Positions 1 to 64,000 of a DNA stretch of 64,000 bases are shown in pieces. The stretch is from Candidatus Omnitrophota bacterium (GTDB lineage Bacteria; Omnitrophota; Gorgyraeia; Gygaellales; Profunditerraquicolaceae). The position numbers and the translations under genes are program-made. Under the pieces are notes generated by a model. It was not told the DNA's origin, ran no database searches, and worked only from the letters and a program-made list of their open reading frames with translations. Positions within the stretch are counted from its first letter, which is position 1, and each line of letters opens with the position of its first letter. The stretch covers positions 206,206 through 270,205 of the forward strand of contig QZKH01000002.1 in assembly GCA_003598025.1 (NCBI GenBank). The letters run 5' to 3'.

Positions 1-525
1 TATAAAGACGGTGCATATACATTTGAAAACGCAAAAAAGACTTCCCAAGATTTAATATCTATTTATAAAAAATGGATAGAGAAATACCCTGTTGTCTCCA
101 TTGAGGACGGCCTCTCTGAACATGATTGGTCTGGCTGGAAGAATATGACCCAGGCACTCGGAAACAGGCTCCAACTGGTTGGAGATGATATTTTTGTAAC
201 TAATCCGTCTATATTCAAAAAAGGTATTGATGAAAAGATCGGAAATGCTATACTAGTTAAAGTCAATCAGATCGGTTCGCTCTCCGAGACCCTTGAGACC
301 GTCAACATGGCTAAAGAAAACAAGTATAATTCCGTAATGTCGCATCGTTCAGGGGAGACAGAAGACGTTACTATCGCGCATCTGGCGGTTTCTACCGGAT
401 GTGGCCAGATAAAAACAGGGTCTTTGTCGCGTACCGACAGGATATGCAAATATAATGAGCTTCTCAGGATAGAGCAGGAATTAGGCAGTAATGCAGTATA
501 TTTTGGTACGCTCTGGAAGAAGTAA
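1..525 (+). CDS. eno: Enolase, C-terminal part (5' end of gene lies outside the window)
   Basis: The reading frame is open from base 1 in the same frame as the listed ORF at 145. The translation [30 protein letters not shown] matches conserved enolase C-terminal motifs. Confidence 0.85.
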
Positions 526-531
526 TAATGT

Positions 532-804
532 ATGTTAAAGAAAGCATTTTGGTTGTTCGGTATCGCGGTTTTGCTACTGATAATCTTTCTTCCGGGCTAC
601 ACCAAGCTTCAGGAATTAAGGGAGAGAAATAACGATCTCGAGAAAAAAATGCGGGATCTGAATATAAATAATTATTTACTTACGGAAGAACTGAAACGCG
701 TAAAAAGCGATACTCTTTATCAGGAAAATGTCGCAAGGCAAAAGATGGGGGTTGTCCGTAAGGGTGAAGTACCGATAAAAGTAATACCGGAAGAAAGTAG
801 ATAA
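532..804 (+). CDS. ftsB: Septum formation initiator (FtsB/DivIC family)
   Basis: A 90-aa protein with an N-terminal TM helix followed by a coiled-coil/leucine-zipper segment (LQELRERNNDLEKKMRDLN). It sits immediately after eno, as in many bacteria. Confidence 0.6.
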   Translation: MLKKAFWLFGIAVLLLIIFLPGYTKLQELRERNNDLEKKMRDLNINNYLLTEELKRVKSDTLYQENVARQKMGVVRKGEVPIKVIPEESR

Positions 805-810
805 AGTAAG

Positions 811-899
811 TTTGTGCATGGTTCATAGAGCGTAGTTCATGGATTTGATTAATTTATTCAGAACAGTGCTCTGTGCACGGTGAACCGTGAACTCTATAG
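811..899. repeat. Palindromic heptamer-repeat element (GTTCATR units forward, then reverse-complement units)
   Basis: Seen directly: gcatggttcatagagcgtagttcatgg ... ctctgtgcacggtgaaccgtgaactctatag. The two halves are inverted relative to each other and can form a long hairpin. Confidence 0.7.
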
Positions 900-902
900 A
901 TT

Positions 903-976
<74 letters not shown>

Positions 977-1166
977 TATTTTTAGAGTCCGTTCTCCCTC
1001 ATAGATAAAACCAACATCCGCCAGAATTATCCTTGATTTTCTTAATATATTTTTCCCTTGAATTATTGATTTGATGAAGTAAAATATAACCTGTAAGTAT
1101 TTGATCCCGGCAGTAGATAAATATTGCAGCAGGTTCATCCGGGATTCCATTCTTATGGAGGTGGGA

Positions 1167-1391
1167 ATGGAAAATATGAAATCGCCCCAGAACTGCTGGC
1201 AATATTGCTCTTGTGTTAAGGCTATTAGAGAGCGCTGTGCTGTTTATAAAGAAAAATATGGGCAGAGATGCTGGTTTCTCGCAGGATGCTCTCCTATGCA
1301 GCCTAGAGAATTCAAGAATTGCTGGGAATGCCCCTGGTATGCTGAAATATCAAAAAGAGAAAAAGTCCGAAACCGGGTCAAACAGGAATAA
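1167..1391 (+). CDS. Small Cys/Trp-rich hypothetical protein (8 Cys in 74 aa)
   Basis: There is a GGAGGTG RBS 4 nt upstream of the ATG at 1167, in frame with the listed ORF 1101..1391. Motifs CWQYCSC and CWECPWY suggest metal binding. No recognisable family. Confidence 0.35.
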   Translation: MENMKSPQNCWQYCSCVKAIRERCAVYKEKYGQRCWFLAGCSPMQPREFKNCWECPWYAEISKREKVRNRVKQE

Positions 1392-1404
1392 TATTTTTGA
1401 ATAT

Positions 1405-2130
1405 ATGACTCCTCGCGATAAATTTAATACGGGAACTGTCTTAAAGCAGCCCCCGTATTTTTTTTATCGGCAGGCCGCAATATTTTTCTTGCTGGTTTTT
1501 ATATCAGCAAATACCTGCACATATTCTTACGCCGAAACCGTGATTCTTAAATCCGGAAAACAGGTCAACGGAGACATCATTGAGAGGACAGATAAGCATA
1601 TAAAAATTGATTTTGAGGGCGTGCCGTTGGTGTATTTTGTTGATGAAATTGACAGGATCGTCCCTGAACCTTCTCCGGAGCTTTTAAAGATAGAAGGCAG
1701 CCTTGACCGTAATGCAGACATAATCCGGCCGGAAGCACAGAGCCCTGAGGAGGAAGTTCCCGCTCAGGAATACGAGAATGAGGTTAACGCAATAGTACAG
1801 GATTCAATGTCATCTATAATGAGCGAATCAAACAGTATTATGCAGGGCTCAGGCAACAAGGCCTCACTGGAAGGGGTAAAGAAAAAATCCGAGGAAGCTT
1901 ATAAAAAACTTCAGAACATGAAAGCGCCGGAAGGGGCCAGCCAGCAGCATCAGCTTTTGGCTGATACTTTCAAGCTTTCCTCTGAACTTATGAAAGCTGC
2001 AATGGATGGCGATCAGGCAAAGATAGCCGAAATAAACAGTAAATTGATGCAGCTTAGGCAAGAGATTACGTCACAGGCCGCGACAAGTAATGTACCGGAT
2101 AGAAACAGTAACACCGGAAATAAAAAATAA
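1405..2130 (+). CDS. Secreted hypothetical protein (signal peptide, C-terminal Q/K-rich coiled-coil)
   Basis: An internal Met at 1405 precedes a hydrophobic signal-like segment (AAIFFLLVFISANTCTYSYA). The listed ORF starts further upstream at 1213. Confidence 0.45.
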   Translation: MTPRDKFNTGTVLKQPPYFFYRQAAIFFLLVFISANTCTYSYAETVILKSGKQVNGDIIERTDKHIKIDFEGVPLVYFVDEIDRIVPEPSPELLKIEGSLDRNADIIRPEAQSPEEEVPAQEYENEVNAIVQDSMSSIMSESNSIMQGSGNKASLEGVKKKSEEAYKKLQNMKAPEGASQQHQLLADTFKLSSELMKAAMDGDQAKIAEINSKLMQLRQEITSQAATSNVPDRNSNTGNKK

Positions 2131-2169
2131 TTTTTTAATTCTATTGTGGAGAGATATTCTTTGGAGATA

Positions 2170-2580
2170 ATGGAAAGTAAACAGATAAGGATTTCTTTGA
2201 TATCACTGCTTTCGTTGATATTTTTTGGCTATAGTTTCTTGTTTTTTACTTTCTTTTTCCCTTTGAGAAGCTACCCCTGGTTTATCACTCTTAAATATTT
2301 GTTTTGTACTATTGTCAGCCTGCTAGGATTGATCGCTTCGATCTTTGTGTTTGACAATAAGAAATGGGCGCTGAAAATGATACTTGGCTCCTGTCTGGTT
2401 TTTCTCGGGTTTTGGCTTATCACGGATATCGGCCAGTTTATTGCCCTGGAGTCTTTGTTAAAGAGCCCGATAGCCAGGCTTTCGATAGTCCTGAATGAAA
2501 GAAAAGTAATCGTATATATATTTTGGTTACTACTTGCCTGGTTCTTATCTCTGCCTAAAATACGGGATGAATTCAAATAG
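2170..2580 (+). CDS. Hypothetical integral membrane protein (about 4 TM)
   Basis: The sequence is hydrophobic throughout. A GGAG RBS precedes the ATG at 2170, and the listed ORF starts at 2146. Confidence 0.4.
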   Translation: MESKQIRISLISLLSLIFFGYSFLFFTFFFPLRSYPWFITLKYLFCTIVSLLGLIASIFVFDNKKWALKMILGSCLVFLGFWLITDIGQFIALESLLKSPIARLSIVLNERKVIVYIFWLLLAWFLSLPKIRDEFK

Positions 2581-2582
2581 TG

Positions 2583-2661
2583 CATAGAGATGAGTTCATG
2601 GTTGATGGTTCGTGGACATATGAATATTTCTATGAACCATGAACTATGAACAATGAACTAA
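2583..2661. repeat. Palindromic heptamer-repeat element
   Basis: Forward units gagttcatggttgatggttcgtgg are followed by reverse units ctatgaaccatgaactatgaacaatgaactaat. One more ggttcatgg copy lies at about 2684. Confidence 0.7.
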
Positions 2662-2833
2662 TATAATCCCCTTGACAATTTCTGGTTCATGGATAATATA
2701 TAAATGATTGGTAAGGTAGAAAAAATTTATAGCAGCAAAACGTCTTCATAACATTTTATTTACAAACCTGCCTTATCAAGCCACCATAATTAACAAATAA
2801 TTACAGCAAAAATATTTCTTTAGGAGAATTTCT

Positions 2834-3088
2834 ATGGATGCGATTCTTTTCCTCAGGCTTCTGGATGACGAACGTGTTGCCCGGGAGATTGACAGGTACA
2901 AATGGATAGAGAGTGAAAGGCTAAAAAAGGATATAGGCAGGGAAAGGGCAGCTATGGAATGGATCAAGGCCTACGGCATGATTTGGCTTAAAATACACAA
3001 GCCAAATGACTATAGCTTTCTTATAGGCCGGGGAAAAACCGGTTATTTAGATAGCAGTCAAGCTAAACCTTTGACTGCGAAGATATAA
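2834..3088 (+). CDS. Small hypothetical protein (84 aa)
   Basis: The ORF is preceded by an AT-rich region containing TTGACA at about 2672. The sequence is charged and not hydrophobic. Family not recognised. Confidence 0.35.
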   Translation: MDAILFLRLLDDERVAREIDRYKWIESERLKKDIGRERAAMEWIKAYGMIWLKIHKPNDYSFLIGRGKTGYLDSSQAKPLTAKI

Positions 3089-3211
3089 TAAGATTGCTTG
3101 CAGCATTATTGAAGGTCACCCGGGTTAAAATTAGCGTTTTTTGGCTGGCTGACAAGTTTATATACCTCTTTTAGTTAGGCAAAATCAGCATTTATAGCTA
3201 TAGAAATTGAT

Positions 3212-3239
3212 TTGCCAAAGATTTAAATTCTGATATAAT
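3212..3239 (+). promoter_or_regulatory. Sigma70-like promoter of the pur operon (TTGCCA-N16-TATAAT)
   Basis: TTGCCA at 3212-3217 and TATAAT at 3234-3239 are separated by a 16-nt spacer. A GGAGGA RBS follows at 3250-3255. Confidence 0.35.
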
Positions 3240-3260
3240 AATTGCCTGCGGAGGATGCCT

Positions 3261-4553
3261 ATGATTGAGCGTTATTGTCTGCCCCAAATGGGAAAAATAT
3301 GGCAGGAGGATTTTAAGTTCAGGACGATGCTTGCCATAGAAATATTTGCCTTAGAATACCTTGCCTCTAAAAAAGCGGTCCCGCTTGACTCTCTAAAAAG
3401 AATAAAGAAAAAAGCAAAATTTGATATTAAACAGATAAAGAAAATAGAAGAAAAAACCCAGCACGATGTCGTTGCTTTTGTCAATTGCGTCGGAAGTTAT
3501 ATCGGGAAAGACGCAAAATACCTGCATATGGGGCTTACGTCTTCAGATGTGCTTGATACTACTTTAGGGGTACAACTTAAGAGTGCTTCTGATATTATAG
3601 TCGGCGGACTTAACAGGGTGCTTTTTGTGCTTTCCAGAAAAGCCTTGAAATATAAAGATATGGTTTGCATAGGCAGGACCCACGGTATACATGCTGAACC
3701 GACGACATTCGGCCTTAAGCTGGCGCTATGGTATGACGAAACCAAGCGTAATATAGAAAGAATGCGTTCCGCAAAAGAAGCAGTATCAACCGGAAAGATA
3801 TCCGGAGCTGTGGGTACATATGCCAATATAGACCCGCAGGCAGAAGCTTATATCTGCAGGAAGCTCGGGCTCAGGCCGGCTAAGATTTCTACACAGATAA
3901 TCCAGAGGGATATTTATGCCGAGTATATGTGCACATTGGCTATAATCGGAGCTTCTTTAGAAAAATTCGCCACTGAGATAAGGCATCTTCAGCGTACGGA
4001 AGTCCTGGAAGCAGAAGAGCCTTTTGGAAAAGGCCAGAAGGGGTCTTCTGCTATGCCGCATAAGAGAAACCCTGTTATTTGTGAACGTATATGCGGTCTC
4101 AGCCGTTTATTGAGAGGTAATGCGTTAGTTGCGCTTGAGAATGTGTCATTGTGGCATGAGCGCGATATCAGCCATTCTTCGGCAGAAAGGGTTATATTTG
4201 CCGATTCTACCCTGGCGTTGGATTACATGCTCCATAAATTCATAGAAGTAATCGATGGGCTCGTTGTGCATCCTGATAATATGCTGGCGAATATGGCTAA
4301 GACCAAGGGCCTGATATTTTCTCAAAGGGTGCTTTTAGCGCTTATGGCTAAGGGTCTTGCGCGCAGCCAGGCTTATGATATAGTGCAGAGGTGCGCGATG
4401 AAGACCTGGAAGGGCCAAAAGAGTTTCAGGGATAACTTACTTCAAGACAGCCAGCTCCTGAAACATCTCAACCCCAAAGAATTAGATAAGATATTTGACT
4501 TGGATTATTACCTCCGGCATGTTGATAAGATCTTCCATAATGTCGGGCTGTAA
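3261..4553 (+). CDS. purB: Adenylosuccinate lyase
   Basis: The fumarate-lyase signature GSSAMPHKRNP is present and overall PurB similarity is clear. ATG 3261 has better RBS spacing than the listed 3255. Confidence 0.9.
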   Translation: MIERYCLPQMGKIWQEDFKFRTMLAIEIFALEYLASKKAVPLDSLKRIKKKAKFDIKQIKKIEEKTQHDVVAFVNCVGSYIGKDAKYLHMGLTSSDVLDTTLGVQLKSASDIIVGGLNRVLFVLSRKALKYKDMVCIGRTHGIHAEPTTFGLKLALWYDETKRNIERMRSAKEAVSTGKISGAVGTYANIDPQAEAYICRKLGLRPAKISTQIIQRDIYAEYMCTLAIIGASLEKFATEIRHLQRTEVLEAEEPFGKGQKGSSAMPHKRNPVICERICGLSRLLRGNALVALENVSLWHERDISHSSAERVIFADSTLALDYMLHKFIEVIDGLVVHPDNMLANMAKTKGLIFSQRVLLALMAKGLARSQAYDIVQRCAMKTWKGQKSFRDNLLQDSQLLKHLNPKELDKIFDLDYYLRHVDKIFHNVGL

Positions 4554-4747
4554 TAATATATACAATATTGTTAATGCTTTACCCTGCCAGAAATAATAAG
4601 CGGTACCATTGAGCAGAAATTAAAAGCAGAGCAGGAAGTTGAGAGGGTGTCGTTTGTCCTTAGAATAAACCACTCTTTGGGAAATAAATAATACATTATT
4701 TTGCCTTTTAAAACTAATTTTTTCCTGCCTAATTTTACGGAGTTTTC

Positions 4748-7651
4748 ATGTCTTGGAAAATTGAAATAAAAGATAAAGCCGAGGTATTTGATGCAATCGG
4801 AGAGGGTATTAAGCGGGATATCTTTGACCTGGGTATTTACGACGTTGAAGATGTAAAGTTTATACAGATATATATAATAAAGGACAGCATTACCCCTGAT
4901 GATGTAAAGAAAATATGCGAGGAAGTCCTTTTAGACAGCGTTTCACAAGAGTACTCTTTTTCAAAAACCAGCCAAATAAACAATAGTTTCGGCAATAATA
5001 CCCACGTAGTCGAAGTAGCCTATAATCCGGGAGTTATGGACCCGGTTGAAGAGTCCAGCCTTAAAGCAATCAGGGACATAGGAATATCCGCGGTAACTTC
5101 CATAAAAACAGCTAAAAAATATATCATCAAAGGCAGGCTTAATAACCATCAGCTGAAAATAATCTGTGATAAATTATTATACAATAAGCTTATACAGCAT
5201 ATAGTCCCGCGCATGGCAGAAGACAAAATCCCGGCGGAAGTAAAATATCAATTCAGATTAGTTACTGTCGGGTTGCTAAAAGCCGGTGATAAGAAATTAA
5301 TGCAGCTTAGTAAAAGCGGGCAATTGTTTCTTAATATAAATGAGATGCGCGCAATTAAGGATTACTTCAGGAAGCTTAAACGCGATCCTACGGATTGTGA
5401 GCTGGAGACCATAGCCCAGACCTGGTCAGAGCATTGCTGGCATAAAACGTTCAGGGGTAAGATAGATTATAAACAGTCAACTGTGAACGGTGCACTGTGC
5501 ACTAAAAAGATTGATAATCTCCTTAAATCAACGATAATGAAGGTCACCAAAGAGCTTAATAAGCCCTGGTGCGTATCGGTATTCAAGGATAACTCAGGTG
5601 TCATAAAGTTTGATGACGATTACAACATTTGTTTTAAAGTAGAGACCCATAACCATCCTTCAGCACTTGAGCCTTTCGGAGGGGCAAATACCGGTGTGGG
5701 CGGGGTAATCCGTGACCCGTTAGGCACCGGTATGGGCGCAAAACCTATCCTTAATACCGACGTTTTTTGTTTTGCCAGCCCGGATTATCCTTTCAGTAAA
5801 TTACCGGCAGGTACGTTGCATCCGAAAAGAGTGATGAAGGGGGTTGTTTCAGGAGTCAGGGATTATGGTAACAAAATGGGGATCCCCACTGTTAACGGCG
5901 CCATCCTTTTTCATGACAGATTTGTGGGCAATCCATTAGTTTATTGCGGCACCGTCGGAATAATGCCTAAAGACAAAGCATTTAAAAACCCGAGGAAGGG
6001 GGATTTAATCGTTGTAGTCGGCGGCAGGACGGGAAGAGACGGCATACACGGTGCGACATTCTCTTCCGGCGAGCTTACCCATGAGTCTGAAACAATATCA
6101 AGCGGGGCAGTCCAGATCGGTAATCCCATACAGGAAAAAAAGATGGTTGATACTATCCTTAAAGCAAGGGATAGGGGTTTGTATAGCGCGATAACTGATT
6201 GCGGAGCTGGCGGGCTATCCAGTGCGGTCGGGGAAATGGGCCAAGACCTGGGAGCGGTTGTATATTTGGATAAAGTCCCGCTTAAATATAGCGGCCTCTC
6301 TTATATGGAGATATGGATCTCGGAGTCGCAGGAAAGAATGGTCCTTTCGGTGCCGAAAGAGAATATAGCAGAATTGATAGATGTTTTTACTAAGGAGAAT
6401 GTGGAAGCAGCAGTTATCGGAGAGTTCCCGGGTGATGATAAATTAAGGCTTTATTATAACGATAAGAAAGTCTGTGAATTGGAAATGGGTTTTCTGCATG
6501 AAGGGCTGCCTAAAATAGAAAAGAAAGCCGTATTTAAACAGCATATTTACAGGGAACCGAAGCTTCGCTGTCCAAAGGATGTGACTAAAACTTTAAAACA
6601 GCTTCTTTCTCATTATGATATCTGTTCCAAGGAGTGGGTTATAAGGCAATATGACCATGAAGTCCAGGGGGGGTCTGTTGTTAAGCCTCTTATAGGCAAG
6701 TTTAACGACGGCCCGGCTGATGCTTCAGTAAACAGGCCTTTATTAAATTCAAACAGGGGCATTATTTTATCTAACGGGATCAATTTCAGGTTCGGCCTAA
6801 TCGACCCTTACTGGATGGCTGCTTCATGCATTGACGAGGCATTAAGGCAGATAATCGCAGTCGGCGGATCACTTGGGAGGGTCGCATTATTAGATAATTT
6901 TTGCTGGGGCAATCCTGATAAGCCTGATAGGCTTGGAGGTTTAGTGCGCGCTGCTTTAGGATGTTATGATATTGCAAAAGGTTTTGGCCTGCCTTTTATA
7001 TCGGGTAAAGACAGCCTGTATAACGAATTCACGGTCAATAAAAGATCCATCTCTATCCCGGGTACTTTACTGATTTCTGCCATTGCAGTCATGCAGGATG
7101 TATCAAAAGCCGTTTCGATGTACCTTAAGAAGCCGGGCAACCTCGTGTATATCGTAGGAGAAACTTTTAATGAGTTGGGAGGGTCACATTACTATGATAT
7201 TCTTGGTTATGTAGGCAATACCGTACCGAAGGTAGATGTTATTAAGGCAAAGAAAACATTTGTCGCTTTAAGTAAAGCTGCCTCTAGCGGCCTGGTAGAA
7301 TCTATCCATGATTGTTCTGACGGAGGCTTAGCCGTGAGTTGCGCCGAGATGTCTTTTGCTGGGAACCTTGGCATGAGAGTTTTCTTATCCGAGGCGCCGT
7401 TTAATAACAGCAAGGCAAGGCTTAGTAATGATTGTGTGCTTTTTTCCGAATCTAATTCCAGATTTATAGTAGAAGTGAGCCGCGAAAACCAAAAAGCTTT
7501 TGAAAAAACGCTTAAAGGCATTGTTTACGGCTTAATCGGATGCGTAACTAAAGAGGGTATATTGGAAGTCCATGGTTTAGACGGTAAAACATGTATCAGG
7601 GCATCTGTAGATGAGCTTAAGACGGCCTGGAAGGAGCCTTTGCAATGGTGA
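4748..7651 (+). CDS. purL: Phosphoribosylformylglycinamidine synthase, PurS-PurL fusion
   Basis: An N-terminal PurS-like segment of about 80 aa is followed by the PurL motif HNHPSALEPFGGANTGVGGVIRD and duplicated AIRS domains, for 967 aa in total. A separate purQ lies downstream. Confidence 0.9.
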   Translation: MSWKIEIKDKAEVFDAIGEGIKRDIFDLGIYDVEDVKFIQIYIIKDSITPDDVKKICEEVLLDSVSQEYSFSKTSQINNSFGNNTHVVEVAYNPGVMDPVEESSLKAIRDIGISAVTSIKTAKKYIIKGRLNNHQLKIICDKLLYNKLIQHIVPRMAEDKIPAEVKYQFRLVTVGLLKAGDKKLMQLSKSGQLFLNINEMRAIKDYFRKLKRDPTDCELETIAQTWSEHCWHKTFRGKIDYKQSTVNGALCTKKIDNLLKSTIMKVTKELNKPWCVSVFKDNSGVIKFDDDYNICFKVETHNHPSALEPFGGANTGVGGVIRDPLGTGMGAKPILNTDVFCFASPDYPFSKLPAGTLHPKRVMKGVVSGVRDYGNKMGIPTVNGAILFHDRFVGNPLVYCGTVGIMPKDKAFKNPRKGDLIVVVGGRTGRDGIHGATFSSGELTHESETISSGAVQIGNPIQEKKMVDTILKARDRGLYSAITDCGAGGLSSAVGEMGQDLGAVVYLDKVPLKYSGLSYMEIWISESQERMVLSVPKENIAELIDVFTKENVEAAVIGEFPGDDKLRLYYNDKKVCELEMGFLHEGLPKIEKKAVFKQHIYREPKLRCPKDVTKTLKQLLSHYDICSKEWVIRQYDHEVQGGSVVKPLIGKFNDGPADASVNRPLLNSNRGIILSNGINFRFGLIDPYWMAASCIDEALRQIIAVGGSLGRVALLDNFCWGNPDKPDRLGGLVRAALGCYDIAKGFGLPFISGKDSLYNEFTVNKRSISIPGTLLISAIAVMQDVSKAVSMYLKKPGNLVYIVGETFNELGGSHYYDILGYVGNTVPKVDVIKAKKTFVALSKAASSGLVESIHDCSDGGLAVSCAEMSFAGNLGMRVFLSEAPFNNSKARLSNDCVLFSESNSRFIVEVSRENQKAFEKTLKGIVYGLIGCVTKEGILEVHGLDGKTCIRASVDELKTAWKEPLQW

Positions 7652-8325
7652 AAAATACTAAGCGCAAGAAAGACGAGCTATTGGATGATTCAGATGATTT
7701 TGTAAGGCAGGATACTTGGCGGGTGTTCCGTATAATGTCGGAATTCGTCGAAGGTTTTGAAGTATTATCCAAACTGGGAGAAGCTGTTTCGATATTCGGC
7801 TCAAGCAGGACAAAACCGGATAATAAACACTACAAATTGGCCGAGGAAGTCGCCTATCTTTTGGCAAAAGAAGGTTATGCTGTTATTACCGGCAGCGGCC
7901 CCGGGCTTATGGAAGCTGCCAACAAAGGGGCAAAGAGGGCATGCGGGTGTTCTGTGGGCTTAAATATTCAGATACCCAGCGAGCAAAAAGCAAATAAATA
8001 TGTAGATACGCTTCTTGATTTTCATTATTTTTTTGTCAGAAAAGTGATGTTTGTTAAATATGCCAAAGCTTTTGTAATACTCCCCGGAGGTTACGGGACG
8101 CTGGATGAGTTCACCGAGGCCATTAATCTTATTCAGACCAAGAGGATATCCAAATTCCCCGTAGTCTTATTCGGCTCGGAATATTGGAAGGGCCTTCTGG
8201 ATTGGCTTAAAAGCACTGTTTTAGCAAACGGTAACATAAGCAAAGAGGACCTGGATATTTTTGTTGTTGTGGATAAGCCCAAAGAAGTAGTCGATGCCAT
8301 AAGGAAGTTTTATGCAAAAGCCTAA
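7645..8325 (+). CDS. LOG family protein (cytokinin riboside 5'-monophosphate phosphoribohydrolase / lysine-decarboxylase-like)
   Basis: Motifs FGSSRT, TGSGPGLMEAANKGA and PGGYGTLDE are present. It overlaps the end of purL by 7 nt and the start of purQ by 14 nt. Confidence 0.8.
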   Translation: MVKNTKRKKDELLDDSDDFVRQDTWRVFRIMSEFVEGFEVLSKLGEAVSIFGSSRTKPDNKHYKLAEEVAYLLAKEGYAVITGSGPGLMEAANKGAKRACGCSVGLNIQIPSEQKANKYVDTLLDFHYFFVRKVMFVKYAKAFVILPGGYGTLDEFTEAINLIQTKRISKFPVVLFGSEYWKGLLDWLKSTVLANGNISKEDLDIFVVVDKPKEVVDAIRKFYAKA

Positions 8326-9136
8326 AGTCTGCGTATTAAGAAGCGCAGGTACCAACTGTGATTTAGAAACCGCTGCTGCTTTTGGAAAAGCAGGCGCTGT
8401 ATGTGAATTAGTGCATATAAACGAGCTTATAGCAGGCAGCAGGAGCCTGCATAGTTTTCAGATATTGGCTATACCCGGCGGATTTACTTACGGTGATGAC
8501 CTGGGCGCAGGCAGGGTTTTTGCCAATGAGCTGAGGTTTAAACTGCGCAAGGATATAGAGAATTTTATCTCAGAAGGAAAGGTCATAATAGGCATATGCA
8601 ATGGTTTCCAGATATTAGTAAAAAGCGGGTTATTGGCAGGCGCTAAAGACTTTAAACAGCAGGCAAGCCTGATAATTAACGATAGCGCAAAATTTGAGGA
8701 TAGGTGGGTTTATTTAAAGCCGTCAGCTATCAGCCGTCAGCTATCAGCTAAATGCGTGTGGACGCGTAATTTACCTGACAAGATTTATCTGCCGGTTGCC
8801 CACGGGGAAGGGAAATTCATAACCAGAGACAAAAATGTGCTTGATAACCTTTTTAAGAGCGGGCAGGTTGTTCTGCAATATTGCGATGAAGATACGCAGT
8901 TGGCAGACTATCCTTATAATCCGAACGGTTCAATAGAGAATATCGCCGGTATATGCGATGAAACGGGAAGGATCTTCGGGCTTATGCCGCATCCGGAGCG
9001 CCATATTGATCTATTGCAGCATCCAAGGTCATGGACTGAAAATGCAGCAGGAGTAAAAGAAGGCGATGGTTTGCAGATATTCAGAAACGGTGTTGAATAT
9101 ATAATAAATGAGCTTAGAAAGGGGAAATTTGAATGA
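8312..9136 (+). CDS. purQ: Phosphoribosylformylglycinamidine synthase, glutaminase subunit
   Basis: The type-1 GATase nucleophile elbow GICNGFQ and the C-terminal motif PVAHGEGKF are present. An in-frame tandem-repeat insertion is noted separately. Confidence 0.85.
   Translation: MQKPKVCVLRSAGTNCDLETAAAFGKAGAVCELVHINELIAGSRSLHSFQILAIPGGFTYGDDLGAGRVFANELRFKLRKDIENFISEGKVIIGICNGFQILVKSGLLAGAKDFKQQASLIINDSAKFEDRWVYLKPSAISRQLSAKCVWTRNLPDKIYLPVAHGEGKFITRDKNVLDNLFKSGQVVLQYCDEDTQLADYPYNPNGSIENIAGICDETGRIFGLMPHPERHIDLLQHPRSWTENAAGVKEGDGLQIFRNGVEYIINELRKGKFE
8720..8747 (+). repeat. Exact 14-bp tandem duplication (ccgtcagctatcag x2; four cagcYNN heptamers) inside purQ coding sequence
   Basis: Seen directly. 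It encodes PSAISRQLSA between conserved PurQ blocks, and the frame is preserved downstream. Confidence 0.7.
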
Positions 9137-10527
9137 GCGGTATATTCGGAGTAATCTCCAGGGACAGCTGTAGTGATGATTTGTTTTATGGCACTGATTA
9201 TCATTCTCACCTCGGCACGCAGTTTGCGGGGCTGGCAGTTTCAACCGGGGAAATTCAACGTAAAATACATGATATAAAAGGCAGCCAGTTTAAAGCTAAA
9301 TTCTTTACAGAATATAAAAATATGCAGGGGGCTATGGGCATAGGGGTGATCAGCTCTAAAGAAGAACAGCCCATATTGGTGCATTCCAGATTCGGTGCAT
9401 TTGCCATAGTGACTAATGGATTTATTGACAATGCGGTTCAGCTAGCCGAGGATCTTTATAAGAAAGGGCAGTCCTTCAGTGAAGTAACCGACGGCTCTGT
9501 CAATACCACGGAATTAATTGCCAAATTAATAATAAGAGGAGAAAATATAATTGATGGCATAGAAAAGATGTTTAAGGCGATAAGGGGTTCCTGTTCCTTG
9601 CTTTTGTTGACTAAGGATGGGATCTATGCGGCCAGGGACCGTCTGGGATATAGCGCTTTGACTGTCGGGATAAAATCGGGCTCTTTCGCGGTCACTACAG
9701 AAACAAGCGCTTTTCATAATCTTGGATATAAAATAGACAAGAGCCTTGAGCCCGGAGAGATAATATTTTTAAACAAGCGAGGTATCACAACCAGAAAAAA
9801 GTGTTCGGATAAAAAACAAATTTGTTCATTCTTATGGATATATACCGGGTTTCCTGCTTCTTCCTATGAAGGCCACAACGTAGAGGCGGCAAGAGAAAGG
9901 TGCGGTCGCTGCCTGGCTAAGAATGATATGGTTGATGCGGATATGGTTGCCGGGATACCGGATTCAGGCACCGCGCATGCAATAGGTTATGCGATGGAAT
10001 CAGGCATACCTTTACGCAGGCCACTGGTAAAATATACCCCTGGTTATGACCGTAGCTATACTCCGCCTTCCCAGCATATGCGTGATTTGGTCGCAAGGAT
10101 GAAGCTTATTCCTATTCCCGAGATCATAAAGGGCAAGCGCATAGTTTTTTGTGATGATTCAATCGTCAGGGGCACGCAACTCAAGAATTATACTATTCAG
10201 AAACTCATTAATTGCGGAGCAAAACAGATCCATTTGAGGATCGCCTGCCCGCCGCTTATGTTCCCGTGCAAATTCAATTATTCCACCCGTCAGATAAAAG
10301 AATTAGCTGCCCGTAAGGCGATCAGAGCGCTTGAAGGCAAAGATACCAAAAATATAAAACGGTATCTTGATGAAGGATCATACGAATATAAAAGAATGGT
10401 AAAGTGGATTGCCAGGGACTTAAAGGTTGATACTTTAAGATATCTGAAACTGCAGGACATGATCCAGGCTATCGGTTTACCTGAGCAAAAAATATGCCAG
10501 TATTGCTGGACCGGCAAAGAGGGTTAA
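9133..10527 (+). CDS. Amidophosphoribosyltransferase-like paralog with Ser instead of Cys at the N-terminal nucleophile position
   Basis: The N-terminus is MSGIFGV, whereas canonical PurF has MCGI. The PRTase motif VFCDDSIVRGTQ and the Fe-S Cys ligands (CQYCWTG) are retained. The glutaminase-domain motifs have diverged (HLGTQFAGLAV instead of RGQE.AGI). Confidence 0.7.
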   Translation: MSGIFGVISRDSCSDDLFYGTDYHSHLGTQFAGLAVSTGEIQRKIHDIKGSQFKAKFFTEYKNMQGAMGIGVISSKEEQPILVHSRFGAFAIVTNGFIDNAVQLAEDLYKKGQSFSEVTDGSVNTTELIAKLIIRGENIIDGIEKMFKAIRGSCSLLLLTKDGIYAARDRLGYSALTVGIKSGSFAVTTETSAFHNLGYKIDKSLEPGEIIFLNKRGITTRKKCSDKKQICSFLWIYTGFPASSYEGHNVEAARERCGRCLAKNDMVDADMVAGIPDSGTAHAIGYAMESGIPLRRPLVKYTPGYDRSYTPPSQHMRDLVARMKLIPIPEIIKGKRIVFCDDSIVRGTQLKNYTIQKLINCGAKQIHLRIACPPLMFPCKFNYSTRQIKELAARKAIRALEGKDTKNIKRYLDEGSYEYKRMVKWIARDLKVDTLRYLKLQDMIQAIGLPEQKICQYCWTGKEG

Positions 10528-10548
10528 CTTTTTTAAGCAGAGGAAAAT

Positions 10549-11994
10549 ATGGACGAATACGGTTTATTAAACGACCATCCAAAGGAATATTGCGGTTTGT
10601 TCGGAATAACCGGACATAAGCAGGCCAGCTGGCTTACATATCTTGGTTTGTATGCGTTGCAGCACAGGGGACAGGAGGCCTGCGGGATTGTATCGAACAA
10701 CAACGGTTCCCTGCACGTACATAAAGATATGGGTTTAGTCGCTGATGTTTTCGACGGCCGTACTTTAAACAGTCTTAAGGGCGATACTGCCTGCGGCCAT
10801 GTCAGGTATTCTACCACCGGTTCAAGTGTCTTGAAAAATTCCCAGCCGTTATTAATAGACTATGCCAAAGGTACAATGTGTATCGCGCATAACGGTAACC
10901 TAGTTAATTCCCTGGAATTAAGGTCATATCTGGAAAAGCGCGGTTCTATTTTTCAGACAACAACCGATTCAGAATTAATTATTCATCTTATGGCCAAGGC
11001 AAGATGCCGTGATTTGCAAGGAAGCCTTATGTATGCGCTAAAGCGGATAAGAGGGGCGTTTTCTTTGGTTATGATGAACAGAGATTCTCTTATTGGAGTA
11101 AGGGACCCATGGGGTTTCAGGCCGCTTTGTCTGGGCAAACTAAGAAATTCCTGGTGTCTGGCTTCTGAGACCTGCGCGCTTGACCTTATCGGAGCAAAAT
11201 TCGTACGCGATGTAGAGCCGGGAGAAATCATCTTTATTTCGGATAATAAACTCAAGTCAGTAAAATTCAGCCCGCAGAAGAATAAATTCGCAATGTGTAT
11301 CTTTGAACACGTTTATTTTTCCCGTCCTGATTCAATTGTTTTTGGCGAAACGGTGCATATGGTAAGGCGTAAGCTTGGCGAACAGCTGGCCAGGGAATAT
11401 CCGGTGGATGCGGATTTTGTTGTCCCTGTTCCTGATTCCGGTTTTTCAGCCGCGATGGGTTATTCTCATGAGTCGGGTATACCTCTTGAAATGGGCATAA
11501 TCAGGAACCATTATATAGGCAGGACATTCATACAGCCTGCCCAGGATATAAGGGAATTCGGGATAAGGGTAAAATTCAATCTGCTTAAAGATGTTTTAAG
11601 AGGCAAGAAGATTGTTATTGTTGATGATTCTATTGTCCGCGGAAATACTTCGAAGATCCGCGTCAGAAACTTAAGAAGGGCAGGCGTCAAAGAAGTGCAT
11701 TTAAGGATTTCCTGCCCGCCGCACAGGCACCCTTGTTTTTATGGTATTGATTTTCACCGTTCCAGCGAACTGATCGCAAATAAATACGGCTCACTTGAAC
11801 AGATAAGGAAATATTTAGGCGTAGACAGCCTGGGTTATCTCAGCCTTGAAGGGATGCACAAATGCCTTAAGAATCCCGAAAAATATTATTGTAATGCCTG
11901 CTGGACAGGCAGGTATCCGGTTAAAGCAGAGACAGGCCATAGCAAATTTTCTCTTGAGTCACGTTGCTGCGGCCAGGGAGAGATTAAATTATGA
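10549..11994 (+). CDS. purF: Amidophosphoribosyltransferase (canonical, with short propeptide before Cys)
   Basis: Motifs EYCGLFGI, LQHRGQEACGIV, VIVDDSIVRGNTS and CNACWTG are present. Confidence 0.9.
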   Translation: MDEYGLLNDHPKEYCGLFGITGHKQASWLTYLGLYALQHRGQEACGIVSNNNGSLHVHKDMGLVADVFDGRTLNSLKGDTACGHVRYSTTGSSVLKNSQPLLIDYAKGTMCIAHNGNLVNSLELRSYLEKRGSIFQTTTDSELIIHLMAKARCRDLQGSLMYALKRIRGAFSLVMMNRDSLIGVRDPWGFRPLCLGKLRNSWCLASETCALDLIGAKFVRDVEPGEIIFISDNKLKSVKFSPQKNKFAMCIFEHVYFSRPDSIVFGETVHMVRRKLGEQLAREYPVDADFVVPVPDSGFSAAMGYSHESGIPLEMGIIRNHYIGRTFIQPAQDIREFGIRVKFNLLKDVLRGKKIVIVDDSIVRGNTSKIRVRNLRRAGVKEVHLRISCPPHRHPCFYGIDFHRSSELIANKYGSLEQIRKYLGVDSLGYLSLEGMHKCLKNPEKYYCNACWTGRYPVKAETGHSKFSLESRCCGQGEIKL

Positions 11995-13013
11995 GACGAA
12001 CAAAGAGCATAAACTATAAGTCTGCTGGAGTTGATATACACAAAGCAGAGAGTTTTAAAGAAAAGATAAAACCTTTGGCGAGGAAATCTTTTACCGGCGA
12101 AGTGATTAAGGATATCGGCGGGTTCGGTGCATTTTTCAGGTTCCCCCAAAAGGCCTACAAGAACCCGGTGCTGGTTTCTTCCTCTGACGGCGTAGGCACT
12201 AAGCTTAAGATAGCTGCGCTTGTCAATAAGCATGATACCATCGGTATAGATGCTGTGGCCATGAACGTAAATGACATACTTTGCACCGGGGCAAGGCCGT
12301 TGTTTTTTCTTGATTATTTAGCTTATAGCGACCTCAAGGAAGAGACCCTGCTGGATATAATCAAAGGGATAAATAACGGTTGCATTGAATCGGGGTGTTC
12401 TTTAATCGGAGGAGAAACTGCCCAGATGCCTGGCATGTATGATAAAGGTGAATATGATGTGGCCGGATTTTGCGTAGGGGCGATCGAAGAGGCCAATATA
12501 ATCGATGGTTCAAGAATAGAAGAAGGGGATTTGGCTTTAGGCCTGGAATCAAGCGGACTGCATTCTAACGGTTTTTCATTGGTCAGAAAGGTTTTCTCCG
12601 AGGCAGAGCTTAAAAGGATGAGTAAAGAGCTGCTTGAACCCACGCGTATTTATGTAAAACCGGTGATTGCCTTGTTGGATAAATTCGGCTATGACTGTAA
12701 GGTAATCAGGGGCATATCCCATATTACAGGCGGTGCTTTTTATAACAAGATATCACGTATCCTACCGAGAAAATTTGATTTGAGGATTGACAAAAATTCC
12801 TGGGTTGTACCGAAAATCTTCAGGCTCGTTCAAAACAAGGGCAATGTCAGCGACAGAGACATGTACTCGACATTAAATATGGGTATTGGCATGGTATTAT
12901 TTATTCCTAAAGCTGCTTTAAGCCAGGTTAAGGGCGAGTTGGAAAAATTCAGCTTGAAATCCTGGGTTATCGGGAAAGTCACCCCGGGAGCCAGGCAAGT
13001 GCATATAAATTAA
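11991..13013 (+). CDS. purM: Phosphoribosylformylglycinamidine cyclo-ligase (AIR synthase)
   Basis: The DGVGTKL motif is present within an AIRS/AIRS_C architecture, and the length is typical. Confidence 0.9.
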   Translation: MRRTKSINYKSAGVDIHKAESFKEKIKPLARKSFTGEVIKDIGGFGAFFRFPQKAYKNPVLVSSSDGVGTKLKIAALVNKHDTIGIDAVAMNVNDILCTGARPLFFLDYLAYSDLKEETLLDIIKGINNGCIESGCSLIGGETAQMPGMYDKGEYDVAGFCVGAIEEANIIDGSRIEEGDLALGLESSGLHSNGFSLVRKVFSEAELKRMSKELLEPTRIYVKPVIALLDKFGYDCKVIRGISHITGGAFYNKISRILPRKFDLRIDKNSWVVPKIFRLVQNKGNVSDRDMYSTLNMGIGMVLFIPKAALSQVKGELEKFSLKSWVIGKVTPGARQVHIN

Positions 13014-13032
13014 TTTTAAAAAAGGAGGAAAA

Positions 13033-13905
13033 ATGGGCCCTTTGTTTACGATGACCATAGTATTCGCAGTTTTTATCTTTCTTTCCGGGATAAGGATAGT
13101 CCGTCCTACTCACCGCGGGCTGGTTGAGAGGCTGGGTAAATACAACCGTTTTGCCAACCCGGGTTTTAACTGGATAATACCGGTGATTGAGAGCCTTTAT
13201 ATGGTCAATATCACCGAGCAGATGGTTGATGCCGAGCCGCAGGAAATTATTACCAACGATAATTTAAATGCCCGTGTAGATGCACAGGTTTATTTTAAGG
13301 TCAAGCCTGATGAGGTAAGCGTAAAGAATTCCCTGTATAACGTTAATAATTATCAGTGGCAGATAGTCAATCTTGCCCGCACTACCTTAAGGAATATTAT
13401 CGGCACGCTTACGCTTAAATCCGCTAACAGCGAAAGGGGTAAGATAAACGAAGAGCTGCATAAGACCCTTTGCGAAGAGACACAGAGCTGGGGTATTGAG
13501 ATAGTGCGTACTGAGCTTAAGGAAATCGACCCTCCTAAAGATGTCCAGGAGACGATGAACAAGGTGGTAAAAGCTGAAAATGAAAAAATCGCCGCTATTG
13601 ATTATGCAACAGCCACAGAGACTGCAGCTGATGGCCAGAAGAGGGCTGAAATTAAGAAAGCCGAAGGCATCAAGCAGGCCAGGATCCTTCAGGCTGAAGG
13701 CGAGGCTGAGGCGATCAAGCTGGTCAACGAGGCAGCTGAGCATTATTTTGTCGGTAACGCGCAGGTGCTAAGGAAATTAGAGGCAGTTGAGAAGTCGCTT
13801 GAAAATAACGCAAAAATAGTAGTCCCTTCAAATACAGAACTGGTCAACGTTATCGGCGAGATGGCAGGTGTATTGCCGCTTAGAAAAGAACAAAAAGAGA
13901 AATGA
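13033..13905 (+). CDS. SPFH/band-7 (stomatin/prohibitin-like) membrane protein
   Basis: An N-terminal TM helix is followed by an SPFH core and a C-terminal Ala/Glu-rich coiled coil (AEIKKAEGIKQARILQAEGEAEAIK). Confidence 0.75.
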   Translation: MGPLFTMTIVFAVFIFLSGIRIVRPTHRGLVERLGKYNRFANPGFNWIIPVIESLYMVNITEQMVDAEPQEIITNDNLNARVDAQVYFKVKPDEVSVKNSLYNVNNYQWQIVNLARTTLRNIIGTLTLKSANSERGKINEELHKTLCEETQSWGIEIVRTELKEIDPPKDVQETMNKVVKAENEKIAAIDYATATETAADGQKRAEIKKAEGIKQARILQAEGEAEAIKLVNEAAEHYFVGNAQVLRKLEAVEKSLENNAKIVVPSNTELVNVIGEMAGVLPLRKEQKEK

Positions 13906-13965
13906 AGCTCATTAGGCTAAAGTCTGAGGTTTCTTGGAGCGAAATACTGAGCGTACACACTCCAT

Positions 13966-13991
13966 CCGCACCTTCGAAGGTGCGGTTTTGT
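13966..13991 (+). terminator. Rho-independent terminator (ccgcacc-ttcgaa-ggtgcgg + TTTTGTG)
   Basis: A perfect 7-bp GC-rich stem with a 6-nt loop is followed by a T-run, downstream of the SPFH gene and before purD. Confidence 0.5.
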
Positions 13992-14066
13992 GACCGCGAA
14001 CGTATAAATCACATTGCTGATTAACTATTAAACGATTAAGCTGTTCAACGCTTAAACAATAAAGTT

Positions 14067-15356
14067 ATGCGAATATTAGTTATAGGTTCGGGAGGCAGAG
14101 AGCACGCGCTTGTCTGGAAAATAGCGCAGTCTAAATCGGTAGATAAGATTTTCTGTGCTCCCGGTAATGCGGGGATCGCGCAACAGGCAGAGTGTATCGA
14201 TATTAAACCGGATGACATAACCGGGTTGTTGGATTTTGCCAGGAGGCAGAATGTTGACCTTACAGTAGTCGGGCCGGAAGTGCCTTTGTCGTTAGGTATA
14301 GCTGATGAGTTCAAAAAATATAAGTTAAATATTTTCGGGCCGAATAAAGCTGCTGCACAATTGGAATCAAGCAAGGTATTTTCCAAACAGATGATGGCCA
14401 GGTATCAGGTCCCGACTGCAGAGTTCAGGGTTTTTCAGGACTTAGATGAAGCAAAAAGGTTTATTTCTGTCAGGGGAGCGCCCTGCGTAATCAAGGCAGA
14501 CGGCCTTGCGCAAGGCAAGGGAGTATTTGTCGCAAAGACGGTGGAAGAAGCAAACCAGGCAGCTTCTTTAATACTCAGGGATAAAATTTTCGGTAATTCC
14601 GGTAAGAAGATTATAGTCGAAGATTGCCTGGAAGGTCCGGAAGCATCCATATTGGTATTTACTGATTCAGAATATGTTATACCCCTTGCTTCAAGCCAGG
14701 ACCATAAAAGGATATTTGATAATGACCAGGGGCCTAATACAGGGGGTATGGGCGCGTATTCTCCTGCGCCAGTGGTTGATAAGGCAATGTTCGATCTTAT
14801 AATGCAGAAAGTAATATACAAGATGGTTAAAGGCTTATTAAATGAAGGTATCGAATACCAGGGTGTTTTATATGCCGGGATAATGATTACTAAAGATGGT
14901 CCAAAGACCCTGGAGTTCAATGTCCGTTTCGGGGACCCGGAGACACAGGCGATCCTGCCAAGGTTAAAAACCGACATTGTCGAGGTTATGTTGGCTTGCG
15001 CAAAAAAACAGCTTTCAAAAGTCAAGACATTGGATTGGGATAACCGTAGTTGTGTATGCGTTGTGTGTTCCTCAAAAGGTTACCCGGGGGCTTATGATAA
15101 AGGCAAAGAGATAAAAGGCATAGAAGAAGCTGAGAAAATAGAAGGGGTGAAGGTTTTTCATGCGGGAACAAAGTTTTTGCCGTCCACAGTCCACAGTCCA
15201 CAGTCCACTTGCGTTACTGATGGAGGAAGGGTGCTGGGTGTCAGCGGCTTAGGAACCACGATTAAAGAAGCGATAAATAAAACTTATCAGGGAGTCTCAA
15301 AAATTCACTTTGATGGTATGCATTACCGTAAAGATATTGCCTCAAAGGCGCTATAA
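14067..15356 (+). CDS. purD: Phosphoribosylamine-glycine ligase
   Basis: The N-terminus MRILVIGSGGREHAL matches GARS, and the ATP-grasp core is recognisable. An in-frame heptamer-repeat insertion near the C-terminus is noted separately. Confidence 0.9.
   Translation: MRILVIGSGGREHALVWKIAQSKSVDKIFCAPGNAGIAQQAECIDIKPDDITGLLDFARRQNVDLTVVGPEVPLSLGIADEFKKYKLNIFGPNKAAAQLESSKVFSKQMMARYQVPTAEFRVFQDLDEAKRFISVRGAPCVIKADGLAQGKGVFVAKTVEEANQAASLILRDKIFGNSGKKIIVEDCLEGPEASILVFTDSEYVIPLASSQDHKRIFDNDQGPNTGGMGAYSPAPVVDKAMFDLIMQKVIYKMVKGLLNEGIEYQGVLYAGIMITKDGPKTLEFNVRFGDPETQAILPRLKTDIVEVMLACAKKQLSKVKTLDWDNRSCVCVVCSSKGYPGAYDKGKEIKGIEEAEKIEGVKVFHAGTKFLPSTVHSPQSTCVTDGGRVLGVSGLGTTIKEAINKTYQGVSKIHFDGMHYRKDIASKAL
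15182..15209 (+). repeat. Four tandem heptamers (gtccaca x3 + gtccact) in-frame inside purD
   Basis: Seen directly. It encodes STVHSPQST within the usually compact PurD C-terminal loop. The unit is one mismatch from the intergenic GTTCACA heptamer family. Confidence 0.7.
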
Positions 15357-15371
15357 CAGAGGAGGTATATT

Positions 15372-15854
15372 ATGGCTAAAATCAGTATTATAATGGGAAG
15401 CCAGTCAGATTTAGAGACTGTTCAGGAAACAGTAAATATTTTAAAGGAATTCAAGGCCTCTTTTGAGATAAAAGTATTGTCAGCCCATAGGACCCCGCGT
15501 GAACTTGCTGCTTACGTAGAGAGCGCGCAAAAAAGAGGAGTAAAAGTTTTTATCGCTGCTGCAGGAGGGGCTGCGGCCCTGGCAGGTGTGATCGCTGCCC
15601 ATACGATTTTACCGGTGATAGGCATACCCATAGAGACAAGCAGTCTAAAAGGCATGGATTCTTTGCTTTCTACCGTGCAGATGCCTGCGGGGGTGCCGGT
15701 TGCATCAATGGCTATAGGAAAGGCAGGTGCGCGTAATGCCGGCTTGTTTGCTTTGGAAATCGTTGCTTTGGAGGATAAGAATACCAGGGCAAGATTAGTT
15801 GCATATAAGAAGGAAATGAGGGATAAGATAAGGAACATAAAGATTAAGGTATGA
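15372..15854 (+). CDS. purE: N5-carboxyaminoimidazole ribonucleotide mutase
   Basis: The motif IMGSQSDL is present and the central loop is Ala/Gly-rich (AAGGAAALAGVIAAHT), at about 160 aa. Confidence 0.9.
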   Translation: MAKISIIMGSQSDLETVQETVNILKEFKASFEIKVLSAHRTPRELAAYVESAQKRGVKVFIAAAGGAAALAGVIAAHTILPVIGIPIETSSLKGMDSLLSTVQMPAGVPVASMAIGKAGARNAGLFALEIVALEDKNTRARLVAYKKEMRDKIRNIKIKV

Positions 15855-16915
15855 GTATTAAGACAAAAATAGCCAGACTCGACCTGAACAGGCCGGATGA
15901 TAATATATTAAAAGAAGCCGCTAATGTGATATTGCGCGGGGGCCTGGTAATAATACCTACCGAGACAGTCTATGGCATAGCCGCGAATATGTCTGATAAA
16001 AAGGCCTTATCCAGGCTGGCCCAGATAAAGAAACGCCCCGAAGAAAAACATTTTTCATTGCTGATAAACCATAAGGAAAGCGTCAACGATTTTGGCAGTA
16101 ATATATCCACTAAAGCATACAAGATCATAGACAAGTTGTGGCCGGGGCCCTTGACTGTGGTGTTAAATTCAAGGGATGGCAGGACAGTAGGCATGCGTAT
16201 GCCCGACCATGATGTCGCTTTAAGGATAGTAACCCTTGCCGGGATACCTTTGGCTTGCCCATCAGCCAACATTTCCGGCGCTCCTTCTCCCGTTGATTTC
16301 AATCAGGCAATAAAAGATATGGATGGGCATGTAGATTATGCCATAGATGCCGGGCCTACCAGGTTTCAGAGGGATTCTACCGTAGTTGACTTGACCGGTG
16401 AGGACGTACGGATATTAAGAGAGGGAGTAATCAGTAAGGACGTTATCGATAGAATAGCAAATAAGAAGACCGTATTATTTATATGCACGGGAAATTCATG
16501 CCGTTCGGTTATGGCTGAAGGATTATTAAAGCTTAAGCTGAAGGAAAAGAAGAGGGATGATGTTGAGGTGATTTCAGCCGGTATTATGATGCTCTCAGGT
16601 TTCGGGGCATCAGAAGAGACTATCCACCTGCTTAAGAGCCGGGGAATTGACGTCTCCAGGCATTTTTCCCAGCAGGTGACAAAAGCGATAATAAGGAAGT
16701 CGGATATAATCCTGGTCATGGAAAAGATCCATGAAGAAAAAATATTGCAGATGGTCCCGGAGGCAAGAAATAGGCTTTTCTTATTGAAAGAATTTGCTAA
16801 AATAAATGATAGTAACCTGGATATCCCTGACCCGATAGGAAAGGGAATGGAGTTTTACGAATCAACACTTGCGGTAATCAACGAAGCGGTAGAAAAGATA
16901 GCCGAGGTAATCTGA
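15851..16915 (+). CDS. Fusion: Sua5/YciO/YrdC/YwlC threonylcarbamoyl-AMP synthase domain + low-molecular-weight protein (Tyr/Arg) phosphatase domain
   Basis: The N-terminal half has YrdC-like motifs (IIPTETVYGI). The C-terminal half has the LMW-PTP P-loop CTGNSCRS (CX5R). The synteny with rpiB and glyA resembles B. subtilis ywlC-ywlE-ywlF-glyA. Confidence 0.75.
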   Translation: MSIKTKIARLDLNRPDDNILKEAANVILRGGLVIIPTETVYGIAANMSDKKALSRLAQIKKRPEEKHFSLLINHKESVNDFGSNISTKAYKIIDKLWPGPLTVVLNSRDGRTVGMRMPDHDVALRIVTLAGIPLACPSANISGAPSPVDFNQAIKDMDGHVDYAIDAGPTRFQRDSTVVDLTGEDVRILREGVISKDVIDRIANKKTVLFICTGNSCRSVMAEGLLKLKLKEKKRDDVEVISAGIMMLSGFGASEETIHLLKSRGIDVSRHFSQQVTKAIIRKSDIILVMEKIHEEKILQMVPEARNRLFLLKEFAKINDSNLDIPDPIGKGMEFYESTLAVINEAVEKIAEVI

Positions 16916-16916
16916 T

Positions 16917-17375
16917 ATGCTTAAAGAAAAAATAATAATAGGCTCTGACCACGCCGGGTTCCTGCTTAAAGAAAAAATAAAATCTTTTTTGCTGAGGAAA
17001 GGTTTTCAGGTAAATGACGTAGGTGCATTTTCAGAGGAGCGGTGCGATTACCCTGTTTTTGCACTTGCCGTAGCAAAAGCGGTATCTTGCGGGAAATACA
17101 AAAGAGGCATACTTATATGTAAATCCGGCATAGGCAATTCCATTGTGGCAAACAGATTGAGGGGCGTAAGGGCAGCCCTTTGCCATAATACGTTAGCCGC
17201 AAAATTGTCCCGCCGGCATAATGACAGCAATATCCTGGTAATGGGCTCAGCTTTCGTTAAGCCTGAGCTTGCTAAAAGAATGGTAGGCGCCTGGCTTAAA
17301 ACAGAATTTATGAAAGGGCGTCATTTAAAGAGGTTAAAACTTATCAATAATATAGGGAAAGAATGTTTATGTTAA
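16917..17375 (+). CDS. rpiB: Ribose-5-phosphate isomerase B
   Basis: RpiB/LacAB family hallmarks are present ([18 protein letters not shown]). Confidence 0.85.
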
Positions 17376-18616
17376 AAGGAAGATCATTAAAAAATACCGA
17401 CCCAGAGATATATGATGCAATATTTAAGGAAGAGAATAGGCAGAAGGACAACCTTGAGCTGATCGCCTCGGAGAATTTTACCTCTTGCGCTGTTTTAGAG
17501 GCGCAGGGTTCTGTTCTGACGAATAAGTATGCCGAAGGATACCCGGGGCGCAGGTGGTACGGCGGCTGCCAGCATGTTGACGAGGCTGAAAGGCTGGCGA
17601 TAGAAAGGGCAAAGAAATTATTTTCCTGCGAGCATGTAAATGTGCAGGCCCATTCAGGGACCCAGGCTAATATGGCAGTTTATTTTGCCGCCTTGAAGTT
17701 CGGCGATACTGTATTAGCCATGGATTTGTCCGCCGGCGGGCATTTAAGTCACGGGCATCCGCATAACTTTTCAGGCATGTTTTATAACGTAATAGGCTAT
17801 GGCGTAAGCAGGCAGACAGAATCGCTCGATTACGATAACATATTATCTTTAGCCAAAAAGCATAAACCGCGCATGATACTTGCCGGCGCATCTGCTTATC
17901 CGCGGCTAATAGATTTTGTAAAGTTCCGTTCTATCTGTGATGAAGTCGGTGCGTATCTTTTTGTGGATATGGCCCATATTGCCGGGCTTGTAGCCGCAGG
18001 GATACATCCATCGCCTGTGCCGTATGCGGATTTCGTTACCTCTACCACCCATAAAACGCTTAGGGGCCCTAGGGGAGGATTTGTAATGTGCCGTAAAGAA
18101 TTTTCCAAGAAAATGGATATGGAGATATTCCCCGGGATACAGGGAGGGCCGCTGATGCATGTTATCGCTGCAAAGGCTGTAGCCTTTAAGGAAGCCTCAA
18201 CTGCCGCATTTAAATCTTACCAGAAACATGTAGTTGATAATTCAAGGGAGTTGGCGCTGGCTCTGCAAAAAAACGGGTTTCGTATCGTATCCGGAGGCAC
18301 AGATACACACTTGTTATTAGTTGATCTTAGCAATAAAGGGGTAACCGGCAAAGATGCTTCTTACATATTAGAGGAAGCCGGTATCACCGTTAATAAGAAC
18401 CTGATACCTTTTGATACTAAGGGTGCGGCTGTGACCAGCGGCATAAGGATAGGTACGCCGGCAGTGACTACCCGCGGCATGAAAAAACCGCAGATGCGAA
18501 AAATCGCACAGTTTATCTACGAAGCCATAGAATCAAAAGGCGATAAGATTGTATTGAATAGAATCAAGAAAGAAGTCATTTCTTTAACCAAAAAGTTCCC
18601 GCTGTATTCTAAATAG
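17363..18616 (+). CDS. glyA: Serine hydroxymethyltransferase
   Basis: The PLP-lysine motif [12 protein letters not shown] is present and overall SHMT similarity is clear. Confidence 0.95.
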
Positions 18617-18618
18617 TT

Positions 18619-19101
18619 ATGAAGAAAACAAAAAGACTTATCCATTACAGGCCGACATGGGACGAATATTTTATGGAAGTCGCAAGCCTTGTCTCCAAGA
18701 GGGCGACTTGTTTAAGGAGGCGGGTTGGGGCAGTCCTGGTAAAAGGCAAGAGGATACTGGCTACCGGTTATAACGGCGCTCCTTCAGGCCTGAGTCATTG
18801 TCTGGATGTGGGTTGCTTGAGAGAAAAACTCGGCATACCCTCGGGCCAGCGCCATGAACTATGCCGCGGCCTGCATGCCGAACAGAACGTATTGGTCCAG
18901 GCAGCACTATATGGGATTAGCACTCAAAACAGCACCCTTTATGTGACCAATCAGCCTTGTATTATCTGCGCTAAAATGCTGATTAATGCCGGCATCAAAG
19001 AAATAGTTATCAGTGATGGTTATCCTGATGAGATGGCACAGGACTTCTTAAAGAAGGCCAAGGTGAAGGTAAGGAAGGTAAAGCCGGTTCATAGTTCATA
19101 G
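18619..19101 (+). CDS. dCMP/cytidine deaminase family (ComEB-like)
   Basis: The zinc motifs HAEQN and PCIICAKML are present. The last five codons and the stop are encoded by the heptamer repeat. Confidence 0.8.
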
Positions 19102-19152
19102 TTGATGGGAAAAACTGTGTCTATGAACCATGAACCATAAACTATGAACTAA
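19086..19152. repeat. Palindromic heptamer-repeat element
   Basis: Seen directly: ggttcatagttcatagttgatgg ... ctatgaaccatgaaccataaactatgaactaat. It overlaps the 3' end of the deaminase gene and abuts the nrdR start. Confidence 0.7.
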
Positions 19153-19155
19153 TTT

Positions 19156-19644
19156 ATGCGTTGTCCAAATTGCGGTTTTAAGGAAGATAAGGTTGTAGAT
19201 TCACGGGCGACTTTAGAAGAATCTTCGATAAGGCGCAGGAGGGAATGCCTAAAATGCGGCAAGCGCTTTACAACTTATGAATACGTAGAAGAAGTCTCCC
19301 TGATGGTGATAAAAAAGGATGACAGGCGCGAGCCGTTTGACAGAAAAAAAATACTCAATGGTGTCTTGAAGGCCTGCGAAAAAAGGCCGATCAGTATCGA
19401 GAAGATGGAAGATATAGTTACCGAGGTGGAGCGCTCGATACAGAAAAAATTTGACCGCGAGGTCCCTTCAGCCAGAATTGGAGAATTTGTAATTGAAAGG
19501 CTCAAAAAACTGGATGATGTAGCTTATGTAAGATTTGCTTCCGTATACAGGCAGTTTAAGGACGTGGGGCAATTCATGCAGGAGTTACAGGATATGCTGG
19601 GGACAGGCAAGAATAAAAAGAAATTATCGCAAAGGAAACGTTAA
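19156..19644 (+). CDS. nrdR: Transcriptional repressor NrdR
   Basis: An N-terminal zinc ribbon (MRCPNCG ... CLKCGKRF) is followed by an ATP-cone. Confidence 0.9.
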
Positions 19645-20057
19645 TGGTTGAGATGGAACTGAACAAGATTGTAATTGATGAAAAGCGGCATGACCAGCTT
19701 ATTGTCCTGAAAGAGAAAGCAGGCACCAGAGTCCTGCCCATAGTTATAGGGCTTAATGAAGCCTCTGCCATAAAACTTAAGATAAGCGGTTTTAATCCTC
19801 CCAGGCCGTTAACTCATGACCTGCTGCATTCTACTATCCAGAACCTTCATGCAACCATCGAGAGGATAATAATAGATAAGCTGGAAGAAAACACTTTCCA
19901 CGCTAAATTAGTCATTAAGGCTGAGTCCGGAGAGACTAAGACTATCGATTGCCGCCCGTCAGACAGTATCGCCCTTGCTGTAAGAGCCCATGCTCCGATT
20001 TTCGTCGAAGACGAAATAATCAATAAATCGGAGATCTTTAACAAAGACAATCAGTAA
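19644..20057 (+). CDS. Bifunctional nuclease (BFN/DUF151) family protein
   Basis: The motif RVLPIVIG..EA.AI precedes PRPLTHDL, as is typical of the BFN domain. Confidence 0.6.
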   Translation: MVEMELNKIVIDEKRHDQLIVLKEKAGTRVLPIVIGLNEASAIKLKISGFNPPRPLTHDLLHSTIQNLHATIERIIIDKLEENTFHAKLVIKAESGETKTIDCRPSDSIALAVRAHAPIFVEDEIINKSEIFNKDNQ

Positions 20058-20066
20058 TACAAACCG

Positions 20067-21509
20067 ATGCCGAACCCATTTTTACATAAAGAAGATGCCT
20101 TACTATTCAGGAAGGTACTCCGGGAATCGCAAAAGCGTAAAATTGATGTTTTCCTGGTAGGAGGCTATATCAGGGACCTGTTCCTTAAACGTAAAAAAGC
20201 GAACCCGGATATAGATTTTTGTCTTAAAAACGGTTCTATAAATTTTGCCAGCGGATTGGCAAAGGATATGAAAGCAGCTTTAGTCATCCTGGACAAAGAA
20301 CATGGTATATGCAGGATCGTAAAGAAACTGGCTAAGAGGGTATATACTTTAGATTTTTCTGATTTTCGCGCAGGCTCAATAGAAGAAGACCTCCTTCAGC
20401 GCGACCTTACTATAAACAGTATCGCACTAAACCTGAAGGATCTGTTTTCTTCCGGTTCTTTAGCCGATATGTTGATAGACCCAAGCGGTGGGTTGGGTGA
20501 TTTAAGAAAGAAAAAGATCCGCGTCTTAGACCCCGCCTCTCTTGACGACGACCCCTTAAGGATATTAAGGGTATTCAGTTTTGCATGCATCCTCGGTTTT
20601 AACATAGAGAAAGATACTATCAGCATGGTCAGGCTCAAGAAAGCAAAGCTTAACTTTTCTTCCCCTGAGCGCATAAGAGATGAGTTATTTAAAATACTGG
20701 AAAGTAATAATACGTTTGCATTTTTCACTGAATTGGATAAATTAAGGATTCTTTCTAAGGTTTTCCCTGAAATTGAGTTGATGCGTGGGGTAAGCCAGGG
20801 TCCTTACCATCATTTGGATGTGTTAAAACACAGTTTTGAGACTCTGCGCCAGTTTGAAGCGCTGGCCGGTAAGATTACCAGCAGGCAGGTAAAAGAATAT
20901 TTATTTCAGAATTTTAGTTCACAGAGGTCAAGATACGCCTTATTGAAACTCGCATCATTTCTCCATGACCTGGGCAAGCCTGAGGCAAAACGCAGGAAAG
21001 GCAATAGAATAAAGTTTTACGGCCATGAGCGTATCGGCAGGGATATGGCTGAAGCAATAGCCAGAAGAATAAGGCTTTCTAATGAGGAAACGGACATTTT
21101 AAAACGCATAATATTCTGGCATTTAAGGCCTGGATACCTGGCTGACCAGCAGGTTGTCACTGCGCGTGCGATTTTCCGTTATTTTAGGGATACCCAGAAC
21201 GAAGCAGCATCGGTATTATTGTTATCCATGGCTGACCAGAGGTCTACCCGTGGCAGGCTTACTTCGGAAGAGTCGCGCAGGAGGCACGAAGAAGTATGCC
21301 GCAAGCTGTTGAGAGAATTTTTTAACAGGCAAAAGCAGGAAAAGCCGGTAAGAATCTTAAACGGCGATGACCTGATAAGCGTTTTTAAGCTTGAGCCCTC
21401 TCCGCTTTTTGCAGATATCTTATCTCATATTGAAGAGCTCCAGGCAATCGGCAAAATAAAAACCAGGCAGCAGGCAATTGATGAGGTAAAAAAATTTTTG
21501 AGGAGATAA
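20067..21509 (+). CDS. tRNA nucleotidyltransferase/poly(A) polymerase family protein with HD domain
   Basis: A PolyA_pol head (VFLVGGYIRDLFL, DIDF) is followed by HD-domain residues (HHLDVLKHS, FLHDLGK). Confidence 0.75.
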   Translation: MPNPFLHKEDALLFRKVLRESQKRKIDVFLVGGYIRDLFLKRKKANPDIDFCLKNGSINFASGLAKDMKAALVILDKEHGICRIVKKLAKRVYTLDFSDFRAGSIEEDLLQRDLTINSIALNLKDLFSSGSLADMLIDPSGGLGDLRKKKIRVLDPASLDDDPLRILRVFSFACILGFNIEKDTISMVRLKKAKLNFSSPERIRDELFKILESNNTFAFFTELDKLRILSKVFPEIELMRGVSQGPYHHLDVLKHSFETLRQFEALAGKITSRQVKEYLFQNFSSQRSRYALLKLASFLHDLGKPEAKRRKGNRIKFYGHERIGRDMAEAIARRIRLSNEETDILKRIIFWHLRPGYLADQQVVTARAIFRYFRDTQNEAASVLLLSMADQRSTRGRLTSEESRRRHEEVCRKLLREFFNRQKQEKPVRILNGDDLISVFKLEPSPLFADILSHIEELQAIGKIKTRQQAIDEVKKFLRR

Positions 21510-21510
21510 T

Positions 21511-22221
21511 ATGGTATTGCTAAAGGGCAGGCTTATACAGCGTATCCAAAGGACCCCGTCAGTAGTATCCTTCAGGGTAAAGCCGGATACAGGCATAGAG
21601 TTTATCCCGGGCCAGTTTTTACGGGTTGTCTTTGACGAGTCAAACATTGAGAATAAAGATATGAATAAATATTTGTCTTTTTCTTCATCCCCATTAAGGC
21701 CGTATATTGAATTCACAAAAAGGATAACAGATAGTGCTTTCTCAAAAAAACTTTTTGGCCTTAAGATTAACGATCAGATAAATTTTAGCGGCCCTTTCGG
21801 CCAGTGTGTCCTTAAGGAGGATTACAAAAAAATTGCTTTTTTAACCGGCGGGATAGGCATAACTCCGGTAGTATCTATGATCGATTATATATGCGAGAAG
21901 AAGATGAGTATTGATACGGTGCTTTTTTATTCTAACCGTACCGAGGATGAGATCGCTTTTAAGCCGGAGCTTGATTCTTTCCAGAATAAAAATCATAATA
22001 TCAAGATATTTTACACTATAACCGATTGCTTCCCGAAAGATAATAAATGCTTATACGGCTTTATCAATAAAAATATGATCTATCAGAAGCTTACGGATTT
22101 CAGGGAAAGGAAGATATTTGTTTTTGGCCCGGGCGGCATGGTCACGGCGATGAAAAACCTTTGCCTGGAGATGGGTTGCGACAGCCGGAATTTAAAGACC
22201 GAAACTTTCATAGGTTATTAA
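21511..22221 (+). CDS. FAD/NAD(P)-binding oxidoreductase (ferredoxin-NADP reductase-like, PyrK-like)
   Basis: A PGQFL..V FAD-binding beta-barrel is followed by a GGIGITP NAD-binding motif. There is no Fe-S domain. Confidence 0.5.
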   Translation: MVLLKGRLIQRIQRTPSVVSFRVKPDTGIEFIPGQFLRVVFDESNIENKDMNKYLSFSSSPLRPYIEFTKRITDSAFSKKLFGLKINDQINFSGPFGQCVLKEDYKKIAFLTGGIGITPVVSMIDYICEKKMSIDTVLFYSNRTEDEIAFKPELDSFQNKNHNIKIFYTITDCFPKDNKCLYGFINKNMIYQKLTDFRERKIFVFGPGGMVTAMKNLCLEMGCDSRNLKTETFIGY

Positions 22222-22231
22222 AGGAAACAGC

Positions 22232-23173
22232 ATGATATTAATCAAGAATACGAAGGTTGAAGTTGTAAAGGCGGACATTACCCGGTTAAAAGTAGATGCA
22301 ATAGTAAACGCAGCAAATAATAAGCTGGTCATGGGAGGCGGAGTTGCTGCAGCTATAAAGAGGAGAGGCGGCGTAGATATTGAAAAAGAGGCAGTAAGCC
22401 TCGGTCCTATCGAAATAGGCCAGGCTATAGCTACTTCCGCAGGAGCTCTTGACGCTAAGTATGTTATTCACGCTGCTACTATGGGTCTGGATTTTAAAAC
22501 AAACGAACAGATAATCCGTTCCTCTTGCAGGAATTCCCTTAAACTTGCAGCTGAAATGAAAATTGAATCAATCGCTTTTCCCGCATTAGGCTGCGGGGTG
22601 GGGGGCTTTCCGCTGTTAGCTTGCGCCAAGATAATGGCCCAGGAAGCGCTTAAGCATATCAGGCAGGAGAATACCTCGCTGCGCCAGATAATTTTCTGCG
22701 CTTATAATGATGAGGACTATTCAGTATTTAATAAAGGCGTATCCGGCTACCTTGATTATGTTGTTAATAATTTAGGGCAGGGGCCATATATAACTGTTGA
22801 CGCGATAATAGAAATAGATGATTCTATCGTAATTATCCAGAGGAGCAACCCGCCGTTCGGCTGGGCGCTTCCCGGAGGTTTCGTTGATTATGGAGAGAGC
22901 CTTGAAGACGCGGTTATCAGGGAAGCAAAAGAAGAGACGAATATGGAGATTACCCAGCTGAAACAATTCAGGACTTATTCAGACCCTGACAGAGATCCGC
23001 GTTTTCATACCATAGGGACTGTTTTTATCGCTAAGGCTAAAGGAAACCCGCGCGCCGGTGATGATGCAAAGGGGCTCAAAGTCATTCCTTTAAAAGATAT
23101 AAAAAAGTTTGATTTTGCTTTTGACCACGGCAGGATAATCGAGGATTATATAAAAGCAAGGAGAGCAAAATAA
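22232..23173 (+). CDS. Fusion: Macro domain (ADP-ribose/O-acetyl-ADP-ribose binding) + NUDIX hydrolase
   Basis: The N-terminal half has macro motifs (VNAANNKL, GGGVAAAI). The C-terminal half has a Nudix box (GGFVDYGESLEDAVIREAKEETNMEI). Confidence 0.7.
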   Translation: MILIKNTKVEVVKADITRLKVDAIVNAANNKLVMGGGVAAAIKRRGGVDIEKEAVSLGPIEIGQAIATSAGALDAKYVIHAATMGLDFKTNEQIIRSSCRNSLKLAAEMKIESIAFPALGCGVGGFPLLACAKIMAQEALKHIRQENTSLRQIIFCAYNDEDYSVFNKGVSGYLDYVVNNLGQGPYITVDAIIEIDDSIVIIQRSNPPFGWALPGGFVDYGESLEDAVIREAKEETNMEITQLKQFRTYSDPDRDPRFHTIGTVFIAKAKGNPRAGDDAKGLKVIPLKDIKKFDFAFDHGRIIEDYIKARRAK

Positions 23174-23178
23174 GAAGC

Positions 23179-23601
23179 TTGTTTTTCAGCGGCATAATTT
23201 TCTTTTCAGCCTGTATGATTTCAAGTCTTGGCTGTGCTAAAAACACGCACAAGAAAGTCTGTATAAAGAATGCCTGTATATCGGCTGAAATTGCGGATAC
23301 AGAAGGCAAAAGAACCAGGGGTTTAATGTTCCGGAAGGGTTTAGGCGGGGATGCAGGCATGCTCTTTGTTTATGAAAAAAATGTGCGTCCGTCATTTTGG
23401 ATGAAAAACATGCGTTTTCCGTTAGATATAATCTGGATAGATAAGGACCATAGGATAGTTGATGTTGTTTCTGATGTTCAGCCCTGCACCGATGATTGCG
23501 CATTACTGGTTTCGGATAGAGAGGTGCAATTCATACTTGAGGTAGAGTCGGGATTTGTAAGAAGGCATAATATAAAGCTGGGAGAACTTGTTGAGTTTTA
23601 A
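23179..23601 (+). CDS. DUF192 family protein, secreted
   Basis: A signal peptide is followed by the motifs RTRGLMFR, GMLFVY and LDIIWID. Confidence 0.55.
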   Translation: MFFSGIIFFSACMISSLGCAKNTHKKVCIKNACISAEIADTEGKRTRGLMFRKGLGGDAGMLFVYEKNVRPSFWMKNMRFPLDIIWIDKDHRIVDVVSDVQPCTDDCALLVSDREVQFILEVESGFVRRHNIKLGELVEF

Positions 23602-25472
23602 CCTTCCCGCAGTTGTTTTTCCGCATCCACAATATCACGGTTGATCACGCGTATTGTTTCATGGATTTTTTCTTTTAAGACATGTGAAATAGGGCAGGTG
23701 GCTATTTCTCTCAACACCTGTACGCTCATCCTGAAATAGCGTATAACTTCTCCTTCGTCGGTATCGGTCATCTGGAGGGTTTTGTTAAAGTTAGTTCCTC
23801 TTAACCAGGCTTCCATGCAGGCGCTTAAGTGAAAGAATGGCTGTTTGCTTACGGGATAGATTCTATAACGGCGTTCTTTTTCTTTTATCTTCTCAAAGAT
23901 ATCTTCGCATATATGCCTTATCCTTTTAGTGTTTTTTGATAAAGTAAGGATATGCTGGTTTTTCCTCGGCTCAAATACAACTCCCGCGGCAATGATCCCT
24001 AAGCCAAATTCATCCAGTTGCTCAAGGACCTGCTCCTCAAATAATTCAGAAAGCACCAATTCATACCCGTATACAGACTTAGCAAATTTCCCTTTTTCCG
24101 TGAGATGGCCGTCGTAGATATAGCCCATATCCTTAAGCAATTTTATCTTTGCGTCTATCAGCCTTAACGCCTCTCTTTGGTCATGGCTTTTGGATTGAAA
24201 ATAATGGAATGAAAGCGGGTATACCCTGTGGACTTCGTCTTTATATCTTTCGTAAAGGTTTAATATGGTAGCGTAGGAATTATTCAGCTGGCTCCTTACT
24301 TCTTCAGGCCTGCCGTAAATGATGCGCTTCGTATCTTCGGGTGATATCCTGTTAGGATTTACGCGGCAGTAGACAAAACCCTCTTTATCTATTCCTCTTC
24401 TTCCTGCGCGGCCCGCCATCTGGTAAAAATCCCTGGTTTTTAAGTTCCTGAAGAACCTGCCGTAGTATTTGCGCAGGTCGTCGAACATAACGCTGCGGCT
24501 GGGCATATTTATCCCCAGGGCAAAGGTCTCGGTGGTAAATATTATTTTTAAAAGCCTGCTGGTAAAAAGCCTTTCAATCACTTCTTTTAAGGTTGGCAGC
24601 ATGCCAGCATGATGGTAGGCGATACCTTTTTGTACAAGGGTAAATATTGCCTGGGCGGATTTTTCGTGTGTCAGGCTGAATTTTTCACAGAGCAAATTAA
24701 AAAGAGCAATGATTTTTTCTTTCTCCTGCGAGCTCAGGAAATTGTACCCTGATAATTCAAAGGCAAGCTCTTCGGCCCTGCGCCTGCCGAATACAAAATA
24801 AATTCCGGGCAGGCCGTCTTTTTGCTTTACGTAATTTATCAAAGCATTAAATTTGTTTGGGCGCGGATTCTTCGTCCTCCTGATCTTATTGATGTTGTCC
24901 AGTATCTCATTATTCGATTGGAAGAAAAAATGCAGGGGGACGGGGCGTTTTTCCTCAATGACCATCTTGGTCGGTTTTTTGCGTATTGTTTCTATCCATT
25001 GGGCAAAGAATTTTATATTTGGTATAGTGGCTGATAGGCCCAGGAGATTTAAATGTTCGGGCATAAAAATCAACGATTCTTCCCAGACTGTGCCGCGTTC
25101 AGGGTTATCAATGTAGTGTATCTCATCAAAGATCACCCAGGAATATTTTTTCAGGCTTAGCGGCTCCTCAAGTATCTTATTGCGCAGGATCTCCGTGGTC
25201 ATTATAAGCACAGGGGCATCCGGGTTAATGGATACATCGCCGGTAAGTATCCCTATTTTTTCTGAAAAGTTATCGTAGAAATCGCGGAATTTCTGGTTAG
25301 AGAGCGCTTTTATCGGTGCGGTATAAATTACGCCGGTATTTAATTTTATGGACTCGCTTATTACATGCTCTGCTATTGCTGTTTTGCCTGCGCCTGTTGG
25401 AGCCGAGACTATTACAGAATAGCCCTGATTTATGTAATTTATAGCTTCTTCTTGAAACCGGTCATATATCAT
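23598..25472 (-). CDS. Ski2-like DEAD/DEAH-box superfamily-2 helicase
   Basis: Walker A APTGAGKT, motif II DEIHY and the Ski2-type motif AYHHAGMLP are present, with arginine-finger QxxGRAGR. Confidence 0.8.
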   Translation of the reverse strand: MIYDRFQEEAINYINQGYSVIVSAPTGAGKTAIAEHVISESIKLNTGVIYTAPIKALSNQKFRDFYDNFSEKIGILTGDVSINPDAPVLIMTTEILRNKILEEPLSLKKYSWVIFDEIHYIDNPERGTVWEESLIFMPEHLNLLGLSATIPNIKFFAQWIETIRKKPTKMVIEEKRPVPLHFFFQSNNEILDNINKIRRTKNPRPNKFNALINYVKQKDGLPGIYFVFGRRRAEELAFELSGYNFLSSQEKEKIIALFNLLCEKFSLTHEKSAQAIFTLVQKGIAYHHAGMLPTLKEVIERLFTSRLLKIIFTTETFALGINMPSRSVMFDDLRKYYGRFFRNLKTRDFYQMAGRAGRRGIDKEGFVYCRVNPNRISPEDTKRIIYGRPEEVRSQLNNSYATILNLYERYKDEVHRVYPLSFHYFQSKSHDQREALRLIDAKIKLLKDMGYIYDGHLTEKGKFAKSVYGYELVLSELFEEQVLEQLDEFGLGIIAAGVVFEPRKNQHILTLSKNTKRIRHICEDIFEKIKEKERRYRIYPVSKQPFFHLSACMEAWLRGTNFNKTLQMTDTDEGEVIRYFRMSVQVLREIATCPISHVLKEKIHETIRVINRDIVDAEKQLREG

Positions 25473-25475
25473 AGT

Positions 25476-25567
25476 ATTAGTTCATGGTTCATAGTTCATA
25501 GATTAGTTCACAGTGCACAGTTCGCAGAGCACAGATTAGTTCATGGTTCACGGTTCATGGAGTACAG
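25476..25567. repeat. Heptamer-repeat array, forward orientation (about 13 units; attagttcaYRG sub-repeats)
   Basis: Seen directly between the helicase start and the downstream minus-strand ORF. Confidence 0.7.
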
Positions 25568-26380
25568 TTATTGAATTTGTTTTATAAATTTAATAAATCT
25601 TCTTGTATAGAGCGTGTAAAAGAATGAAGTGTCATTAACATATTGACCCTCGGAGATACGGCTTGAAGACTTATTCCAATATAGAACATTTGAAAACAAG
25701 CCTATATTTCTAAGTTCCCTTACCGCTGAATCAGTTAATTCAGGGGAGTATTGGAATTTCTGATGTGTTTCTGTTACGACATCTCTTATTATAATCTGCG
25801 GTAATGAAATTGTACTCTCTAATTGTTTATCATACTTTTCATAAATAGCATATAGTACATTTAATGCCACCTTGCTTAAATGCCTAATTAAATCAATAAA
25901 TCGTAATTTTTCATCTTCTGAAACATTCCTATCGGAAGCATTAAATAGGGCATTAACAAATATTTCTTGCTTGTCCATATATTCTGCGTTTAATGCTGTC
26001 TCCATTATTTTAATACAAAACAACTGTCCTTCTTGTGTATTAAAATATTCCTGCAGTTTATTTTTGAATTCGTCATTAAGGTTATTAATTCTATTTTCAA
26101 GATGCCCCAACATTTGAATTCGAGTTTGTTCTTTTATGGAATCTTGACATTTTTCTAATCCTTCTACCAAATCCCCCCATAGCGGGACCCTTTTTGCGAA
26201 GCTTTTTACAGCTCCCCAAAGTCCTGATTTTACGGCTAAGAGCCGGTTTGTTCTAATGTTTTCTTTATTCATCAGTTCGTTTACAAAGTTATTTGTAGAG
26301 ACTATGGCGTGAAGGAACAATAAATTTGGACCCCCCACCATTCTTTCTTTAGTTACTTTTAACCATGAACTATGAACCAT
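25568..26380 (-). CDS. Hypothetical protein, AT-rich, no recognised domain
   Basis: A 270-aa ORF on the minus strand lies in a visibly AT-rich segment bracketed by heptamer arrays of opposite orientation. The start codon lies inside the right-hand array. Confidence 0.5.
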   Translation of the reverse strand: MVHSSWLKVTKERMVGGPNLLFLHAIVSTNNFVNELMNKENIRTNRLLAVKSGLWGAVKSFAKRVPLWGDLVEGLEKCQDSIKEQTRIQMLGHLENRINNLNDEFKNKLQEYFNTQEGQLFCIKIMETALNAEYMDKQEIFVNALFNASDRNVSEDEKLRFIDLIRHLSKVALNVLYAIYEKYDKQLESTISLPQIIIRDVVTETHQKFQYSPELTDSAVRELRNIGLFSNVLYWNKSSSRISEGQYVNDTSFFYTLYTRRFIKFIKQIQ

Positions 26381-26393
26381 CAACTATGAACTA
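26361..26393. repeat. Heptamer-repeat array, reverse orientation (aaccatgaactatgaaccatcaactatgaactaa)
   Basis: Seen directly. It is the inverted partner of the 25476..25567 array. Confidence 0.7.
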
Positions 26394-26397
26394 ACCT

Positions 26398-26570
26398 ATC
26401 CCACAGCTATAATCCCGGGATAAGTTCGGTCCTATAACTTACGTTCTACGCCTACGGCGTATCCGTAAGTTATGACCTCACAAATCCCACAGCTATAATC
26501 CCGGGATAAGTTCGCGCATACAATTTACGTTCGCCGCCTTTGGCGCCTCCGTAAATTGTGCGCTCACTTA
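26398..26570 (+). ncRNA. Two tandem 86-bp structured units (candidate small RNA genes or recombination sites). Each has a conserved 31-nt leader containing TATAAT and the palindrome ATCCCGGGAT, followed by a hairpin whose stems co-vary.
   Basis: The leader atcccacagctataatcccgggataagttcg is identical in both units. The unit A stem pairs ATAACTTACG with CGTAAGTTAT, and the unit B stem pairs ACAATTTACG with CGTAAATTGT. These differ by two compensated base pairs (T-A to C-G and C-G to T-A). The strand is not determined. Confidence 0.4.
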
Positions 26571-26585
26571 TTATATTCTAAAAAC

Positions 26586-26614
26586 ATTGATTTATCTATT
26601 ATTAAATAGTAGAA
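26586..26614 (+). promoter_or_regulatory. Sigma70-like promoter (TTGATT-N17-TAGAAT) for the downstream gene
   Basis: The spacing and hexamers are seen directly. An AAGGGG RBS follows, about 4 nt before the ATG at 26623. Confidence 0.35.
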
Positions 26615-26622
26615 TAAGGGGC

Positions 26623-27174
26623 ATGAGTTATGAGGTGGCGCTGAATAAGGCATGGCTAGATATTGCTAACCTTAATGTTACCAAGAATTTATCGGTAAAA
26701 TTTCTTGGTGATGAGTATTCGGTTGATACAGAAAACAGGGTAATCCTGTCTTTGGCTTGTAACGTAAAAACGAAAGACTATAGGACAATACTTATCCTGC
26801 ATTATTTGAAGAAAAAAATATCAGGTTTGCCTTTATTAAGCGGTAACTGGAAGAATTTCAGAGAGATAGCCTTGATCGAAGGCTATCACGATACATTCAG
26901 GAACAGGGTGCTTAAGCCGTTAATAAGGAAATACGGCAGGAACCCGGAAGGAATTTCTGATTCGATTAAGCGCTTCAAAGCCAGAATGGTTAATAAGGCA
27001 GATGTGGCTTTTGAGGTTGAGGTTTTTGAGGGTGTTCCTGTCTTGATAGAGTTATGGCGCCAGGACGAAGAGTTTGAGGCAGAGGCAAATCTCCTTTTTG
27101 ACGCGAGTATTACCGATATTTTCTGCATAGAAGACATTGTGGTATTGGCTGAGACAGTAGCAGCAGCACTTTAG
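26623..27174 (+). CDS. Hypothetical protein (possibly DUF3786-like)
   Basis: A 183-aa ORF begins MSYEVALNKAW. The family assignment is from memory only. Confidence 0.4.
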   Translation: MSYEVALNKAWLDIANLNVTKNLSVKFLGDEYSVDTENRVILSLACNVKTKDYRTILILHYLKKKISGLPLLSGNWKNFREIALIEGYHDTFRNRVLKPLIRKYGRNPEGISDSIKRFKARMVNKADVAFEVEVFEGVPVLIELWRQDEEFEAEANLLFDASITDIFCIEDIVVLAETVAAAL

Positions 27175-27177
27175 CGG

Positions 27178-27744
27178 GTGAAAATGCGTATCTATAAAAT
27201 AACTTTAATAGTTCTGACGTTGGTTGCCGGAGCTATTTGTGTTTTTCTAGAGAGCAGTATTTCTTATGCCGAAGAAGCAAAGATTTCTTTTCCCGTCGGC
27301 AAAGGTTATGATTATAACAACATACTCGTAAAAAGAGTTATTGACGGAGATACCTTGCTGCTTGAGGACGGCCAAAGGGTACGTATGATAGGCATTGATA
27401 CTCCGGAAATACACGAATCAAGAAAACTTTATCGTGACAGCAAGAAAAATAGCCAGGATGTAGAAGCAATAAAAAACATGGGAAGAAAGTCGTACGAATT
27501 TACAAAGAAACTTATTGAAGGCAAAATGGCCAGGCTTGAGTTTGATGTTGAGAGAAAAGACAGGTACGGCCGGCTGCTTGCTTATGTTTACCTGCATGAT
27601 GGCACATTTGTAAATGCCGAGATAGTCAGGCAGGGCTACGCCTCTTTATTAACAATACCGCCTAATGTAAAATTTGCTGATATGTTCCTGCAGCTGTATC
27701 GTCAAGCCCGCGAAAAGCAAGTAGGCCTCTGGAGGGAAGAATGA
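27178..27744 (+). CDS. Secreted thermonuclease (staphylococcal-nuclease-like, SNase fold)
   Basis: A signal peptide is followed by the motifs DGDTLLL..G..VRMIGIDTPE and RYGRLLAYVY. Confidence 0.8.
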   Translation: MKMRIYKITLIVLTLVAGAICVFLESSISYAEEAKISFPVGKGYDYNNILVKRVIDGDTLLLEDGQRVRMIGIDTPEIHESRKLYRDSKKNSQDVEAIKNMGRKSYEFTKKLIEGKMARLEFDVERKDRYGRLLAYVYLHDGTFVNAEIVRQGYASLLTIPPNVKFADMFLQLYRQAREKQVGLWREE

Positions 27745-28661
27745 GCCCGATAAGAGTAATAAGCAAAAAAATGGGTGAGCTTTTAATTGAAAGGGGCATC
27801 ATCAGCCAGGAAAACCTGCAGGTAGCGCTTAGGGTGCAAAAGGAAAAAGGCGGCTACATAAGCCAGCACCTGATCGGACTTGGATATGTAACTGAATTTG
27901 ACGTCGCAAATTGCCTGGCAAGCCAATACGGTTTTGCCTATCTGCCTCTTGAAAATTACAGCATCCCGGATAAGGTCTTAAATATACTGCCTCTTAAGAT
28001 CATACGCATATATTGCCTTATGCCGATAGACAAAATCGGCAATGCCCTCACTGTGACGATGGCTGATCCTTTGAATGACGGGGTTATAGAGATGCTTAAA
28101 CATATTACCAACTGTGAAATAAAAGTATTTATAAGCACATACAGCGAGCTATATAAGGCTATAGATAAATATTACGGCAAAAATATGAATGAATCCGAAG
28201 AGGCAAGCATGGAGAGAAAAGACCTTCTCCGCGAGAATATCGTTCATTCTTTTATACAGACAAAAAGCTATGCCGGGGTGGAAAGGCGCAGGGATATAAG
28301 GATAGATGTAGATGGATTAAGCCTGTTGTATTTTCTTGAGGGCAAAGAATACAAAGCCGTGGTGCGCAATATTAGTTATTATGGGGTATATTTTACATGC
28401 GATTCATTTCTGCCCATAGATACGAATCTTTATACCAATATTGTTTGTAAGATACAAATGCAGGATGAAGTGCTTCATTCTGTCGTCCAGGTTGTCAGGG
28501 TGGAGAGGAAGAAAGGCGATGATAACCCCGATAACGTTTCGCCTTCCTGGCACTACGGTATCGCGGGTTTTTATAATTTTATGACCAAGGATGACAGGCA
28601 TAAGCTCGCTGTGTTTTTAAGCGAGCTTCTGAAAAAACGCGATGCCGGAAGCAAAGATTAA
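27741..28661 (+). CDS. c-di-GMP effector: MshEN/T2SSE_N domain + PilZ domain
   Basis: The N-terminal half matches the GspE-N/MshEN fold (LIERGIISQENLQVAL...). The C-terminal half has the PilZ motifs RRRDIRIDV and N.S..G. Confidence 0.6.
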   Translation: MSPIRVISKKMGELLIERGIISQENLQVALRVQKEKGGYISQHLIGLGYVTEFDVANCLASQYGFAYLPLENYSIPDKVLNILPLKIIRIYCLMPIDKIGNALTVTMADPLNDGVIEMLKHITNCEIKVFISTYSELYKAIDKYYGKNMNESEEASMERKDLLRENIVHSFIQTKSYAGVERRRDIRIDVDGLSLLYFLEGKEYKAVVRNISYYGVYFTCDSFLPIDTNLYTNIVCKIQMQDEVLHSVVQVVRVERKKGDDNPDNVSPSWHYGIAGFYNFMTKDDRHKLAVFLSELLKKRDAGSKD

Positions 28662-28708
28662 TCAAAGACCCGCCGCAGGTTATTGGCGGCCTGATAGAGG
28701 AGGATAAA

Positions 28709-29749
28709 ATGCTCAGATATTTAACTGCCGGAGAATCTCATGGCAAGGCAATAACCGCTGTTCTGGAAGGGATGCCCGCAGGCTTAAAGATAAATACTGC
28801 TTTTTTAAACTCGGAACTGAAAAGGCGCCAGTCCGGTTTTGGCAGAGGAAAACGCATGAAGATAGAATGCGACCGTGCGGATATCCTCTCCGGGATAAAG
28901 AATAACGTTACACTTGGCAGCCCGATAACCCTGGCAATAAAGAACAGGGATGACAGTATCGAGCGCCTGCATAAAGTGCTTGCGCCGCGTCCGGGGCATG
29001 CCGACTTAGCCGGTTTCCTTAAATACGGCTTTAGCGATATACGCCAGGTGCTTGAGCGCGCTTCAGCAAGGAGCACGGTTTCGGTCGTTGCAATCGGCGC
29101 GATCTCTAAATTGCTGCTAAATGAATTCCGTATAAAGATTTCAAGCCGGGTACTTTCTGTGGCCGGCTCAACTTCCGCAGCAAAAATAAAAGGGAAAATC
29201 ATCGAGGCCATGAAAGAGAAGGATACTGTCGGAGGTATTTTTGAAGTCAGGGCAGAGTCGGTGCCTGTGGGTTTAGGCAGCTATGCCCATGCTGACAGAA
29301 GGCTTGATAGCCGCCTGGCAAAAGAAGTCATGGCTATACCGGGCATAAAAGGAGTTGAGATAGGTTTAGGGTTTGGCTATGCGCAGAAAAAAGGCTCAGA
29401 AGTCCATGACGCAATTTACTTCAGCAGGCAAAAAGGTTACGTGAGGAAGACCAATAATGCCGGCGGCATTGAAGGCGGGATATCTAATGGCGAGGACATA
29501 ATTATGCGCGCCTGCATGAAACCCATATCTACATTAATGCGGCCGCTTGATTCCGTTAACATTATGACTAGCAAGGCATCCAAAGCCAGCGTCGAACGGA
29601 CTGATACCTGTGTTGTTCAGGCTGCGGGCGTAGTGGCTGAATCAGCGTGCGCTTTTGTCCTGGCGGATGCTTTATTAGAGAAGTTTGGCAATGATAACCT
29701 TGGCGACATCAAACTGGCCTTTAAGAATTATTTGAAAAGAATATCTTAA
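28709..29749 (+). CDS. aroC: Chorismate synthase
   Basis: The N-terminal LTAGESHG motif and the FGRGKRM motif are present, at 346 aa. Confidence 0.9.
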   Translation: MLRYLTAGESHGKAITAVLEGMPAGLKINTAFLNSELKRRQSGFGRGKRMKIECDRADILSGIKNNVTLGSPITLAIKNRDDSIERLHKVLAPRPGHADLAGFLKYGFSDIRQVLERASARSTVSVVAIGAISKLLLNEFRIKISSRVLSVAGSTSAAKIKGKIIEAMKEKDTVGGIFEVRAESVPVGLGSYAHADRRLDSRLAKEVMAIPGIKGVEIGLGFGYAQKKGSEVHDAIYFSRQKGYVRKTNNAGGIEGGISNGEDIIMRACMKPISTLMRPLDSVNIMTSKASKASVERTDTCVVQAAGVVAESACAFVLADALLEKFGNDNLGDIKLAFKNYLKRIS

Positions 29750-29788
29750 ACAAGGTTAGAAAGTATCACCTTCCTTCGTCTATTAATA

Positions 29789-30061
29789 TTGAAGGGGGTG
29801 ATACCTATGGATACGAAAGACCTTAAAGTTGAAAAGATCAGGAAGGTGCAGGGCCAGAGCAAACTTCGGGCTTTTGTGGATGTTTGCTTTGGAGAAATAA
29901 CAATCAAAGGCCTGCGGGTGGTTGAAGGGGCAAACGGTTTTTTTGTCAGTATGCCGAAATACCAGGGTAAGGATGGCCGCTGGTACAGCAATATATGCCC
30001 TAAGACAAAAGAGGCGCAAAAACAAATTAATGACCTGATATTGCAGGCATATTTGGAATAA
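29789..30061 (+). CDS. spoVG: SpoVG family protein
   Basis: The motifs GEITIKGLRVVEGANGFFVSMP and DGRWY are clearly SpoVG-like. Confidence 0.8.
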   Translation: MKGVIPMDTKDLKVEKIRKVQGQSKLRAFVDVCFGEITIKGLRVVEGANGFFVSMPKYQGKDGRWYSNICPKTKEAQKQINDLILQAYLE

Positions 30062-30068
30062 GTAAAAT

Positions 30069-30110
30069 GGCTAAGGTTATGCTTGCGTAATAACCCTAGC
30101 CGGTTTTATA
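30069..30110 (+). terminator. Hairpin (12-bp stem with one mismatch, 9-nt loop) followed by GGTTTTATAT, a likely intrinsic terminator after spoVG
   Basis: The 5' arm ggctaaggttat and the 3' arm ataaccctagcc are seen directly. Confidence 0.4.
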
Positions 30111-30118
30111 TAAAAATT

Positions 30119-30628
30119 ATGAAAAACCTATATTTAGTCGGTTTTATGGGCACGGGTAAATCAAGCGTGGGCAAGCTGATCGCTAAAAAGAGAAAATGCA
30201 GGTTTGCAGACCTGGATGAATTAATAGAATTAAAAGAAAAGAAAAGTATCCCTGATATCTTCGCTAAATACGGCGAGGCGCATTTTAGAAGGTTAGAGAA
30301 AAAGGCGCTTAAGGAAATATCGCGTGAAAGTAATTTCGTGGTTGCCTGCGGAGGCGGGATAGTATTAGATAAAGAGAATATCCAGATAATGAACGAATCC
30401 GGGTTGGTCGTCTGCCTTAAAGCAAGCCCTGAAGTCATCCTGAAGCGTACAGCCGCCTCAGTTAACCGGCCATTGCTGAATGTAGAAGAACGTAAGGAGA
30501 AGATCAATATGCTTCTGAAGATACGCGCCCCTTTTTACGCGCAGATAGCCAGGCAGGTAGATACATCAACCCTGTCTATCGAAGAGGTGGCTGATAAGGT
30601 GGCCGGATGGATGAAAGAGAAGCCTTAA
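30119..30628 (+). CDS. aroK: Shikimate kinase
   Basis: The ATG at 30119 gives MKNLYLVGFMGTGKS with a Walker A motif. The listed ORF uses an upstream TTG inside the hairpin. Confidence 0.85.
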   Translation: MKNLYLVGFMGTGKSSVGKLIAKKRKCRFADLDELIELKEKKSIPDIFAKYGEAHFRRLEKKALKEISRESNFVVACGGGIVLDKENIQIMNESGLVVCLKASPEVILKRTAASVNRPLLNVEERKEKINMLLKIRAPFYAQIARQVDTSTLSIEEVADKVAGWMKEKP

Positions 30629-31701
30629 TTGCGCTGAATTTCGTTAGCGGTATCGGCGGTGTTAAATTAAAGAGGCTGCTGGATTATTTTTTCAAGCCTC
30701 AGGATATATTCCGGGCATCATCCGGAGAGCTGAGCCAGGTATCAGGGATAAACCCTGAGATTTGCAGGAAAATAAAGGATTTAAACCCGTATAACCTGGA
30801 TAAAGAATTGGCAACGGCCGCAAGGCTCGGCCTTAAGATAATCACTTTGGCAGATGCAGATTACCCAAAAGCTCTGCTGAACATAGACTCATGCCCGATC
30901 GTGCTTTATTGCAAGGGCGCCCTGAAAGAAGAAGATGCATCTGGTATCGCCGTTGTGGGGAGCCGTAAGGCAAGCTTGTACGGCTTATCATGTTCGGAGA
31001 AGTTCGCGTTTGATCTTGCCTGTTGCGGGTTGACTATAATCTCCGGTATGGCATCAGGTATAGATACTACAGCGCATAAGGCGGCGTTAAAAGCAGGCGG
31101 CCGTACCGTTGCAGTCATGGGCAGCGGGTTTAACCAGATCTATCCCAAAGAAAATAAAGAACTGGTTGATAAGATATCTGCAAGCGGCTCTGTTATTTCA
31201 GAATTCCCGATAGATACGCTGCCGCTGAAATATAATTTTCCCAGGAGAAACCGCATAATCAGCGGATTATCCCGGGGCGTATTAGTGGTAGAGGCTTCTT
31301 TGAAAAGCGGTGCGCTGATAACCGCTGATTTTGCGCTGGAGCAGGGCAAGGATGTATTTGTTATTCCGGGCAAGATAGATTCGTTTAATTCTTGCGGAAG
31401 CAATGGCCTGATAAAGCAGGGCGCAAAGCTGGTTTCAGATATAAATGATATATTACAGGAGTTTGGCCTGGAATTTTCTTGCGGCAATATTGATAGTTCT
31501 GACCCGGCGAAAAACCGCATGGATAAAGAAGAAAATGTTCTATATGATGCTATAGATGAAAAAGGCATATTTATAGACGATTTGGTATCAAAGACAGATT
31601 TTAAAATAAACAAAGTGTTCGGTTTGCTTTTTAAACTGCAGCTTAAAAAGCTTATAAAACAACTTCCGGGCAGGATATTTGCCAGGAGCAACCAAGAGTA
31701 G
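30607..31701 (+). CDS. dprA: DNA processing protein DprA (Smf)
   Basis: A Rossmann-like DprA core is present (AVVGSRKAS.YG, GIDTTAHKAAL), with a C-terminal winged-helix-like extension. Confidence 0.85.
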   Translation: MDEREALIALNFVSGIGGVKLKRLLDYFFKPQDIFRASSGELSQVSGINPEICRKIKDLNPYNLDKELATAARLGLKIITLADADYPKALLNIDSCPIVLYCKGALKEEDASGIAVVGSRKASLYGLSCSEKFAFDLACCGLTIISGMASGIDTTAHKAALKAGGRTVAVMGSGFNQIYPKENKELVDKISASGSVISEFPIDTLPLKYNFPRRNRIISGLSRGVLVVEASLKSGALITADFALEQGKDVFVIPGKIDSFNSCGSNGLIKQGAKLVSDINDILQEFGLEFSCGNIDSSDPAKNRMDKEENVLYDAIDEKGIFIDDLVSKTDFKINKVFGLLFKLQLKKLIKQLPGRIFARSNQE

Positions 31702-31704
31702 ACT

Positions 31705-33693
31705 ATGAGTAAGAAAGACCTGATAATAGTTGAATCCCCCACTAAGGCCAAGACAATAGGCAAGATCCTTGGCGATAAATTTACAGTTGTATCCTCGATG
31801 GGGCATGTAATTGACCTCCCGCAGAAGAAGCTTGGGGTCGATATTGAGAATGGTTTCCTTCCGGAATACACGGTTTTAAGCGGAAGAAACAAGGTTTTAA
31901 CCAGCCTGAAGAAGGACGCTAAGGAAAAATCCAATATTTATGTTGCGACTGACCCTGACCGCGAAGGGGAGGCTATCGGTTGGCACCTTAAGGAAAGGGT
32001 ATTTAAGAACAAGAAGGTTTTCCGCCTGGTGTTCCATGAGATAACTCCGTCTGCGATAAAAGAGGCATTTAGTAAATCGCGGGATTTTGACATGAATATG
32101 ATCGAAGCCCAGGCAAGCAGGAGGATATTGGACCGCCTGGTCGGTTATTTCCTGAGCCCGTTATTGTGGAAAAAAATAGTCAGGGGCTTAAGCGCAGGCC
32201 GGGTGCAATCTGTGGCTTTAAGGATATTGATCGAGCGTGAACGCCAGATTAATAATTTCGTTCCCAAAGAATATTGGGAGATAGAGGCGGAGCTAGAAAA
32301 AGCCGACGGTCAACGGTCCACAGACCACGGTATATTTACGGCTAAACTGGATAAAATCGATGACAGGAAGGCGGAGATAGCAAATAAGAAGCAGGCAGAC
32401 GATATTGTCGCCTACCTCTCCGGAAGGGATTTTATCGTCAGCGATATAAAGAAGACCGAGAAGAAAAAGAACCCCCTTGCCCCTTTTATCACCAGCACAC
32501 TTCAGCAGGAGGCCTTCAATAAATTCAGGTTCAATGCTACGCGCACCATGATGCTGGCCCAGCAGCTTTATGAAGGTATAGATATAGGCAGGGATTCACC
32601 CGTTGGCCTTATCACATACATGCGTACTGATTCTCCGCGTGTTGCTCCCGAAGCGATCAGGGAAGTCAGGGGAATGATCCAAAAGAAGTTCGGCGCCGAA
32701 TACCTTCCCAAAGAACCTAATGCCTACAAAGTAAAGAAACTCGCCCAGGAGGCGCATGAAGCAATAAGGCCGACTATGATAGATAGCGCGCCGGATGCAT
32801 TCAAGGATTTCCTGACCCCCGACCAATACAAGCTATACGAGCTTATCTATAACCGTTTTGTATCCAGCCAGATGACTCCGGCAAAATACCTGACGACTAC
32901 GGCAGCCATTGAATGCGAAAAGTATTTGTTCAGTGCTTCAGGAAGCGTATTGACATTTGACGGTTTCCTTAAATTATATGCCAATAACGAAGAGGAAGAA
33001 GATAACAGCGAAAGCCAGAAGAATAAAATACCGGAATTAAAAAATGGCGAGGTGCTAAAACCGCAGAAATTAATCCCTTCCCAGCATTTTACTAAGCCCC
33101 CGGCAAGGTTTTCTGACAGTTCCTTGGTAAAGGCGCTTGAAGAAGACGGGATAGGCCGCCCCTCTACTTATGCCCCGATTATCCAGACCCTGATACTCAG
33201 GGATTATGTGCGCAGGATTAAAGGCTATTTCCACCCTACGGAACTCGGGACAAAAGTAGTTGAACTCTTGATCGAGTATTTTCCCAAGGTCATGGACCTT
33301 AAATTTACCGCGCTCATGGAAGAAGAGCTGGATGAGATTGAAGAGGGAAAATTAAAGAGAGCTGATGTCTTAAATCAATTTTATTCCAGCTTTAAGGCAA
33401 ATTTAGATTTTGCACAAAAGAACATAAAGAAAGAAGTCATAGAGACGGACCAGGTATGCGAGTCTTGCGGGAAACCCATGATAGTAAAATGGGGCAGACG
33501 GGGCAAATTTTTAAGCTGTTCCGATTTTCCCAAGTGCAAGAGTTCAAAATCGATAACCAGCGGAGTCAAATGCCCTGAAGCTGGATGCGGCGGCGAGCTT
33601 ATTGAGCGCCGTTCCAGGCGCGGATTTTTTTACGGCTGTTCCAATTTTCCTAAATGCAGGTTTACCTCGAGGACTTTACCCGAGGAAAAATAA
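31705..33693 (+). CDS. topA: DNA topoisomerase I (type IA) with C-terminal zinc ribbons
   Basis: The Toprim N-terminus LIIVESPTKAKTI and the active-site region are present, with three CxxC-type ribbons at the C-terminus. Confidence 0.9.
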   Translation: MSKKDLIIVESPTKAKTIGKILGDKFTVVSSMGHVIDLPQKKLGVDIENGFLPEYTVLSGRNKVLTSLKKDAKEKSNIYVATDPDREGEAIGWHLKERVFKNKKVFRLVFHEITPSAIKEAFSKSRDFDMNMIEAQASRRILDRLVGYFLSPLLWKKIVRGLSAGRVQSVALRILIERERQINNFVPKEYWEIEAELEKADGQRSTDHGIFTAKLDKIDDRKAEIANKKQADDIVAYLSGRDFIVSDIKKTEKKKNPLAPFITSTLQQEAFNKFRFNATRTMMLAQQLYEGIDIGRDSPVGLITYMRTDSPRVAPEAIREVRGMIQKKFGAEYLPKEPNAYKVKKLAQEAHEAIRPTMIDSAPDAFKDFLTPDQYKLYELIYNRFVSSQMTPAKYLTTTAAIECEKYLFSASGSVLTFDGFLKLYANNEEEEDNSESQKNKIPELKNGEVLKPQKLIPSQHFTKPPARFSDSSLVKALEEDGIGRPSTYAPIIQTLILRDYVRRIKGYFHPTELGTKVVELLIEYFPKVMDLKFTALMEEELDEIEEGKLKRADVLNQFYSSFKANLDFAQKNIKKEVIETDQVCESCGKPMIVKWGRRGKFLSCSDFPKCKSSKSITSGVKCPEAGCGGELIERRSRRGFFYGCSNFPKCRFTSRTLPEEK

Positions 33694-33699
33694 CCGAGA

Positions 33700-34560
33700 A
33701 TGCAAAGGTATATCGAGAAATTCATCAGGTATCTGGAGATCGAAAAGAACTATTCTGCGCATACGCTCTTGAATTATAAGCTCGACCTGGAGCATTTCTT
33801 CAGTTTCCTGGGGTCATCTCCGGTTGAAGGCGTGGATTATATAACTCTGAGGAAATACCTTGCAACACTCAAAGATGCAAGCCTCGGCAACAGGTCCATA
33901 GGCAGGCATTTATCTACCCTGAGGACTTTCTTTAAATTTCTTACCCGCGACGGATTCATAAAAACTAACCCGATGCTCAGTCTTTCCAGCCCTAAAATAG
34001 AAAAGCACCTTCCCCAGTTCCTTACCGAAGAGGAGGCCAGCCGGCTTATAGAGGCGACTGTCGCAAAGGATGAATCAGGCTTAAGGGACAGGGCCATACT
34101 TGAGACTTTCTATAGCACAGGCATAAGGATCAGCGAGCTTGTTTCGCTTGATACCGATGATATTGATTTTATAAGCGGAGTGGTAAAAGTCGAAGGTAAA
34201 GGCAAAAAAGAGAGGATCGTGCCTATTGGTGATAAGGCGTTGTCTGCGATAAGGCAGTATATAGATAAAAGAAAAAAAGAATTTGATGCCGTATTCTTGA
34301 ATAAAAACGGCAAGCGTATCAGTACGCGGGGAGTAAGGAGTATAGTTGCAAAATACATCAAGGCATCGGGTTTAAAACACGGGGTCTCGCCGCATACTAT
34401 CCGGCATTCTTTCGCCACGCACCTTTTAAACCGCGGGGCAGATTTAAGAAGCGTGCAGGAACTCCTGGGGCATGTAAACCTTGCCACAACCCAAATCTAT
34501 ACCCATCTTACTACCGACAGGCTGAAAAATATTTATGACAAGGCGCATCCGCGGGCTTAA
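33700..34560 (+). CDS. Tyrosine recombinase XerC/XerD family
   Basis: The motifs HTIRHSFATHLL and LLGH..L.TTQIYTH are present. The gene is adjacent to topA and dprA, so it looks housekeeping. Confidence 0.85.
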   Translation: MQRYIEKFIRYLEIEKNYSAHTLLNYKLDLEHFFSFLGSSPVEGVDYITLRKYLATLKDASLGNRSIGRHLSTLRTFFKFLTRDGFIKTNPMLSLSSPKIEKHLPQFLTEEEASRLIEATVAKDESGLRDRAILETFYSTGIRISELVSLDTDDIDFISGVVKVEGKGKKERIVPIGDKALSAIRQYIDKRKKEFDAVFLNKNGKRISTRGVRSIVAKYIKASGLKHGVSPHTIRHSFATHLLNRGADLRSVQELLGHVNLATTQIYTHLTTDRLKNIYDKAHPRA

Positions 34561-34565
34561 CTATT

Positions 34566-35828
34566 ATGACCATACTGATTGATTTATTGTACTTTATCGG
34601 CTTTATATTTTATCTGCCTCTGCTTGTCTTTAAGGGAAAACTGCATAGAGAGTTTTTCTTCAGGCTTGGGTTTATACCTAAAGTATATATGGAGAACCCT
34701 ATCTGGATACACGCCGTAAGCGTCGGCGAAGTCATGGCCATTAAGAAGCTGGTTTATGAATTAAAAGCCGCGTTTCCAAGAAAAAGGTTTGTTATCTCGA
34801 CAGTCACCGCTACCGGAAATAAGGTCGCCAAGACCTTAGCCGGCGGCAGGGATTACGTGACCTATCTTCCTTTTGATTTCAGTTTTATTGTCAGCAAGGT
34901 CATGCGCAGGATAAAGCCTTCTTTATTCATCGTAGCAGAAACAGAGATCTGGCCTAACCTGATAAACTATCTGCACCATAACAATATTCCTTTAATAACA
35001 ATTAACGGCAGGATATCCGATAAATCCTTCATAGGATACAAGAGGATCAAGTTTATCCTGAGACACATCCTGAATAAGGTAAGCTTGTTTTGCGTGCAGA
35101 CAGAAGAAGATGCCAAAAGGCTGATGGCTCTTGGGGTGGGCCTTGATAAGATGGATATTACAGGCAACCTTAAATTTGATTTAAACTATGGTAACGAGGT
35201 AAACCCTGAGAATTACAGGTCGCGGCTGGGCATAGTTTATAATGAAAAGCTTTTTGTCGCAGGCTCTACCCATAAGGGCGAAGACGAGATAATCTTCAGC
35301 GTATATAAGCGGATGCGCCAGTCATCAATAAATATAAAATTATTGATCGCTCCCAGGCACCCGGAAAGGGCCAGGGATGTCGCCAGCCTCGCTAAGAAAT
35401 TCGGATTCAACCCCCAGTTGATATCTGCCATCCCTTTTATCTGCGAGACGTGTATTACGCAGCCGGTATTTATTCTGGATACCATAGGCGAACTCCCTGG
35501 TTTTTATAGCGCAGCCGATATAGTTTTTATCGGGGGCAGCCTTACGAAGAACGGCGGGCATAATATAATTGAGCCGGCAAGTCATGCCAAGCCTGTGCTT
35601 TTCGGGCCGTGGATGTTTAACTTCCGCGAGATAGCCAGGATGTTTCTGGATAAATCAGCAGCAATAATGGTCAGGGATGAAGACGAGCTTTTTAACAAAG
35701 CAGTCGCCCTTCTCAGGAATGAATCTGAAGCCAGCTTATATTCGGAAAGGGCAAAAGAACTGGTTTTAAAACATAGAGGGGCAACAGCAAGGACATTAAA
35801 ACATATAATGAAGTTCATAACTAAATAA
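34566..35828 (+). CDS. waaA: 3-deoxy-D-manno-octulosonic acid (Kdo) transferase
   Basis: The motif IWIHAVSVGEV is present in a GT30 architecture. Confidence 0.85.
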   Translation: MTILIDLLYFIGFIFYLPLLVFKGKLHREFFFRLGFIPKVYMENPIWIHAVSVGEVMAIKKLVYELKAAFPRKRFVISTVTATGNKVAKTLAGGRDYVTYLPFDFSFIVSKVMRRIKPSLFIVAETEIWPNLINYLHHNNIPLITINGRISDKSFIGYKRIKFILRHILNKVSLFCVQTEEDAKRLMALGVGLDKMDITGNLKFDLNYGNEVNPENYRSRLGIVYNEKLFVAGSTHKGEDEIIFSVYKRMRQSSINIKLLIAPRHPERARDVASLAKKFGFNPQLISAIPFICETCITQPVFILDTIGELPGFYSAADIVFIGGSLTKNGGHNIIEPASHAKPVLFGPWMFNFREIARMFLDKSAAIMVRDEDELFNKAVALLRNESEASLYSERAKELVLKHRGATARTLKHIMKFITK

Positions 35829-35834
35829 CCGTTT

Positions 35835-38800
35835 ATGTCAGGATATTTCTTAATTTTTATTTTTATCAGTGTTGTTTTTATTGCTTATTCCTTTTACGGG
35901 ATGCTCCCGGCGGATTCAAGAAGCCGGAAGAAAAAAGGAAGAAGCAAATTTCCCGCCGGTAACGCAGACCAGGAGTTATTCAATAAAGAGCAGAAGATAA
36001 TAAACCTGGAAAACAGCCTTAACGAACTGCAGTTTGACCTGGAGAAAGCCCAGGCAGAGCGCGCCGGACTTGAGAAGCAGATTGAGGAGTTAAAAAGGTC
36101 CAAGTCGGAAGCCGAAGATAAATTAGAAAAGAGGCAGTCATGGGTTGATAAGGATAGCCAGGAGTTCGGGAAAGTCAAAGAGCAGAGCGCAAAATTGCAG
36201 AAAGAATTCCTGGAAAAAGAAAAGCAGCTTCAGGAAGAGTTTGCAAAGAATGTAAATCTAAACAGGGATGTAAATAATCTGAACATCAAGATACAAGGGC
36301 TGGAGAATGATATAAAAAATAAGGATGAACAGATCGAGCTGTCAAGGCACAGGATAGACAAGCTCACTAATGACCTTGAAGGGCTCAAAGCTCTCAGTAA
36401 TAAATTACAGAAGGAAAAAGAAATAAGCGAATGGGTGCCTAAAAGTGAATTCAGTAAATTAAACGAAGAGTATACTCAGCTTGAGAACGAACTTTTTGAA
36501 AAAGACGAGAAGATAAAGCGTTTCAGTGATGAGATAGTGCACTTAAATGATGAGCTTAAAAAAGTAAAGCTGCACCCTAAGGAAGAGCCTGCAGCAGAAG
36601 ATAAGCCCGCTGATTTAGTTAGCCAGGAAACAGAAGCAAAACCTGCTGAAGAAAAAGCGCCGTTGCCTGAAGCTAAGGAAGAGAATGCAGGGGCCGCTAA
36701 CGAAGAAGTAAAAGCAGCAGAGGAAAGCCAGGAGAAGACAGCCGCAGAAGAGCCGGTTACTGAAGAAGCAGAAAAAGCGGCGCAGGAGCCTGAAGCCCAA
36801 GAGGCAAAAGCTGCAGAGACAGAAGAAAAGACCGCAAAAGACAAATCTTCCAAAGAGCAAGTAGCAGCCCTTCCTAAGACCGAGCTGCATAAAATAAGGA
36901 ATATAGGCATAATGGCGCATATTGATGCCGGTAAGACTACCGTCAGCGAAAGGATACTTTTTTATACCGGACGTTCGCATAAAATCGGTGAAGTCCATGA
37001 AGGCAAGGCCCAGATGGACTGGATGAAACAGGAACAGGAAAGAGGGATTACAATAACTGCTGCGGCAACTACCTGTTTCTGGAAAGACCACCGTATAAGC
37101 CTGATAGACACTCCTGGCCACGTTGATTTTACGGTAGAGGTTGAAAGAAGCCTGCGTGTTTTAGACGGAGCCGTAGCTGTATTCTGCGCAGTAGGAGGGG
37201 TGGAACCGCAGTCAGAGACAGTTTGGCACCAGTCTGATAAATACAGCGTGCCAAAGATCGCTTTTGTAAATAAAATGGACAGGGTCGGCGCGGATTTCTT
37301 TTTTGTCTTGAGGGATATGGCGGATAAGCTCGGGGCTAATGCGGTAGCAATACAGATACCTGTGGGCCAGGAAGATAAATTCAGGGGGGTAATCGACCTT
37401 CTGGAAATGAAGGCATATATATATCACGACGATACGATGGGCAAGGATTACAGCGTAGAAGATATACCGCAGGAATTTATGGATGCGGCTAAGGAGTACC
37501 GCCATATAATGATTGAAAAGGCGGTTGCCTTTGATGAAGCCCTGATGAAAAAATATCTTGAGGCAGAAGATTCCATTACAATAGAGGAGCTTATATCTGT
37601 GATCAGGTCTGCGACGATTACCAATAAACTTGTCCCGGTCCTCTGCGGTTCAGCTTTTAAAAATAAAGGAGTGCAGAAACTCCTGGATGCGGTTAATATG
37701 TATTTACCGTCTCCCGCTGACCTTGCCGAGGTAGCCGGACACGACCCGAAAGATAAATCTATCGAGATAAAAAGAAAAAATAACTATCAGGAGCCTCTTT
37801 CTGCCCTGGCTTTTAAAGTACAGTCAGACCACCATGTAGGAAAGATCGTTTATGTGCGGGTTTATTCAGGCGTGCTTTCATCAGGGACTTATATCCTGAA
37901 TTCCGTGAAAAATAAAAAGGAGAGGGTGGGCAGGATCGTCCTGATGCATGCCAATCAAAGAGAGAATATAGATAATGCATTTGCCGGGGATATCATCGGC
38001 GTCGTTGGTTTGAACAATACCGTGACCGGGGATACATTATGCTCTGTGGAAAACCCGATACTTCTTGAAGCTATGGAATTTCCTGTCCCGGTTGTTTCTT
38101 TAAGCGTTACACCTAAGAGCAGGCAGGACCAGGATAAATTAGGCAGGGCGCTTGCCCGGCTGCTTGAAGAGGACCCAACTTTTATGGTAAGTTCCGACCA
38201 GGAGACAAAGGAGACGCTGCTTACCGGTATGGGCGAGCTGCATCTTGAAATTATAGTAGACAGGCTCAAAGAGGAATTCCAGGTGGAGGCCATAGTCGGC
38301 CAGCCTAAAGTCGCCTATAAAGAGACCATCCTGAATTCAGCTACGGCAGAAGGTAAATATATAAAACAGTCGGGTGGTCGCGGCCAGTACGGCCATGTAG
38401 TCATGGAGGTTTTGCCTAATGAGCAGGGCAAGGGGTTTGATTTTATCGACAGTATTAAGGGCGGCGCAATACCCAGGTCATTCATACCGGCAGTTGAGAA
38501 AGGCGTTGTTGAAGCTATGCAAAACGGGGTATATGCCGGATACCCCGTGGTTGATGTCAAAGTGAACCTTCTAGACGGTTCTTATCACGAAGTAGATTCG
38601 TCGGAACTGGCATTTAAGTTCGCCGCAATATTCGGGTTTAAGGAAGCGTTTTTAAAGGCGACACCTGTATTGCTTGAGCCATATATGGCGCTTGAGGTAA
38701 GCACGCCTGATGAATTCGCCAATAGTATCGTAGGTTATATCTGTTCGCGCAGGGGTAAGATCCTGAACATGGAAACAAAAGCAAAACAGAAACTGGTTTT

Positions 38801-38975
38801 TGCGGAAGTCCCGCTTGCCGAGATGTTCGGATATGCTACTGCATTCCGTTCTTTGAGCAGCGGCAGGGCCAATGCCCAGATGCATTTCTCCAAATATTTA
38901 CAGGTGCCGAATGAAATAGCGCAGAAGATAATAGAAGAAAATAAAGACAAGAAAGAAGGCAGGGCAAATGGGTGA
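35835..38975 (+). CDS. Elongation factor G paralog with about 340-aa N-terminal extension (TM helix, coiled coil, Ala/Glu/Lys-rich acidic linker)
   Basis: From about aa 345 the full EF-G domain set is present ([21 protein letters not shown], then domains II to V). The N-terminus has a hydrophobic helix, heptad-repeat coiled coil and low-complexity AEEK repeats. Confidence 0.8.
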
Positions 38976-39621
38976 CCTAAAATCCAGGGGAATGGAAAAA
39001 CTGGAAAAGAAGATGCAGTCTATTGATGCTGATTCCATGCGTTACAGGATACTTGAAAGTGCAAAGATGTTTAAGTCTTCATGGATAGACTTAGGACAGG
39101 CGCTATATTCGGCCTGGAAAGACAAGCTTTATAAGAACTGGGGCTATCAGCAGTTTGAGACATACAGCGTAAAAGAGCTTGGTATCCGCAAGCAGACAGC
39201 CTTAAAATTATTGAGGTCTTATTTTTTCCTTGAAAAAGAGGAGCCCGCCTTTCTTAAAAGAGAGGCGCTTGAATCACTTGAGCCTTCTCATGTGCCTAAC
39301 TATGAGTCAGTTGATATGCTGCGTTCGGCAAAAAGCAGGAAGATATTAGATGAACAGGATTATTCAGAGCTTAAGAAAGATATTCTGGAAAAGGGCAAAG
39401 ATTACCGTGACGTAAAAAAGGGCCTGACAGAGCTTATAAGGCAGCGTAATGAGCTTGAGCCTGATGAGGCAAGGCAGCAAAAAAGGCAGGCTTCTTTAAA
39501 GAGGCTGCTGGGCTTGCTGCGTTCAGTAAAGAAGGAAGCTGAAGTTTCTAAATTCCTTCCCGAACCCGTACTGAAGGATGCGGAGAGCCTGATAAAAAAG
39601 ATAGAATCGCTTCTGGAATGA
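38968..39621 (+). CDS. Hypothetical charged/coiled-coil protein
   Basis: The ORF overlaps the EF-G stop by 8 nt. No recognised domain. Confidence 0.4.
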
Positions 39622-39639
39622 TTTTATTGGAGGGGATAA

Positions 39640-40503
39640 ATGCAGACGAATAAAATATTCTTAAGCTTAGTATTGTTTATTTCTGGTGTTTTCTTAAGTG
39701 CTGTTTACGCGGAGCAGGCTTTTGAAGACAGGCCTTTTTCAATTGACGCTTATAGCAGGTATATACCGGAGAGTTCCGTCGAATCAATGCCGGGTAAAAT
39801 AGAGGTCTCTGATTCTGAATTTGAAATAAGCAGGGAATTTAAACTATATGATAAGCTTCCGGTAAAACTGTCGTTCAATAATCGTTTCATCGATTTAAAG
39901 GATTCTGTCCCGGTCAGGCTGCCGCCTAAATTAGTCGGCCTTTCCTTTGACGTAGAAACGACTGTGTATTTCTTTAATCTAAAAAATACATATTTGCGTT
40001 TGGGCATAACCCCGTCGTCATTCAGGGACGACTGGGACCTTGAATCTTCCAGTTTCCGCATTCCTTCCAGGGCATTAGTAATATACCAGCCCCAGAGCCG
40101 ATTGACATTTATCGCGGGGTTAGCCTGGTATCCTGATTTTGAAATTGAATTACTTCCGGTGATCGGTTTTATCTATAAGCCGAATGATAAACTCACATTC
40201 AGGATGGTGCCGGACAGGCCCGCTGTAAATTTCCGCTTGAATGATAAGATTACTTTATTTGCGGAGGGCAGCGCTAACTTAAATGAATTCGAAGTGACAA
40301 GAGGTAATGAGGAGAATGTTATCTTACAATACAGGCAGGCGGCTTTAGCTACAGGCCTAAGGTTTATGCTTAATGAATATACCCAGTTATCTTTATCGGT
40401 GGGCCAGGCATTTAACCGTCAGCTTAAGTACCGTGACGATAGCGCAAAAGTCAATATTGACAGTAGCGTTTTCGGCGAATTAAGGCTTGAGATAAGGATA
40501 TAA
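39640..40503 (+). CDS. Hypothetical secreted protein (signal peptide; beta-rich, possibly outer-membrane)
   Basis: A signal peptide MQTNKIFLSLVLFISGVFLSAVYA is followed by alternating hydrophobic patterns and a C-terminal aromatic residue. Confidence 0.4.
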   Translation: MQTNKIFLSLVLFISGVFLSAVYAEQAFEDRPFSIDAYSRYIPESSVESMPGKIEVSDSEFEISREFKLYDKLPVKLSFNNRFIDLKDSVPVRLPPKLVGLSFDVETTVYFFNLKNTYLRLGITPSSFRDDWDLESSSFRIPSRALVIYQPQSRLTFIAGLAWYPDFEIELLPVIGFIYKPNDKLTFRMVPDRPAVNFRLNDKITLFAEGSANLNEFEVTRGNEENVILQYRQAALATGLRFMLNEYTQLSLSVGQAFNRQLKYRDDSAKVNIDSSVFGELRLEIRI

Positions 40504-40506
40504 TCA

Positions 40507-41250
40507 ATGAAAAAGAAAAACATAATCATAATATCGAGCGTGGTTGTTATCCTGGGATTATTATTATTATCGGTAAAGCTTATGCCCGGCAGTATGAAAT
40601 GGGCAAAACAAGAAAAAGATAAAAGCCTGGATTTTCCGTATTTAGGCGAAAAGATAATCTATGAGGTGAAATTCGGGAAAATCCCTTTAGGCAGCGCAGT
40701 TTTTACTTATTTACCGCCTGAAACTGCGGGAGAAGGTATGATGTTGAGCCACATGAGGTTTGAAACAAGTGTTGCGCGCCTTAAGGACACGGAAGATATT
40801 TACTGTGACCCTAAAACAATGCTGCCCATAAAGATAAAGAGAGAAATCGTAAAGTGGATAAAAAAGGAGAATATCGTTGAGGAATATGACCAGAAGAATT
40901 TTTCGTTAAAGATAACAAAAAACGGTAATTCTGAGGAGAGCGTTTTTATTAAAAAAGATTCACCTATCCACAATGCTGTTTTGCTTCCGTTCTATGTCCG
41001 CGGGATCGCGGACCTGAAAAAGGGCTGGCAGCTTAAGGTCGCCCTTCCTCAAAAAAATTTTATTGTGACGCTTGATTCGGTAGAAAAGGTCAAGGTGCCT
41101 GCCGGGGAATTTCTTGCTTACCATTTTGTAAGCGAGCCGGCAGCAGTCGAAATATGGATAACCGTCGAGAAACGCATACCGGTTAAAATCGAAGGGCTGG
41201 GTGCGTTTGGGTATTCTCTTCAGATGAAGGAACTGCTTAAGGATGGCTAA
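40507..41250 (+). CDS. Hypothetical secreted/lipid-anchored protein
   Basis: There is an N-terminal signal/anchor. No recognised domain. Confidence 0.4.
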   Translation: MKKKNIIIISSVVVILGLLLLSVKLMPGSMKWAKQEKDKSLDFPYLGEKIIYEVKFGKIPLGSAVFTYLPPETAGEGMMLSHMRFETSVARLKDTEDIYCDPKTMLPIKIKREIVKWIKKENIVEEYDQKNFSLKITKNGNSEESVFIKKDSPIHNAVLLPFYVRGIADLKKGWQLKVALPQKNFIVTLDSVEKVKVPAGEFLAYHFVSEPAAVEIWITVEKRIPVKIEGLGAFGYSLQMKELLKDG

Positions 41251-42286
41251 GGCAAAAATAATCTGTACTATCGGCCCTGCAAGCGACAATTATAGCGTCT
41301 TAAGAAAAATGATGCTTGCGGGAATGGATGTTGCCAGGCTTAATTTCTCCCACGGTAACCACCTTTCTCACCAGAAAAGAATAGCGCTTATAAGAAAGCT
41401 TAATGCCAAATACAGAAGGCATATACGGATACTGCAGGACTTAGAAGGCTACCGTATAAGGATCGGAAAACTTAAGCACGGACCGGTAGTTTTAAAGAAA
41501 AAACAGGTATTATACCTGGCAAAAGAAAACTCTTTGCCTGATAAGCCGCACATCCCTTTCGACTACCCTGATAAACTTTCTTTTATAAGGAAAGGAGCAT
41601 TAATATTCATAGACGACGGGAATATCTGCCTGCAGGTAAAAAGAAGCGCGGATTATTATTTACAGGCCGAGGTTGTAATTGGCGGTTTGCTTAAGGAATC
41701 AAAGGGGGTAAATATCCCCGGAGTTAACTTGCGTTTCCGCGGCATAACGGATAAGGACCGCAGGGATGTTGAGTTCGGGATATGCAATAAAGTGGATTTC
41801 ATAGCCCAGTCTTTTGTAAGGGATGCGCTTGATGTGCAGAAAATCAGAGACATGATTCTAGACAGGCTTCCTTCATGCAAGATAATCGCTAAGATAGAAA
41901 ACAGGGCAGGGCTAAAAAATATAGACAGTATAATTGAAGCGAGCGACGGGATAATGATAGCAAGAGGGGATATGGGTGTATCTATACCCTTAGAAGAGGT
42001 TCCGGTCATGCAGAAATACATTATAAAAAGGTGCAGAAGAGCAGGCAAATTTGTCATAACCGCCACACAGATGCTTGAAAGCATGGTTGAAAATATCAGG
42101 CCTACGCGGGCGGAGGCTTCCGACGTGGCGAATGCGGTGTTCGACGGCTCTGGCTACCTTATGCTTTCTGCTGAAAGCGCTGCGGGCAAATACCCCGTGC
42201 AGGCGACAAGATTCATGAACCAGGTAATAGGATTTACTGAACGCTACATTGATTCCGGTTATAAACTGGGTGAAAATTTAAAATAA
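41243..42286 (+). CDS. pyk: Pyruvate kinase (short form lacking C-terminal regulatory domain)
   Basis: The motifs MAKAKIICTIGPAS and NFSHG are present, and the barrel domain is recognisable. At 347 aa it is truncated relative to typical PK. Confidence 0.75.
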   Translation: MAKAKIICTIGPASDNYSVLRKMMLAGMDVARLNFSHGNHLSHQKRIALIRKLNAKYRRHIRILQDLEGYRIRIGKLKHGPVVLKKKQVLYLAKENSLPDKPHIPFDYPDKLSFIRKGALIFIDDGNICLQVKRSADYYLQAEVVIGGLLKESKGVNIPGVNLRFRGITDKDRRDVEFGICNKVDFIAQSFVRDALDVQKIRDMILDRLPSCKIIAKIENRAGLKNIDSIIEASDGIMIARGDMGVSIPLEEVPVMQKYIIKRCRRAGKFVITATQMLESMVENIRPTRAEASDVANAVFDGSGYLMLSAESAAGKYPVQATRFMNQVIGFTERYIDSGYKLGENLK

Positions 42287-42306
42287 ATATGATAAAATAA
42301 TTATCT

Positions 42307-43026
42307 ATGGAAATAAGGATAAGCGTAAAACGCAACATAATAATCATGGAGTTGATCGGTAAGCTTGATGCCGATTCGGCCAACCTCATAGAGGCTATCG
42401 GCCAGTGCCTTCATGACGGCTATGGTGAGTTTTTATTGAATCTTGAGGCAATAGAGTTTATTGATTATCTCGGCATGTCAGCCCTTGTCCTTGCTTATAA
42501 AGAGATAATTAACAGTAAGGCCAGGATAAAAGTGGCAAATATCCCTGCGCACCTCAAGAATTTTTTCGTTGTCACCGGCATGGACAAAGTGGTTGATACA
42601 TATGCAAGCGTTGACCTGGCATTAGAGAGTTTTAAAGAAGACCAGGCCATAGAGAATATAAAAAAGATGCAGTTACGGCGCAGGTTTAAGAGGCTGGCTA
42701 TCGATATAAAAATCGACATGAAGCCTAAAATGAGCGCTAGCCCTGCCTGTTACCAGGCCGATATCCTTAATTTAAGCGCTATAGGTGCATATGTTTATGG
42801 TTGTGACCAATTCCAGCTTGGCGATGAGCTTACCTTGACGCTGAAGCTCGGCGTTGACCCCAAAGAGATGCACTTAAAGGCTAAAGTTGTCTGGATGTCG
42901 GATAAACAGGTGCAGAATCAGCTGCATCCCGGTATGGGGATAGAATTCCTTGACATTTCCAAGCAAGATCAGGATAAACTCCTGGCATTCATTGATAAGA
43001 ATTTATCGTTAACACCGAGTGAATAA
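42307..43026 (+). CDS. STAS (anti-sigma-factor antagonist) domain + PilZ domain protein
   Basis: An N-terminal STAS fold is followed by the PilZ motifs RRRFKRL and D.S.GG. Confidence 0.55.
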   Translation: MEIRISVKRNIIIMELIGKLDADSANLIEAIGQCLHDGYGEFLLNLEAIEFIDYLGMSALVLAYKEIINSKARIKVANIPAHLKNFFVVTGMDKVVDTYASVDLALESFKEDQAIENIKKMQLRRRFKRLAIDIKIDMKPKMSASPACYQADILNLSAIGAYVYGCDQFQLGDELTLTLKLGVDPKEMHLKAKVVWMSDKQVQNQLHPGMGIEFLDISKQDQDKLLAFIDKNLSLTPSE

Positions 43027-43067
43027 TAAAACAGACAGGCAAACCCGGGTTTCGGATAGGCATAAGA

Positions 43068-43454
43068 ATGTCAATTGCATATAAGGTAGAGATAAGCTCG
43101 GAAAAAGATTATTTCAGGGCAAAGTCAAAAGATTATGAATTTGAGATAGGCACAAAGGGCAGAGGGATGAGCCCGCCGGATGTGCTTTTGGCAAGCGTTG
43201 CCAGCTGTGTAGGCGTATATATAAGGAAATATTTTGAGAGCGCAAAAGCCGGAGAGTGCAATTTTCTGGTCAGGGCCGAAGCAGATTTTGCCAAAGAGCC
43301 GCCTTTCCGTTTTGATGAAATAAAAATAGACATTGAGCTTAAAGGCCTTAAACTTGATGACAGGAGAAAATCAGCCCTCCTTGAGTTTGTAAAGAATTGC
43401 CCCGTGCATAATACATTGAAATGTAACCCTAAAGTCAATATCAATATTAACTAA
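43068..43454 (+). CDS. OsmC/Ohr family peroxiredoxin-like protein
   Basis: Size and motifs (LLASVASC, CPVHNTL) fit the family. Confidence 0.75.
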   Translation: MSIAYKVEISSEKDYFRAKSKDYEFEIGTKGRGMSPPDVLLASVASCVGVYIRKYFESAKAGECNFLVRAEADFAKEPPFRFDEIKIDIELKGLKLDDRRKSALLEFVKNCPVHNTLKCNPKVNININ

Positions 43455-43467
43455 GAAAAGCCAAGGC

Positions 43468-46077
43468 ATGAACTATAAATTTATAGACGATAAAGGTACT
43501 TTTGTAACTGATTCAGCGCAAAGCTTAAATACATATTTTCCGCTGGTTGATGCTAAAGGAAGCATTTTAAGCGCGATCTCGGCAAACTTATCCGGTGATA
43601 TTAAAACAGATAACGAGCATTTCTTAACGCCTCCTGCCAGTATAGAAGACTTAAGAAGCAATTACCTTTCCAGGCGGGAGTTTTTTATCAGGCTCAATAA
43701 GCGCGTAATCAGGCTTTCGGATTTAAAGGCTAAACTTACCGCAGGTTTTCTTTATCATAAACTTTCAAAAGATATATCCGGGCTGAATATTGAAGTGACC
43801 AATTTTGTGCCTCATGATACCGGAGTTGAGGTGATGTGGGTAAAGATCAGGAATAATTCCGCAAAGCCCGTTACGATTGAGGCTACGTCATTCCAGCCGA
43901 TATATGCCAGGTCGGAGAAGAATATGCGCGACCATCGGCACGTAAGCTCGCTTTTAAACCGCATCCAGCTGCATAAATACGGAACCATGGTTAAGCCGAC
44001 GATGGTTTTTGACGAGAGCGGGCACAAAATAAATAAGAGCATATATTTTGTTTTAGGTTTTCAGGATGACGCTATTTTACCGCTCGGGCAATTCCCGACA
44101 TTGGATTATTTCTACGGCAACTCCGATATTAACCGGCCGGATGCTGTTTACGGGCTGGTTAAACCTGCGCTTAAATATGAGCCTGCATTTGACGGCAAAG
44201 AAGCCTGCGGGGCTTTCAGGTTCAGGAGGAAAACTTTGGGCAGGCATGGTGAAGTAAATTATTTCATAATTATGGGCATAAGTTCTGATAAACAGAAGAT
44301 TATGAATATTTTTAAGAGGCTTTCCAGCCGCAAAAAGGTAAATTTAAGCCTTGAGGCGGCAAAAAAATATTGGCTTGGTCTTTTAGGCGCAACGGAGATT
44401 GATTTTAATGGCAGGGATTACAATAACTGGCTGCTGTGGGTGAAATTACAGCCGACTCTGCGCAGGTTGTTTGGCTGCTCATTCCTCCCGCATTTTGATT
44501 ACGGCAAGGGCGGGCGCGGCTGGAGGGATTTATGGCAGGATGCTTTGGCTTTGCTGTTGACAGAGCCTGCCGCAGCCAAAGAAGTGATGCTTAAAAGCTT
44601 TGCCGGCATCAGGGCCGACGGCTCAAATGCCACAATCATAACCAAAAAAGGTGACTTTATATCGGACAGAAACCGCATAAACAGGGTCTGGATGGACCAT
44701 GGCGTCTGGCCCTATCTTACCTGCAGGCTTTACATCAATAAAACGAACGACCTTAATATGCTCCTTAAAGAAGTCGCTTATTTTAAGGACCATCAGATAA
44801 AGAGGGCAAGGGAAATTGATAAAGGGTTTACTCAAAAGGACAATATCCTGCGCGATGTAAAAGGCCGGGTTTATTATGGCTCAGTGCTTGAGCATATTTT
44901 ATTGCAGACCTTGGTGCAATTCTTTAATGTAGGCAGGCACAACATTATCCGGCTTGAGAATGCCGACTGGAATGACGGCCTGGATATGGCGCCGAACAAC
45001 GGAGAGAGCGTTACTTTCAGTTTTATGTATGCGCATAACCTTAAAGATATCTGTGTTTTCTTGAACAAGTTAAATAAAAAGAGCAGGAGCATCAGGGTGT
45101 TTAAGGAATTGAAGATCCTTTTAGACAGGATAGCCGGGCCTATAGATTACAATGATTACAGGCTTAAGCAGAGGCTCCTTAATAAGTATCTGGATGCCTC
45201 TGCCAATATCAGCGGCCAGAAGACAGATATCCTTATTGACGACTTAATCAATGATTTAGAATATAAGGCCGGGCACCTTGGTAATTGGCTGCGTAAAAAT
45301 GAATGGCTTAAAGAAGGTTTCTTTAACGGTTATTACGACGAGGATTCAAAAAGGGTTGAGGGAGGCCGGGGTTCTAACGTAAGGATGATGCTGGCGCCCC
45401 AGGTCTTTGCAATTATGAGCGGGGTTGCAGATGAAGCACAAATAAAAAAGATTTGGGTATCATTAAATAAATATTTACGCAGCAAAGATTGCCGCGGTTT
45501 CAGGTTAAACACTGATTTCGGTAAGGTGTATACCAAGTTAGGCAGGGCTTTCGGTTTTTCTTACGGAGATAAGGAAAACGGCGCATATTTCAGCCACATG
45601 GCAATTATGCTTGCCAATGCTTTTTATAAGAGAGGCTATGTAAAGGAAGGTTTTGAGGTAATGGATTCTTTATACAGGATGGCCTCTAACGACAAGGCAA
45701 AAATATACCCTGTGCTTCCTGAATATTTCAATTCAGAAGGCCGCGGCCTGTATCTTTATCTGACCGGCTCAGCCAGCTGGTACATTTATACTATAATCGA
45801 GCAGGTCCTAGGGGTAAATTTCAGCTTTGGCGATATCGTTCTTAGGCCGATGCTGCTTGCGCAGAATTTTATTAAAGGTAAAAAAATCAAACTCGGGTTA
45901 TCATTATATAATAAAAAAGTCAATATTGAATATACCGCAATTAGCCGTAAAGCTGCCCTTAAAATAAGAAAAGTCATTGTAAACGGGGAAAAATTAACCA
46001 GCCGCGGTGCCTCGTTTATTATAAGCAGGGATAAACTCGTAAAAGATAACAATCTGATAAAAGTATATTTATCCTGA
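43468..46077 (+). CDS. Large (alpha/alpha)6-barrel glycoside hydrolase/phosphorylase, GH94-like (tentative)
   Basis: At 869 aa, it carries the motif ENADWNDGLD, which resembles the catalytic-acid region of cellobiose/chitobiose phosphorylases. The family call is uncertain. Confidence 0.4.
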   Translation: MNYKFIDDKGTFVTDSAQSLNTYFPLVDAKGSILSAISANLSGDIKTDNEHFLTPPASIEDLRSNYLSRREFFIRLNKRVIRLSDLKAKLTAGFLYHKLSKDISGLNIEVTNFVPHDTGVEVMWVKIRNNSAKPVTIEATSFQPIYARSEKNMRDHRHVSSLLNRIQLHKYGTMVKPTMVFDESGHKINKSIYFVLGFQDDAILPLGQFPTLDYFYGNSDINRPDAVYGLVKPALKYEPAFDGKEACGAFRFRRKTLGRHGEVNYFIIMGISSDKQKIMNIFKRLSSRKKVNLSLEAAKKYWLGLLGATEIDFNGRDYNNWLLWVKLQPTLRRLFGCSFLPHFDYGKGGRGWRDLWQDALALLLTEPAAAKEVMLKSFAGIRADGSNATIITKKGDFISDRNRINRVWMDHGVWPYLTCRLYINKTNDLNMLLKEVAYFKDHQIKRAREIDKGFTQKDNILRDVKGRVYYGSVLEHILLQTLVQFFNVGRHNIIRLENADWNDGLDMAPNNGESVTFSFMYAHNLKDICVFLNKLNKKSRSIRVFKELKILLDRIAGPIDYNDYRLKQRLLNKYLDASANISGQKTDILIDDLINDLEYKAGHLGNWLRKNEWLKEGFFNGYYDEDSKRVEGGRGSNVRMMLAPQVFAIMSGVADEAQIKKIWVSLNKYLRSKDCRGFRLNTDFGKVYTKLGRAFGFSYGDKENGAYFSHMAIMLANAFYKRGYVKEGFEVMDSLYRMASNDKAKIYPVLPEYFNSEGRGLYLYLTGSASWYIYTIIEQVLGVNFSFGDIVLRPMLLAQNFIKGKKIKLGLSLYNKKVNIEYTAISRKAALKIRKVIVNGEKLTSRGASFIISRDKLVKDNNLIKVYLS

Positions 46078-46080
46078 TTA

Positions 46081-46761
46081 ATGTCAAAGCCATTCTTGCG
46101 CAAGATGCGTAAATATCCAAGAGTGACGGTTGTATTAAAGGCCCTTAAGCTTATAGAAAATCAGGCGGCAAGTTTTGTTCTCCCTTCAGTTACGGTGATC
46201 TCTGATAGGAAAAAGGACCCTTATCTTGTGCTTATCTCCTGTATTCTTAGCTTGCGCACTAAAGATAAAACGACTATGGAGGCAAGCAGCAGGCTTTTTG
46301 AAGCGGCAGATAATCCTGTTGCTATGTTGAAACTTAACCCCAGGCGTATTGAAAAATTGATTTATCCGGTTGGTTTCTACAGGAATAAGGCTGCCGTCAT
46401 TCTTGATATAAGCAGGCGGATAATTACAGAGTTCTGCGGTAAGGTGCCCGGCACTTTAGAGGAGCTTTTAAGTTTTAAAGGTGTGGGGAGGAAAACAGCT
46501 AACCTTGTCTTGGGCCTGGGGTTCGGGGTACCCGCAATATGCGTGGATACCCATGTAAACCGTATACCCAACAGGATAGGCTGGATAAAGACTGAGTCCC
46601 CTGAAGAAACAGAAGAAGAGCTTAAAAAGATAATCCCTAAGAGCCGTTGGATACAGCTTAATACACTGCTGGTTGCTTTTGGCCAGAATATATGCAAGCC
46701 GGTAAAGCCGCTTTGCGGCTTATGTCATATTGAGAAAATGTGCGAAAAGAGGATAAAATGA
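46081..46761 (+). CDS. nth: Endonuclease III
   Basis: The HhH-GPD motif LLSFKGVGRKTANLVL is present, with a C-terminal 4Fe-4S Cys cluster (C..C..C). Confidence 0.9.
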   Translation: MSKPFLRKMRKYPRVTVVLKALKLIENQAASFVLPSVTVISDRKKDPYLVLISCILSLRTKDKTTMEASSRLFEAADNPVAMLKLNPRRIEKLIYPVGFYRNKAAVILDISRRIITEFCGKVPGTLEELLSFKGVGRKTANLVLGLGFGVPAICVDTHVNRIPNRIGWIKTESPEETEEELKKIIPKSRWIQLNTLLVAFGQNICKPVKPLCGLCHIEKMCEKRIK

Positions 46762-47138
46762 AAGAAAAAATACACTATCATCATACTGATTGCGGCGGAG
46801 TGGTCTATTATGCGAATTACCTGGATTTCTTTGAAGAGGCACGCACTGAATTCTTCGCAGATAAGGGTTTTTCTGTAGGCGAAATGGCAAAACAGGGGAT
46901 ACTTTTTGTCGTCGCCCGTCAGGAGATAGACTATAAGGCGCCTGCATTCTATGGCGATACCCTTGAAGTAACAGCAACCATGCTTAGCGCCTCAGGGGTG
47001 AAGTTTGAATTCGGCCAGGAAGTAAAGAATCAAGACAATAAGCTTATCTGCCTTGGCAGGACAATCTTAGTCTGTGTAGATAAGAATTTCCGGCCCCAGG
47101 CAATACCCGACAACATCCGCACAGCCCTCTTAAAATAA
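46740..47138 (+). CDS. Acyl-CoA thioesterase, 4HBT/YbgC family
   Basis: A hot-dog fold N-terminus (HYHHTDCGGVVYYANYLDFFEEART) is present. Confidence 0.75.
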   Translation: MRKEDKMKEKIHYHHTDCGGVVYYANYLDFFEEARTEFFADKGFSVGEMAKQGILFVVARQEIDYKAPAFYGDTLEVTATMLSASGVKFEFGQEVKNQDNKLICLGRTILVCVDKNFRPQAIPDNIRTALLK

Positions 47139-47180
47139 GGGCCGTTTCTCCAGCTCCTCATAGAACTGCCCCCGCTGGTT

Positions 47181-47270
47181 TTAGTTGACAGTTCACAGAG
47201 CACAGATTAGTTCACAGTTCACTGTTCACGGATCACAGAACATGGCTGTGAACTAATCTATGAACTAAAA
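47181..47270. repeat. Palindromic heptamer-repeat element (GTTCACR units)
   Basis: Forward units gttcacagagcacagattagttcacagttcactgttcacgg are followed by reverse units ctgtgaactaatctatgaactaa. Confidence 0.7.
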
Positions 47271-47362
47271 GCTCTATTTTCGGCTGTTTACCCTCTTAAA
47301 ATCATTTGCTTGGCCCCAGCCTTTATGCTATCATATTTAAATCAATTTTAGCCAAATGAGCC

Positions 47363-47782
47363 ATGAAAATAGTTAATGAAACGCTGAGTTTCAAAACCCG
47401 GGGAAACCCCGATTTAATTAACATAACTGCTGATGTTGCAAAGTGTTTAGGCTCAAAGAAATTCATAAATGGCAGCATTATTTTGTTTGTCATCGGCTCA
47501 ACAGCAGCTCTGACTACATTTGAGTATGAACCGGGCATGATAAAAGATATACAGGAGATATTTGAGAAATTGGTCCCCAGCGCTAAAGGCTATCATCACG
47601 ACCAAACCTGGGGTGATGCCAATGGCTTCAGCCATATAAGGTCTGCTTTGGTAGGCCCATCCCTGACCATACCTTTTAAAGACGCTGAGTTATTGCTTGG
47701 CACCTGGCAGCAGATAGTCCTTCTTGAGTTTGACAACCGGCCGCGCCAGAGAAAAATCGCCGTCCAAATAATCGGAGAATAA
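47363..47782 (+). CDS. YjbQ/UPF0047 family protein (secondary thiamine-phosphate synthase-like)
   Basis: Family hallmarks are present (INITADV, GSIILFVIGSTAAL.T.EYEPG). Confidence 0.75.
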   Translation: MKIVNETLSFKTRGNPDLINITADVAKCLGSKKFINGSIILFVIGSTAALTTFEYEPGMIKDIQEIFEKLVPSAKGYHHDQTWGDANGFSHIRSALVGPSLTIPFKDAELLLGTWQQIVLLEFDNRPRQRKIAVQIIGE

Positions 47783-47784
47783 GA

Positions 47785-48882
47785 TTGAAGAAATCCATAT
47801 TGCATGACCCTAAATTTTTCTTATATTCCCTGGCTACTGACAAGAAAAATGGTTTCATTGCCGGTGTAATTAAATTATTCCTGCTGATTTTATCTTTATT
47901 ATATGGTATAGCCGTTAATTTACTTATACTTTCATCAAGCTCAAGGAAGGCTGTCCTAAAATGCAAGGTCATAAGTATAGGCAATATCACTTTAGGCGGA
48001 ACAGGCAAGACTATGCTTGTGGAATATGTCTCAAGCTTCCTTAAGGAAAGCGGCATAAAATTTGCGATTATCAGCAGGGGTTATAAGAGAACCCTCTCTG
48101 CGGTTGCCAAAAACCAATTCTCAATCGCTCAAATGGGCGATGAGCCATATATGCTCTGGAAAAAACTCAAAGATGTCCCGGTCATCGTAGACAGCGACAG
48201 GATAAATGCCGCTGATAAAGCAATAAATGAATATAAGGTTAATGGCGTACTTCTTGATGATGCATTCCAGCAGTGGGCCATTAAAAAAGACCTGGAGGTC
48301 TGCGTAATCGATTCCTTGAATCCTTTTGGGAACGGGCATCTTATCCCGAGGGGGATTTTACGCGAGCCGCTCTCTTCATTAAAACGGGCGGATGTCTTTG
48401 TCTTAAGCAAGACAAATTTCTGCGAAAACCTTCCTGCGCTTGAACAGAGATTAAGCAGGATTAATTCTAAGGCGCTCATCGTAAAAAGCACCCATGAGTA
48501 CTGCGGGTTTTATAAAATCAACCAGCATCAGCTTGATTTTGAAATGGAATTTTTAAGGGATAAGAAAGTGGCCCTCATCTCCGGCATAGGAGACCCGCAT
48601 TCTTTTGAAAAAACAGTCAATTCTCTCGGCATAGATTATGAACTTTCTTTCAGGTTCATGGATCACCATAATTACACAAGCGACGAATTAAGGCATATCG
48701 TGAATAAGAGCGAAGAAAAAGGCATAACTTATATTATTACCACCGAGAAGGACGCAGTAAGGATCAGCGACCTCAACGAACCGGTTCTTACAGAGAATTT
48801 TCTGGTCTTAAAAGTAAAATTAAAGATAACCGATAATGAAGAAAAATTCCATAGTAGATTACTCAGGGTATTTTCTGCTTAA
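47785..48882 (+). CDS. lpxK: Tetraacyldisaccharide 4'-kinase
   Basis: An N-terminal TM helix is followed by the P-loop GNITLGGTGKT. Confidence 0.85.
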   Translation: MKKSILHDPKFFLYSLATDKKNGFIAGVIKLFLLILSLLYGIAVNLLILSSSSRKAVLKCKVISIGNITLGGTGKTMLVEYVSSFLKESGIKFAIISRGYKRTLSAVAKNQFSIAQMGDEPYMLWKKLKDVPVIVDSDRINAADKAINEYKVNGVLLDDAFQQWAIKKDLEVCVIDSLNPFGNGHLIPRGILREPLSSLKRADVFVLSKTNFCENLPALEQRLSRINSKALIVKSTHEYCGFYKINQHQLDFEMEFLRDKKVALISGIGDPHSFEKTVNSLGIDYELSFRFMDHHNYTSDELRHIVNKSEEKGITYIITTEKDAVRISDLNEPVLTENFLVLKVKLKITDNEEKFHSRLLRVFSA

Positions 48883-50788
48883 ATACCTCGGCCCGCTTAT
48901 AAGGTGTCTGCCTGTAAAGGCAGTTTACTTTTTGGGAAGGCGCTTAGGGGAGGCGATATACCTACTTGATTTTAAGCACCGCGCGATAGCGTATTCCAAC
49001 ATGAAGAGGGTCTTAGGCAGTGCTCAGCCTGCCTGGAGGCTGAAGAAGACGTTAAAAGGTTTTTACAGGTCGTTCGGCCAGAGCATTATGGACCTTTTTT
49101 TGATCCCGTCCATAAATGAAAAGTATATCAATAAATATATAAGTATAGACGGCAGGCAAAATTTGGATGAGGCATTTAAAAAAGGAAAGGGAGTCATATT
49201 CTGCGGGGTGCATGAAGGAAGCTGGGAGATCTATAATATCGTCTGTGCAAATTTAGGCCTTCCTTTTGTGCTTTTTGTCCGCCAGCAGTCGCTTAAACGC
49301 ATGGATGCTTTACTAAATTCTTACCGCAGGCATAATCAGTCCAAGGTGATACAGAGGGAAGCAAGTATGCGGCAGCTTGTTGAAGTTTTAGAGAGCAACG
49401 AATCCATAGGGATGACAGTAGATCAGGGAGGCGCAAAAGGCGAGCGGGTGAAATTCTTTGGCAAGAACGCCTCTATGGCAACAGGCGCAATACGCCTTGC
49501 GATAAAGCGCGATGTGACACTTGTGCCTGCTTTTTATCACCGGCTAAAGGGCCAATACGCAAAAATAATAATTGATAAGCCTTTCAAGATAGAGAAAACA
49601 GGGAATATTGAAGAAGACGTAAGGCTTAATTTAGAAAGGCTGATTCAAATATTTGAAGGGTATATTAAAAAATACCCCACTGAATTCTACTGGCCTTACA
49701 GGATATGGAAATACTCCGATGAGCGCAGTGTGCTTGTTTTAAGCGACGGGAAAGCAGGCCACATCAGGCAGTCAGATGCGCTTTTAAAGTTGATCAAAGA
49801 GCATTATGCGCAAGCCGGAATCAAGGCCGATGTCCAATATATAGACGTCAAATTCAAAAATAAATTTTCCAAGTTTTTATTGCAGTTATCGGCCTGTTTT
49901 AGCGGCAGGTACAGCTGCCAGGGCTGCTTCTGGTGCTTAAGGAGGTTTATTGAGCCAAATGTTTTAGGCGCGCTCACTAAAGCAAACCCGGACCTTGTTG
50001 TTTCCTGCGGCTCATCATTAGCTGCAATAAACTTCCTGGTATCAAGGGAGAGCTTAGCAAAATCCATAGTGATCATGAAGCCGTCGGTTTTTAGCGTAAG
50101 GAGGTTTGACCTCGTTATCATGCCCAGGCACGATGCGCCTCCCAGGAGAAAGAATGTTGTTATGATAGACGGTGTGCTCACCGGCGTAAATAAAGATTAT
50201 CTTAAAGAAAAAATGCGGCTGCTTGATGATTCCGGGCTTTACAGGAAAGGCGCCTCTTTCAATAACTATATAGGCTTATTTATCGGCGGAAAAAGCAAGA
50301 AATTCGGCTTAAGCAAGGACACTGCCTTGGCAGTTATAAGGCAGTTAAAAGATGTTTGCAGCAGCGCTGATTTCGGCTTGCTGGCTACTACCTCGCGCAG
50401 GACAACAGATGAGGTCGCCCGCGCAGTAAAAGACGAGCTGCATGATGAGAAATGCTGCTCGCTGCTGGTGATATACAATGAAAAGAATTATCCTTTTATA
50501 TCCGGAGGGATACTGGCAAAGAGCGATATTGTTGTTGTATCTGCTGACAGCATATCCATGGTATGCGAGGCAATAGATAGCTTAAAGCACGTAATCGTAT
50601 TTAAAGACGCAGGCTTATCAGGCAGGCACAAGGCGCTGCTTAATAATTTCGCAAGGAAAGGCCTTATCCATCTTATAGAGCCGGTAAGGCTTAAGGCTGA
50701 GATAGAAGAAATAATCATCCAGAAACCGGTGATAAAAACTAGCTCCAAAGAATCATTGATAAGAGAGGCATTAAAGAAAGTATTATGA
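48836..50788 (+). CDS. Fusion: lipid A biosynthesis lauroyl/myristoyl acyltransferase (LpxL/HtrB family) + ELM1/DUF1022 (mitochondrial-fission-ELM1-like) domain
   Basis: The N-terminal 290 aa or so has an LpxL-like layout with an H(X)4E-type region (GVHEGSWE). The C-terminal 350 aa or so has ELM1-like blocks (VLVLSDGKAGH). The two are often neighbours in LPS loci. Confidence 0.55.
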   Translation: MKKNSIVDYSGYFLLKYLGPLIRCLPVKAVYFLGRRLGEAIYLLDFKHRAIAYSNMKRVLGSAQPAWRLKKTLKGFYRSFGQSIMDLFLIPSINEKYINKYISIDGRQNLDEAFKKGKGVIFCGVHEGSWEIYNIVCANLGLPFVLFVRQQSLKRMDALLNSYRRHNQSKVIQREASMRQLVEVLESNESIGMTVDQGGAKGERVKFFGKNASMATGAIRLAIKRDVTLVPAFYHRLKGQYAKIIIDKPFKIEKTGNIEEDVRLNLERLIQIFEGYIKKYPTEFYWPYRIWKYSDERSVLVLSDGKAGHIRQSDALLKLIKEHYAQAGIKADVQYIDVKFKNKFSKFLLQLSACFSGRYSCQGCFWCLRRFIEPNVLGALTKANPDLVVSCGSSLAAINFLVSRESLAKSIVIMKPSVFSVRRFDLVIMPRHDAPPRRKNVVMIDGVLTGVNKDYLKEKMRLLDDSGLYRKGASFNNYIGLFIGGKSKKFGLSKDTALAVIRQLKDVCSSADFGLLATTSRRTTDEVARAVKDELHDEKCCSLLVIYNEKNYPFISGGILAKSDIVVVSADSISMVCEAIDSLKHVIVFKDAGLSGRHKALLNNFARKGLIHLIEPVRLKAEIEEIIIQKPVIKTSSKESLIREALKKVL

Positions 50789-52881
50789 ATATCCTGCAGG
50801 TACTTCCTGAATTAAATGTCGGCGGCGTAGAAACAGGCACGCTTGATCTTGCCAAGCATCTTGTCAAGCTCGGGCATAATGCAGTGGTTGTATCCTGCGG
50901 CGGGGCGCTGGTCAAGGAGCTTGAGAGCTACGGCATAAAACATTATCAGCTTGCGGTAAATAAAAAATCCATTCCCACGATGATAAAGATGGTCCCTAAA
51001 TTAGCCGAGATAATAACCAGGGAAAACATCGATATAGTGCATGCGCGCTCGCGCGTGCCGGCATGGATAGCCTATTTTGCCGCAAGACGGACCAGGCGCG
51101 TATTTATAACTACCTGCCACGGTTATTACACCAGGCATCCGTTTAGTTTTGTCATGGGCTGGGCAAAGAAGGTCATCGTATTGAGCAATGTGATAGGCAG
51201 GCATATGATCGAGGATTTTGGCGTGCCGGTTGAGCGGGTAAGGATGATACCGCGCAGCGTTGACATCGAGAAATTCAAATTTATCGACCCGCAGGAAAAA
51301 AAGTTTGATTATTTTAACGTCGGCATAATCGGCAGGATCACCCCTTTAAAGGGGCACCTTGATTTTATAAAAGCTATGGCTAAAGTCGCGCGGGTCATCC
51401 CGCGGCTTAAGATTTGGATAGTCGGAGATGCGCCGGAATCAAAAGAGGCGTATAAAGAGCAGGTGCAGGTTTTAGTCAGGAGGCTGGGCTTAAGCCACTG
51501 CACCCAGTTTCTGGGCACGCAAAGGAACATACCGGAGATATTATCCAATTTTAACCTGCTTGTTTTAGCAACGACAACCCAGGAGGCATTCGGCAGGGTA
51601 ATAATAGAGGCGCAGGCAAGCGGCGTTCCGGTAGTCGCGACAAAAGTCGGAGGCGTAATTGATATAATTGAGAATGGTAAAAACGGGATTTTAGTTGCGC
51701 CTGCCGATCCTCTGGCGATGTCCGAAGCAATAATCAAGATAGCAAAGGACCCCGCTCTTGCCGGGAAAATGGCCCATGCCGCATACAAAAAAGTGGTTGA
51801 GAAATATAATATCGAGCTGATGGTAAAAAATACCATGAAAGTCTACGATGAGGCGCTCCAGGATAAGAGCATTCTGATAATCAAGCTCAGCTCGCTCGGA
51901 GATATCATACTTTCTACCGCGGCAATACGCGCCATAAGAGAAAAATTCAGCAGGAATTATAAGATTACGCTTTTGGTGGATGAAAAATTCAAAGAGCCGG
52001 TACTGACTTGCCCCTATATCGACGAATTGCTGGTATGCGATTTTAAATTCCGCGATTCCGGGATAAAGGGGCTGCTTAAGCTGGCTAAGATACTAAGGAA
52101 AAAGAATTTTGATATAGCCATCGACCTGCAGAATAACCACCGCAGCCATCTTTTGTCTTTTTTAAGCCTTGCTGTAGACCGGTATGGTTACAAAAATAAT
52201 AAATTCGGGTTTTTGCTTAACAAGGGTGTCAGACTTGATAAGGCTCCGGCGCCTCCGGTAGAGCACCAGTTCCGGATATTAAAACCTTTAGGTATTGAGT
52301 TGAATGACCCCAGGCTAGAAATGTGGCCGGCAAAGAAGGACCATGATTATGTAGATGAGTTTCTCGGCTCTGAATGGCTGAATTCGAAGCAGAGGTTGAT
52401 CGGGATAAATATAAGCGCAAGCAAAAGATGGCTCACCAAAGGCTGGCCGATAGAGCATATGGTAAAGTTATGCGAGGAGCTTGCGCGCAAAGAATTCAGG
52501 ATGGTCATAACCGGCTTAGAACATGATTCAAAACTGGCAACGGAATTGATAAAAAGACTTAAAAACACAAAAGCGATTAATGCCTGCGGAAAGACTTCCA
52601 TAAATCAGCTTGCCTGCCTGATTGCAAGGTGCAGCGTTTTTATTTCGGGAGATTCTGCGCCGCTGCATATTGCATCCAGCCAGAATATCCCGGTGGTTGC
52701 GCTTTTCGGGCCGACTGATCCCCTGCGGCATATCCCGCCGCATGATAAAATAATCGTAATAAGGAAAGAACTATCCTGTTCGCCGTGCTATAAACCCAAC
52801 TGCAGGAATATAAGGTGCATGAACCAGATTAAACCCGAAGAAGTGATTGACGCGGTTATGCAGCTACTGGAAGGCAAATGA
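50785..52881 (+). CDS. Fusion: GT4 glycosyltransferase (N) + GT9 ADP-heptose:LPS heptosyltransferase (C)
   Basis: The N-terminal half has GT4 EX7E-type motifs (EAQASGVPVVATKVGG). The C-terminal half has GT9 motifs (ILIIKLSSLGD, GDSAPLHIASS). Confidence 0.7.
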   Translation: MNILQVLPELNVGGVETGTLDLAKHLVKLGHNAVVVSCGGALVKELESYGIKHYQLAVNKKSIPTMIKMVPKLAEIITRENIDIVHARSRVPAWIAYFAARRTRRVFITTCHGYYTRHPFSFVMGWAKKVIVLSNVIGRHMIEDFGVPVERVRMIPRSVDIEKFKFIDPQEKKFDYFNVGIIGRITPLKGHLDFIKAMAKVARVIPRLKIWIVGDAPESKEAYKEQVQVLVRRLGLSHCTQFLGTQRNIPEILSNFNLLVLATTTQEAFGRVIIEAQASGVPVVATKVGGVIDIIENGKNGILVAPADPLAMSEAIIKIAKDPALAGKMAHAAYKKVVEKYNIELMVKNTMKVYDEALQDKSILIIKLSSLGDIILSTAAIRAIREKFSRNYKITLLVDEKFKEPVLTCPYIDELLVCDFKFRDSGIKGLLKLAKILRKKNFDIAIDLQNNHRSHLLSFLSLAVDRYGYKNNKFGFLLNKGVRLDKAPAPPVEHQFRILKPLGIELNDPRLEMWPAKKDHDYVDEFLGSEWLNSKQRLIGINISASKRWLTKGWPIEHMVKLCEELARKEFRMVITGLEHDSKLATELIKRLKNTKAINACGKTSINQLACLIARCSVFISGDSAPLHIASSQNIPVVALFGPTDPLRHIPPHDKIIVIRKELSCSPCYKPNCRNIRCMNQIKPEEVIDAVMQLLEGK

Positions 52882-53981
52882 ACATACTTTTTATAACTAA
52901 CCATATAAATATCGGGGGTATTACAAGCTATGTGGTTAATTTAGGCTCAGGCTTCAGGGAACTGGGCCATGAGGTATACATAGCTTCTTCCGGCGGAGAA
53001 TGCCTGTCCAGGATGGAGGATAAGCGCATATATTTTTATCCCATACCCATCAGGACAAAATCAGTGCTCAGCCCGAAAATTTTGATCAGTTTCTTAAAAT
53101 TAAAGGGGCTGGTAAATAGCAAGAACATAGATATAATCCATGCTAATTCCAGGACCACGCAGGCCTTAGCATGCCTGTTAAGCCGGGCCACAAAAGTCCC
53201 GTATGTTTCAACCTGCCATGGTTTTTTCAGGCCCAGGATGCAAAGGAGGATGTTTTCCTGCTGGGGTAAGAGAGTTATCGCAGTGAGCGATTCGGTAAAG
53301 GAACATTTGATTAATGATTTTAATGTCAGCTTCGATAAAATAAGCCTTGTTTATAGCGGTATAGATATAGACAGGTTCAGTGTCCCCACCCCCAAGGAGA
53401 GGGTTGAGGCAAAGCAGTATTTCGGTTTAGGCAGGGGCAAAACTATCGGGATAATCGCCCGGCTCTCCGATGTAAAGGGCCATATATACCTGATTGAGGC
53501 GTTAAGGTATATCCTTGCGATGATGCCTGAGGTGCAGTTATTGATAGTCGGCGACGGAAACATGAAAAATGAACTGGTTACCCGCGTCAATAATTACGGG
53601 ATTGCAAAGAACGTATTTTTTGTAACACAGACGCTTGATACGAGGGATGTCTTAGCGGCGATAGATATCTTTGTCATGCCTTCCATTAAAGAGGGTCTAG
53701 GTTTAGCGCTCATGGAGGCGATGGCATGCGGCCTTCCGGTTATCGGCAGCGATATTGGCGGCATAAAGAACCTTATAACCAATGATGTAAACGGGTTGCT
53801 TTTTCCGGTCGCAGACAGTAACGCATTGGCTAAAGCGATAGTTGAGCTCATTAAGGATGATAAACGCGCAGCTAAGCTCGGAGAGAGAGCAAGAGAGTTT
53901 ATCTGCGCAAATTTTTCCAAAGATAGAATGGCAAGAGAAACCTTAGAGGTTTATAAAAAATGCTTAAATCAAAAAAGCTAA
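52878..53981 (+). CDS. GT4 family glycosyltransferase
   Basis: GT4 motifs are present (EGLGLALMEAMACGLPVIGSDIGG). Confidence 0.8.
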   Translation: MNILFITNHINIGGITSYVVNLGSGFRELGHEVYIASSGGECLSRMEDKRIYFYPIPIRTKSVLSPKILISFLKLKGLVNSKNIDIIHANSRTTQALACLLSRATKVPYVSTCHGFFRPRMQRRMFSCWGKRVIAVSDSVKEHLINDFNVSFDKISLVYSGIDIDRFSVPTPKERVEAKQYFGLGRGKTIGIIARLSDVKGHIYLIEALRYILAMMPEVQLLIVGDGNMKNELVTRVNNYGIAKNVFFVTQTLDTRDVLAAIDIFVMPSIKEGLGLALMEAMACGLPVIGSDIGGIKNLITNDVNGLLFPVADSNALAKAIVELIKDDKRAAKLGERAREFICANFSKDRMARETLEVYKKCLNQKS

Positions 53982-54751
53982 AAATAATAATTATATTGGC
54001 TGCGTTATTAGGTATCGTTTCTATGGGCCTGGTATCTTTTATCCGCCGGAACTATGTTCCGCCGATACTTATGTACCACTTTATAAGGCCGGGTGAGCCT
54101 CCTTCAATGAGGTTAACGGTTTCACCTGCTACTTTTGAGAGGCAGATGCGGGTTTTAAAAATACTAAGATATAAAGTGCGGCCGTTAAGCGACCTGGTTA
54201 AGATGATGGAGAGTAGCGAGAAGATCCCCTACGGCACGGTTTTTATTACTTTTGACGACGGGAGCAAGGACAATTATATCAATGCATACCCCGTACTTAA
54301 AAAATACAGCCTGCCGGCAACGATGTTTATAATCACGCAGGAGGTGGGCAGGGATGACAGGTTAAACTGGAATGAAATACTCAAGATGCGCGATTCAGGC
54401 CTGATTGATTTCGGCAGCCACTGCATCGGCCCGGAGCCTTTAGTTAATCTTAAATCAGAAGAAAAAATTAAAGACGAGATATTCAGGTCAAAGGCGGTAT
54501 TAGAAGATAAGCTCAATGAACCGATAGAGTTATTTGCTTATCCCGAGGGTCTTTTTAACGAAAGGATCCGCCAGCTTGTAATAGATGCAGGCTATAAACT
54601 TGCCTTTACTACTTCAAAGAAAGGCTATCCCGATAACGACCGCTTTGCGATGAAGCGCTTGAGGATCTCCGAGACTTCGGCAAATCCGATTGTATTCTGT
54701 ATCCAGGTTTCAGGGGTGTATAATTTCATTAAGGAGCACCGTGATGACTAA
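53960..54751 (+). CDS. Polysaccharide deacetylase (NodB/CE4 family), membrane-anchored
   Basis: An N-terminal TM helix is followed by the CE4 motif FITFDDGSKDNY. Confidence 0.75.
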   Translation: MLKSKKLKIIIILAALLGIVSMGLVSFIRRNYVPPILMYHFIRPGEPPSMRLTVSPATFERQMRVLKILRYKVRPLSDLVKMMESSEKIPYGTVFITFDDGSKDNYINAYPVLKKYSLPATMFIITQEVGRDDRLNWNEILKMRDSGLIDFGSHCIGPEPLVNLKSEEKIKDEIFRSKAVLEDKLNEPIELFAYPEGLFNERIRQLVIDAGYKLAFTTSKKGYPDNDRFAMKRLRISETSANPIVFCIQVSGVYNFIKEHRDD

Positions 54752-55769
54752 AAGGATACTGATTTTTAACGTTAATTGGCTGGGAGATGTATTATTTTCT
54801 ACCGCGGTTATCAGGAATTTAAAACGCAATTACCCGGATAGCTATATTGCCTGTTGTGTGCCGGGAAGGTGCCTGCAGATTATCAAGGGCAACCCGCACC
54901 TGGATGAGATCATTATTTACGACGAGCGCGGCAAGGCAAAGGGCCTTATGCCGCGGCTTAAATTCATCAACATGCTTAAAACAAAGAAATTTGATACGGT
55001 TTATCTTTTACACCGGTCGTTCAGCCGCGCGCTTATGTGCAGGCTGGCAGGCATACCTGAGAGGATAGGCTATCATACTAAAAAGAGGGCGTTTCTTCTT
55101 ACTAAAGCCATAAAACAGCCTAAAAAAGACAGCATGCACCGTATAGATTATTACCTTAATATCTTAAAAGAAAGCGGGCTTGCCTGTCATGACCGGCACA
55201 CTGAGTTTACATTTGACGACATGGATATGCTTGCCGTTGGCAATTTTTTCAAGGAAAATGATTTGGATGATAAAGGCCTGCTTATTGCTATTAACCCGGG
55301 CGGGAATTGGCTTCCCAAACGCTGGCCCAAAGAAAATTGGGCAAAACTGGCTGACCTGATAATCAGTGAATTAAAGGCAAAAGTTATTATTACCGGCGGC
55401 TCCCAGGATTTAAAATTAAGCAAAGAAATAGAAGGCTTGATGAAAAATAAGCCGGTCATCTCTGTAGATATCTTTAATTTAAAACAGCTGGGCGCATTGT
55501 TAAGCAGGATACCGCTTTTTATTACTGCTGATTCCGGGCCTTTGCATATCGCAAGCTCGGTAGGCTGCAGGAACATTATCGCTATCTTCGGCCCGACTTC
55601 GGCCAGCGTAACCGGGCCTGTGCCGGGAGATAATACGCTGATTATCCAAAAAGACGTAGGATGCAAAATCCCATGCTACGAGGTGAAATGCCCGGATAAC
55701 CGCTGCATGAAGGCGATTACCCCGGAAGAGGTTTTAAAAGAAATCAAAAAGATTTATGCCAAAAGATAA
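54744..55769 (+). CDS. GT9 LPS heptosyltransferase
   Basis: An AAGGAG RBS precedes the ATG at 54744. The motifs ILIFNVNWLGD and ADSGPLHIASS are present. Confidence 0.8.
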   Translation: MTKRILIFNVNWLGDVLFSTAVIRNLKRNYPDSYIACCVPGRCLQIIKGNPHLDEIIIYDERGKAKGLMPRLKFINMLKTKKFDTVYLLHRSFSRALMCRLAGIPERIGYHTKKRAFLLTKAIKQPKKDSMHRIDYYLNILKESGLACHDRHTEFTFDDMDMLAVGNFFKENDLDDKGLLIAINPGGNWLPKRWPKENWAKLADLIISELKAKVIITGGSQDLKLSKEIEGLMKNKPVISVDIFNLKQLGALLSRIPLFITADSGPLHIASSVGCRNIIAIFGPTSASVTGPVPGDNTLIIQKDVGCKIPCYEVKCPDNRCMKAITPEEVLKEIKKIYAKR

Positions 55770-57819
55770 ACAAGTCAAAAAAATACTATTCATCACCCTA
55801 AGCAATATCGGTGATAATTTTCTATCCCTTCCGGTATTAGATACCTTAAAAGAATGTTTCCCCCTTGCCCAGATACACGTAATGGCAGCGCTCCGGCCTA
55901 AAGAGATATTTGAGAATAACCCCCTGATAAGTAAAGTCATCGCGTACGATAAGCACTCCCGCTTAAGCGAGAAGATGAAATTGTTCGGCCAGCTCCAGAG
56001 AGAAAGATACGATATCGTCATTGATTTGCGCAACAGCCTCTTTGGCGCGCTCCTTCCTGCGCGCTACAGGATTTCGCCGTTTCTTATCGTGCCTAAAGAC
56101 ATAAAGCATATGAATTCCAGGCATCTTTATAAAGTAAAAAAGATCCTGCTTAAGATAAAGAAAGATTTATCCGTAAGCATGAAGGAGACAGTGTTTTTCT
56201 TGAACCCCGAGGATAAGGCGCGCATAAAGAAGATCCTTTTAGACCACGGACTTTTTTTCCGTAACGACGTAGTCGTGGTCTCAGCCGGCGCGCGCAGTTA
56301 TATCAAGCGCTGGCCCAAGGAAAAATTCACCGAGCTCATTACTTTAATGATAAAAGAATTCGGCGTAAAGGTGGTCTTAGTCGGAGATAAGGACGATGAG
56401 CCGGTCTCTGAATATATAGCCAGCAACTGCCCGTATCCTGTGTTGAATTTAACGGGCCAAACCAATATCGCCCAGCTTGCGTACCTTTTAAAGCGGGCAA
56501 GGTTTTTAATAACTAATGACAGCGCGCCTCTTCATATCGTAAGTTACCTGAACGTGCCGGTAGTGGCAATATTCGGGCCGACCAACGAAGAAAAATACGG
56601 TCCCTGGTCGGATAACTATTCGCTGGCAAAAAAAGATATCTCCTGCCGGCCGTGCGAGAAAGCAGATTGTTCCCTCGGCTCGATAAACTGCATGAACATG
56701 ATAAGGGCTGACGAGGTATTACGCCTTGCGCGCAAGATGATAGTTGACAAGTTTGAGCCGCAAGATAAAAAGATAGACCATGATTTTAAGCGCATCCTCA
56801 TTGTGCGCACTGACAGGATCGGCGATGTGGTCTTATCTACCCCGGTGATTAAGAACCTGCGCAATAGATTCCCTTCAGCATATATTGCCATGGTGGTTTC
56901 TCCGCAGGCAAAGGAGATAATTGACAATAACCCCTATCTTGATGAAGTGATACTCTATGATAAGGACAAAGAGCATAAAGGATGGCAGCAGAGCATGGAA
57001 TTTGCCGGGCTTCTTGCCAAGAAAAAGTTTGATATAGCAATAATACTGCATCCGACCAACCGCATGCACTTATTGACATTCCTGGCAAAGATACCGGTCA
57101 GGGTAGGCTATGACAAGAAAATGGGATTTTTGTTGAGTAAAAAGATAAAGCATACAAAACAATTAGGGCAAAAACACGAGCTTGAGTATAATCTGGATTT
57201 ATTAAAGGCAATCGGCATAAATGCCGAAGATAAAGAATTAATTTTTAATATCCGCCCGGAAGTTGAGATATGGGCGCGCCATAAATTAATGAATTTGGGC
57301 GTAAAAGACAACGAGAAGGTAATAGCAATACATCCCTCAGCAAGTTGCCCTTCTAAGATCTGGCCGCATGAGAGATTTGCACAACTTGCAGATAAGCTTA
57401 TCGAGAAATACAGCTTTAAAGTGCTCATTGTGGCTGCTGCAAAGGATAATTATCTGGCTGAAAAAGTGATGAAAGAGATGTATAATGAAGCCATAAACTT
57501 AAGCGGAGAGACTTCCGTCAGCCAATTAGCCGCAATATTAAAGAGAAGCGTTTTATTCATATCCAATGATTCCGGGCCCGTGCATGTTGCTAGCGCGGTA
57601 AACACTCCGGTTATCTCCATTTTTGGCAGGAACCAGGCAGGGCTTAGCCCCAAGCGCTGGGCGCCGGTAGGCAAAAAAGATAAGGTCCTGCATAAAGAAG
57701 TCGGCTGCATCCAATGCCTTGCGCATAACTGTAAAAAGAATTTTGCCTGTTTAAGGGCGATAGGTGTGGAGGATGTGATTAGAGCGGTGGAAGAGGTATT
57801 AGCGAAGCAGCTGTTATAA
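55756..57819 (+). CDS. Tandem double GT9 heptosyltransferase (two complete GT9 modules in one polypeptide)
   Basis: The two halves carry the motifs NDSAPLHIVS and NDSGPVHVASA, each with its own N-terminal ILxxxxxxIGD block. Confidence 0.75.
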   Translation: MPKDKQVKKILFITLSNIGDNFLSLPVLDTLKECFPLAQIHVMAALRPKEIFENNPLISKVIAYDKHSRLSEKMKLFGQLQRERYDIVIDLRNSLFGALLPARYRISPFLIVPKDIKHMNSRHLYKVKKILLKIKKDLSVSMKETVFFLNPEDKARIKKILLDHGLFFRNDVVVVSAGARSYIKRWPKEKFTELITLMIKEFGVKVVLVGDKDDEPVSEYIASNCPYPVLNLTGQTNIAQLAYLLKRARFLITNDSAPLHIVSYLNVPVVAIFGPTNEEKYGPWSDNYSLAKKDISCRPCEKADCSLGSINCMNMIRADEVLRLARKMIVDKFEPQDKKIDHDFKRILIVRTDRIGDVVLSTPVIKNLRNRFPSAYIAMVVSPQAKEIIDNNPYLDEVILYDKDKEHKGWQQSMEFAGLLAKKKFDIAIILHPTNRMHLLTFLAKIPVRVGYDKKMGFLLSKKIKHTKQLGQKHELEYNLDLLKAIGINAEDKELIFNIRPEVEIWARHKLMNLGVKDNEKVIAIHPSASCPSKIWPHERFAQLADKLIEKYSFKVLIVAAAKDNYLAEKVMKEMYNEAINLSGETSVSQLAAILKRSVLFISNDSGPVHVASAVNTPVISIFGRNQAGLSPKRWAPVGKKDKVLHKEVGCIQCLAHNCKKNFACLRAIGVEDVIRAVEEVLAKQLL

Positions 57820-57892
57820 TTAGTTCATAGTTCATAGTTAATGGTTCATAGTTCATAGATTAGTTCACGGTTCACAGAGCATAGTTCATAGA
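57819..57892. repeat. Heptamer-repeat array, forward orientation (about 10 GTTCATA units)
   Basis: Seen directly after the GT9 stop. Confidence 0.7.
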
Positions 57893-57953
57893 AATATCAA
57901 GAAGAGGTTAGAGGGGCCTGGTCCTTAAAATTAGTTCCTATAAGAAATGGGCT

Positions 57954-58271
57954 TTGGAGGAAATTATGGATAATAAAAAGATATATAATAATGACTTGAT
58001 AGTGTTTTCGATTTTGGGGAGCTTATGCCTTTTGCCGTCTTTATTAATGCTATACTATTTTTTTGTTTCAGAATCCAGCCAACCGCCGTATCTATTAAGA
58101 ATGCTTTTTGAGATTATGCTTTCATCAAAAACCTATGCCCCTATGTGGTCAGAGGTTGATAAAGATCTTTTACTATACCGAGCTATTATTTGGATGGCTT
58201 TAGGTATCGGATTGATAGGTTTTGGAATTTATAAATATAAAAAGGAATCGGTTATTAAGACTAGTTTATAG
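57954..58271 (+). CDS. Small AT-rich hypothetical membrane protein (2 TM)
   Basis: A 105-aa ORF lies between two forward heptamer arrays. Its stop codon is supplied by the next repeat. Confidence 0.4.
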   Translation: MEEIMDNKKIYNNDLIVFSILGSLCLLPSLLMLYYFFVSESSQPPYLLRMLFEIMLSSKTYAPMWSEVDKDLLLYRAIIWMALGIGLIGFGIYKYKKESVIKTSL

Positions 58272-58383
58272 TTGATGGTTCATAGATCATAGAAATAGAT
58301 AAAGTAGGTAGTCACAAAGACACACGACACAAGGACACAAAAATTAGTTCACGGTTCACAGTACACGGAGCACAGTTAATGCA
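58263..58383. repeat. Left terminal inverted repeat of cassette (heptamer units + about 75-nt core aaagtaggtagtcacaaagacacacgacacaaggacacaaaaa)
   Basis: By-eye alignment with the reverse complement of 60092..60248 shows the about 75-nt core differing at only 3 positions. The flanks are more diverged. Confidence 0.75.
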
Positions 58384-58423
58384 CTAGATTCGTTTGAGAA
58401 CTGTTCAGTTGGAGGAATTTAAC

Positions 58424-59104
58424 ATGTATACGATTATAAAAAAAATACTAGCGAAGATAGTTAATAATAAAGATCTAATTGTAACTATTGTAGCTGTTGT
58501 TGCACTTGTAGTTTCCGTTAGGGGATGTTGCGTATCTACGGATGCTTATAGACTATCTAAAGAATCTAAAAATATAGCAAAGGATGCTTTAGATACGGGA
58601 AAATATCAGTTTATCCAAATTAATCGCCCTTATGTATTGATCTCTCCAAAGAAATTCAATGATGGCTCATTTTGGAAAATTCAGCAAAAAAGCAATCACG
58701 TCGAAATTATAGTTAAATACGAAATAAAGAACGTGGGTAACGTTGCGGCAAAAAATATTGAATTACCTGATAATTTAATAATTGGACAAGAGACAAAACT
58801 CAAGAGAGATGCACCTGTTTCTTATAAGAAAATGAGCGAGGTGACATTAGGACCCGGAGATTTTTATGAACTTGTGTGTAGTTTTGTGTTAGATTATTCA
58901 GACGAAGAGGCAGCCAAAAATAATTATGAGTATATTGTTTCGGATTCAAGTGAAGGCCTAACTTTGTTGTTAGCGGTAACTTATACAAACGAGATAGATG
59001 GATTTATGGAATATAGGACAATAGTTGAAAACAGAATTCATAATGATAATGCTTTAATTATCAAATCTGAGATGCTTAATCTCAATACTAAAGCTAAGAA
59101 TTGA
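58424..59104 (+). CDS. Cassette gene A: single-pass membrane protein with unknown extracytoplasmic domain
   Basis: A GGAGG RBS lies 9 nt before the ATG at 58424, and the listed ORF starts at 58394. The TM helix is LIVTIVAVVALVVSV. The region is visibly AT-rich. Confidence 0.5.
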   Translation: MYTIIKKILAKIVNNKDLIVTIVAVVALVVSVRGCCVSTDAYRLSKESKNIAKDALDTGKYQFIQINRPYVLISPKKFNDGSFWKIQQKSNHVEIIVKYEIKNVGNVAAKNIELPDNLIIGQETKLKRDAPVSYKKMSEVTLGPGDFYELVCSFVLDYSDEEAAKNNYEYIVSDSSEGLTLLLAVTYTNEIDGFMEYRTIVENRIHNDNALIIKSEMLNLNTKAKN

Positions 59105-59182
59105 ATTGCAAATAATATAGTTAGAGAGTCGTCTTTAAATAGAAAACACTGTTTTGTATTTAAGAAGCTCAAAAGAAGATCT

Positions 59183-59992
59183 ATGAAAAATTTAGACTTG
59201 GAGAAAAATGCAATAAAAGGGATTCGAGAAGCGATAGCTTGGCATACTATAATAGTGGATGTTTCCCTCGCCAATACTTCTCTTGGGTGGGGGACGGGAA
59301 CATTATTAGAGATAAATAGCAGAAAGTTTATATTAACATGCGCACATGTAGTTAAAAAAGAATATAAAAATAAAGATTTGAGGTTTATTTATCGCTCAGG
59401 AAATTCTTTAAGAGATGCTGATAAAGATATTATTAAAGAAGCTCCGCTTAATGATCTAGTTGAAGCAGATGATAAAGCGTATTCTTTAGAAATTCCAACA
59501 ATTAATAGGTTTTATTCTGATTTTACTGATGATTTAGTCATGCTGGAATTAGAGCCAACAGCAAAAACAATAAGTAATTTTGTTTTTTTTGATGCCTCTA
59601 TAGGGAGAATCATATCTCCTGAAATTGGCATGGCGACTTATATGCTTGGTTTTTCTGTTGAACTAACAAGAGAAATTAATAAATATGGTGTTGGAAATTT
59701 CCATTATTTCTTGGGATCAAAAATCATAGATTTTGCTGCTTCTGACCGAAGCATTGATTATAATAGGCAATTTTTTATCGATTATAGTATTGATGATCAC
59801 TCAGTTGACCTGCATGGTTTGAGCGGCTGTGGAGTATGGACGCGCAAGCCATCTGGAAAGAATAATTTATGGTCTCCAAATCTTTATCTTGTTGGAGTCC
59901 AGGATGCTTTTATCACAGTAACTAGAAAATTTCAGCCTATCCGAGCGACTAGGGGAGAAAGAATAACAGATTTAATTAACAAAACAATATAA
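59183..59992 (+). CDS. Cassette gene B: trypsin-fold (chymotrypsin-like) serine protease candidate
   Basis: The catalytic-triad contexts appear in canonical order: His in LTCAHVV, Asp in DDLVMLELE (compare trypsin DIMLIKL) and Ser in HGLSGCGVW (compare GDSGGP). The region is AT-rich. Confidence 0.5.
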   Translation: MKNLDLEKNAIKGIREAIAWHTIIVDVSLANTSLGWGTGTLLEINSRKFILTCAHVVKKEYKNKDLRFIYRSGNSLRDADKDIIKEAPLNDLVEADDKAYSLEIPTINRFYSDFTDDLVMLELEPTAKTISNFVFFDASIGRIISPEIGMATYMLGFSVELTREINKYGVGNFHYFLGSKIIDFAASDRSIDYNRQFFIDYSIDDHSVDLHGLSGCGVWTRKPSGKNNLWSPNLYLVGVQDAFITVTRKFQPIRATRGERITDLINKTI

Positions 59993-60091
59993 ATAATAAA
60001 CACTTTATGATATGTGTGTAAAGTGGATTTTGGTTTTCTCAATAAGCTATCAGCTCCAGGCTATATTTATCGTGATATACATATAGTTTTT

Positions 60092-60248
60092 CTGTGACCT
60101 TGTGTCTTTGTGACCAACTACTCTAGTTATTACTGTGCTCCGTGAACCGTGATCTGTGAACTCAAGCTTTTTGTGTCCTTGTGTCGTGTGACTTTGTGAC
60201 TACCTACTTTAGCTATTTCTATGAACTATGAACCATCAACCATGAACC
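60092..60248. repeat. Right terminal inverted repeat of cassette (reverse-complement heptamer units + core + an extra partial copy of the gtgtc/gtgac motif)
   Basis: See the left TIR. Its outer end is ctatgaactatgaaccatcaaccatgaacc. Confidence 0.75.
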
Positions 60249-60296
60249 TTTTTTCCCTTTGCTTTCCCTCATTTTTGTGCTAAAATTAACAGTTCA

Positions 60297-61226
60297 ATGA
60301 GCAATATAAAGAAGGTTAAAACATACTCCATAAAGAAGCGTTTCAGCAAGGTAAAGGCAGGGGATTTTGCCAAGGCTCCGGCAAAAAACAAGTCCTTTGC
60401 CCGCTTCTATGAGTCTATGCCGGATATCCTTAAGGCCAAGGATTTAAGGGCGGTTGTAGATGCGGTAGTGGCAGCCCGGCGCAAGAAAAAAAGCGTAATA
60501 TTAATGGCCGGCGCGCACGTTATTAAATGCGGGCTTAACCCGGTTATCGTCGAGCTTCTTAAGAAGAAGGCCGTATCTTGCGTATGTTTAAACGGCGCAG
60601 GGATAATCCATGATTTTGAGCTGGCTTACCAGGCTAAAACCTCCGAAGATGTAGGCGAAGCCTTAAGAACGGGTAGTTTTGGCATGGGCAGAGAGACTGC
60701 TGAGTTCATCAATCAGGCAGTTTTAGATGGAGTTTGCGCAGGCAAAGGCCTGGGTAATTCTGTGGGCATGGCAATAACCAAAGCCAAGCTACCGCATAGG
60801 GATTTGAGCCTGTTATACAATGCCTATAAATCCAATATTCCGGTTTGCGTATTCGTTGCAATCGGAACTGACATAATACACCAGCACCCTTCGTTTAACC
60901 CGGCTTTAACCGGTGAGGCAAGCTATCGGGATTTTGCCACTTTAGTATATGAGATCAAATCCCTAAATAACGGAGGTGTATTGCTGAATTTCGGCTCGGC
61001 AGTTATCATGCCTGAGGTGTTTTTAAAAGCGCTTAACCTGACCCGCAACTTAGGGCATAAGGCGCAGAATTTTACAACCGCAAATTTTGATATGATACAC
61101 CATTACCGGCCGCATCAGAATATCGTTACGCGCCCGGTTGAGGCAGGCGGCAAAGGCTACTATATTATCGGCCACCATGAAATAATGCTTCCGCTCTTTG
61201 CCCAGGCCGTCTTAGAAAAGATATGA
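60297..61226 (+). CDS. Hypothetical protein, possibly deoxyhypusine-synthase-like (DS family) fold
   Basis: A by-eye alignment of VILMAGAHVIKCG...NGAGIIHDFE to the DHS block VFLGYTSNLISSG...TTAGGVEEDL is plausible. This is low-confidence recall. Confidence 0.35.
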   Translation: MSNIKKVKTYSIKKRFSKVKAGDFAKAPAKNKSFARFYESMPDILKAKDLRAVVDAVVAARRKKKSVILMAGAHVIKCGLNPVIVELLKKKAVSCVCLNGAGIIHDFELAYQAKTSEDVGEALRTGSFGMGRETAEFINQAVLDGVCAGKGLGNSVGMAITKAKLPHRDLSLLYNAYKSNIPVCVFVAIGTDIIHQHPSFNPALTGEASYRDFATLVYEIKSLNNGGVLLNFGSAVIMPEVFLKALNLTRNLGHKAQNFTTANFDMIHHYRPHQNIVTRPVEAGGKGYYIIGHHEIMLPLFAQAVLEKI

Positions 61227-62242
61227 AAGAATTTGATAAGTTAATAAAAGATTTCAGAAAGGCGCGCATCCTTGTAATCGGCGATTTGATACTTGATGAA
61301 TACATCTGGGGAGATGTAAGCCGGATATCCCCGGAAGCGCCGGTACCGGTAGTGTGGGCAAAGAAGAGGAATTTTATGCCCGGGGGAGCGGCAAATGTCG
61401 CATCCAACATCGTTTCCCTTGGCGCAAAAGTATGCCTCTTAGGCGTAATCGGCGATTATGCAAGCGCAGACACCATGCTTACGGAGTTAAAAAAGAGAAA
61501 GATACCCACAGGCACTGTCTTTATTGACAGGCACAGGCACACGACATTAAAGACCCGGATTATCGCCGGCCACCAGCAGATAGTGCGCGTTGACTGGGAG
61601 GATACGCACCCGGTGCCAAAGAAGATAAACGATAAGATAATAAATTTTGTCACAAAGAACATAGATAAATTTGACGCAGTCATCATTGAAGATTACGGTA
61701 AGGGCGTAATAAACATCGAGCTCCTTGAAAAGGTAGTCAAGCTTGGCGCAAAAAAGAAGAAGGTGATCACTGTTGATCCTAAGGAAGAGCATTTCCAGTA
61801 TTACCGCGGGGTTACTTCAATCACACCCAACAGGCGCGAGCTTGAGAACGCAGTAAGGAACTTAAAGATCAAAGATACTTCCAACAAGTTTAAGATCTGC
61901 GACGATAAATTATTCAGCGATAAAGAGATTGAGAATGCCGCCCGCCAGATACTAAAATACCTCGGCTTAGATTCCATACTGGTCACTCTGGGCGAGAACG
62001 GGATGTGGCTTTTTGAGAATAACGGCCATGATGTAAAGATACCGACTGTGGCGCAGGAGGTATTTGATGTATCGGGCGCAGGCGATGCGGTTATCGCCTG
62101 TTTTACGCTTGCCTTAGCAAGCGGGGCGCAAAAGAAAAAAGCAGCGGCTTTAGCAAACATCGCCGCAGGCATTGTAGTCGGAAAACTGGGCACAGTCCCG
62201 GTGACTAAAGAAGAACTTTTACAGAAAATACATAAGCTTTGA
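61223..62242 (+). CDS. D-glycero-beta-D-manno-heptose-7-phosphate kinase (PfkB family; HldA/HldE domain I-like, kinase only)
   Basis: The PfkB signature DVSGAGDAV is present. It sits in the ADP-heptose/Kdo context, and 339 aa means there is no adenylyltransferase domain. Confidence 0.7.
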   Translation: MKEFDKLIKDFRKARILVIGDLILDEYIWGDVSRISPEAPVPVVWAKKRNFMPGGAANVASNIVSLGAKVCLLGVIGDYASADTMLTELKKRKIPTGTVFIDRHRHTTLKTRIIAGHQQIVRVDWEDTHPVPKKINDKIINFVTKNIDKFDAVIIEDYGKGVINIELLEKVVKLGAKKKKVITVDPKEEHFQYYRGVTSITPNRRELENAVRNLKIKDTSNKFKICDDKLFSDKEIENAARQILKYLGLDSILVTLGENGMWLFENNGHDVKIPTVAQEVFDVSGAGDAVIACFTLALASGAQKKKAAALANIAAGIVVGKLGTVPVTKEELLQKIHKL

Positions 62243-62267
62243 GAATAGAAAGGCAGAAGGTGCTTAA

Positions 62268-63008
62268 ATGGATGTAGTCGGCGTAATCCCGGCAAGGTTT
62301 TCATCAACGCGCTTTGAAGGAAAAGTTTTGGCAGATATTGCAGGAAAGCCCATGATACAGCATGTCTGGGAGCGCGCAAAGCAAGCGCTTATCCTTGATG
62401 AACTGATTATTGCCTGTGACGATGAGAGGATACAGGAAGCGGTAAAGGAATTCGGCGCTAAGGCGGTTATGACATCAAAGAGCCATTCCTGCGGCACAGA
62501 CAGGATAATCGAGGTGATAAACCCGCTTGATGTAAAAGTGGTGATCAATATCCAAGCAGATGAGCCGCTTATCAATCCTATGATGATTGATATGGCAGCC
62601 CGGGCGATATTGGATGACGAAAATGTCCATATGTCGACGATCTGCAAAAAAATAGAGGACCCGGAGCTGATAAATGACCCGAATGTGGTAAAGGTGGTAA
62701 TGGATAAAAACGGCTTTGCCCTGTATTTCTCAAGGGCGGCTATCCCGCATTGCGGCCATGATAATGAAGGCGTCTGCATTGATTACTACAAGCATATAGG
62801 CTTATACGGATATACAAAAGACTTTTTATTCACTTATAAAAATTTACCGCAGTCCTGCCTTGAGAAGTGCGAGCGCTTAGAGCAGCTGCGCGTGTTAGAG
62901 CACGGCTTCCGCATCAAGGTAGTTGAGACTAAATTTGATACTTTAGGGGTAGATACCCCCGAAGATTTACAGAGGGTGAGAGATTACCTGAAAAACCAGG
63001 AGAACTGA
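62268..63008 (+). CDS. kdsB: 3-deoxy-manno-octulosonate cytidylyltransferase (CMP-Kdo synthetase)
   Basis: The N-terminus VIPARFSSTRFEGKVLADI is typical of KdsB. Confidence 0.9.
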   Translation: MDVVGVIPARFSSTRFEGKVLADIAGKPMIQHVWERAKQALILDELIIACDDERIQEAVKEFGAKAVMTSKSHSCGTDRIIEVINPLDVKVVINIQADEPLINPMMIDMAARAILDDENVHMSTICKKIEDPELINDPNVVKVVMDKNGFALYFSRAAIPHCGHDNEGVCIDYYKHIGLYGYTKDFLFTYKNLPQSCLEKCERLEQLRVLEHGFRIKVVETKFDTLGVDTPEDLQRVRDYLKNQEN

Positions 63009-63820
63009 TGCCGCAAGTAGAGGTTAATAAAATAAAGATAGGCCATGGCAACCCTTTAGTTTTAATCGCCGGCCCATGCGTCATTGAAAATGCCAAAGAC
63101 TGCATGGACGCGGCAAAGAGATTAAAGGAGATAGCCAAAAAGCATAAGCTCGGGTTGATTTTTAAATCCAGCTTTGATAAAGCTAACCGTCTTTCCGGGG
63201 ATTCTTTCCGCGGTCCGGGTCTTGTTAAAGGCTTAGAGATCTTAAGCCGGATAAAGAAAGAGGTAAATGTCCCGATACTGACTGATGTGCATTGCGCCCA
63301 CGATGTAGACAGGGTCGCAGAGGTCGCTGATGTGATACAGATCCCCGCGTTTTTATGCCGCCAGACAAATATTGTCGTTAAGGCAGCAAAGAGCGGCAGG
63401 GTTGTAAACATCAAAAAAGGCCAGTTTCTTGCCCCTTGGGATATGGCCCCGATAATAAAAAAGATAGAGGAAGCCGGCAGCAAAAAGATTTTGATTACCG
63501 AAAGAGGGGTTTCTTTCGGGTATAATAATTTAGTCACGGATTTCCGCGCGCTTGCGATAATGCGCGCTTTCGGTTACCCGGTCATCTTTGATGCCACCCA
63601 CAGCATACAGATACCCGGAGGGAAAGGGAGCTGTTCAGGTGGCCAGAGCGAATTTGTTGACGGATTGTCACGCGCGGCAGTTGCTTTTGGCTGTGACGGG
63701 ATATTCTTAGAGGTGCATCAGAACCCGAAAGCCGCACTCTGTGACGGGCTAAACATGATAGATTTTAAACAGCTGGATAAATTGCTTGCCCAATTAAAGA
63801 AAATAGAGGAAGTATTATGA
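63008..63820 (+). CDS. kdsA: 2-dehydro-3-deoxyphosphooctonate aldolase (Kdo8P synthase)
   Basis: A DAHP-synthase-I-family TIM barrel is present (LIAGPCVIE, FKSSFDKANR). Confidence 0.9.
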   Translation: MPQVEVNKIKIGHGNPLVLIAGPCVIENAKDCMDAAKRLKEIAKKHKLGLIFKSSFDKANRLSGDSFRGPGLVKGLEILSRIKKEVNVPILTDVHCAHDVDRVAEVADVIQIPAFLCRQTNIVVKAAKSGRVVNIKKGQFLAPWDMAPIIKKIEEAGSKKILITERGVSFGYNNLVTDFRALAIMRAFGYPVIFDATHSIQIPGGKGSCSGGQSEFVDGLSRAAVAFGCDGIFLEVHQNPKAALCDGLNMIDFKQLDKLLAQLKKIEEVL

Positions 63821-64000
63821 AGAGGCATTCGGTAGAAAAAATAGCAAAGGATGTTTTGACTATAGAGGCGCAGGCAGTAAGCGCTTTAAAGAGCAGGATA
63901 GGCGCGGATTTTAAGAAGGCGTTTAATATTTTGTTTAAGACAAAAGGAAGGGTGGTAGTAAGCGGTATAGGAAAAACCGGAATTATCGGGCAAAAATTTT
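63817..64000 (+). CDS. kdsD: Arabinose-5-phosphate isomerase KdsD/KpsF, N-terminal fragment (gene continues beyond the window)
   Basis: The SIS-domain start VVVSGIGKTGIIGQKF is present. The start overlaps the kdsA stop (ATGA). Confidence 0.65.
   Translation, partial: MKRHSVEKIAKDVLTIEAQAVSALKSRIGADFKKAFNILFKTKGRVVVSGIGKTGIIGQKF

What the first reader, a model, noticed from the sequence alone, without database searches (positions are those of the whole stretch)
26398..26570. Tandem pair of 86-bp structured units with a conserved palindromic leader and compensatory stem changes
The two adjacent units share an identical 31-nt leader, atcccacagcTATAATcccgggataagttcg, which contains a perfect 10-bp palindrome ATCCCGGGAT. 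After the leader the units diverge in sequence but keep a hairpin. The unit A stem pairs ATAACTTACG with CGTAAGTTAT, and the unit B stem pairs ACAATTTACG with CGTAAATTGT. That is two base pairs changed on both strands (T-A to C-G and C-G to T-A), and the loops keep a small internal palindrome. Covariation of this kind implies selection on structure, whether in RNA or in single-stranded DNA. The units lie in a divergent promoter region between an AT-rich minus-strand ORF and a plus-strand ORF, next to a heptamer array. Candidate roles are paired small RNAs, a riboregulator, or folded recombination sites (attC-like logic of conserved structure with free sequence).
Basis: seen in the sequence. 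Interest (0 to 1): 0.7.

Follow-up and report, generated by a model that had tools for sequence, protein, structure and literature searches.

The report
REP-like palindromic repeat family of Omnitrophota
The two 86-base units are a rare tandem copy of a previously uncatalogued, widely dispersed hairpin repeat of Omnitrophota bacteria that sits at gene borders like the REP elements of E. coli, so it is a new repeat family and not a locus-specific riboregulator.

Summary
Two 86-bp units (26398-26483, 26484-26569) share an identical 31-nt leader. Each then forms a ~60-nt imperfect hairpin, and four stem pairs differ between the units in a compensated way.

The hairpin is not local. A skeleton pattern found at least 120 metagenome contigs; the few flanking proteins that carry names are Omnitrophota. 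In 113 aligned units, 98% of stem cells pair and 11 of 19 pairs covary. No Rfam family matches, and no viral contig carries it.

The usual form is an inverted heterodimer around a variable central hairpin. The window's "palindromic leader" is a minimal version of that central hairpin. Tandem pairs such as this one are rare (4 of 61).

Unit ends abut gene ends, tRNA 3' ends or start codons, and often supply the stop codon. Composites 85-95% identical occur at unrelated loci without target duplications. One is present or absent between near-identical strains.

Neither flanking gene is tied to the unit. The behaviour matches REP/BIME-type interspersed palindromes. However, the GTAG/CGTC tag is missing, no RAYT-like enzyme was found, and the stem is much longer. 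G-T pairs are almost absent.

Whether RNA or single-stranded DNA folds is unresolved. The readings as paired sRNAs, a DUF3786 riboregulator or attC sites are not supported.

The parts
26398..26483 (+). Unit A: a 31-nt leader plus a hairpin. This is the distal, more degenerate copy; its outer helix is lost because its 3' end runs into the leader of unit B.
   Evidence: The covariance model R1 scores it 55.1 bits, E = 3.9e-12.
26484..26569 (+). Unit B: an identical 31-nt leader plus a canonical hairpin. Its orthologs are L003:13-83 and L006:655-718.
   Evidence: Model R1 scores it 72.2 bits, E = 9e-17.
26398..26421 (.). Leader hairpin of unit A, ATCCC(N14)GGGAT, which includes the palindrome ATCCCGGGAT at 26412-26421. 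It is a minimal form of the family's variable central hairpin (CCC.../...GGG).
   Evidence: The fold. Family comparison (GGGRTAAR conserved, the rest variable).
26484..26507 (.). Leader hairpin of unit B, identical to that of unit A, with the palindrome at 26498-26507.
26421..26480 (-). Main hairpin A: TAAG-T-(TC)-G+3 bp-(2-nt bulge)-10 bp-(TTC/TC loop)-mini-stem-loop ... CTCA. On the minus strand the unpaired parts read GA/GA, GA/GAA and a G..A loop.
26507..26570 (-). Main hairpin B, with the complete outer helix TAAGT/ACTTA. Its CTCA-CTTA end is the outer border of the element.
   Evidence: The border is defined by the empty site in L004 and by homology breaks between composites.
26587..26615 (+). 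Context, not part of the element: the DUF3786 promoter-like site TTGATT-17-TAGAAT. It is conserved in relatives that lack the unit and lies downstream of unit B.
25473..26566 (.). Context: the stretch present in the window but absent from relatives in which the helicase and DUF3786 genes are 6-58 bp apart. It holds heptamer arrays, the orphan 270-aa ORF and units A and B.

Best explanation
The two units are a head-to-tail pair of a dispersed, REP/BIME-like palindromic repeat family of Omnitrophota.

**The unit.** It is about 65 nt: GGGR-TAAR-T-(TC)-G+3 bp-(2-nt bulge)-10 bp ending in TTACG-(TC-type loop)-variable mini-hairpin-CGTAA...-C-(TC)-A-YTTA. That gives a 19-bp interrupted stem whose sequence is free but whose pairing, bulge and mismatch loops are fixed.

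**The usual form.** The normal element is an inverted heterodimer: an 'A' unit and a 'G' unit around a variable, perfectly paired central hairpin, 130-250 bp in all.

**Shown.** The elements are copied to unrelated intergenic sites without target duplication. They persist at gene borders, where their TAAR-TGAG end often supplies the stop codon.

**Inferred.**
- The strand that folds is the one complementary to window (+). There the loops become tandem G.A mismatches and GNA/GNRA loops.
- That hairpin is recognised by a structure-specific protein, either an unidentified hairpin-dependent (HUH/Y1-like) mobilising enzyme or a host factor.
- When transcribed, the hairpin acts like a REP, as a 3'-end or intercistronic stabiliser or attenuator.

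**In this window.** The pair probably arose by local reiteration of one unit together with 31 nt of flank. One hairpin was later exchanged or converted by another family member. The pair lies upstream of the DUF3786 promoter and has no demonstrable locus-specific role.
For: **A widespread family**
- 129 distinct units show invariant spacing.
- The flanking proteins that carry names are Omnitrophota.

**Structure**
- 98.2% of stem cells pair, 11 of 19 pairs covary, and slid controls give 22-43% pairing.
- TAAR on the 5' side is conserved although the scan pattern did not require it, and its R covaries with Y.

**Arrangement**
- 54 of 61 adjacent pairs are inverted with leader sides facing; 4 are tandem.
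- 42 of 53 pairs are A/G heterodimers (p = 1e-6).

**Dispersal**
- Composites 85-95% identical over 90-160 nt sit at loci with no tblastx similarity in the flanks. Homology stops at TAAATGAG and CTCACTTA, and there is no target duplication.
- A 222-nt composite is present in L006 and absent in L004. Their right flanks are 100% identical.
- Density varies from 1 site in the 64-kb window to 4 in the 7.4 kb of L078.

**Gene borders**
- The stop codon lies inside the element end in about 40 units. Six units abut tRNA 3' ends, and about 35 lie 3-18 nt before a start codon.
- G-variant ends prefer gene stops (29 against 7, p = 9e-4).

**Folded strand**
- G..A-closed tri- and tetraloops make up about 60% of apical loops on the complementary strand.
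- That strand is the more stable one in 103 of 113 units.

**Match to published REP behaviour** (PMC3733652)
- Dimers are mostly head-to-head or tail-to-tail, and head-to-tail is rare.
- Heterodimers and structured spacers are common.
- REPs lie close to ORF 3' ends, and their termini provide stop codons.
- Clusters are reiterated in tandem together with flanking DNA.
Against: - No GTAG or CGTC tag is present.
- No RAYT/Y1 transposase was found, and no recurrent neighbouring gene appears among 785 flanking ORFs. The transposase test is weak.
- The stem (19 bp) and the unit (65 nt) are well outside the 20-40 bp given for REPs.
- G-T pairs are almost absent (about 12 of 2147 cells), whereas they are common in REPs.
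- The same unit position upstream of DUF3786 in three lineages (window, L003, L006) could mean long-term vertical retention and not mobility.
- The window genome shows only this one site in 64 kb.
- There are no expression data of any kind.
Confidence: 0.65

Rival explanations
1. The family is a purely RNA-level motif, such as a phylum-specific 3'-end, terminator or processing hairpin, or a 5'-UTR stabiliser. It is selected independently at each locus and is not mobile.
For: - Covariation is strong.
- GNRA and GNA loops lie on one strand.
- Among single units between co-directional genes, 26 of 40 have that strand as the sense strand, and 20 of those start at the stop codon.
- Units follow tRNA 3' ends.
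- A and G variants show polarity relative to gene starts and stops.
- Inverted dimers give the same RNA order, GA-type hairpin then central hairpin then UC-type hairpin, whichever way they are transcribed.
Against: - G-U pairs are no commoner than A-C mismatches.
- One third of single units, and all dimers between divergent genes, have the 'wrong' strand as sense.
- No U-tract follows either hairpin.
- The variable central hairpins are 85-95% identical at non-homologous loci, which indicates copying and not convergent evolution.
- In the window the units lie upstream of the conserved DUF3786 promoter.
Confidence: 0.2
2. The composite is a conventional cut-and-paste MITE, and the two inverted units are its terminal inverted repeats, bound as duplex DNA by a DDE transposase.
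For: - The outer ends are inverted (TAARTGAG ... CTCAYTTA).
- The whole composite is the unit of insertion or deletion between L004 and L006.
- Composites occur at unrelated loci.
Against: - No target-site duplication is seen at nine compared borders.
- The two 'repeats' of one element differ in stem sequence, and each is self-complementary with compensated changes. Duplex recognition does not explain this.
- Conserved mismatches and the bulge need a folded strand.
- No transposase gene lies in the flanks.
Confidence: 0.07
3. The units are two small RNA genes, each with its own promoter (the TATAAT in the leader), or a riboregulator of DUF3786 or of the minus-strand ORF.
For: - A sigma70-like match ATGACC-16-TATAAT lies in the leader of unit B.
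- The predicted hairpins are stable.
Against: - Promoter-like matches in the region are no more frequent than in shuffles (5 against 6.6).
- The leader and its TATAAT are unique to this locus.
- There is no terminator.
- Family members abut unrelated genes in both orientations.
- DUF3786 relatives and homologs of the orphan ORF lack the unit.
- PADLOC gives no hit for the ORF, and its Abi_alpha match is insignificant (E = 0.013).
Confidence: 0.03
4. The units are attC-like folded recombination sites of an integron-like cassette system.
For: - They are imperfect palindromes with free stem sequence, an unpaired central spacer-like loop and extrahelical bases.
- In tandem copies the leader is identical and the hairpin differs.
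Against: - There are no RYYYAAC/GTTRRRY core sites.
- Copies are mainly inverted pairs 20-100 bp apart, not same-orientation sites that separate ORF cassettes.
- The only tyrosine recombinase found is a housekeeping XerD-like gene next to topA, 7 kb away.
- Flanking genes are ordinary housekeeping genes.
Confidence: 0.03

Closest known systems
REP / BIME elements (GTAG- and CGTC-tagged repetitive extragenic palindromes; PMC3733652)
   Same: - Both are interspersed intergenic imperfect palindromes with sub-families that differ by complementary stem changes.
- Both occur as singletons and, mostly, as inverted dimers, often heterodimers. Spacers are 20-100 bp and can carry their own stem-loops.
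- Tandem dimers are rare, and clusters are reiterated together with flanking DNA.
- Both lie within a few bases of ORF 3' ends and can supply the stop codon.
- Neither makes a target duplication.
   Different: - There is no GTAG or CGTC terminal tag. Here both feet carry fixed motifs, TGAG...CGAA on the folding strand.
- The unit is about 65 nt with a 19-bp interrupted stem, against 20-40 bp with 6-13-bp stems.
- G-T pairs are nearly absent.
- No RAYT was found.
- The host phylum, Omnitrophota, is not among the REP hosts found in the literature searched here.
IS200/IS605 ends and their non-autonomous derivatives (PATEs)
   Same: - Recognition would rest on imperfect hairpins with conserved bulges or mismatches on one strand.
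- There is no target duplication and there are no true terminal inverted repeats (general knowledge of the family).
   Different: - In IS200/IS605 the hairpins at both ends lie on the same strand. Here the two units are inverted.
- No tnpA or tnpB gene lies nearby.
- No conserved target tetranucleotide was identified.
Integron attC sites
   Same: Structure is conserved while sequence is free, with an internal unpaired spacer and extrahelical bases.
   Different: - There are no R''/R' core sites, no cassette arrays and no intI.
- Arrangement as inverted pairs dominates.
Correia/ERIC-type bacterial MITEs
   Same: They are short, dispersed, palindromic intergenic elements at gene borders that can affect transcripts.
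   Different: - Those elements have duplex terminal repeats and TA target duplications, and copies within a genome are near-identical.
- Here each end is its own covarying hairpin, and no duplication is seen.
Intrinsic (Rho-independent) terminators
   Same: A stable hairpin directly follows stop codons and tRNA genes.
   Different: - There is no U-tract.
- The skeleton is fixed in sequence and length.
- Units also occur directly upstream of start codons and between divergent genes.

Membership tests
REP (GTAG/CGTC-tagged palindromic repeats) | An unpaired terminal GTAG (or CGTC) motif at one end of the palindrome | tested here: not met
   The feet are TTCG/CTCA, which read TGAG/CGAA on the other strand, in all 129 units. 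No GTAG or CGTC is present. Definition taken from PMC3733652.
REP (GTAG/CGTC-tagged palindromic repeats) | Small size (20-40 bp) with a 6-13-bp stem | tested here: not met
   The unit is about 65 nt, with 19 pairs in three stacked helices plus a mini-hairpin.
REP (GTAG/CGTC-tagged palindromic repeats) | High-copy extragenic distribution, near ORF 3' ends, as singletons and inverted dimers | tested here: met
   At least 120 contigs carry it, with about 1 further site per 30 kb of flank. 54 of 61 pairs are inverted, and the stop codon lies inside the element end in about 40 units.
REP (GTAG/CGTC-tagged palindromic repeats) | An associated RAYT (Y1 transposase) gene flanked by the repeats | tested here: inconclusive
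Whole genomes could not be searched.
Integron attC | R''(RYYYAAC)/R'(GTTRRRY) core sites bracketing the palindrome | tested here: not met
   The unit ends are TAAR-TTCG and CTCA-YTTA.
Integron attC | Same-orientation sites that separate gene cassettes next to intI | tested here: not met
   Inverted pairs 8-224 bp apart dominate. The only tyrosine recombinase is XerD-like, beside topA.
DDE-type MITE | Terminal inverted repeats plus a target-site duplication | tested here: not met
   No direct repeat flanks the borders in the three aligned groups of composites. The empty site in L004 shows no duplication logic.
Any Rfam 15 RNA family | A covariance-model score at or above the family's gathering threshold | tested here: not met
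   Only a tRNA is found in the window. The best match at the units is IMES-3, 20 bits against a threshold of 55, E = 0.1. Six other loci with units gave nothing at the units.
Type III toxin-antitoxin (RNA repeats upstream of a toxin gene) | Tandem RNA repeats linked to a ToxN/AbiQ-like toxin gene, and conserved together with it | tested here: not met
   The ORF has no PADLOC or Pfam hit. Its six homologs lie in other contexts without units.
Intrinsic terminator | A GC-rich hairpin followed by a U-tract | tested here: not met
   The scan finds no terminator-like site at the units. The sequence after the hairpin is CTCAYTTA on one strand and CGAAYTTATCCC on the other.

The most novel reading that the evidence does not exclude
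The family is more than a REP look-alike. On this reading it is a phylum-wide boundary element. Its purine-loop strand carries tandem sheared G.A pairs and GNA/GNRA loops and forms a hairpin read by a dedicated, still unknown protein. That protein would either be a new kind of hairpin-dependent mobilising enzyme with inverted hairpin ends, or a non-canonical system that defines transcript ends (stop codon, then hairpin, then central hairpin, then hairpin, then start codon) in a phylum whose terminators are uncharacterised.
Probability: 0.25. Interest if true: 0.75.

Novelty: new variant of a known kind. Interest (0 to 1): 0.55.

Why it matters
Omnitrophota are uncultured, and little appears to be known about their non-coding DNA. 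This family is a 65-nt element with 11 covarying pairs, fixed non-Watson-Crick motifs and nucleotide-exact contacts with stop and start codons, and it is absent from Rfam.

- It gives a ready-made marker for gene and operon borders, and for strain-level insertion or deletion polymorphism in MAGs.
- It is a test case for how REP-type repeats arise outside Proteobacteria without a known RAYT.
- It is a defined ligand for fishing out the protein that reads it.
- It warns annotators that ORF ends and starts at these sites are shaped by the repeat.

Tried and rejected
- **Leader as the conserved part.** An 18-mer of the leader found one hit in 185,579 species genomes, and that hit lies inside a coding sequence of a Chitinispirillaceae MAG. 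It is a chance match.
- **Link to the minus-strand 270-aa ORF (type III TA or Abi idea).** There are no family hits. Its homologs sit elsewhere, without units or heptamer arrays.
- **Link to DUF3786.** The unit is present in the window, L003 and L006. It is absent in L004/L005 and in the loci of P0010 and P0005.
- **K-turn reading of the G.A loops.** Rejected by inspection, because the bulge is 4 bp away from the tandem G.A.
- **DnaA-box or TA-duplication readings of the ends.** Rejected by inspection of the borders.
- **Phage origin.** No viral contig matches.
- **Recurrent cargo or transposase.** Clustering of 785 flanking ORFs gave only housekeeping families, the largest with 7 members.
- **Literature.** Searches for Omnitrophota/Omnitrophica with palindromic, hairpin or REP terms found nothing relevant.

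Full report
**1. The observation**

The 31-nt leader occurs exactly twice in 64 kb, at 26398 and 26484; none is expected by chance even with three mismatches allowed. TRF reports a period of 86 and 1.9 copies. Each unit folds into a long hairpin that is much more stable than shuffled sequence, on either strand (z = -4.8 to -5.8).

All 17 differences between the units lie in the 55 nt after the leader (0 of 31 against 17 of 55, p = 1.9e-4). Eight of them form four fully compensated pairs in the main stem.

**2. Local context**

Names attached to homologs identify the organism as a Candidatus Omnitrophota MAG. The source contig is JGI Ga0394679_087383, 305 kb.

- To the left, on the minus strand, lie a Ski2-like helicase (23598-25472) and an orphan 270-aa ORF (25568-26380). 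The ORF is bracketed by inverted heptamer arrays.
- To the right lie DUF3786 (26623-27174), an SNase-like gene and others.
- In relatives the helicase and DUF3786 genes are only 6-58 bp apart. The whole stretch 25473-26566 is therefore extra DNA in this genome.
- A promoter-like site, TTGATT-17-TAGAAT (26587-26615), is conserved upstream of DUF3786 in relatives. It lies downstream of unit B.

**3. The leader is local and the hairpin is not**

An 18-mer of the leader has no true match in one genome per 185,579 species. The single hit lies inside a coding sequence.

The DUF3786 upstream regions of two relatives do hold homologous hairpins. L003 (83% protein identity) carries the counterpart of unit B with further compensated changes: AAGT/ACTT to AAAT/ATTT, GCGC/GCGC to GTGC/GCAC, and GCCGCC/GGCGCC to GCCACC/GGTGGC. 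L006 carries two units in inverted orientation.

The five units share invariant spacing: TTCG-N10-TTACG ... CGTAA-N8-CTCA. No viral contig matches and no Rfam family matches. The flanking proteins that carry names are Omnitrophota.

**4. Structure**

An alignment of 113 distinct units (A1) supports one 19-pair interrupted helix.

- 98.2% of cells pair, against 85.6% in shuffles and 22-43% when partners are slid.
- There are 288 two-sided changes against 88, and 11 pairs covary.
- Positions the scan pattern left free pair in 95-100% of units with up to four Watson-Crick types.
- The 5' motif GGGR-TAAR was not in the pattern, yet it is conserved, and its R covaries with the Y of CTCA-YTTA.

The fixed non-paired features are a 2x2 loop (TC/TC), a 2-nt bulge on one side, a second loop (T)TC/TC, and an apical TTC-type loop closed by a covarying 2-4-bp mini-stem.

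On the complementary strand these features become tandem G.A mismatches and G..A-closed loops (GAA, GCA, GTA, GTAA, GCAA, GAGA, GATA), about 60% of apical loops. That strand is the more stable one in 103 of 113 units with RNA parameters and in 99 of 113 with DNA parameters.

G-T pairs are as rare as A-C mismatches, about 12 of 2147 cells. Wobble pairing is therefore not tolerated on either strand. This fits poorly with selection on one RNA strand alone. The strictly kept asymmetric features nevertheless require a folded single strand.

**5. Arrangement and position**

Model R1 finds only the two units in the window. It finds 210 units in 121 loci.

- Of 61 adjacent pairs, 54 are inverted, with leader sides facing and CTCA-YTTA ends outward. 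Four are tandem and one has the opposite inverted orientation.
- The space between the partners is a perfectly paired hairpin of variable sequence whose base is CCC.../...GGG. The window's ATCCC...GGGAT leader is a minimal version of it.
- Pairs are heterodimers of an 'A' and a 'G' variant in 42 of 53 cases (p = 1e-6).
- The outer ends touch genes with nucleotide precision. TTA is the reverse complement of the stop codon in about 38 units, or TGA of TGAG is the stop. Six units abut tRNA 3' ends, and about 35 lie 3-18 nt before a start codon.
- Among single units between co-directional genes, 26 have the purine-loop strand as sense, and 20 of those start at the stop codon. Fourteen have the other orientation.
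- G-variant ends prefer gene stops (29 against 7, p = 9e-4).

**6. Dispersal**

- Composites 85-95% identical over 90-160 nt, including the variable central hairpin, occur at loci whose ±1.2-kb flanks show no tblastx similarity.
- In alignments, homology stops at T(T/C)AAATGAG and at CTCACTTA, and no target duplication is visible.
- L006 carries a 222-nt composite where L004 has four bases. Their right flanks are 100% identical over 654 nt, and their left flanks are 94.8% identical.
- Density ranges from one site in the 64-kb window to four in the 7.4 kb of L078. Beyond the site that brought each locus in, there is about one further site per 30 kb.
- No neighbouring gene family recurs among 785 flanking ORFs. 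A weak tblastn test for an IS200-like transposase was negative.

**7. What it is not**

- Homologs of the orphan ORF lie in other contexts without units. The ORF has no defence-system or Pfam assignment.
- DUF3786 loci of other relatives lack the unit.
- There are no attC core sites and no cassette arrays. The only tyrosine recombinase is a XerD-like gene beside topA, 7 kb away.
- There is no U-tract terminator.

**8. Comparison with known systems**

Di Nocera et al. (PMC3733652) describe REP families as follows.

- They are interspersed palindromes with complementary stem variants.
- They occur mostly as inverted dimers, often heterodimers. Spacers are 20-100 bp and may carry stem-loops.
- Tandem dimers are rare, and clusters are reiterated together with flanking DNA.
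- They sit next to ORF 3' ends, and their termini supply stop codons.

All of this behaviour is seen here. The window's tandem pair with its duplicated 31-nt flank fits the 'reiterated with flanking DNA' case.

The defining GTAG/CGTC tag and the 20-40 bp size are not met. RAYT association is untested at genome scale, and G-T pairs are absent, unlike in REPs. I therefore file the family as a new variant of the REP/BIME kind and not as a member of the known REP superfamilies.

**9. Mechanism and confidence**

*Shown.* This is a structurally constrained palindromic repeat. It is dispersed, sits at gene borders, and is not specific to this locus.

*Inferred.* The purine-loop strand is the one that folds. 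A structure-specific protein reads it. When transcribed it behaves as a REP-like hairpin at 3' ends or between cistrons.

*Unresolved.* It is not known whether RNA or single-stranded DNA folds, or which enzyme is involved. It is also unclear why tandem copies keep identical leaders while their hairpins differ by about 30%. Conversion by other family members is a guess.

Confidence in the REP/BIME-like reading is 0.65, and in a purely RNA-level motif 0.2. The other readings together come to about 0.13.

Noticed in passing
window 2630-2660, 5480-5503, 15182-15208, 19087-19151, 25478-25560, 26361-26393, 47183-47238, 57821-57891, 58313-58376, 60140-60248: Arrays of heptamers (GTTCATR/GTTCACR and relatives) fill many intergenic sites. 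They bracket small orphan ORFs: the 270-aa ORF (inverted arrays) and a 105-aa membrane-like ORF at 57954-58271 (direct arrays). Homologs of the 270-aa ORF in other Omnitrophota have no such arrays. This looks like a second, genome-specific repeat system.
   Followed up: partly
window 26587-26625: The DUF3786 promoter-like site TTGATT-17-TAGAAT is conserved in relatives. Its -10 box ends 7 nt before the ATG at 26623, so the mRNA may be leaderless or nearly so.
   Followed up: partly
L004:2466-3600 vs L006:13-1365: Two contigs encode an identical DUF3786 protein. They are 100% identical to the right of the repeat site and 94.8% identical to the left. The repeat therefore marks a recombination breakpoint between strains, or possibly an assembly join.
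   Followed up: partly
L068:7042-7118, L116:3149-3222, L083:4610-4683, L067:2820-2892, L105:10066-10141: In one sub-family the 2-nt bulge is replaced by an extra mini-hairpin, GGC-GAA-GCC or GGCC-GTAA-GGCC on the purine-loop strand. This turns the unit into a three-way junction.
   Followed up: no
L020:3639-3656, L057:824-841, L049:2989-3006, L010:1733-1750, L035:1465-1482: One class of central hairpin is CCTTGACAT-N3-ATGTCAAGG. TTGACA then lies 17 nt from TAAATT/TAAGTT on both strands, which could be a bidirectional sigma70-type promoter inside the composite.
   Followed up: no
L008:3781-3800, L010:1653-1672, L053:11225-11244, L057:899-918 and about 10 other loci: Start codons lie only 3-6 nt beyond the CTCA-YTTA end, with no Shine-Dalgarno sequence in between. 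Orthologous genes in L008 and L010 (N-terminus MIARI) share this layout although the hairpin sequences differ.
   Followed up: no
window 33712-34557: A XerD-like tyrosine recombinase (Phage_integrase plus the SAM-like N-terminal domain) lies directly after topA. It looks like a housekeeping gene unrelated to the repeat.
   Followed up: yes

Follow-up and report, generated by a model that had tools for sequence, protein, structure and literature searches.

The window, by which we mean the whole 64-kb stretch of DNA analysed, encodes a 1,046-residue protein in which a complete elongation factor G (EF-G) follows an N-terminal transmembrane (TM) helix, a coiled coil and an acidic disordered linker. 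The comparisons presented here suggest that part of the translation machinery of Omnitrophota is held at the cell membrane. The explanation that we favor overall, with a probability of about 0.6, is that this long EF-G is an early fusion paralogue, anchored with its N-terminus outside, that is GTPase competent and serves membrane-proximal ribosomes. The order of hydrophobic helix, coiled coil, acidic linker and EF-G, which the first-pass annotation had read from the letters, was confirmed by Kyte-Doolittle hydrophobicity, AlphaFold2 (AF2) modeling, heptad analysis and composition (Table 1).

Table 1. Features of the long EF-G gene and of the gene that follows it (positions refer to the window, residues to the long EF-G)
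Feature	Position	Strand	Basis or remark
Long EF-G coding sequence (1046 aa + stop)	35835..38975	+	Single ORF; full-length call P0383 in JGI/NCBI
N-terminal transmembrane anchor, aa 2-22	35838..35900	+	KD19 and AF2 helix 2-22
Juxtamembrane basic disordered segment, aa 24-45, net charge +5	35904..35969	+	Composition, AF2
Coiled-coil module, aa 46-243	35970..36563	+	Heptad analysis; AF2 helices 48-198, 203-243
First conserved Trp motif, QSWVDKDS, W103 invariant	36132..36155	+	In register with near-invariant W100 of the free-standing family
Second conserved Trp motif, ~aa 200	36423..36473	+	In 73/76 long forms
Acidic Ala/Pro/Glu/Lys-rich intrinsically disordered linker, aa 244-345	36564..36869	+	pLDDT ~30
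Complete EF-G moiety, aa 346-1046	36870..38972	+	Pfam, NCBIfam
G domain with G' insert (GTP_EFTU), aa 353-626	36891-37712	+	Pfam
EF-G domain II, aa 654-738	37794-38048	+	Pfam
EF-G domain III, aa 749-822	38079-38300	+	Pfam
EF-G domain IV, aa 824-942	38304-38660	+	Pfam
EF-G domain V, aa 945-1031	38667-38927	+	Pfam
G' helix segment, aa 565-572	37527..37550	+	Two Glu near-invariant in the short clade are lost in the long clade (565 E to A/S, 572 E to K)
orf217, start overlaps EF-G stop by 8 nt	38968..39621	+	Directly after long EF-G in 5 other loci

Integrity and architecture of the long EF-G

The stop codon of waaA is the in-frame stop directly 5' of the long EF-G (35826), and the coding sequence starts 6 nt later, with no obvious Shine-Dalgarno sequence ahead of the start. 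Database calls of the gene are inconsistent, since P0383 (JGI/NCBI) covers all 1,046 residues and NCBI RJP29850.1 begins at M23 instead of M1. This inconsistency, and the existence of both parts as separate genes in other organisms, would fit a scenario in which gene calling wrongly joined a normal fusA to a separate gene for a membrane coiled-coil protein, and the first-pass annotation had considered such an artefact, with a true start near residue 340. The data speak against it. No stop interrupts the 1,046 codons of the window gene, and there is no ATG, GTG or TTG between codon 277 and M360, which lies within the P-loop strand. Inspection of 76 orthologues revealed no conserved internal start or Shine-Dalgarno sequence, none of the 76 Omnitrophota genomes carried split orthologues, and the gene was a continuous single ORF in all of them (76/76). 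Furthermore, dN/dS values of 0.19 for the TM segment, 0.10 for the coiled coil, 0.33 for the in-frame linker and 0.04 for EF-G indicate that every segment is under purifying selection. The artefact scenario can thus be considered effectively refuted and has practically no chance of being correct.

The hydrophobicity maximum in a 19-residue window was found at residues 6 to 24 (Kyte-Doolittle value of 2.33). Among 167 sequences, 92% had no Lys or Arg ahead of the hydrophobic segment and three or more (mean, 5.5) in the 20 residues that follow. A positive cluster after, and none before, the hydrophobic segment is the signature of a reverse signal-anchor; a cleavable Sec-type signal peptide was rejected on the same grounds. 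According to the positive-inside rule, the protein is predicted to adopt an N-out/C-in topology, in which the N-terminus is outside and the coiled coil, linker and EF-G are cytoplasmic.

The AF2 model of the monomer consists of a helix at residues 2 to 22, a disordered stretch (24 to 48), two helices (48 to 198 and 203 to 243), a second disordered stretch (240 to 343) and a confident EF-G body. Heptad periodicity was detected at about residues 30 to 110, 129 to 177, and 193 to 240. The second Trp motif, with the consensus SEWVPKxEFNKLNEEY, contains invariant W200, F206, L209, N210 and E212; it marks the helix break at P202 (AF2 break at 199 to 202) and matches the W(V/I)AK(S/T)E(Y/F) motif of a family of free-standing membrane proteins described below. 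The linker (residues 246 to 345) is composed of 27% Glu, 24% Ala and 13% Lys and has a net charge of -17. Across 71 orthologues its sequence shows no conservation and its length ranges from 51 to 137 residues, but it carries a net negative charge in every case (-1 to -31), with 27% Asp plus Glu and 16% Pro. Two MAG assemblies (L065 and L091) break within the linker.

The five domains of the EF-G moiety (GTP_EFTU, EF-G_D2, EFG_III, EFG_IV, and EFG_C) all scored above the Pfam gathering thresholds, and the EF-G equivalog model TIGR00484 was matched with 1047.1 bits (cutoff, 659.4) at residues 348 to 1038, corresponding to positions 4 to 691 of the 691 in the model. The GTPase motifs sought in the window protein, including NKMD, were all found, in agreement with the earlier description of the C-terminal part as a complete EF-G. 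Motifs G1 to G5, the catalytic His of switch II and the tip loops of domain IV, among them SYHEVDSSE, are intact and kept across 77 long forms. The AF2 confidence (pLDDT) of this part was mostly 80 to 94, with lower values in the switch regions of the G domain and in parts of domains III and IV. Based on this conservation and the dN/dS of 0.04, the EF-G moiety is apparently functional and GTPase competent, with a predicted ribosome-dependent activity of the kind by which EF-G drives translocation and, together with RRF, recycling. Related identities were rejected because scores fell well below the respective cutoffs, namely, EF-G2/EFG II (NF009377, 504 bits versus 890; NF058620, 481 versus 1000), the ribosomal protection proteins Tet(M)/Tet(O) (NF012153, 386 bits versus 775), and EF4/LepA (TIGR01393, 177 bits versus 534), the latter also because domain IV and G' are present.

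Relationship to normal-length EF-G and to free-standing membrane proteins

The first-pass annotation had suspected a second fusA copy and proposed an EF-G phylogeny and a search for the same extension in relatives. The extension proved to be widespread: an identical layout was observed in 105 of 120 database homologues. It was also shared by every one of the 76 complete ORFs that could be rebuilt from 80 species-representative genome loci, and each of these ORFs came from a different Omnitrophota genome. These frequencies indicate that the layout is well beyond chance. Omnitrophota also possess a separate clade of EF-Gs of about 698 residues, with more than 120 clusters that share 76 to 85% identity; long and normal-length forms are on average 68% identical. 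Conservation per domain is the same in both clades, and only 7 positions discriminate between them. The NJ tree had the topology ((long),(short)),outgroups, with the short clade and the long-short pair each supported in 200/200 replicates and the long clade in 146/200, a bootstrap of only 73% for its monophyly in a tree with few outgroups. Long forms were slightly more diverged from the outgroups than short forms. The complete chromosome CP070797.1 (L079), which is not the genome of the window, encodes both forms at a distance of 1.6 kb, and they align gaplessly with 72% identity; this is the only genome in which the two were seen together. Taken together, these data support the long EF-G as a paralogue of the canonical EF-G1-type EF-G and suggest that it arose once, early in Omnitrophota.

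We considered whether the long EF-G might instead be the main or only EF-G of the organism, in which case all elongation in the lineage would be membrane anchored. It scores 1047 bits with the equivalog model, the 64-kb window contains no second EF-G (two ORFs of 698 and 687 residues were rejected as glycosyltransferase fusions), and the short copy was not located for this genome. As only 64 kb of this genome were at hand, the absence of a second EF-G from the window is not informative. In addition, the single complete genome available has both forms, and the short clade, which is large, shows the better conservation and lies nearer to the outgroups, as expected of a housekeeping copy. A sole-EF-G organism is therefore improbable.

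The analysis of the N-terminal extension revealed that about the first 226 residues of the long EF-G share homology with a set of free-standing coiled-coil membrane proteins, about 225 to 263 residues long, which were found by exhaustive phmmer searches (for example, P0241, P0245, and P0317). Alignment of the extension profile (A2) with that of the free-standing proteins (A1) by hhalign gave a probability of 99.9% and an E value of 5.9e-33 over 226 collinear columns, end to end; coiled-coil composition can inflate such profile-profile scores, and both Trp motifs nevertheless align in register. An HMM built from free-standing members only matched residues 7 to 222 of the window protein (E = 3.4e-36) and the N-terminus of every long EF-G (1e-37 to 1e-17). 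The possibility that strong short matches are mere contig fragments was rejected, since both P0241 and P0245 are complete genes without a fused EF-G that end in real stop codons; P0243 is a fragment. The genes beside members of the family share 34 to 59% identity with Omnitrophota DNA.

Free-standing members have in common with the long EF-G the N-terminal TM helix, the Lys/Arg cluster, three heptad segments and both Trp motifs, but end after the coiled coil or a short acidic tail, without EF-G. In the long EF-G this module instead runs in frame into the linker and EF-G and hence does not stand alone as a protein of about 215 to 265 residues, which makes the protein a fused derivative and not an ordinary member of the family. 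The homology thus identifies the long EF-G as a gene fusion and not just as an EF-G on a stalk. The coiled coil proposed by the first-pass annotation is present, but the invariant Trp motifs and the homology to an autonomous family do not agree with a generic spacer. No Pfam or NCBIfam family covers the free-standing proteins, which gave only sub-threshold matches to generic coiled coils, and a PDB profile search likewise returned generic coiled coils only.

The str operon has the order rpsL-rpsG-fusA-tuf and is a typical, not a defining, location of EF-G. Within 10 kb of the long EF-G, neither the window nor any of the 80 loci contained rpsL, rpsG or tuf. The earlier observation of a non-str context therefore holds, but it is a weak argument for a paralogue, given that the normal-length EF-G of Omnitrophota likewise lies outside the str operon. 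The neighborhood is not conserved across the 80 loci: waaA is upstream in only 2, orf217 downstream in 6 and a DUF6268 gene in 4, and rlmB(-HD) is upstream only in L061 and L079. Positional orthology with L083 and L084 by synteny was rejected, as shared neighbors were too sparse. The genes adjacent to the long EF-G include none for Sec, YidC, SRP or the ribosome. Consequently, the gene context provides no functional support. The neighbors in the window are envelope genes, with waaA upstream and DUF6268 and DUF3108 genes downstream, together with orf217, which has no Pfam or NCBIfam match and is probably translationally coupled to the long EF-G. The unfused gene in L088 lies upstream of a member of the DUF6268 family, which follows the fusion in the window, L001, L056 and L072; P0241 shares this neighborhood.

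Proposed function and alternative readings

Considering the sequence evidence, the long EF-G most likely functions as a membrane-held EF-G that acts on nearby ribosomes. The first-pass annotation had likewise conjectured that ribosomes, or their rescue, may be localized at the membrane. A duplicated fusA came to lie in frame downstream of a gene that encoded an autonomous, single-pass coiled-coil protein of the membrane, and an acidic disordered linker of 50 to 140 residues joins the two parts. The EF-G moiety would be a normal ribosome-dependent GTPase, still able to enter the factor site of the ribosome. Adding a helix of about 28 nm to the flexible linker, EF-G would be confined to a shell of about 30 to 35 nm, at most about 65 nm, from the inner membrane; these values derive from an AF2 monomer, and helices that fold back or lie along the membrane would shorten the reach. 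Omnitrophota cells are about 0.2 µm across (PMC10066038), so that this shell would comprise most of the membrane-nearest cytoplasm. On this basis, the long EF-G may supply translocation and/or recycling preferentially to membrane-proximal ribosomes, for example, those making envelope and secreted proteins, and the soluble EF-G of about 698 residues would serve bulk translation. The invariant Trp motifs and the stand-alone existence of the N-terminal module suggest that it probably docks to a specific membrane partner and is not only a passive spacer. According to a review (PMC5207388), the G' subdomain is the docking surface for L7/L12, and its contacts with L12 influence docking and Pi release. 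In the light of that review, the loss of two acidic G' residues suggests that recruitment by the L7/L12 stalk was retuned for a prelocalized factor; specific mutational data on these glutamates were not found in the literature searched.

The same loss, together with the effect of G'-L12 contacts on docking and Pi release (PMC5207388), could also be taken as evidence that the EF-G moiety is a binding handle with slowed turnover, which would hold active or hibernating ribosomes at a site defined by the N-terminal module. A module with its own conserved motifs and autonomous life would suit such parking, and soluble EF-G would be available for catalysis. A mere handle should, however, decay at its catalytic sites, whereas the long forms equal the short clade in the conservation of the P-loop, the switch regions, the catalytic His and the tip of domain IV, and the dN/dS of 0.04 is what a working enzyme typically shows. 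Decay at catalytic sites is seen in the GTPase-dead EF-G2 proteins. We thus consider a parking role to be quite unlikely. Sequestration of a membrane-stored reserve, from which proteolysis of the linker would free soluble EF-G under certain conditions, has a slight chance of being correct. The linker is long, disordered and presumably accessible to proteases, and EF4/LepA has been described as membrane stored and released on stress (PMC4324249). On the other hand, LepA storage is peripheral and does not involve a TM anchor, the linker contains no conserved candidate cleavage site and varies in length, and the coiled-coil motifs are more strongly conserved (dN/dS of 0.10) than simple storage would demand.

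Very unlikely, in our judgment, is a role outside translation, in which the N-terminal module contributes to a membrane process such as envelope biogenesis or division and EF-G serves off the ribosome as a GTP switch or mechanical element. The free-standing family does exist without EF-G, the window gene has envelope neighbors, and the DUF6268 link is common to fused and unfused forms. Nevertheless, synteny with envelope genes is limited to a few loci, and the full conservation of the decoding-center loops of domain IV and of the catalytic His, which depends on the sarcin-ricin loop, would be needless off the ribosome. A different extension of the argument concerns the free-standing family itself. 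Its members may constitute an unrecognized membrane receptor for EF-G or ribosomes, and in Omnitrophota the fusion, as a "Rosetta stone," would have made this link permanent and thereby created a dedicated membrane translation zone in cells of about 0.2 µm. This is possible, though on balance unlikely.

Comparison with known systems and implications

The long EF-G shares with canonical EF-G (FusA, EFG I, TIGR00484) the five domains, the G' insert, the GTPase motifs, the catalytic His and the domain IV loops. It differs in its 345-residue N-terminal extension, in its location outside a str operon and in seven clade-specific substitutions, including the two lost acidic residues of the G' helix. 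In Pseudomonas aeruginosa, EF-G1A and EF-G1B are 84% identical and divide labor between translocation and recycling (PMC3832671). Like the pair on CP070797.1, these are two GTPase-competent-looking EFG I copies in one genome, but both are soluble and of normal length, whereas the division in Omnitrophota would be spatial, between membrane and bulk, by means of a fused anchor. Other members of the EF-G superfamily of translational GTPases that are found at the membrane are EF4/LepA and mitochondrial Guf1 (PMC4324249). LepA, however, possesses neither G' nor the EF-G domain IV, carries a C-terminal domain of its own, and associates peripherally, without a TM helix. In terms of design, the logic is that of ZipA/EzrA-type bitopic tethers, which combine an N-terminal N-out/C-in anchor, a charged or coiled-coil region and a flexible linker with a globular domain on the cytoplasmic side, by which a soluble machine is captured (FtsZ in the case of ZipA). 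There is no sequence relation to these proteins, and the cargo of the long EF-G is a translation factor.

A prior description of a membrane-anchored EF-G was not found in the literature searched, and a survey of translational GTPases does not mention one (PMC4342817). The design, kept across the ultra-small Omnitrophota, seems to be undescribed so far, and public annotation hides it through start miscalls (RJP29850.1) and assembly breaks in the linker. Translational GTPases are textbook examples of diffusible cytosolic factors. An anchored, catalytically intact EF-G1 under phylum-wide purifying selection would show that elongation or recycling capacity can be spatially partitioned in bacteria, and offers a concrete way into the question of how cells that are ultra-small and reportedly hyperactive organize their few ribosomes. 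The uncharacterized membrane coiled-coil family becomes a candidate partner of the translation apparatus; if its members do act as receptors, this would amount to a bacterial counterpart of translation at the rough endoplasmic reticulum, in which an elongation factor, and not SRP/Sec alone, provides the organization.

Gene structure and integrity of the long EF-G

The long EF-G of the window is encoded by an uninterrupted ORF, and since the in-frame stop codon of the waaA-like gene (35826) lies immediately 5' of it, the first ATG past this position is the longest start possible. Pfam and NCBIfam searches identified residues 348-1038 as a complete EF-G with the G domain and domains II, III, IV and V. 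The protein scored 1047 bits with TIGR00484, the EF-G equivalog model (cutoff 659), and its scores with the EF-G2, Tet(M)-type, RF3, LepA and BipA models stayed below threshold. Its N-terminal 345 residues consist of four parts, listed in the table. An AlphaFold2 model, for which 65 homologues served as input, contained a helix (2-22), disorder (24-48), a single long helix (48-198), a break (199-202), another helix (203-243), and disorder to about residue 343 (pLDDT ~30), beyond which EF-G was folded with confidence. The first-pass annotation had described an EF-G joined to a hydrophobic helix, a coiled coil and an acidic linker, and domain searches, Kyte-Doolittle hydropathy, heptads and the model concur.

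Features of the window and of related loci (L-numbers)
Feature	Position	Strand	Remarks
tRNA-Met (CAT)	902-977	+	sole RNA gene detected in window (ARAGORN, Rfam)
FGAM synthase	4748-7651	+	967 aa; N-terminal PurS-like domain fused to PurL
DEAD-box helicase	23598-25472	-	624 aa; C-terminal DSHCT (Ski2/Mtr4-type) domain
waaA	34566-35828		
Long EF-G ORF	35835-38975	+	1046 codons, uninterrupted
Hydrophobic segment	aa 2-24		peak hydropathy of whole protein, Kyte-Doolittle 2.33
Basic cluster	directly after hydrophobic segment		net charge +5
Glu/Lys/Leu-rich stretch			~200 aa; heptad periodicity
Glu/Ala/Lys/Pro-rich linker			~100 aa; net charge -17
217-aa ORF	38968-39621	+	ATG overlaps EF-G stop codon by 8 nt
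DUF6268-family gene	39640-40503	+	downstream of long EF-G
DUF3108 gene	40507-41250	+	after DUF6268-family gene
Lipid A acyltransferase	48836-50788	+	650 aa; fused to ELM1-like domain
GT4 fused to GT9 heptosyltransferase	50785-52881	+	698 aa
Protein with two GT9 matches	55756-57819	+	687 aa
DUF6268-family gene	L056:12292-13047; L072:4354-5121		downstream of long EF-G
DUF6268-family gene	L088:4529-5422		downstream of unfused P0241

We favour M1 over M23 as the start of the window gene because the N-terminal helix, which frequently ends in YA(L/V)YG, passed the hydropathy threshold in 105 of 120 database homologues and in nearly all of the 76 fully reconstructed genomic ORFs; those that failed either begin at a Met within the helix or scored barely under the threshold. 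With its start at M23, one NCBI record (RJP29850.1, 1024 aa) lacks the TM helix (codons 1-23, window 35835-35903), the 1046-aa version is called by JGI and in a second NCBI record, and several database homologues likewise begin within the helix. Such start calls conceal the membrane anchor in part of the public annotation.

The long EF-G is a genuine single gene and not a gene-calling artefact. A separate start near residue 340 is ruled out: the window gene contains no ATG, GTG or TTG from codon 277 to M360, and M360 sits within the P-loop strand, too late for a functional G domain. Among 76 orthologous genes, no conserved in-frame start was found in the 40 codons 5' of the P-loop, the candidate positions being scattered, and only 8 of the candidate internal starts had a Shine-Dalgarno (SD)-like sequence. 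The normal EF-G N-terminus (PxPKYSLEKTRNIGI) is reached directly from the linker. Across 13 close gene pairs, median dN/dS was lowest in EF-G (0.04), followed by the coiled-coil module (0.10), the TM/basic part (0.19) and the linker (0.33), and each segment is thus translated and constrained. The long EF-G of one single-cell genome is broken across two contigs (JBHPGR010000042, L065; JBHPGR010000048, L091) exactly in the low-complexity linker, and the database protein P0243 from the same genome is half of such a gene. Fragmented assemblies can therefore mimic an EF-G of normal length beside an orphan piece of coiled coil.

The closest 120 protein clusters to the window protein all measured 985-1064 aa, except for one 925-aa entry starting within the coiled coil, and query coverage was 94-100% for most. 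A scan of one genome per species gave 80 loci in 80 different assemblies, labelled Omnitrophota or Omnitrophica, with some submissions as "Planctomycetales". The extension was present in 76/76 ORFs reconstructed in full; of the remaining four loci, three were truncated at a contig end and the fourth escaped the P-loop pattern, and the latter also carries the N-module (residues 1 to ~226) according to an HMM of the free-standing family, i.e., unfused TM coiled-coil proteins.

Relation to the short EF-G

On the complete chromosome CP070797.1 (L079), the genes for an EF-G of 698 aa and a long EF-G of 1051 aa are separated by 1.6 kb, in the order short EF-G, rlmB-type 23S rRNA methyltransferase, peptidoglycan-binding protein and long EF-G (L079:5248-12094). 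These two proteins align gaplessly at 72% identity and exceed the TIGR00484 cutoff (1095 and 1056 bits). A query with the short form retrieved at least 120 clusters of 689-704 aa with 75-85% identity, many of them named Omnitrophota or Omnitrophica. In the joint alignment, mean identity was 75% among long forms, 77% among short forms and 68% between them. A bootstrapped neighbor-joining tree, in which three sequences entered by hand and one distant EF-G-like gene of L015 served as outgroups, had the topology ((long),(short)),outgroups. The long clade was recovered in 146/200 replicates, the short clade and the pair each in 200/200; long forms were farther from the outgroups. Judged from these comparisons, the long EF-G is at clade level a paralogue of the short EF-G, which supports the earlier suggestion of a second fusA copy. 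Its unusual context had been read as a sign of this. None of rpsL, rpsG and tuf was found within 10 kb of the long EF-G in any locus examined, but the short form is likewise outside the str operon, so that genomic context does not separate the copies. A third, distant EF-G-like gene (L015:18589-20484; L010:19891-20403; 39% identity) lies ~8 kb from the long EF-G; it passes the NF009381 subfamily model and is barely under TIGR00484. Some Omnitrophota thus have three EF-G family genes.

The EF-G moiety of the long form looks fully functional and is probably catalytically competent. The long clade conserves the P-loop, switch I, switch II with the catalytic His, NKxD, G5 and both domain IV tip loops, and conservation per domain resembles that in the short clade. 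Just seven positions are at least 90% conserved in each clade yet differ (R556, K572, A715, T797, F883, N963 and K986, window numbering). G' helix positions 565 and 572, which may contact L12, are near-invariant Glu in the short clade, and Ala/Ser and Lys, respectively, in the long clade. G' is the EF-G surface that docks to the L7/L12 stalk, a contact that also affects Pi release (PMC5207388).

Origin of the N-module and gene neighbourhood

An exhaustive phmmer search with residues 1-345 against 1.84 billion representatives returned 138 matches. Long EF-Gs and their fragments were among them, as were proteins of ~215-260 aa, each of which carries a K/R cluster and a coiled coil behind an N-terminal TM helix and has the C-terminal motif W(V/I)AK(S/T)E(Y/F). 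The counterpart SEWVPKxEFNKLNEEY occurs at about residue 200 in 73/76 long forms, in which W103 and W200 are invariant. Profile-profile comparison of the N-module with the free-standing proteins gave 99.9% probability (E = 5.9e-33, 226 collinear columns) and aligned the two Trp motifs in register, and an HMM from free-standing proteins only matched the N-terminus of every long EF-G in the set (E = 1e-37 to 1e-17). The unfused genes are real: P0317 is complete on a 90-kb MAG contig, and P0241 (263 aa, 40% identical to the window module, 12 contigs) and P0245 (257 aa) end in true stop codons. These matches and genes establish that the N-module is homologous to the free-standing family and that the long EF-G arose by fusion with an autonomous membrane coiled-coil protein. 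No Pfam or NCBIfam model matched this family, nor did any solved structure beyond generic coiled coils.

Across the 80 loci, the neighbourhood of the long EF-G is not conserved. The only link common to fused and free-standing forms is a DUF6268-family gene, which lies downstream of the fusion in four loci (window, L001, L056 and L072) and two genes downstream of P0241 in L088, placing fused and unfused genes in a related neighbourhood. An rlmB-HD hydrolase pair is directly upstream of the long EF-G in L061; in L083 and L084, it lies ~4-5 kb 5' of the free-standing module. TM helix and coiled-coil ORFs 1-1.3 kb downstream of the long EF-G (L014:6437-6958, 174 aa; L069:13099-13983, 295 aa) matched the free-standing HMM (E = 1e-14 and 7e-11), so that the fusion and an unfused relative may coexist in some genomes. 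The 217-aa ORF, with an SD-like GAAGGAAGG just 5' of its start and no Pfam or NCBIfam match, is kept directly 3' of the long EF-G in L001, L013, L029, L034 and L039 and may for this reason be functionally linked to it.

Elsewhere in the window, the three fused LPS-core genes form a cluster (48836-57819) and, with waaA, show that the organism makes LPS. The pairing of DEAD-box and DSHCT domains is more familiar from RNA-surveillance helicases of eukaryotes and archaea. Positions 58001-60000 have a G+C content of 33%, versus ~43% in the rest of the window, and may have been acquired horizontally or be rich in intergenic DNA.

Predicted membrane topology and proposed role

The uncharged N-terminal segment had a median length of 27 aa across 167 distinct sequences; 92% of these lacked Lys/Arg ahead of it, and all had at least three (mean 5.5) in the 20 aa after it. 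This pattern, the opposite of that in a Sec signal peptide, predicts an N-out/C-in orientation under the positive-inside rule, with EF-G in the cytoplasm, on the side of GTP and ribosomes. As upper-end estimates, which the oligomeric state and orientation of the coiled coil could alter, the modelled helices (151 + 41 residues) would span ~28 nm at full extension, the linker would add ~5-7 nm r.m.s. (contour length 38 nm), and a 35-nm reach would take in, by volume, ~73% of a sphere with a 100-nm radius. Most Omnitrophota cells are ~0.2 µm in diameter (PMC10066038).

We consider a working EF-G confined to a sub-membrane zone the most likely mechanism. It is preferred to a ribosome tether or parking role, to a non-translational role, and to the long form being the sole EF-G of the organism. 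Also disfavoured is a LepA-like stored pool freed by cleavage; the membrane association of EF4/LepA is peripheral only (PMC4324249), in contrast to the predicted TM anchor of the long form.

Divergent EF-G2 and spd-type paralogues belong to a different subfamily from the long EF-G. The close EF-G1 pair of P. aeruginosa, EF-G1A and EF-G1B, is soluble in both members (PMC3832671), unlike the long form with its predicted anchor. Full-text literature searches yielded no account of an EF-G with a membrane anchor or an N-terminal extension; a broad trGTPase survey (PMC4342817) makes no mention of either, and the main Omnitrophota paper (PMC10066038) does not mention EF-G. Under the preferred sub-membrane reading, the N-module would dock to a specific membrane partner, and the tethered EF-G would serve membrane-proximal ribosomes.

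What the first reader, a model, noticed from the sequence alone, without database searches (positions are those of the whole stretch)
58263..60248. AT-rich two-gene cassette (membrane protein + trypsin-fold protease) bounded by long terminal inverted repeats, inserted inside the LPS core/Kdo locus
A segment of about 1.7 kb, visibly much more AT-rich than its neighbours, carries two same-strand genes with their own RBSs. The first encodes a single-pass membrane protein with an unrecognisable ectodomain. The second has His/Asp/Ser contexts typical of chymotrypsin-fold serine proteases (TCAHVV, DDLVMLELE, GLSGCGVW). The segment is bracketed by inverted repeats of about 120 to 160 nt whose roughly 75-nt core (aaagtaggtagtcacaaagacacacgacacaaggacacaaaaa) differs at only 3 positions between the two ends. 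The outermost parts of these repeats are heptamer (GTTCATR) units. It interrupts an otherwise coherent heptosyltransferase-hldA-kdsBA-kdsD block. There is no transposase or integrase. The architecture therefore resembles a non-autonomous TIR element or a site-specifically captured cassette. A membrane sensor paired with a protease is a plausible abortive-infection/defence pair or a toxin pair, and I do not recognise it as a described system.
Basis: partly seen in the sequence, partly recalled or inferred. Interest (0 to 1): 0.85.

Follow-up and report, generated by a model that had tools for sequence, protein, structure and literature searches.

The report
Orphan-gene islet inside a split repeat palindrome
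A 2.4-kb AT-rich islet of three orphan genes, one a genuine trypsin-fold protease, sits in a variable spot of an Omnitrophota LPS gene cluster; its "terminal inverted repeats" are the two arms of the genome's own common heptamer-repeat palindrome, and the two genes are not a conserved pair.

Summary
Window 57820-60250 is 30-36% GC against 42-48% around it. It carries same-strand orphan genes and is closed by an inverted repeat (75/80 nt, about 115 nt with one indel).

Related Omnitrophota keep the same gene order, usually with only 50-550 bp at this site, and none carries these genes. So this is an insertion, placed between the heptosyltransferase stop codon and a conserved promoter.

The repeats are not private to the element. 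GTTCAYR heptamer arrays are a dispersed palindromic repeat of this genome. Four compact hairpins occur elsewhere in the window. A second AT-rich gene (25.5-26.4 kb) is bracketed in the same way. There is no target-site duplication, no further copy of the 43-nt core, and no such repeat around homologues elsewhere.

The protease is real:
- His55, Asp117 and Ser214 are invariant.
- It resembles protease domains of anti-phage systems.

It belongs to a large family of stand-alone proteins of 250-300 aa. It never neighboured the membrane-protein family in about 90 sampled contexts.

Verdict: an accessory islet in a hot spot. The split-palindrome architecture is the interesting part. The "sensor plus protease system" reading is not supported.

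The parts
57819..57908 (+). Outer left arm (LO). GTTCATR and GTTCACR heptamer arrays start on the last base of the heptosyltransferase stop codon, followed by a degenerate copy of the start of the core.
   Evidence: (D1, I3, I4: 30 nt, 93% complementary to 60218-60247).
57966..58271 (+). Small orphan ORF of about 101 aa counted from the ATG (GGAGG at 57956-57960). Two hydrophobic segments. Its last three codons lie inside the inner left arm.
   Evidence: Only sub-threshold family hits.
58264..58381 (+). Inner left arm (LI): heptamer array A, a 43-nt core (58301-58343, itself a GACACAA-like short repeat), then heptamer array C.
   Evidence: (I1, I5).
58424..59104 (+). Orphan type-II membrane protein of 226 aa. 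It has a short basic N-terminus, one TM helix (about residues 17-32) and a conserved ectodomain (QFIQINRPY ... KNVGNVAAKN ... LGPGD ... YRT). The ectodomain is probably an Ig/CARDB-like beta sandwich.
   Evidence: Only weak TRAP_beta and DUF7507 hits. No PDB sequence match. The fold assignment is inference from motifs.
59183..59992 (+). Stand-alone cytoplasmic trypsin-fold serine protease of 269 aa. Catalytic residues His55 (TCAHVV), Asp117 (DDLVMLE) and Ser214 (GLSGCG). N- and C-terminal helices, no signal peptide.
60089..60247 (-). Right end. The arm 60130-60247 is the inverted copy of LI (A-core-C), and an extra degenerate core lies at 60089-60126. Read on the + strand it is a tandem doublet with an 86-nt period.
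   Evidence: (D2, I1, I2, I5).
60259..60286 (+). Conserved promoter of the GSU2086-hldA-kdsB operon (TTGCTT, 16 nt, TGTGCTAAAAT). It marks the right-hand limit of the insertion.
   Evidence: The same motif lies directly upstream of the orthologous gene in 13 other genomes.
25478..26393 (.). Second example of the same architecture. + arrays at 25478-25560 and a - array at 26364-26393 bracket an AT-rich (28-35% GC) minus-strand orphan gene (25568-26383, 271 aa).
   Evidence: (22 nt at 95%, 25 nt at 88%).
19087..19149 (.). Example of the compact form of the repeat: + and - GTTCAYR arrays around a 12-nt loop between two genes. Others are at 814-892, 2580-2658 and 47210-47270.
   Evidence: The four fold with z-scores of -2.5, -5.5, -4.4 and -4.2.

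Best explanation
The feature is a small horizontally acquired islet at 57820-60250. It carries three unrelated orphan accessory genes. It lies between the stop codon of the double heptosyltransferase gene and the conserved promoter of the GSU2086-hldA-kdsB operon. That intergenic site is empty in most related Omnitrophota and holds other cargo in a few.

The "terminal inverted repeats" are the two arms of this genome's own dispersed intergenic palindrome, made of GTTCAYR heptamer arrays with ends TTAGTTCA...TGAACTAA. Normally the arms are adjacent and form a hairpin. Here, and at 25.5-26.4 kb, the arms are separated by AT-rich cargo. The most likely history (inferred) is that foreign DNA was inserted into, or recombined through, such a palindrome. 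The enzyme would act in trans, or repair of a broken palindrome would capture the DNA. The repeats therefore belong to the host, not to the cargo.

The protease and the membrane protein are independent passengers. The protease is a catalytically intact, cytoplasmic, single-domain trypsin-fold enzyme. It is of the type used as an effector or activator domain in Lamassu, Avs, Hachiman and retron-XI anti-phage systems. Its most likely role (inferred) is a self-contained conflict or abortive-infection-type protease. It is not the output of the neighbouring membrane protein.
For: Insertion:
- Synteny is conserved, with gaps of 48-550 bp in most relatives.
- Four relatives carry unrelated inserts of 1.3-2.7 kb: RadC, XRE and pilin-like genes in L011 and L023, and orphan genes in L024 and L039. 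A fifth (L028) has a 0.7-kb gap holding one orphan ORF.
- None carries the islet genes.
- The promoter is conserved immediately right of the repeat.
- GC drops to 0.29-0.37. Homologues are likewise AT-poor outliers in several other genomes.

Host-repeat origin of the arms:
- The GTTCAYR arrays found in the 64-kb window, apart from one inside purL, form convergent +/- sets. Four are compact hairpins and two are split by low-GC cargo.
- Heptamer arrays with genome-specific units are common in related genomes.
- There are no long flanking repeats around homologues elsewhere.
- The core is not found in the fetched loci or in the metagenome scan.

Independence of the two genes:
- There is no co-occurrence in any sampled context.
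- At least 45 of those loci hold 900 nt or more upstream of the protease gene (counted over 64 of the 80 metagenome loci).

Protease:
- AlphaFold2 model at pLDDT 93.
- 701 Foldseek PDB hits at E<=0.001, the top 50 listed all trypsin-fold proteases.
- His55, Asp117 and Ser214 invariant in 49 sequences.
- 25 of 49 members hit Pfam Trypsin_2.
- 35 of 49 hit the N-terminal part of PADLOC LmuA, best E 3.5e-13. A few hit PDC-S45 and RT-Protease_XI.
- Neighbours of close relatives include a PLD nuclease, Mrr, DUF1780, a caspase-domain protein, AbiEii, PDDEXK, XRE regulators, a LexA-methyltransferase fusion and a 9.3-kb circular element with RepO, IstB and a serine recombinase.
Against: - The inner left arm and the right arm share a 43-nt non-heptamer core at 42/43 identity, and that core was found nowhere else. 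This is what true element termini would look like. It requires a recent inverted duplication under my reading.
- Only 64 kb of this genome could be examined, so copy number in the whole genome is unknown.
- The nearest relatives available share only 72% or less protein identity, so the empty sites are not from close strains.
- Only two split palindromes were seen. No split pair with low-GC cargo was found in other genomes.
- One close protease relative (L097) has an upstream single-pass membrane protein with weak similarity to the membrane-protein family (hhalign E 0.002, probability 13%). A loose functional link is therefore not strictly excluded.
- No function was tested experimentally.
Confidence: 0.6

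Rival explanations
1. It is a non-autonomous transposable element with about 115-bp terminal inverted repeats (58264-60247). It carries two passenger genes and is moved in trans by a transposase encoded elsewhere. The compact heptamer hairpins would be its MITE-like, cargo-free relatives.
For: The arms match at 75/80 plus 27/31 positions and share a unique core. The compact palindromes have defined ends, TTAGTTCA...TGAACTAA. A second cargo is bracketed in the same way. The site is empty in relatives.
Against: There is no target-site duplication at either candidate boundary. The core has no second copy in the window, the fetched loci or the metagenome scan. No transposase was seen in the islet. 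Homologous genes elsewhere lack such repeats. The arms of the second cassette share only the generic heptamers.
Confidence: 0.17
2. It is a two-gene defence or toxin module. The membrane protein senses an envelope or phage signal and controls, or is cleaved by, the cytoplasmic protease. This would be analogous to the protease/pro-effector pairs of antiviral systems.
For: The two genes are adjacent on the same strand, 78 nt apart. The protease resembles defence-system protease domains. Trypsin-like proteases that activate a separately encoded upstream pro-effector are documented (PMC12799240). One relative has a weakly similar membrane protein upstream.
Against: The two families never co-occur in about 90 sampled contexts. 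The membrane protein has only about 15 cytoplasmic residues to contact a cytoplasmic protease. Stand-alone proteins of 250-300 aa dominate the best-scoring part of a family with more than 1,600 cluster representatives at E<=1e-10. The membrane protein has no PADLOC hit.
Confidence: 0.1
3. The long inverted repeat is functional as nucleic-acid structure. Either it is an invertible segment that switches the two genes on and off, or it forms a long-range RNA stem that RNase III cuts to separate the islet transcript from the LPS operon.
For: The arms are 94% complementary over 80 nt, 1.8 kb apart, in one transcriptional orientation and downstream of an operon with no terminator-like site between them. 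The compact forms of the repeat fold significantly better than shuffled sequence.
Against: No recombinase gene is adjacent. Only one orientation is visible in a single assembly. Nothing beyond the complementarity itself supports this reading.
Confidence: 0.08
4. It is an assembly artefact. A low-GC fragment from another population was joined into the contig through shared repeats.
For: The source is a metagenome-assembled genome. The joints lie in repetitive sequence and GC changes abruptly.
Against: The flanking repeats are this genome's own heptamer type on both sides. The arms differ at 5 of 80 positions, so they offer no long identical k-mers. The same pattern occurs twice in the window.
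Confidence: 0.04

Closest known systems
Trypsin-like protease domains of anti-phage systems: protease-type LmuA of Lamassu, Avs/AVAST, Hachiman HamMAB, and retron/DRT type XI RT-protease
   Same: Chymotrypsin fold with a His-Asp-Ser triad. There is direct profile similarity: PADLOC LmuA PDLC03855 matches 35 of 49 family members (best E 3.5e-13), and RT-Protease_XI matches 3. The protein is cytoplasmic and sits in defence- or MGE-like neighbourhoods.
   Different: Here the protease is a free-standing 269-aa protein. It matches only positions 12-196 of the 425-position LmuA model. No SMC-like LmuB, STAND ATPase, helicase or reverse transcriptase is nearby. There is no MBL-fold pro-nuclease upstream, which is the partner described in PMC12799240.
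HtrA/DegS/DegP and V8-type bacterial S1 proteases (Pfam Trypsin_2, PF13365)
   Different: There is no signal peptide, PDZ domain or membrane anchor. Sequence identity is 12-18%. The window protein itself scores below the Pfam threshold (14.8 against 27.6 bits).
REP/BIME-type intergenic palindromic repeats as insertion hot spots (for example, IS elements that insert into REP loops; from my own knowledge)
   Same: Short dispersed intergenic palindromes that fold as hairpins. Foreign DNA is found between the two arms in two places.
   Different: The arms are tandem heptamer arrays, not a fixed REP consensus. The cargo has no transposase. No RAYT-like gene was looked for or seen.
Heptamer tandem arrays of other bacteria: cyanobacterial STRR (from my own knowledge) and the TAACTGA repeats of Beggiatoaceae (PMC4679880)
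   Same: Tandem 7-nt units, 2-6 or more copies, abundant, genome-specific and mostly intergenic.
   Different: The TAACTGA sets are almost all direct repeats just upstream of start codons. Here the arrays come in convergent inverted pairs that form hairpins, and they sometimes lie in coding linkers.
MITEs and cargo-carrying non-autonomous TIR transposons
   Same: Long terminal inverted repeats around genes, no transposase, and an empty site in relatives.
   Different: There is no target-site duplication, no additional copies were found, and the repeats are made of a host-wide simple repeat.

Membership tests
Chymotrypsin-fold (PA clan) serine protease | Double beta-barrel trypsin fold | tested here: met
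Chymotrypsin-fold (PA clan) serine protease | His, Asp and Ser catalytic residues in that order and conserved, with a G-x-S-G motif around the serine | tested here: met
   His55, Asp117, Gly212, Ser214 and Gly215 are invariant in 49 sequences.
Pfam Trypsin_2 (PF13365) | Score above the curated gathering threshold | tested here: inconclusive
   The window protein scores 14.8 bits against a 27.6-bit cut-off. 25 of 49 family members match at E<0.01, best 1.8e-7.
Lamassu (protease-type LmuA) | Full-length LmuA (effector plus C-terminal domain) with SMC-like LmuB, with or without LmuC, in the same operon | tested here: not met
   Only positions 12-196 of the 425-position LmuA model are matched. The neighbours are LPS genes and two small membrane proteins.
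Nuclease-protease pair (Tuck et al. 2025, PMC12799240) | MBL-fold pro-nuclease encoded next to (typically upstream of) a protease that is fused to an immune sensor | tested here: not met
   The upstream gene is a TM protein with no MBL or nuclease hit. The protease is not fused to anything.
Two-gene defence or toxin system (membrane protein plus protease) | Conserved co-occurrence of the two families across genomes | tested here: not met
   No co-occurrence in 6 protease contexts, 4 membrane-protein contexts and 80 metagenome loci. tblastn with all 18 membrane-family members found nothing.
TIR transposon / MITE | Terminal inverted repeats | tested here: met
   75/80 positions match, then 27/31 after a 3-nt indel.
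TIR transposon / MITE | Target-site duplication flanking the repeats | tested here: not met
   The flanks are AAGACTA|GTTTATAG ... CATGAAC|CTTTTTT for the inner pair and TATAATTA|GTTCATAG ... CATGAAC|CTTTTTT for the outer pair. No direct repeat is present.
TIR transposon / MITE | Multiple copies in the genome, or in other genomes | tested here: inconclusive
   The core occurs only at this locus in the 64-kb window. It has 0 hits in the JGI metagenome contigs and 0 in the 96 loci held at the time. The rest of this genome could not be searched.
REP/BIME-like dispersed intergenic palindromes | Many dispersed copies, intergenic, forming hairpins | tested here: met
   Six +/- GTTCAYR sets occur in 64 kb. 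Four are compact hairpins with z-scores from -2.5 to -5.5.
REP/BIME-like dispersed intergenic palindromes | An associated RAYT (Y1 transposase) gene in the genome | not tested
   Only 64 kb of the genome was available, and its ORFs were not all scanned.
Integron gene cassette | An attC site after each cassette and an intI integrase with attI nearby | not tested
   No specific attC or IntI search was run. The three islet ORFs and the flanking genes that were scanned gave no recombinase family hit. The repeats are convergent arms around the cargo, not one palindromic site per cassette.

The most novel reading that the evidence does not exclude
The heptamer-array palindromes of this Omnitrophota genome may be genuine gene-capture sites. 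Promoterless AT-rich cassettes would be inserted into the hairpin centre by a trans-acting enzyme or by a palindrome-breakage repair route that has not been described. This would be a functional analogue of integron attC sites or REP-targeted insertion, without a linked recombinase. The stand-alone protease would then be a single-gene abortive-infection module delivered in this way.
Probability: 0.15. Interest if true: 0.7.

Novelty: new variant of a known kind. Interest (0 to 1): 0.38.

Why it matters
The result removes a tempting false lead. This is not a new "membrane sensor plus protease" defence system bounded by its own TIRs. Two modest leads remain.

1. The protease belongs to a large, uncharacterised family of free-standing cytoplasmic trypsin-fold proteases: more than 1,600 cluster representatives at E<=1e-10. 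These are sequence relatives of the protease modules of Lamassu, Avs and retron-type defence systems. They sit in defence- or MGE-like neighbourhoods. How such an unregulated-looking protease is kept silent is an open question.

2. Omnitrophota and neighbouring phyla carry abundant heptamer arrays with genome-specific units. In this genome the arrays form palindromes that twice bracket foreign genes. That pattern could point to a hot-spot or capture mechanism in a phylum with no cultured representatives that I know of.

Tried and rejected
- Exact-sequence look-ups of the window's protease and GSU2086-family protein found nothing. The identical proteins surfaced only through the homology searches.
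- The first structure model, built from 12 sequences, was unusable (pLDDT 51). It was replaced by a 49-sequence model.
- A profile search of PDB sequences with the 12-sequence alignment gave only noise. The membrane-protein profile gave no PDB hit at all.
- The AFDB50 fold library was unavailable.
- No relatives of the protease were found in IMG/VR viral contigs, in GenBank phages or in PLSDB plasmids.
- The Rfam scan of the whole window found only one tRNA, so no known RNA or intron explains the repeats.
- The promoter and terminator consensus scan of the islet did not exceed shuffled controls.
- The small ORFs next to protease homologues (94, 90, 65, 143 and 46 aa) are unrelated to each other and to the window ORFs.
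- I considered an integron-cassette reading and a Lamassu reading and rejected both (see the membership tests).
- The literature search found no paper combining Omnitrophota with heptamer repeats.
Full report
**What is there**

The window comes from a Candidatus Omnitrophota metagenome-assembled genome. The identical proteins are annotated "C4533_01575/01580, Candidatus Omnitrophota bacterium".

Between 57820 and 60250 the GC content falls to 0.29-0.37, from 0.42-0.48 on either side. The segment contains three + strand ORFs:
- a small two-TM ORF at 57966-58271;
- a 226-aa single-pass membrane protein at 58424-59104;
- a 269-aa protein at 59183-59992.

The left neighbour is a double GT9 heptosyltransferase that ends at 57819. 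To the right come a GSU2086-family (deoxyhypusine-synthase-like) gene, a PfkB kinase (hldA-like), a KdsB-type gene and a KdsA-type gene.

**The inverted repeat is real**

- Arms 58264-58343 and 60168-60247 are 80 nt long and 94% complementary. After a 3-nt indel, a further 31 nt match at 87%.
- The 43-nt core occurs exactly twice in the window, with none expected by chance.
- The right end is a tandem doublet with an 86-nt period (D2).
- A third, degenerate left-arm copy starts on the heptosyltransferase stop codon at 57819-57908.
- No direct repeat flanks either candidate boundary.

**It is an insertion at a variable site**

A scan of species-representative genomes with the GSU2086-family protein returned 80 loci. 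In about 30 Omnitrophota loci the order hepT1-hepT2-GSU2086-hldA-kdsB is conserved.

The hepT2-to-GSU2086 spacer is 48-550 bp in most of them. Four loci hold inserts of 1.3-2.7 kb with other genes: RadC, XRE and pilin-like genes in L011 and L023, and orphan genes in L024 and L039. L028 has a 0.7-kb spacer holding one orphan ORF. Several spacers also contain GC-rich palindromic repeats. None of the loci contains any of the three islet genes.

All of them share a promoter-like motif, TTGMTT-(16-17 nt)-TGnTAnAAT, directly upstream of the GSU2086 gene. In the window this motif lies at 60259-60286, about 12 nt beyond the end of the right arm. The islet therefore sits exactly between a stop codon and the next operon's promoter.

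**The arms are made of a host-wide repeat**

Tandem heptamers of the GTTCAYR type occur throughout the window. When mapped with strand, they form convergent +/- sets.
- Four are compact hairpins, at 814-892, 2580-2658, 19087-19149 and 47210-47270. They fold with z-scores of -2.5, -5.5, -4.4 and -4.2.
- Two are split. One is the present locus. The other is 25478-25560(+) with 26364-26393(-), which brackets an AT-rich (0.28-0.35 GC) minus-strand orphan gene.
- The only unpaired GTTCAYR-type array lies inside purL.

Heptamer arrays with other, genome-specific units are common in the related Omnitrophota and Nitrospirota loci, including inside coding linkers.

By contrast, the homologues of the two islet genes in other genomes have no comparable flanking inverted repeats. 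The 43-nt core was found neither in the 96 loci held at the time nor in the JGI metagenome contigs. That collection did not return this contig either, so the negative result is weak.

I conclude that the repeats belong to the host genome's repeat family rather than travelling with the genes. The shared unique core means the inner left arm and the right arm are recent copies of each other. This is the strongest point in favour of the rival TIR-element reading, and I cannot exclude that reading without the rest of the genome.

**The protease**

The close subfamily has about 55 members in the first database. His55, Asp117, Gly212, Ser214 and Gly215 are invariant in a 49-sequence alignment.

The window protein itself is below the Pfam Trypsin_2 threshold, but 25 of 49 relatives match it. 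Against PADLOC, 35 of 49 match the N-terminal part of a LmuA model (best E 3.5e-13), 8 match candidate PDC-S45 and 3 match RT-Protease_XI.

An exhaustive profile search finds 4,394 cluster representatives at E<=1e-3, 1,682 at E<=1e-10 and 90 at E<=1e-30. Nearly all of the 150 best are full-length matches in proteins of 250-300 aa. The stand-alone form is therefore a large uncharacterised family. The protein has no signal peptide, and the model begins and ends with a helix.

**The membrane protein**

Nineteen relatives share a basic N-terminus, one TM helix and a conserved ectodomain. Only weak TRAP_beta, DUF7507 and Fn3-like hits were found, there was no PDB sequence match, and there was no meaningful PADLOC hit. 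A beta-sandwich ectodomain is my inference from the motifs.

**The two genes are not a pair**

Protease homologues were examined in six independent contexts:
- a 9.3-kb circular element with RepO, IstB and a serine recombinase;
- next to a LexA-S24-methyltransferase gene;
- among AbiEii, PDDEXK and XRE genes;
- after radA;
- next to a DnaB-like gene;
- on short contigs.

Membrane-protein homologues were examined in four contexts, next to ORF6N, Bro-N, DUF559, PIN and resolvase genes. Eighty further metagenome loci encoding protease relatives were also fetched.

tblastn with the window proteins and with all 18 membrane-family members found no locus that contains both families. At least 45 of the loci have 900 nt or more of upstream sequence (counted over 64 of the 80).

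Both genes are low-GC outliers in several host loci. Neighbours of close protease relatives include a PLD nuclease, Mrr, DUF1780, DUF4238, a caspase-domain protein and cpYpsA.

The only hint of a link is a 167-aa membrane protein upstream of one relative, with weak similarity to the family (E 0.002, probability 13%).

**How it most likely works**

Shown:
- an insertion at a hot spot;
- arms derived from a dispersed host palindrome;
- a catalytically intact trypsin-fold protease related to defence-system protease domains;
- independent distribution of the two genes.

Inferred:
- foreign DNA entered through, or at the centre of, a heptamer palindrome;
- the genes are read through from the upstream LPS operon or from weak internal promoters (no convincing promoter or terminator was found);
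- the protease acts alone as a conflict or abortive-infection-type effector.

**Comparison with known systems**

[quoted passage not shown] Here there is neither a sensor fusion nor a nuclease partner, so the protein is not a member of those systems.

The heptamer arrays resemble the STRR and TAACTGA repeats in unit size and abundance (PMC4679880). They differ in forming convergent palindromes.

**Verdict**

The "dedicated TIR element" part is unproven and less likely than a host-repeat origin. The "sensor-protease system" part is not supported. Interest is moderate. The split-palindrome architecture and the free-standing protease family are worth a follow-up on the complete genome.

Noticed in passing
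window 25478-26557: A second AT-rich single-gene cassette: a 271-aa minus-strand orphan at 25568-26383, with no Pfam hit and a weak match to phrog_2232. It is bracketed by convergent GTTCAYR arrays. Immediately after it comes an 86-nt tandem repeat of 1.9 copies (26398-26557) that contains internal palindromes.
   Followed up: partly
L014 8887-8920, L022 8854-8889, L025 8856-8895 and 5497-5538, L026 8403-8438, L028 8219-8256, L042 8887-8914: At the same position in six Omnitrophota species, the linker between the two GT9 domains of the double heptosyltransferase, there is a heptamer array with a different unit in each genome (GCCACAA, CCGTACC, GAAGACA, GAGCCAR, GAACCTA, AACCCYW). The L025 array reads in frame as linker. 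The L025 unit recurs in what looks like coding sequence of a glycosyltransferase gene. This suggests genome-specific heptamer arrays are tolerated, or propagated, in coding linkers.
   Followed up: partly
window 5468-5502: A GTTCAYR-type array lies inside the purL-like ORF (4748-7651), where it reads ...KQSTVNGALCTKK.... Other heptamer arrays with different units lie at 15182-15208 (GTCCACA, 4 copies) and 8718-8750 (AGCCGTC / TCAGCTA), apparently within ORFs.
   Followed up: partly
L012 253-694, L015 9608-10001, L035 9535-10001, L037 1314-1815, L034 9328-9664, L026 9455-10001: In several relatives the same hepT2-GSU2086 spacer holds 200-450-nt GC-rich, highly structured repeat elements. They are shared between different genomes and occur in both orientations (for example GCGTCTGCCTTG...CCCGCAGGGACGCTTG...). 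They look like MITE-like or structured-RNA-like elements. A shorter shared motif, ...TTAATGTCCTGAGCGAAGCGAAGGAT, occurs in L015, L033, L036 and L040.
   Followed up: no
L001 1-19630: This contig is a head-to-tail concatemer with a 9,272-9,276-nt period. It represents a small circular element carrying XRE, RepO, IstB-like, serine recombinase, MORN and pentapeptide-repeat genes plus a protease homologue. One repeat unit differs in the pentapeptide-repeat gene.
   Followed up: partly
L098 7327-7510, L079 8020-8186, L115 1592-1779: In other genomes, convergent heptamer arrays with reverse-complementary units lie 95-120 nt apart. The loop in L098 may contain a tRNA-like sequence.
   Followed up: no
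window 814-976: A compact GTTCAYR palindrome (814-892) lies immediately upstream of the only tRNA gene in the window (903-976).
   Followed up: no
L102 1199-2959: A close protease relative (39% identity) is directly followed by a 586-aa protein with a caspase (Peptidase_C14) domain. This gives two protease types side by side.
   Followed up: no
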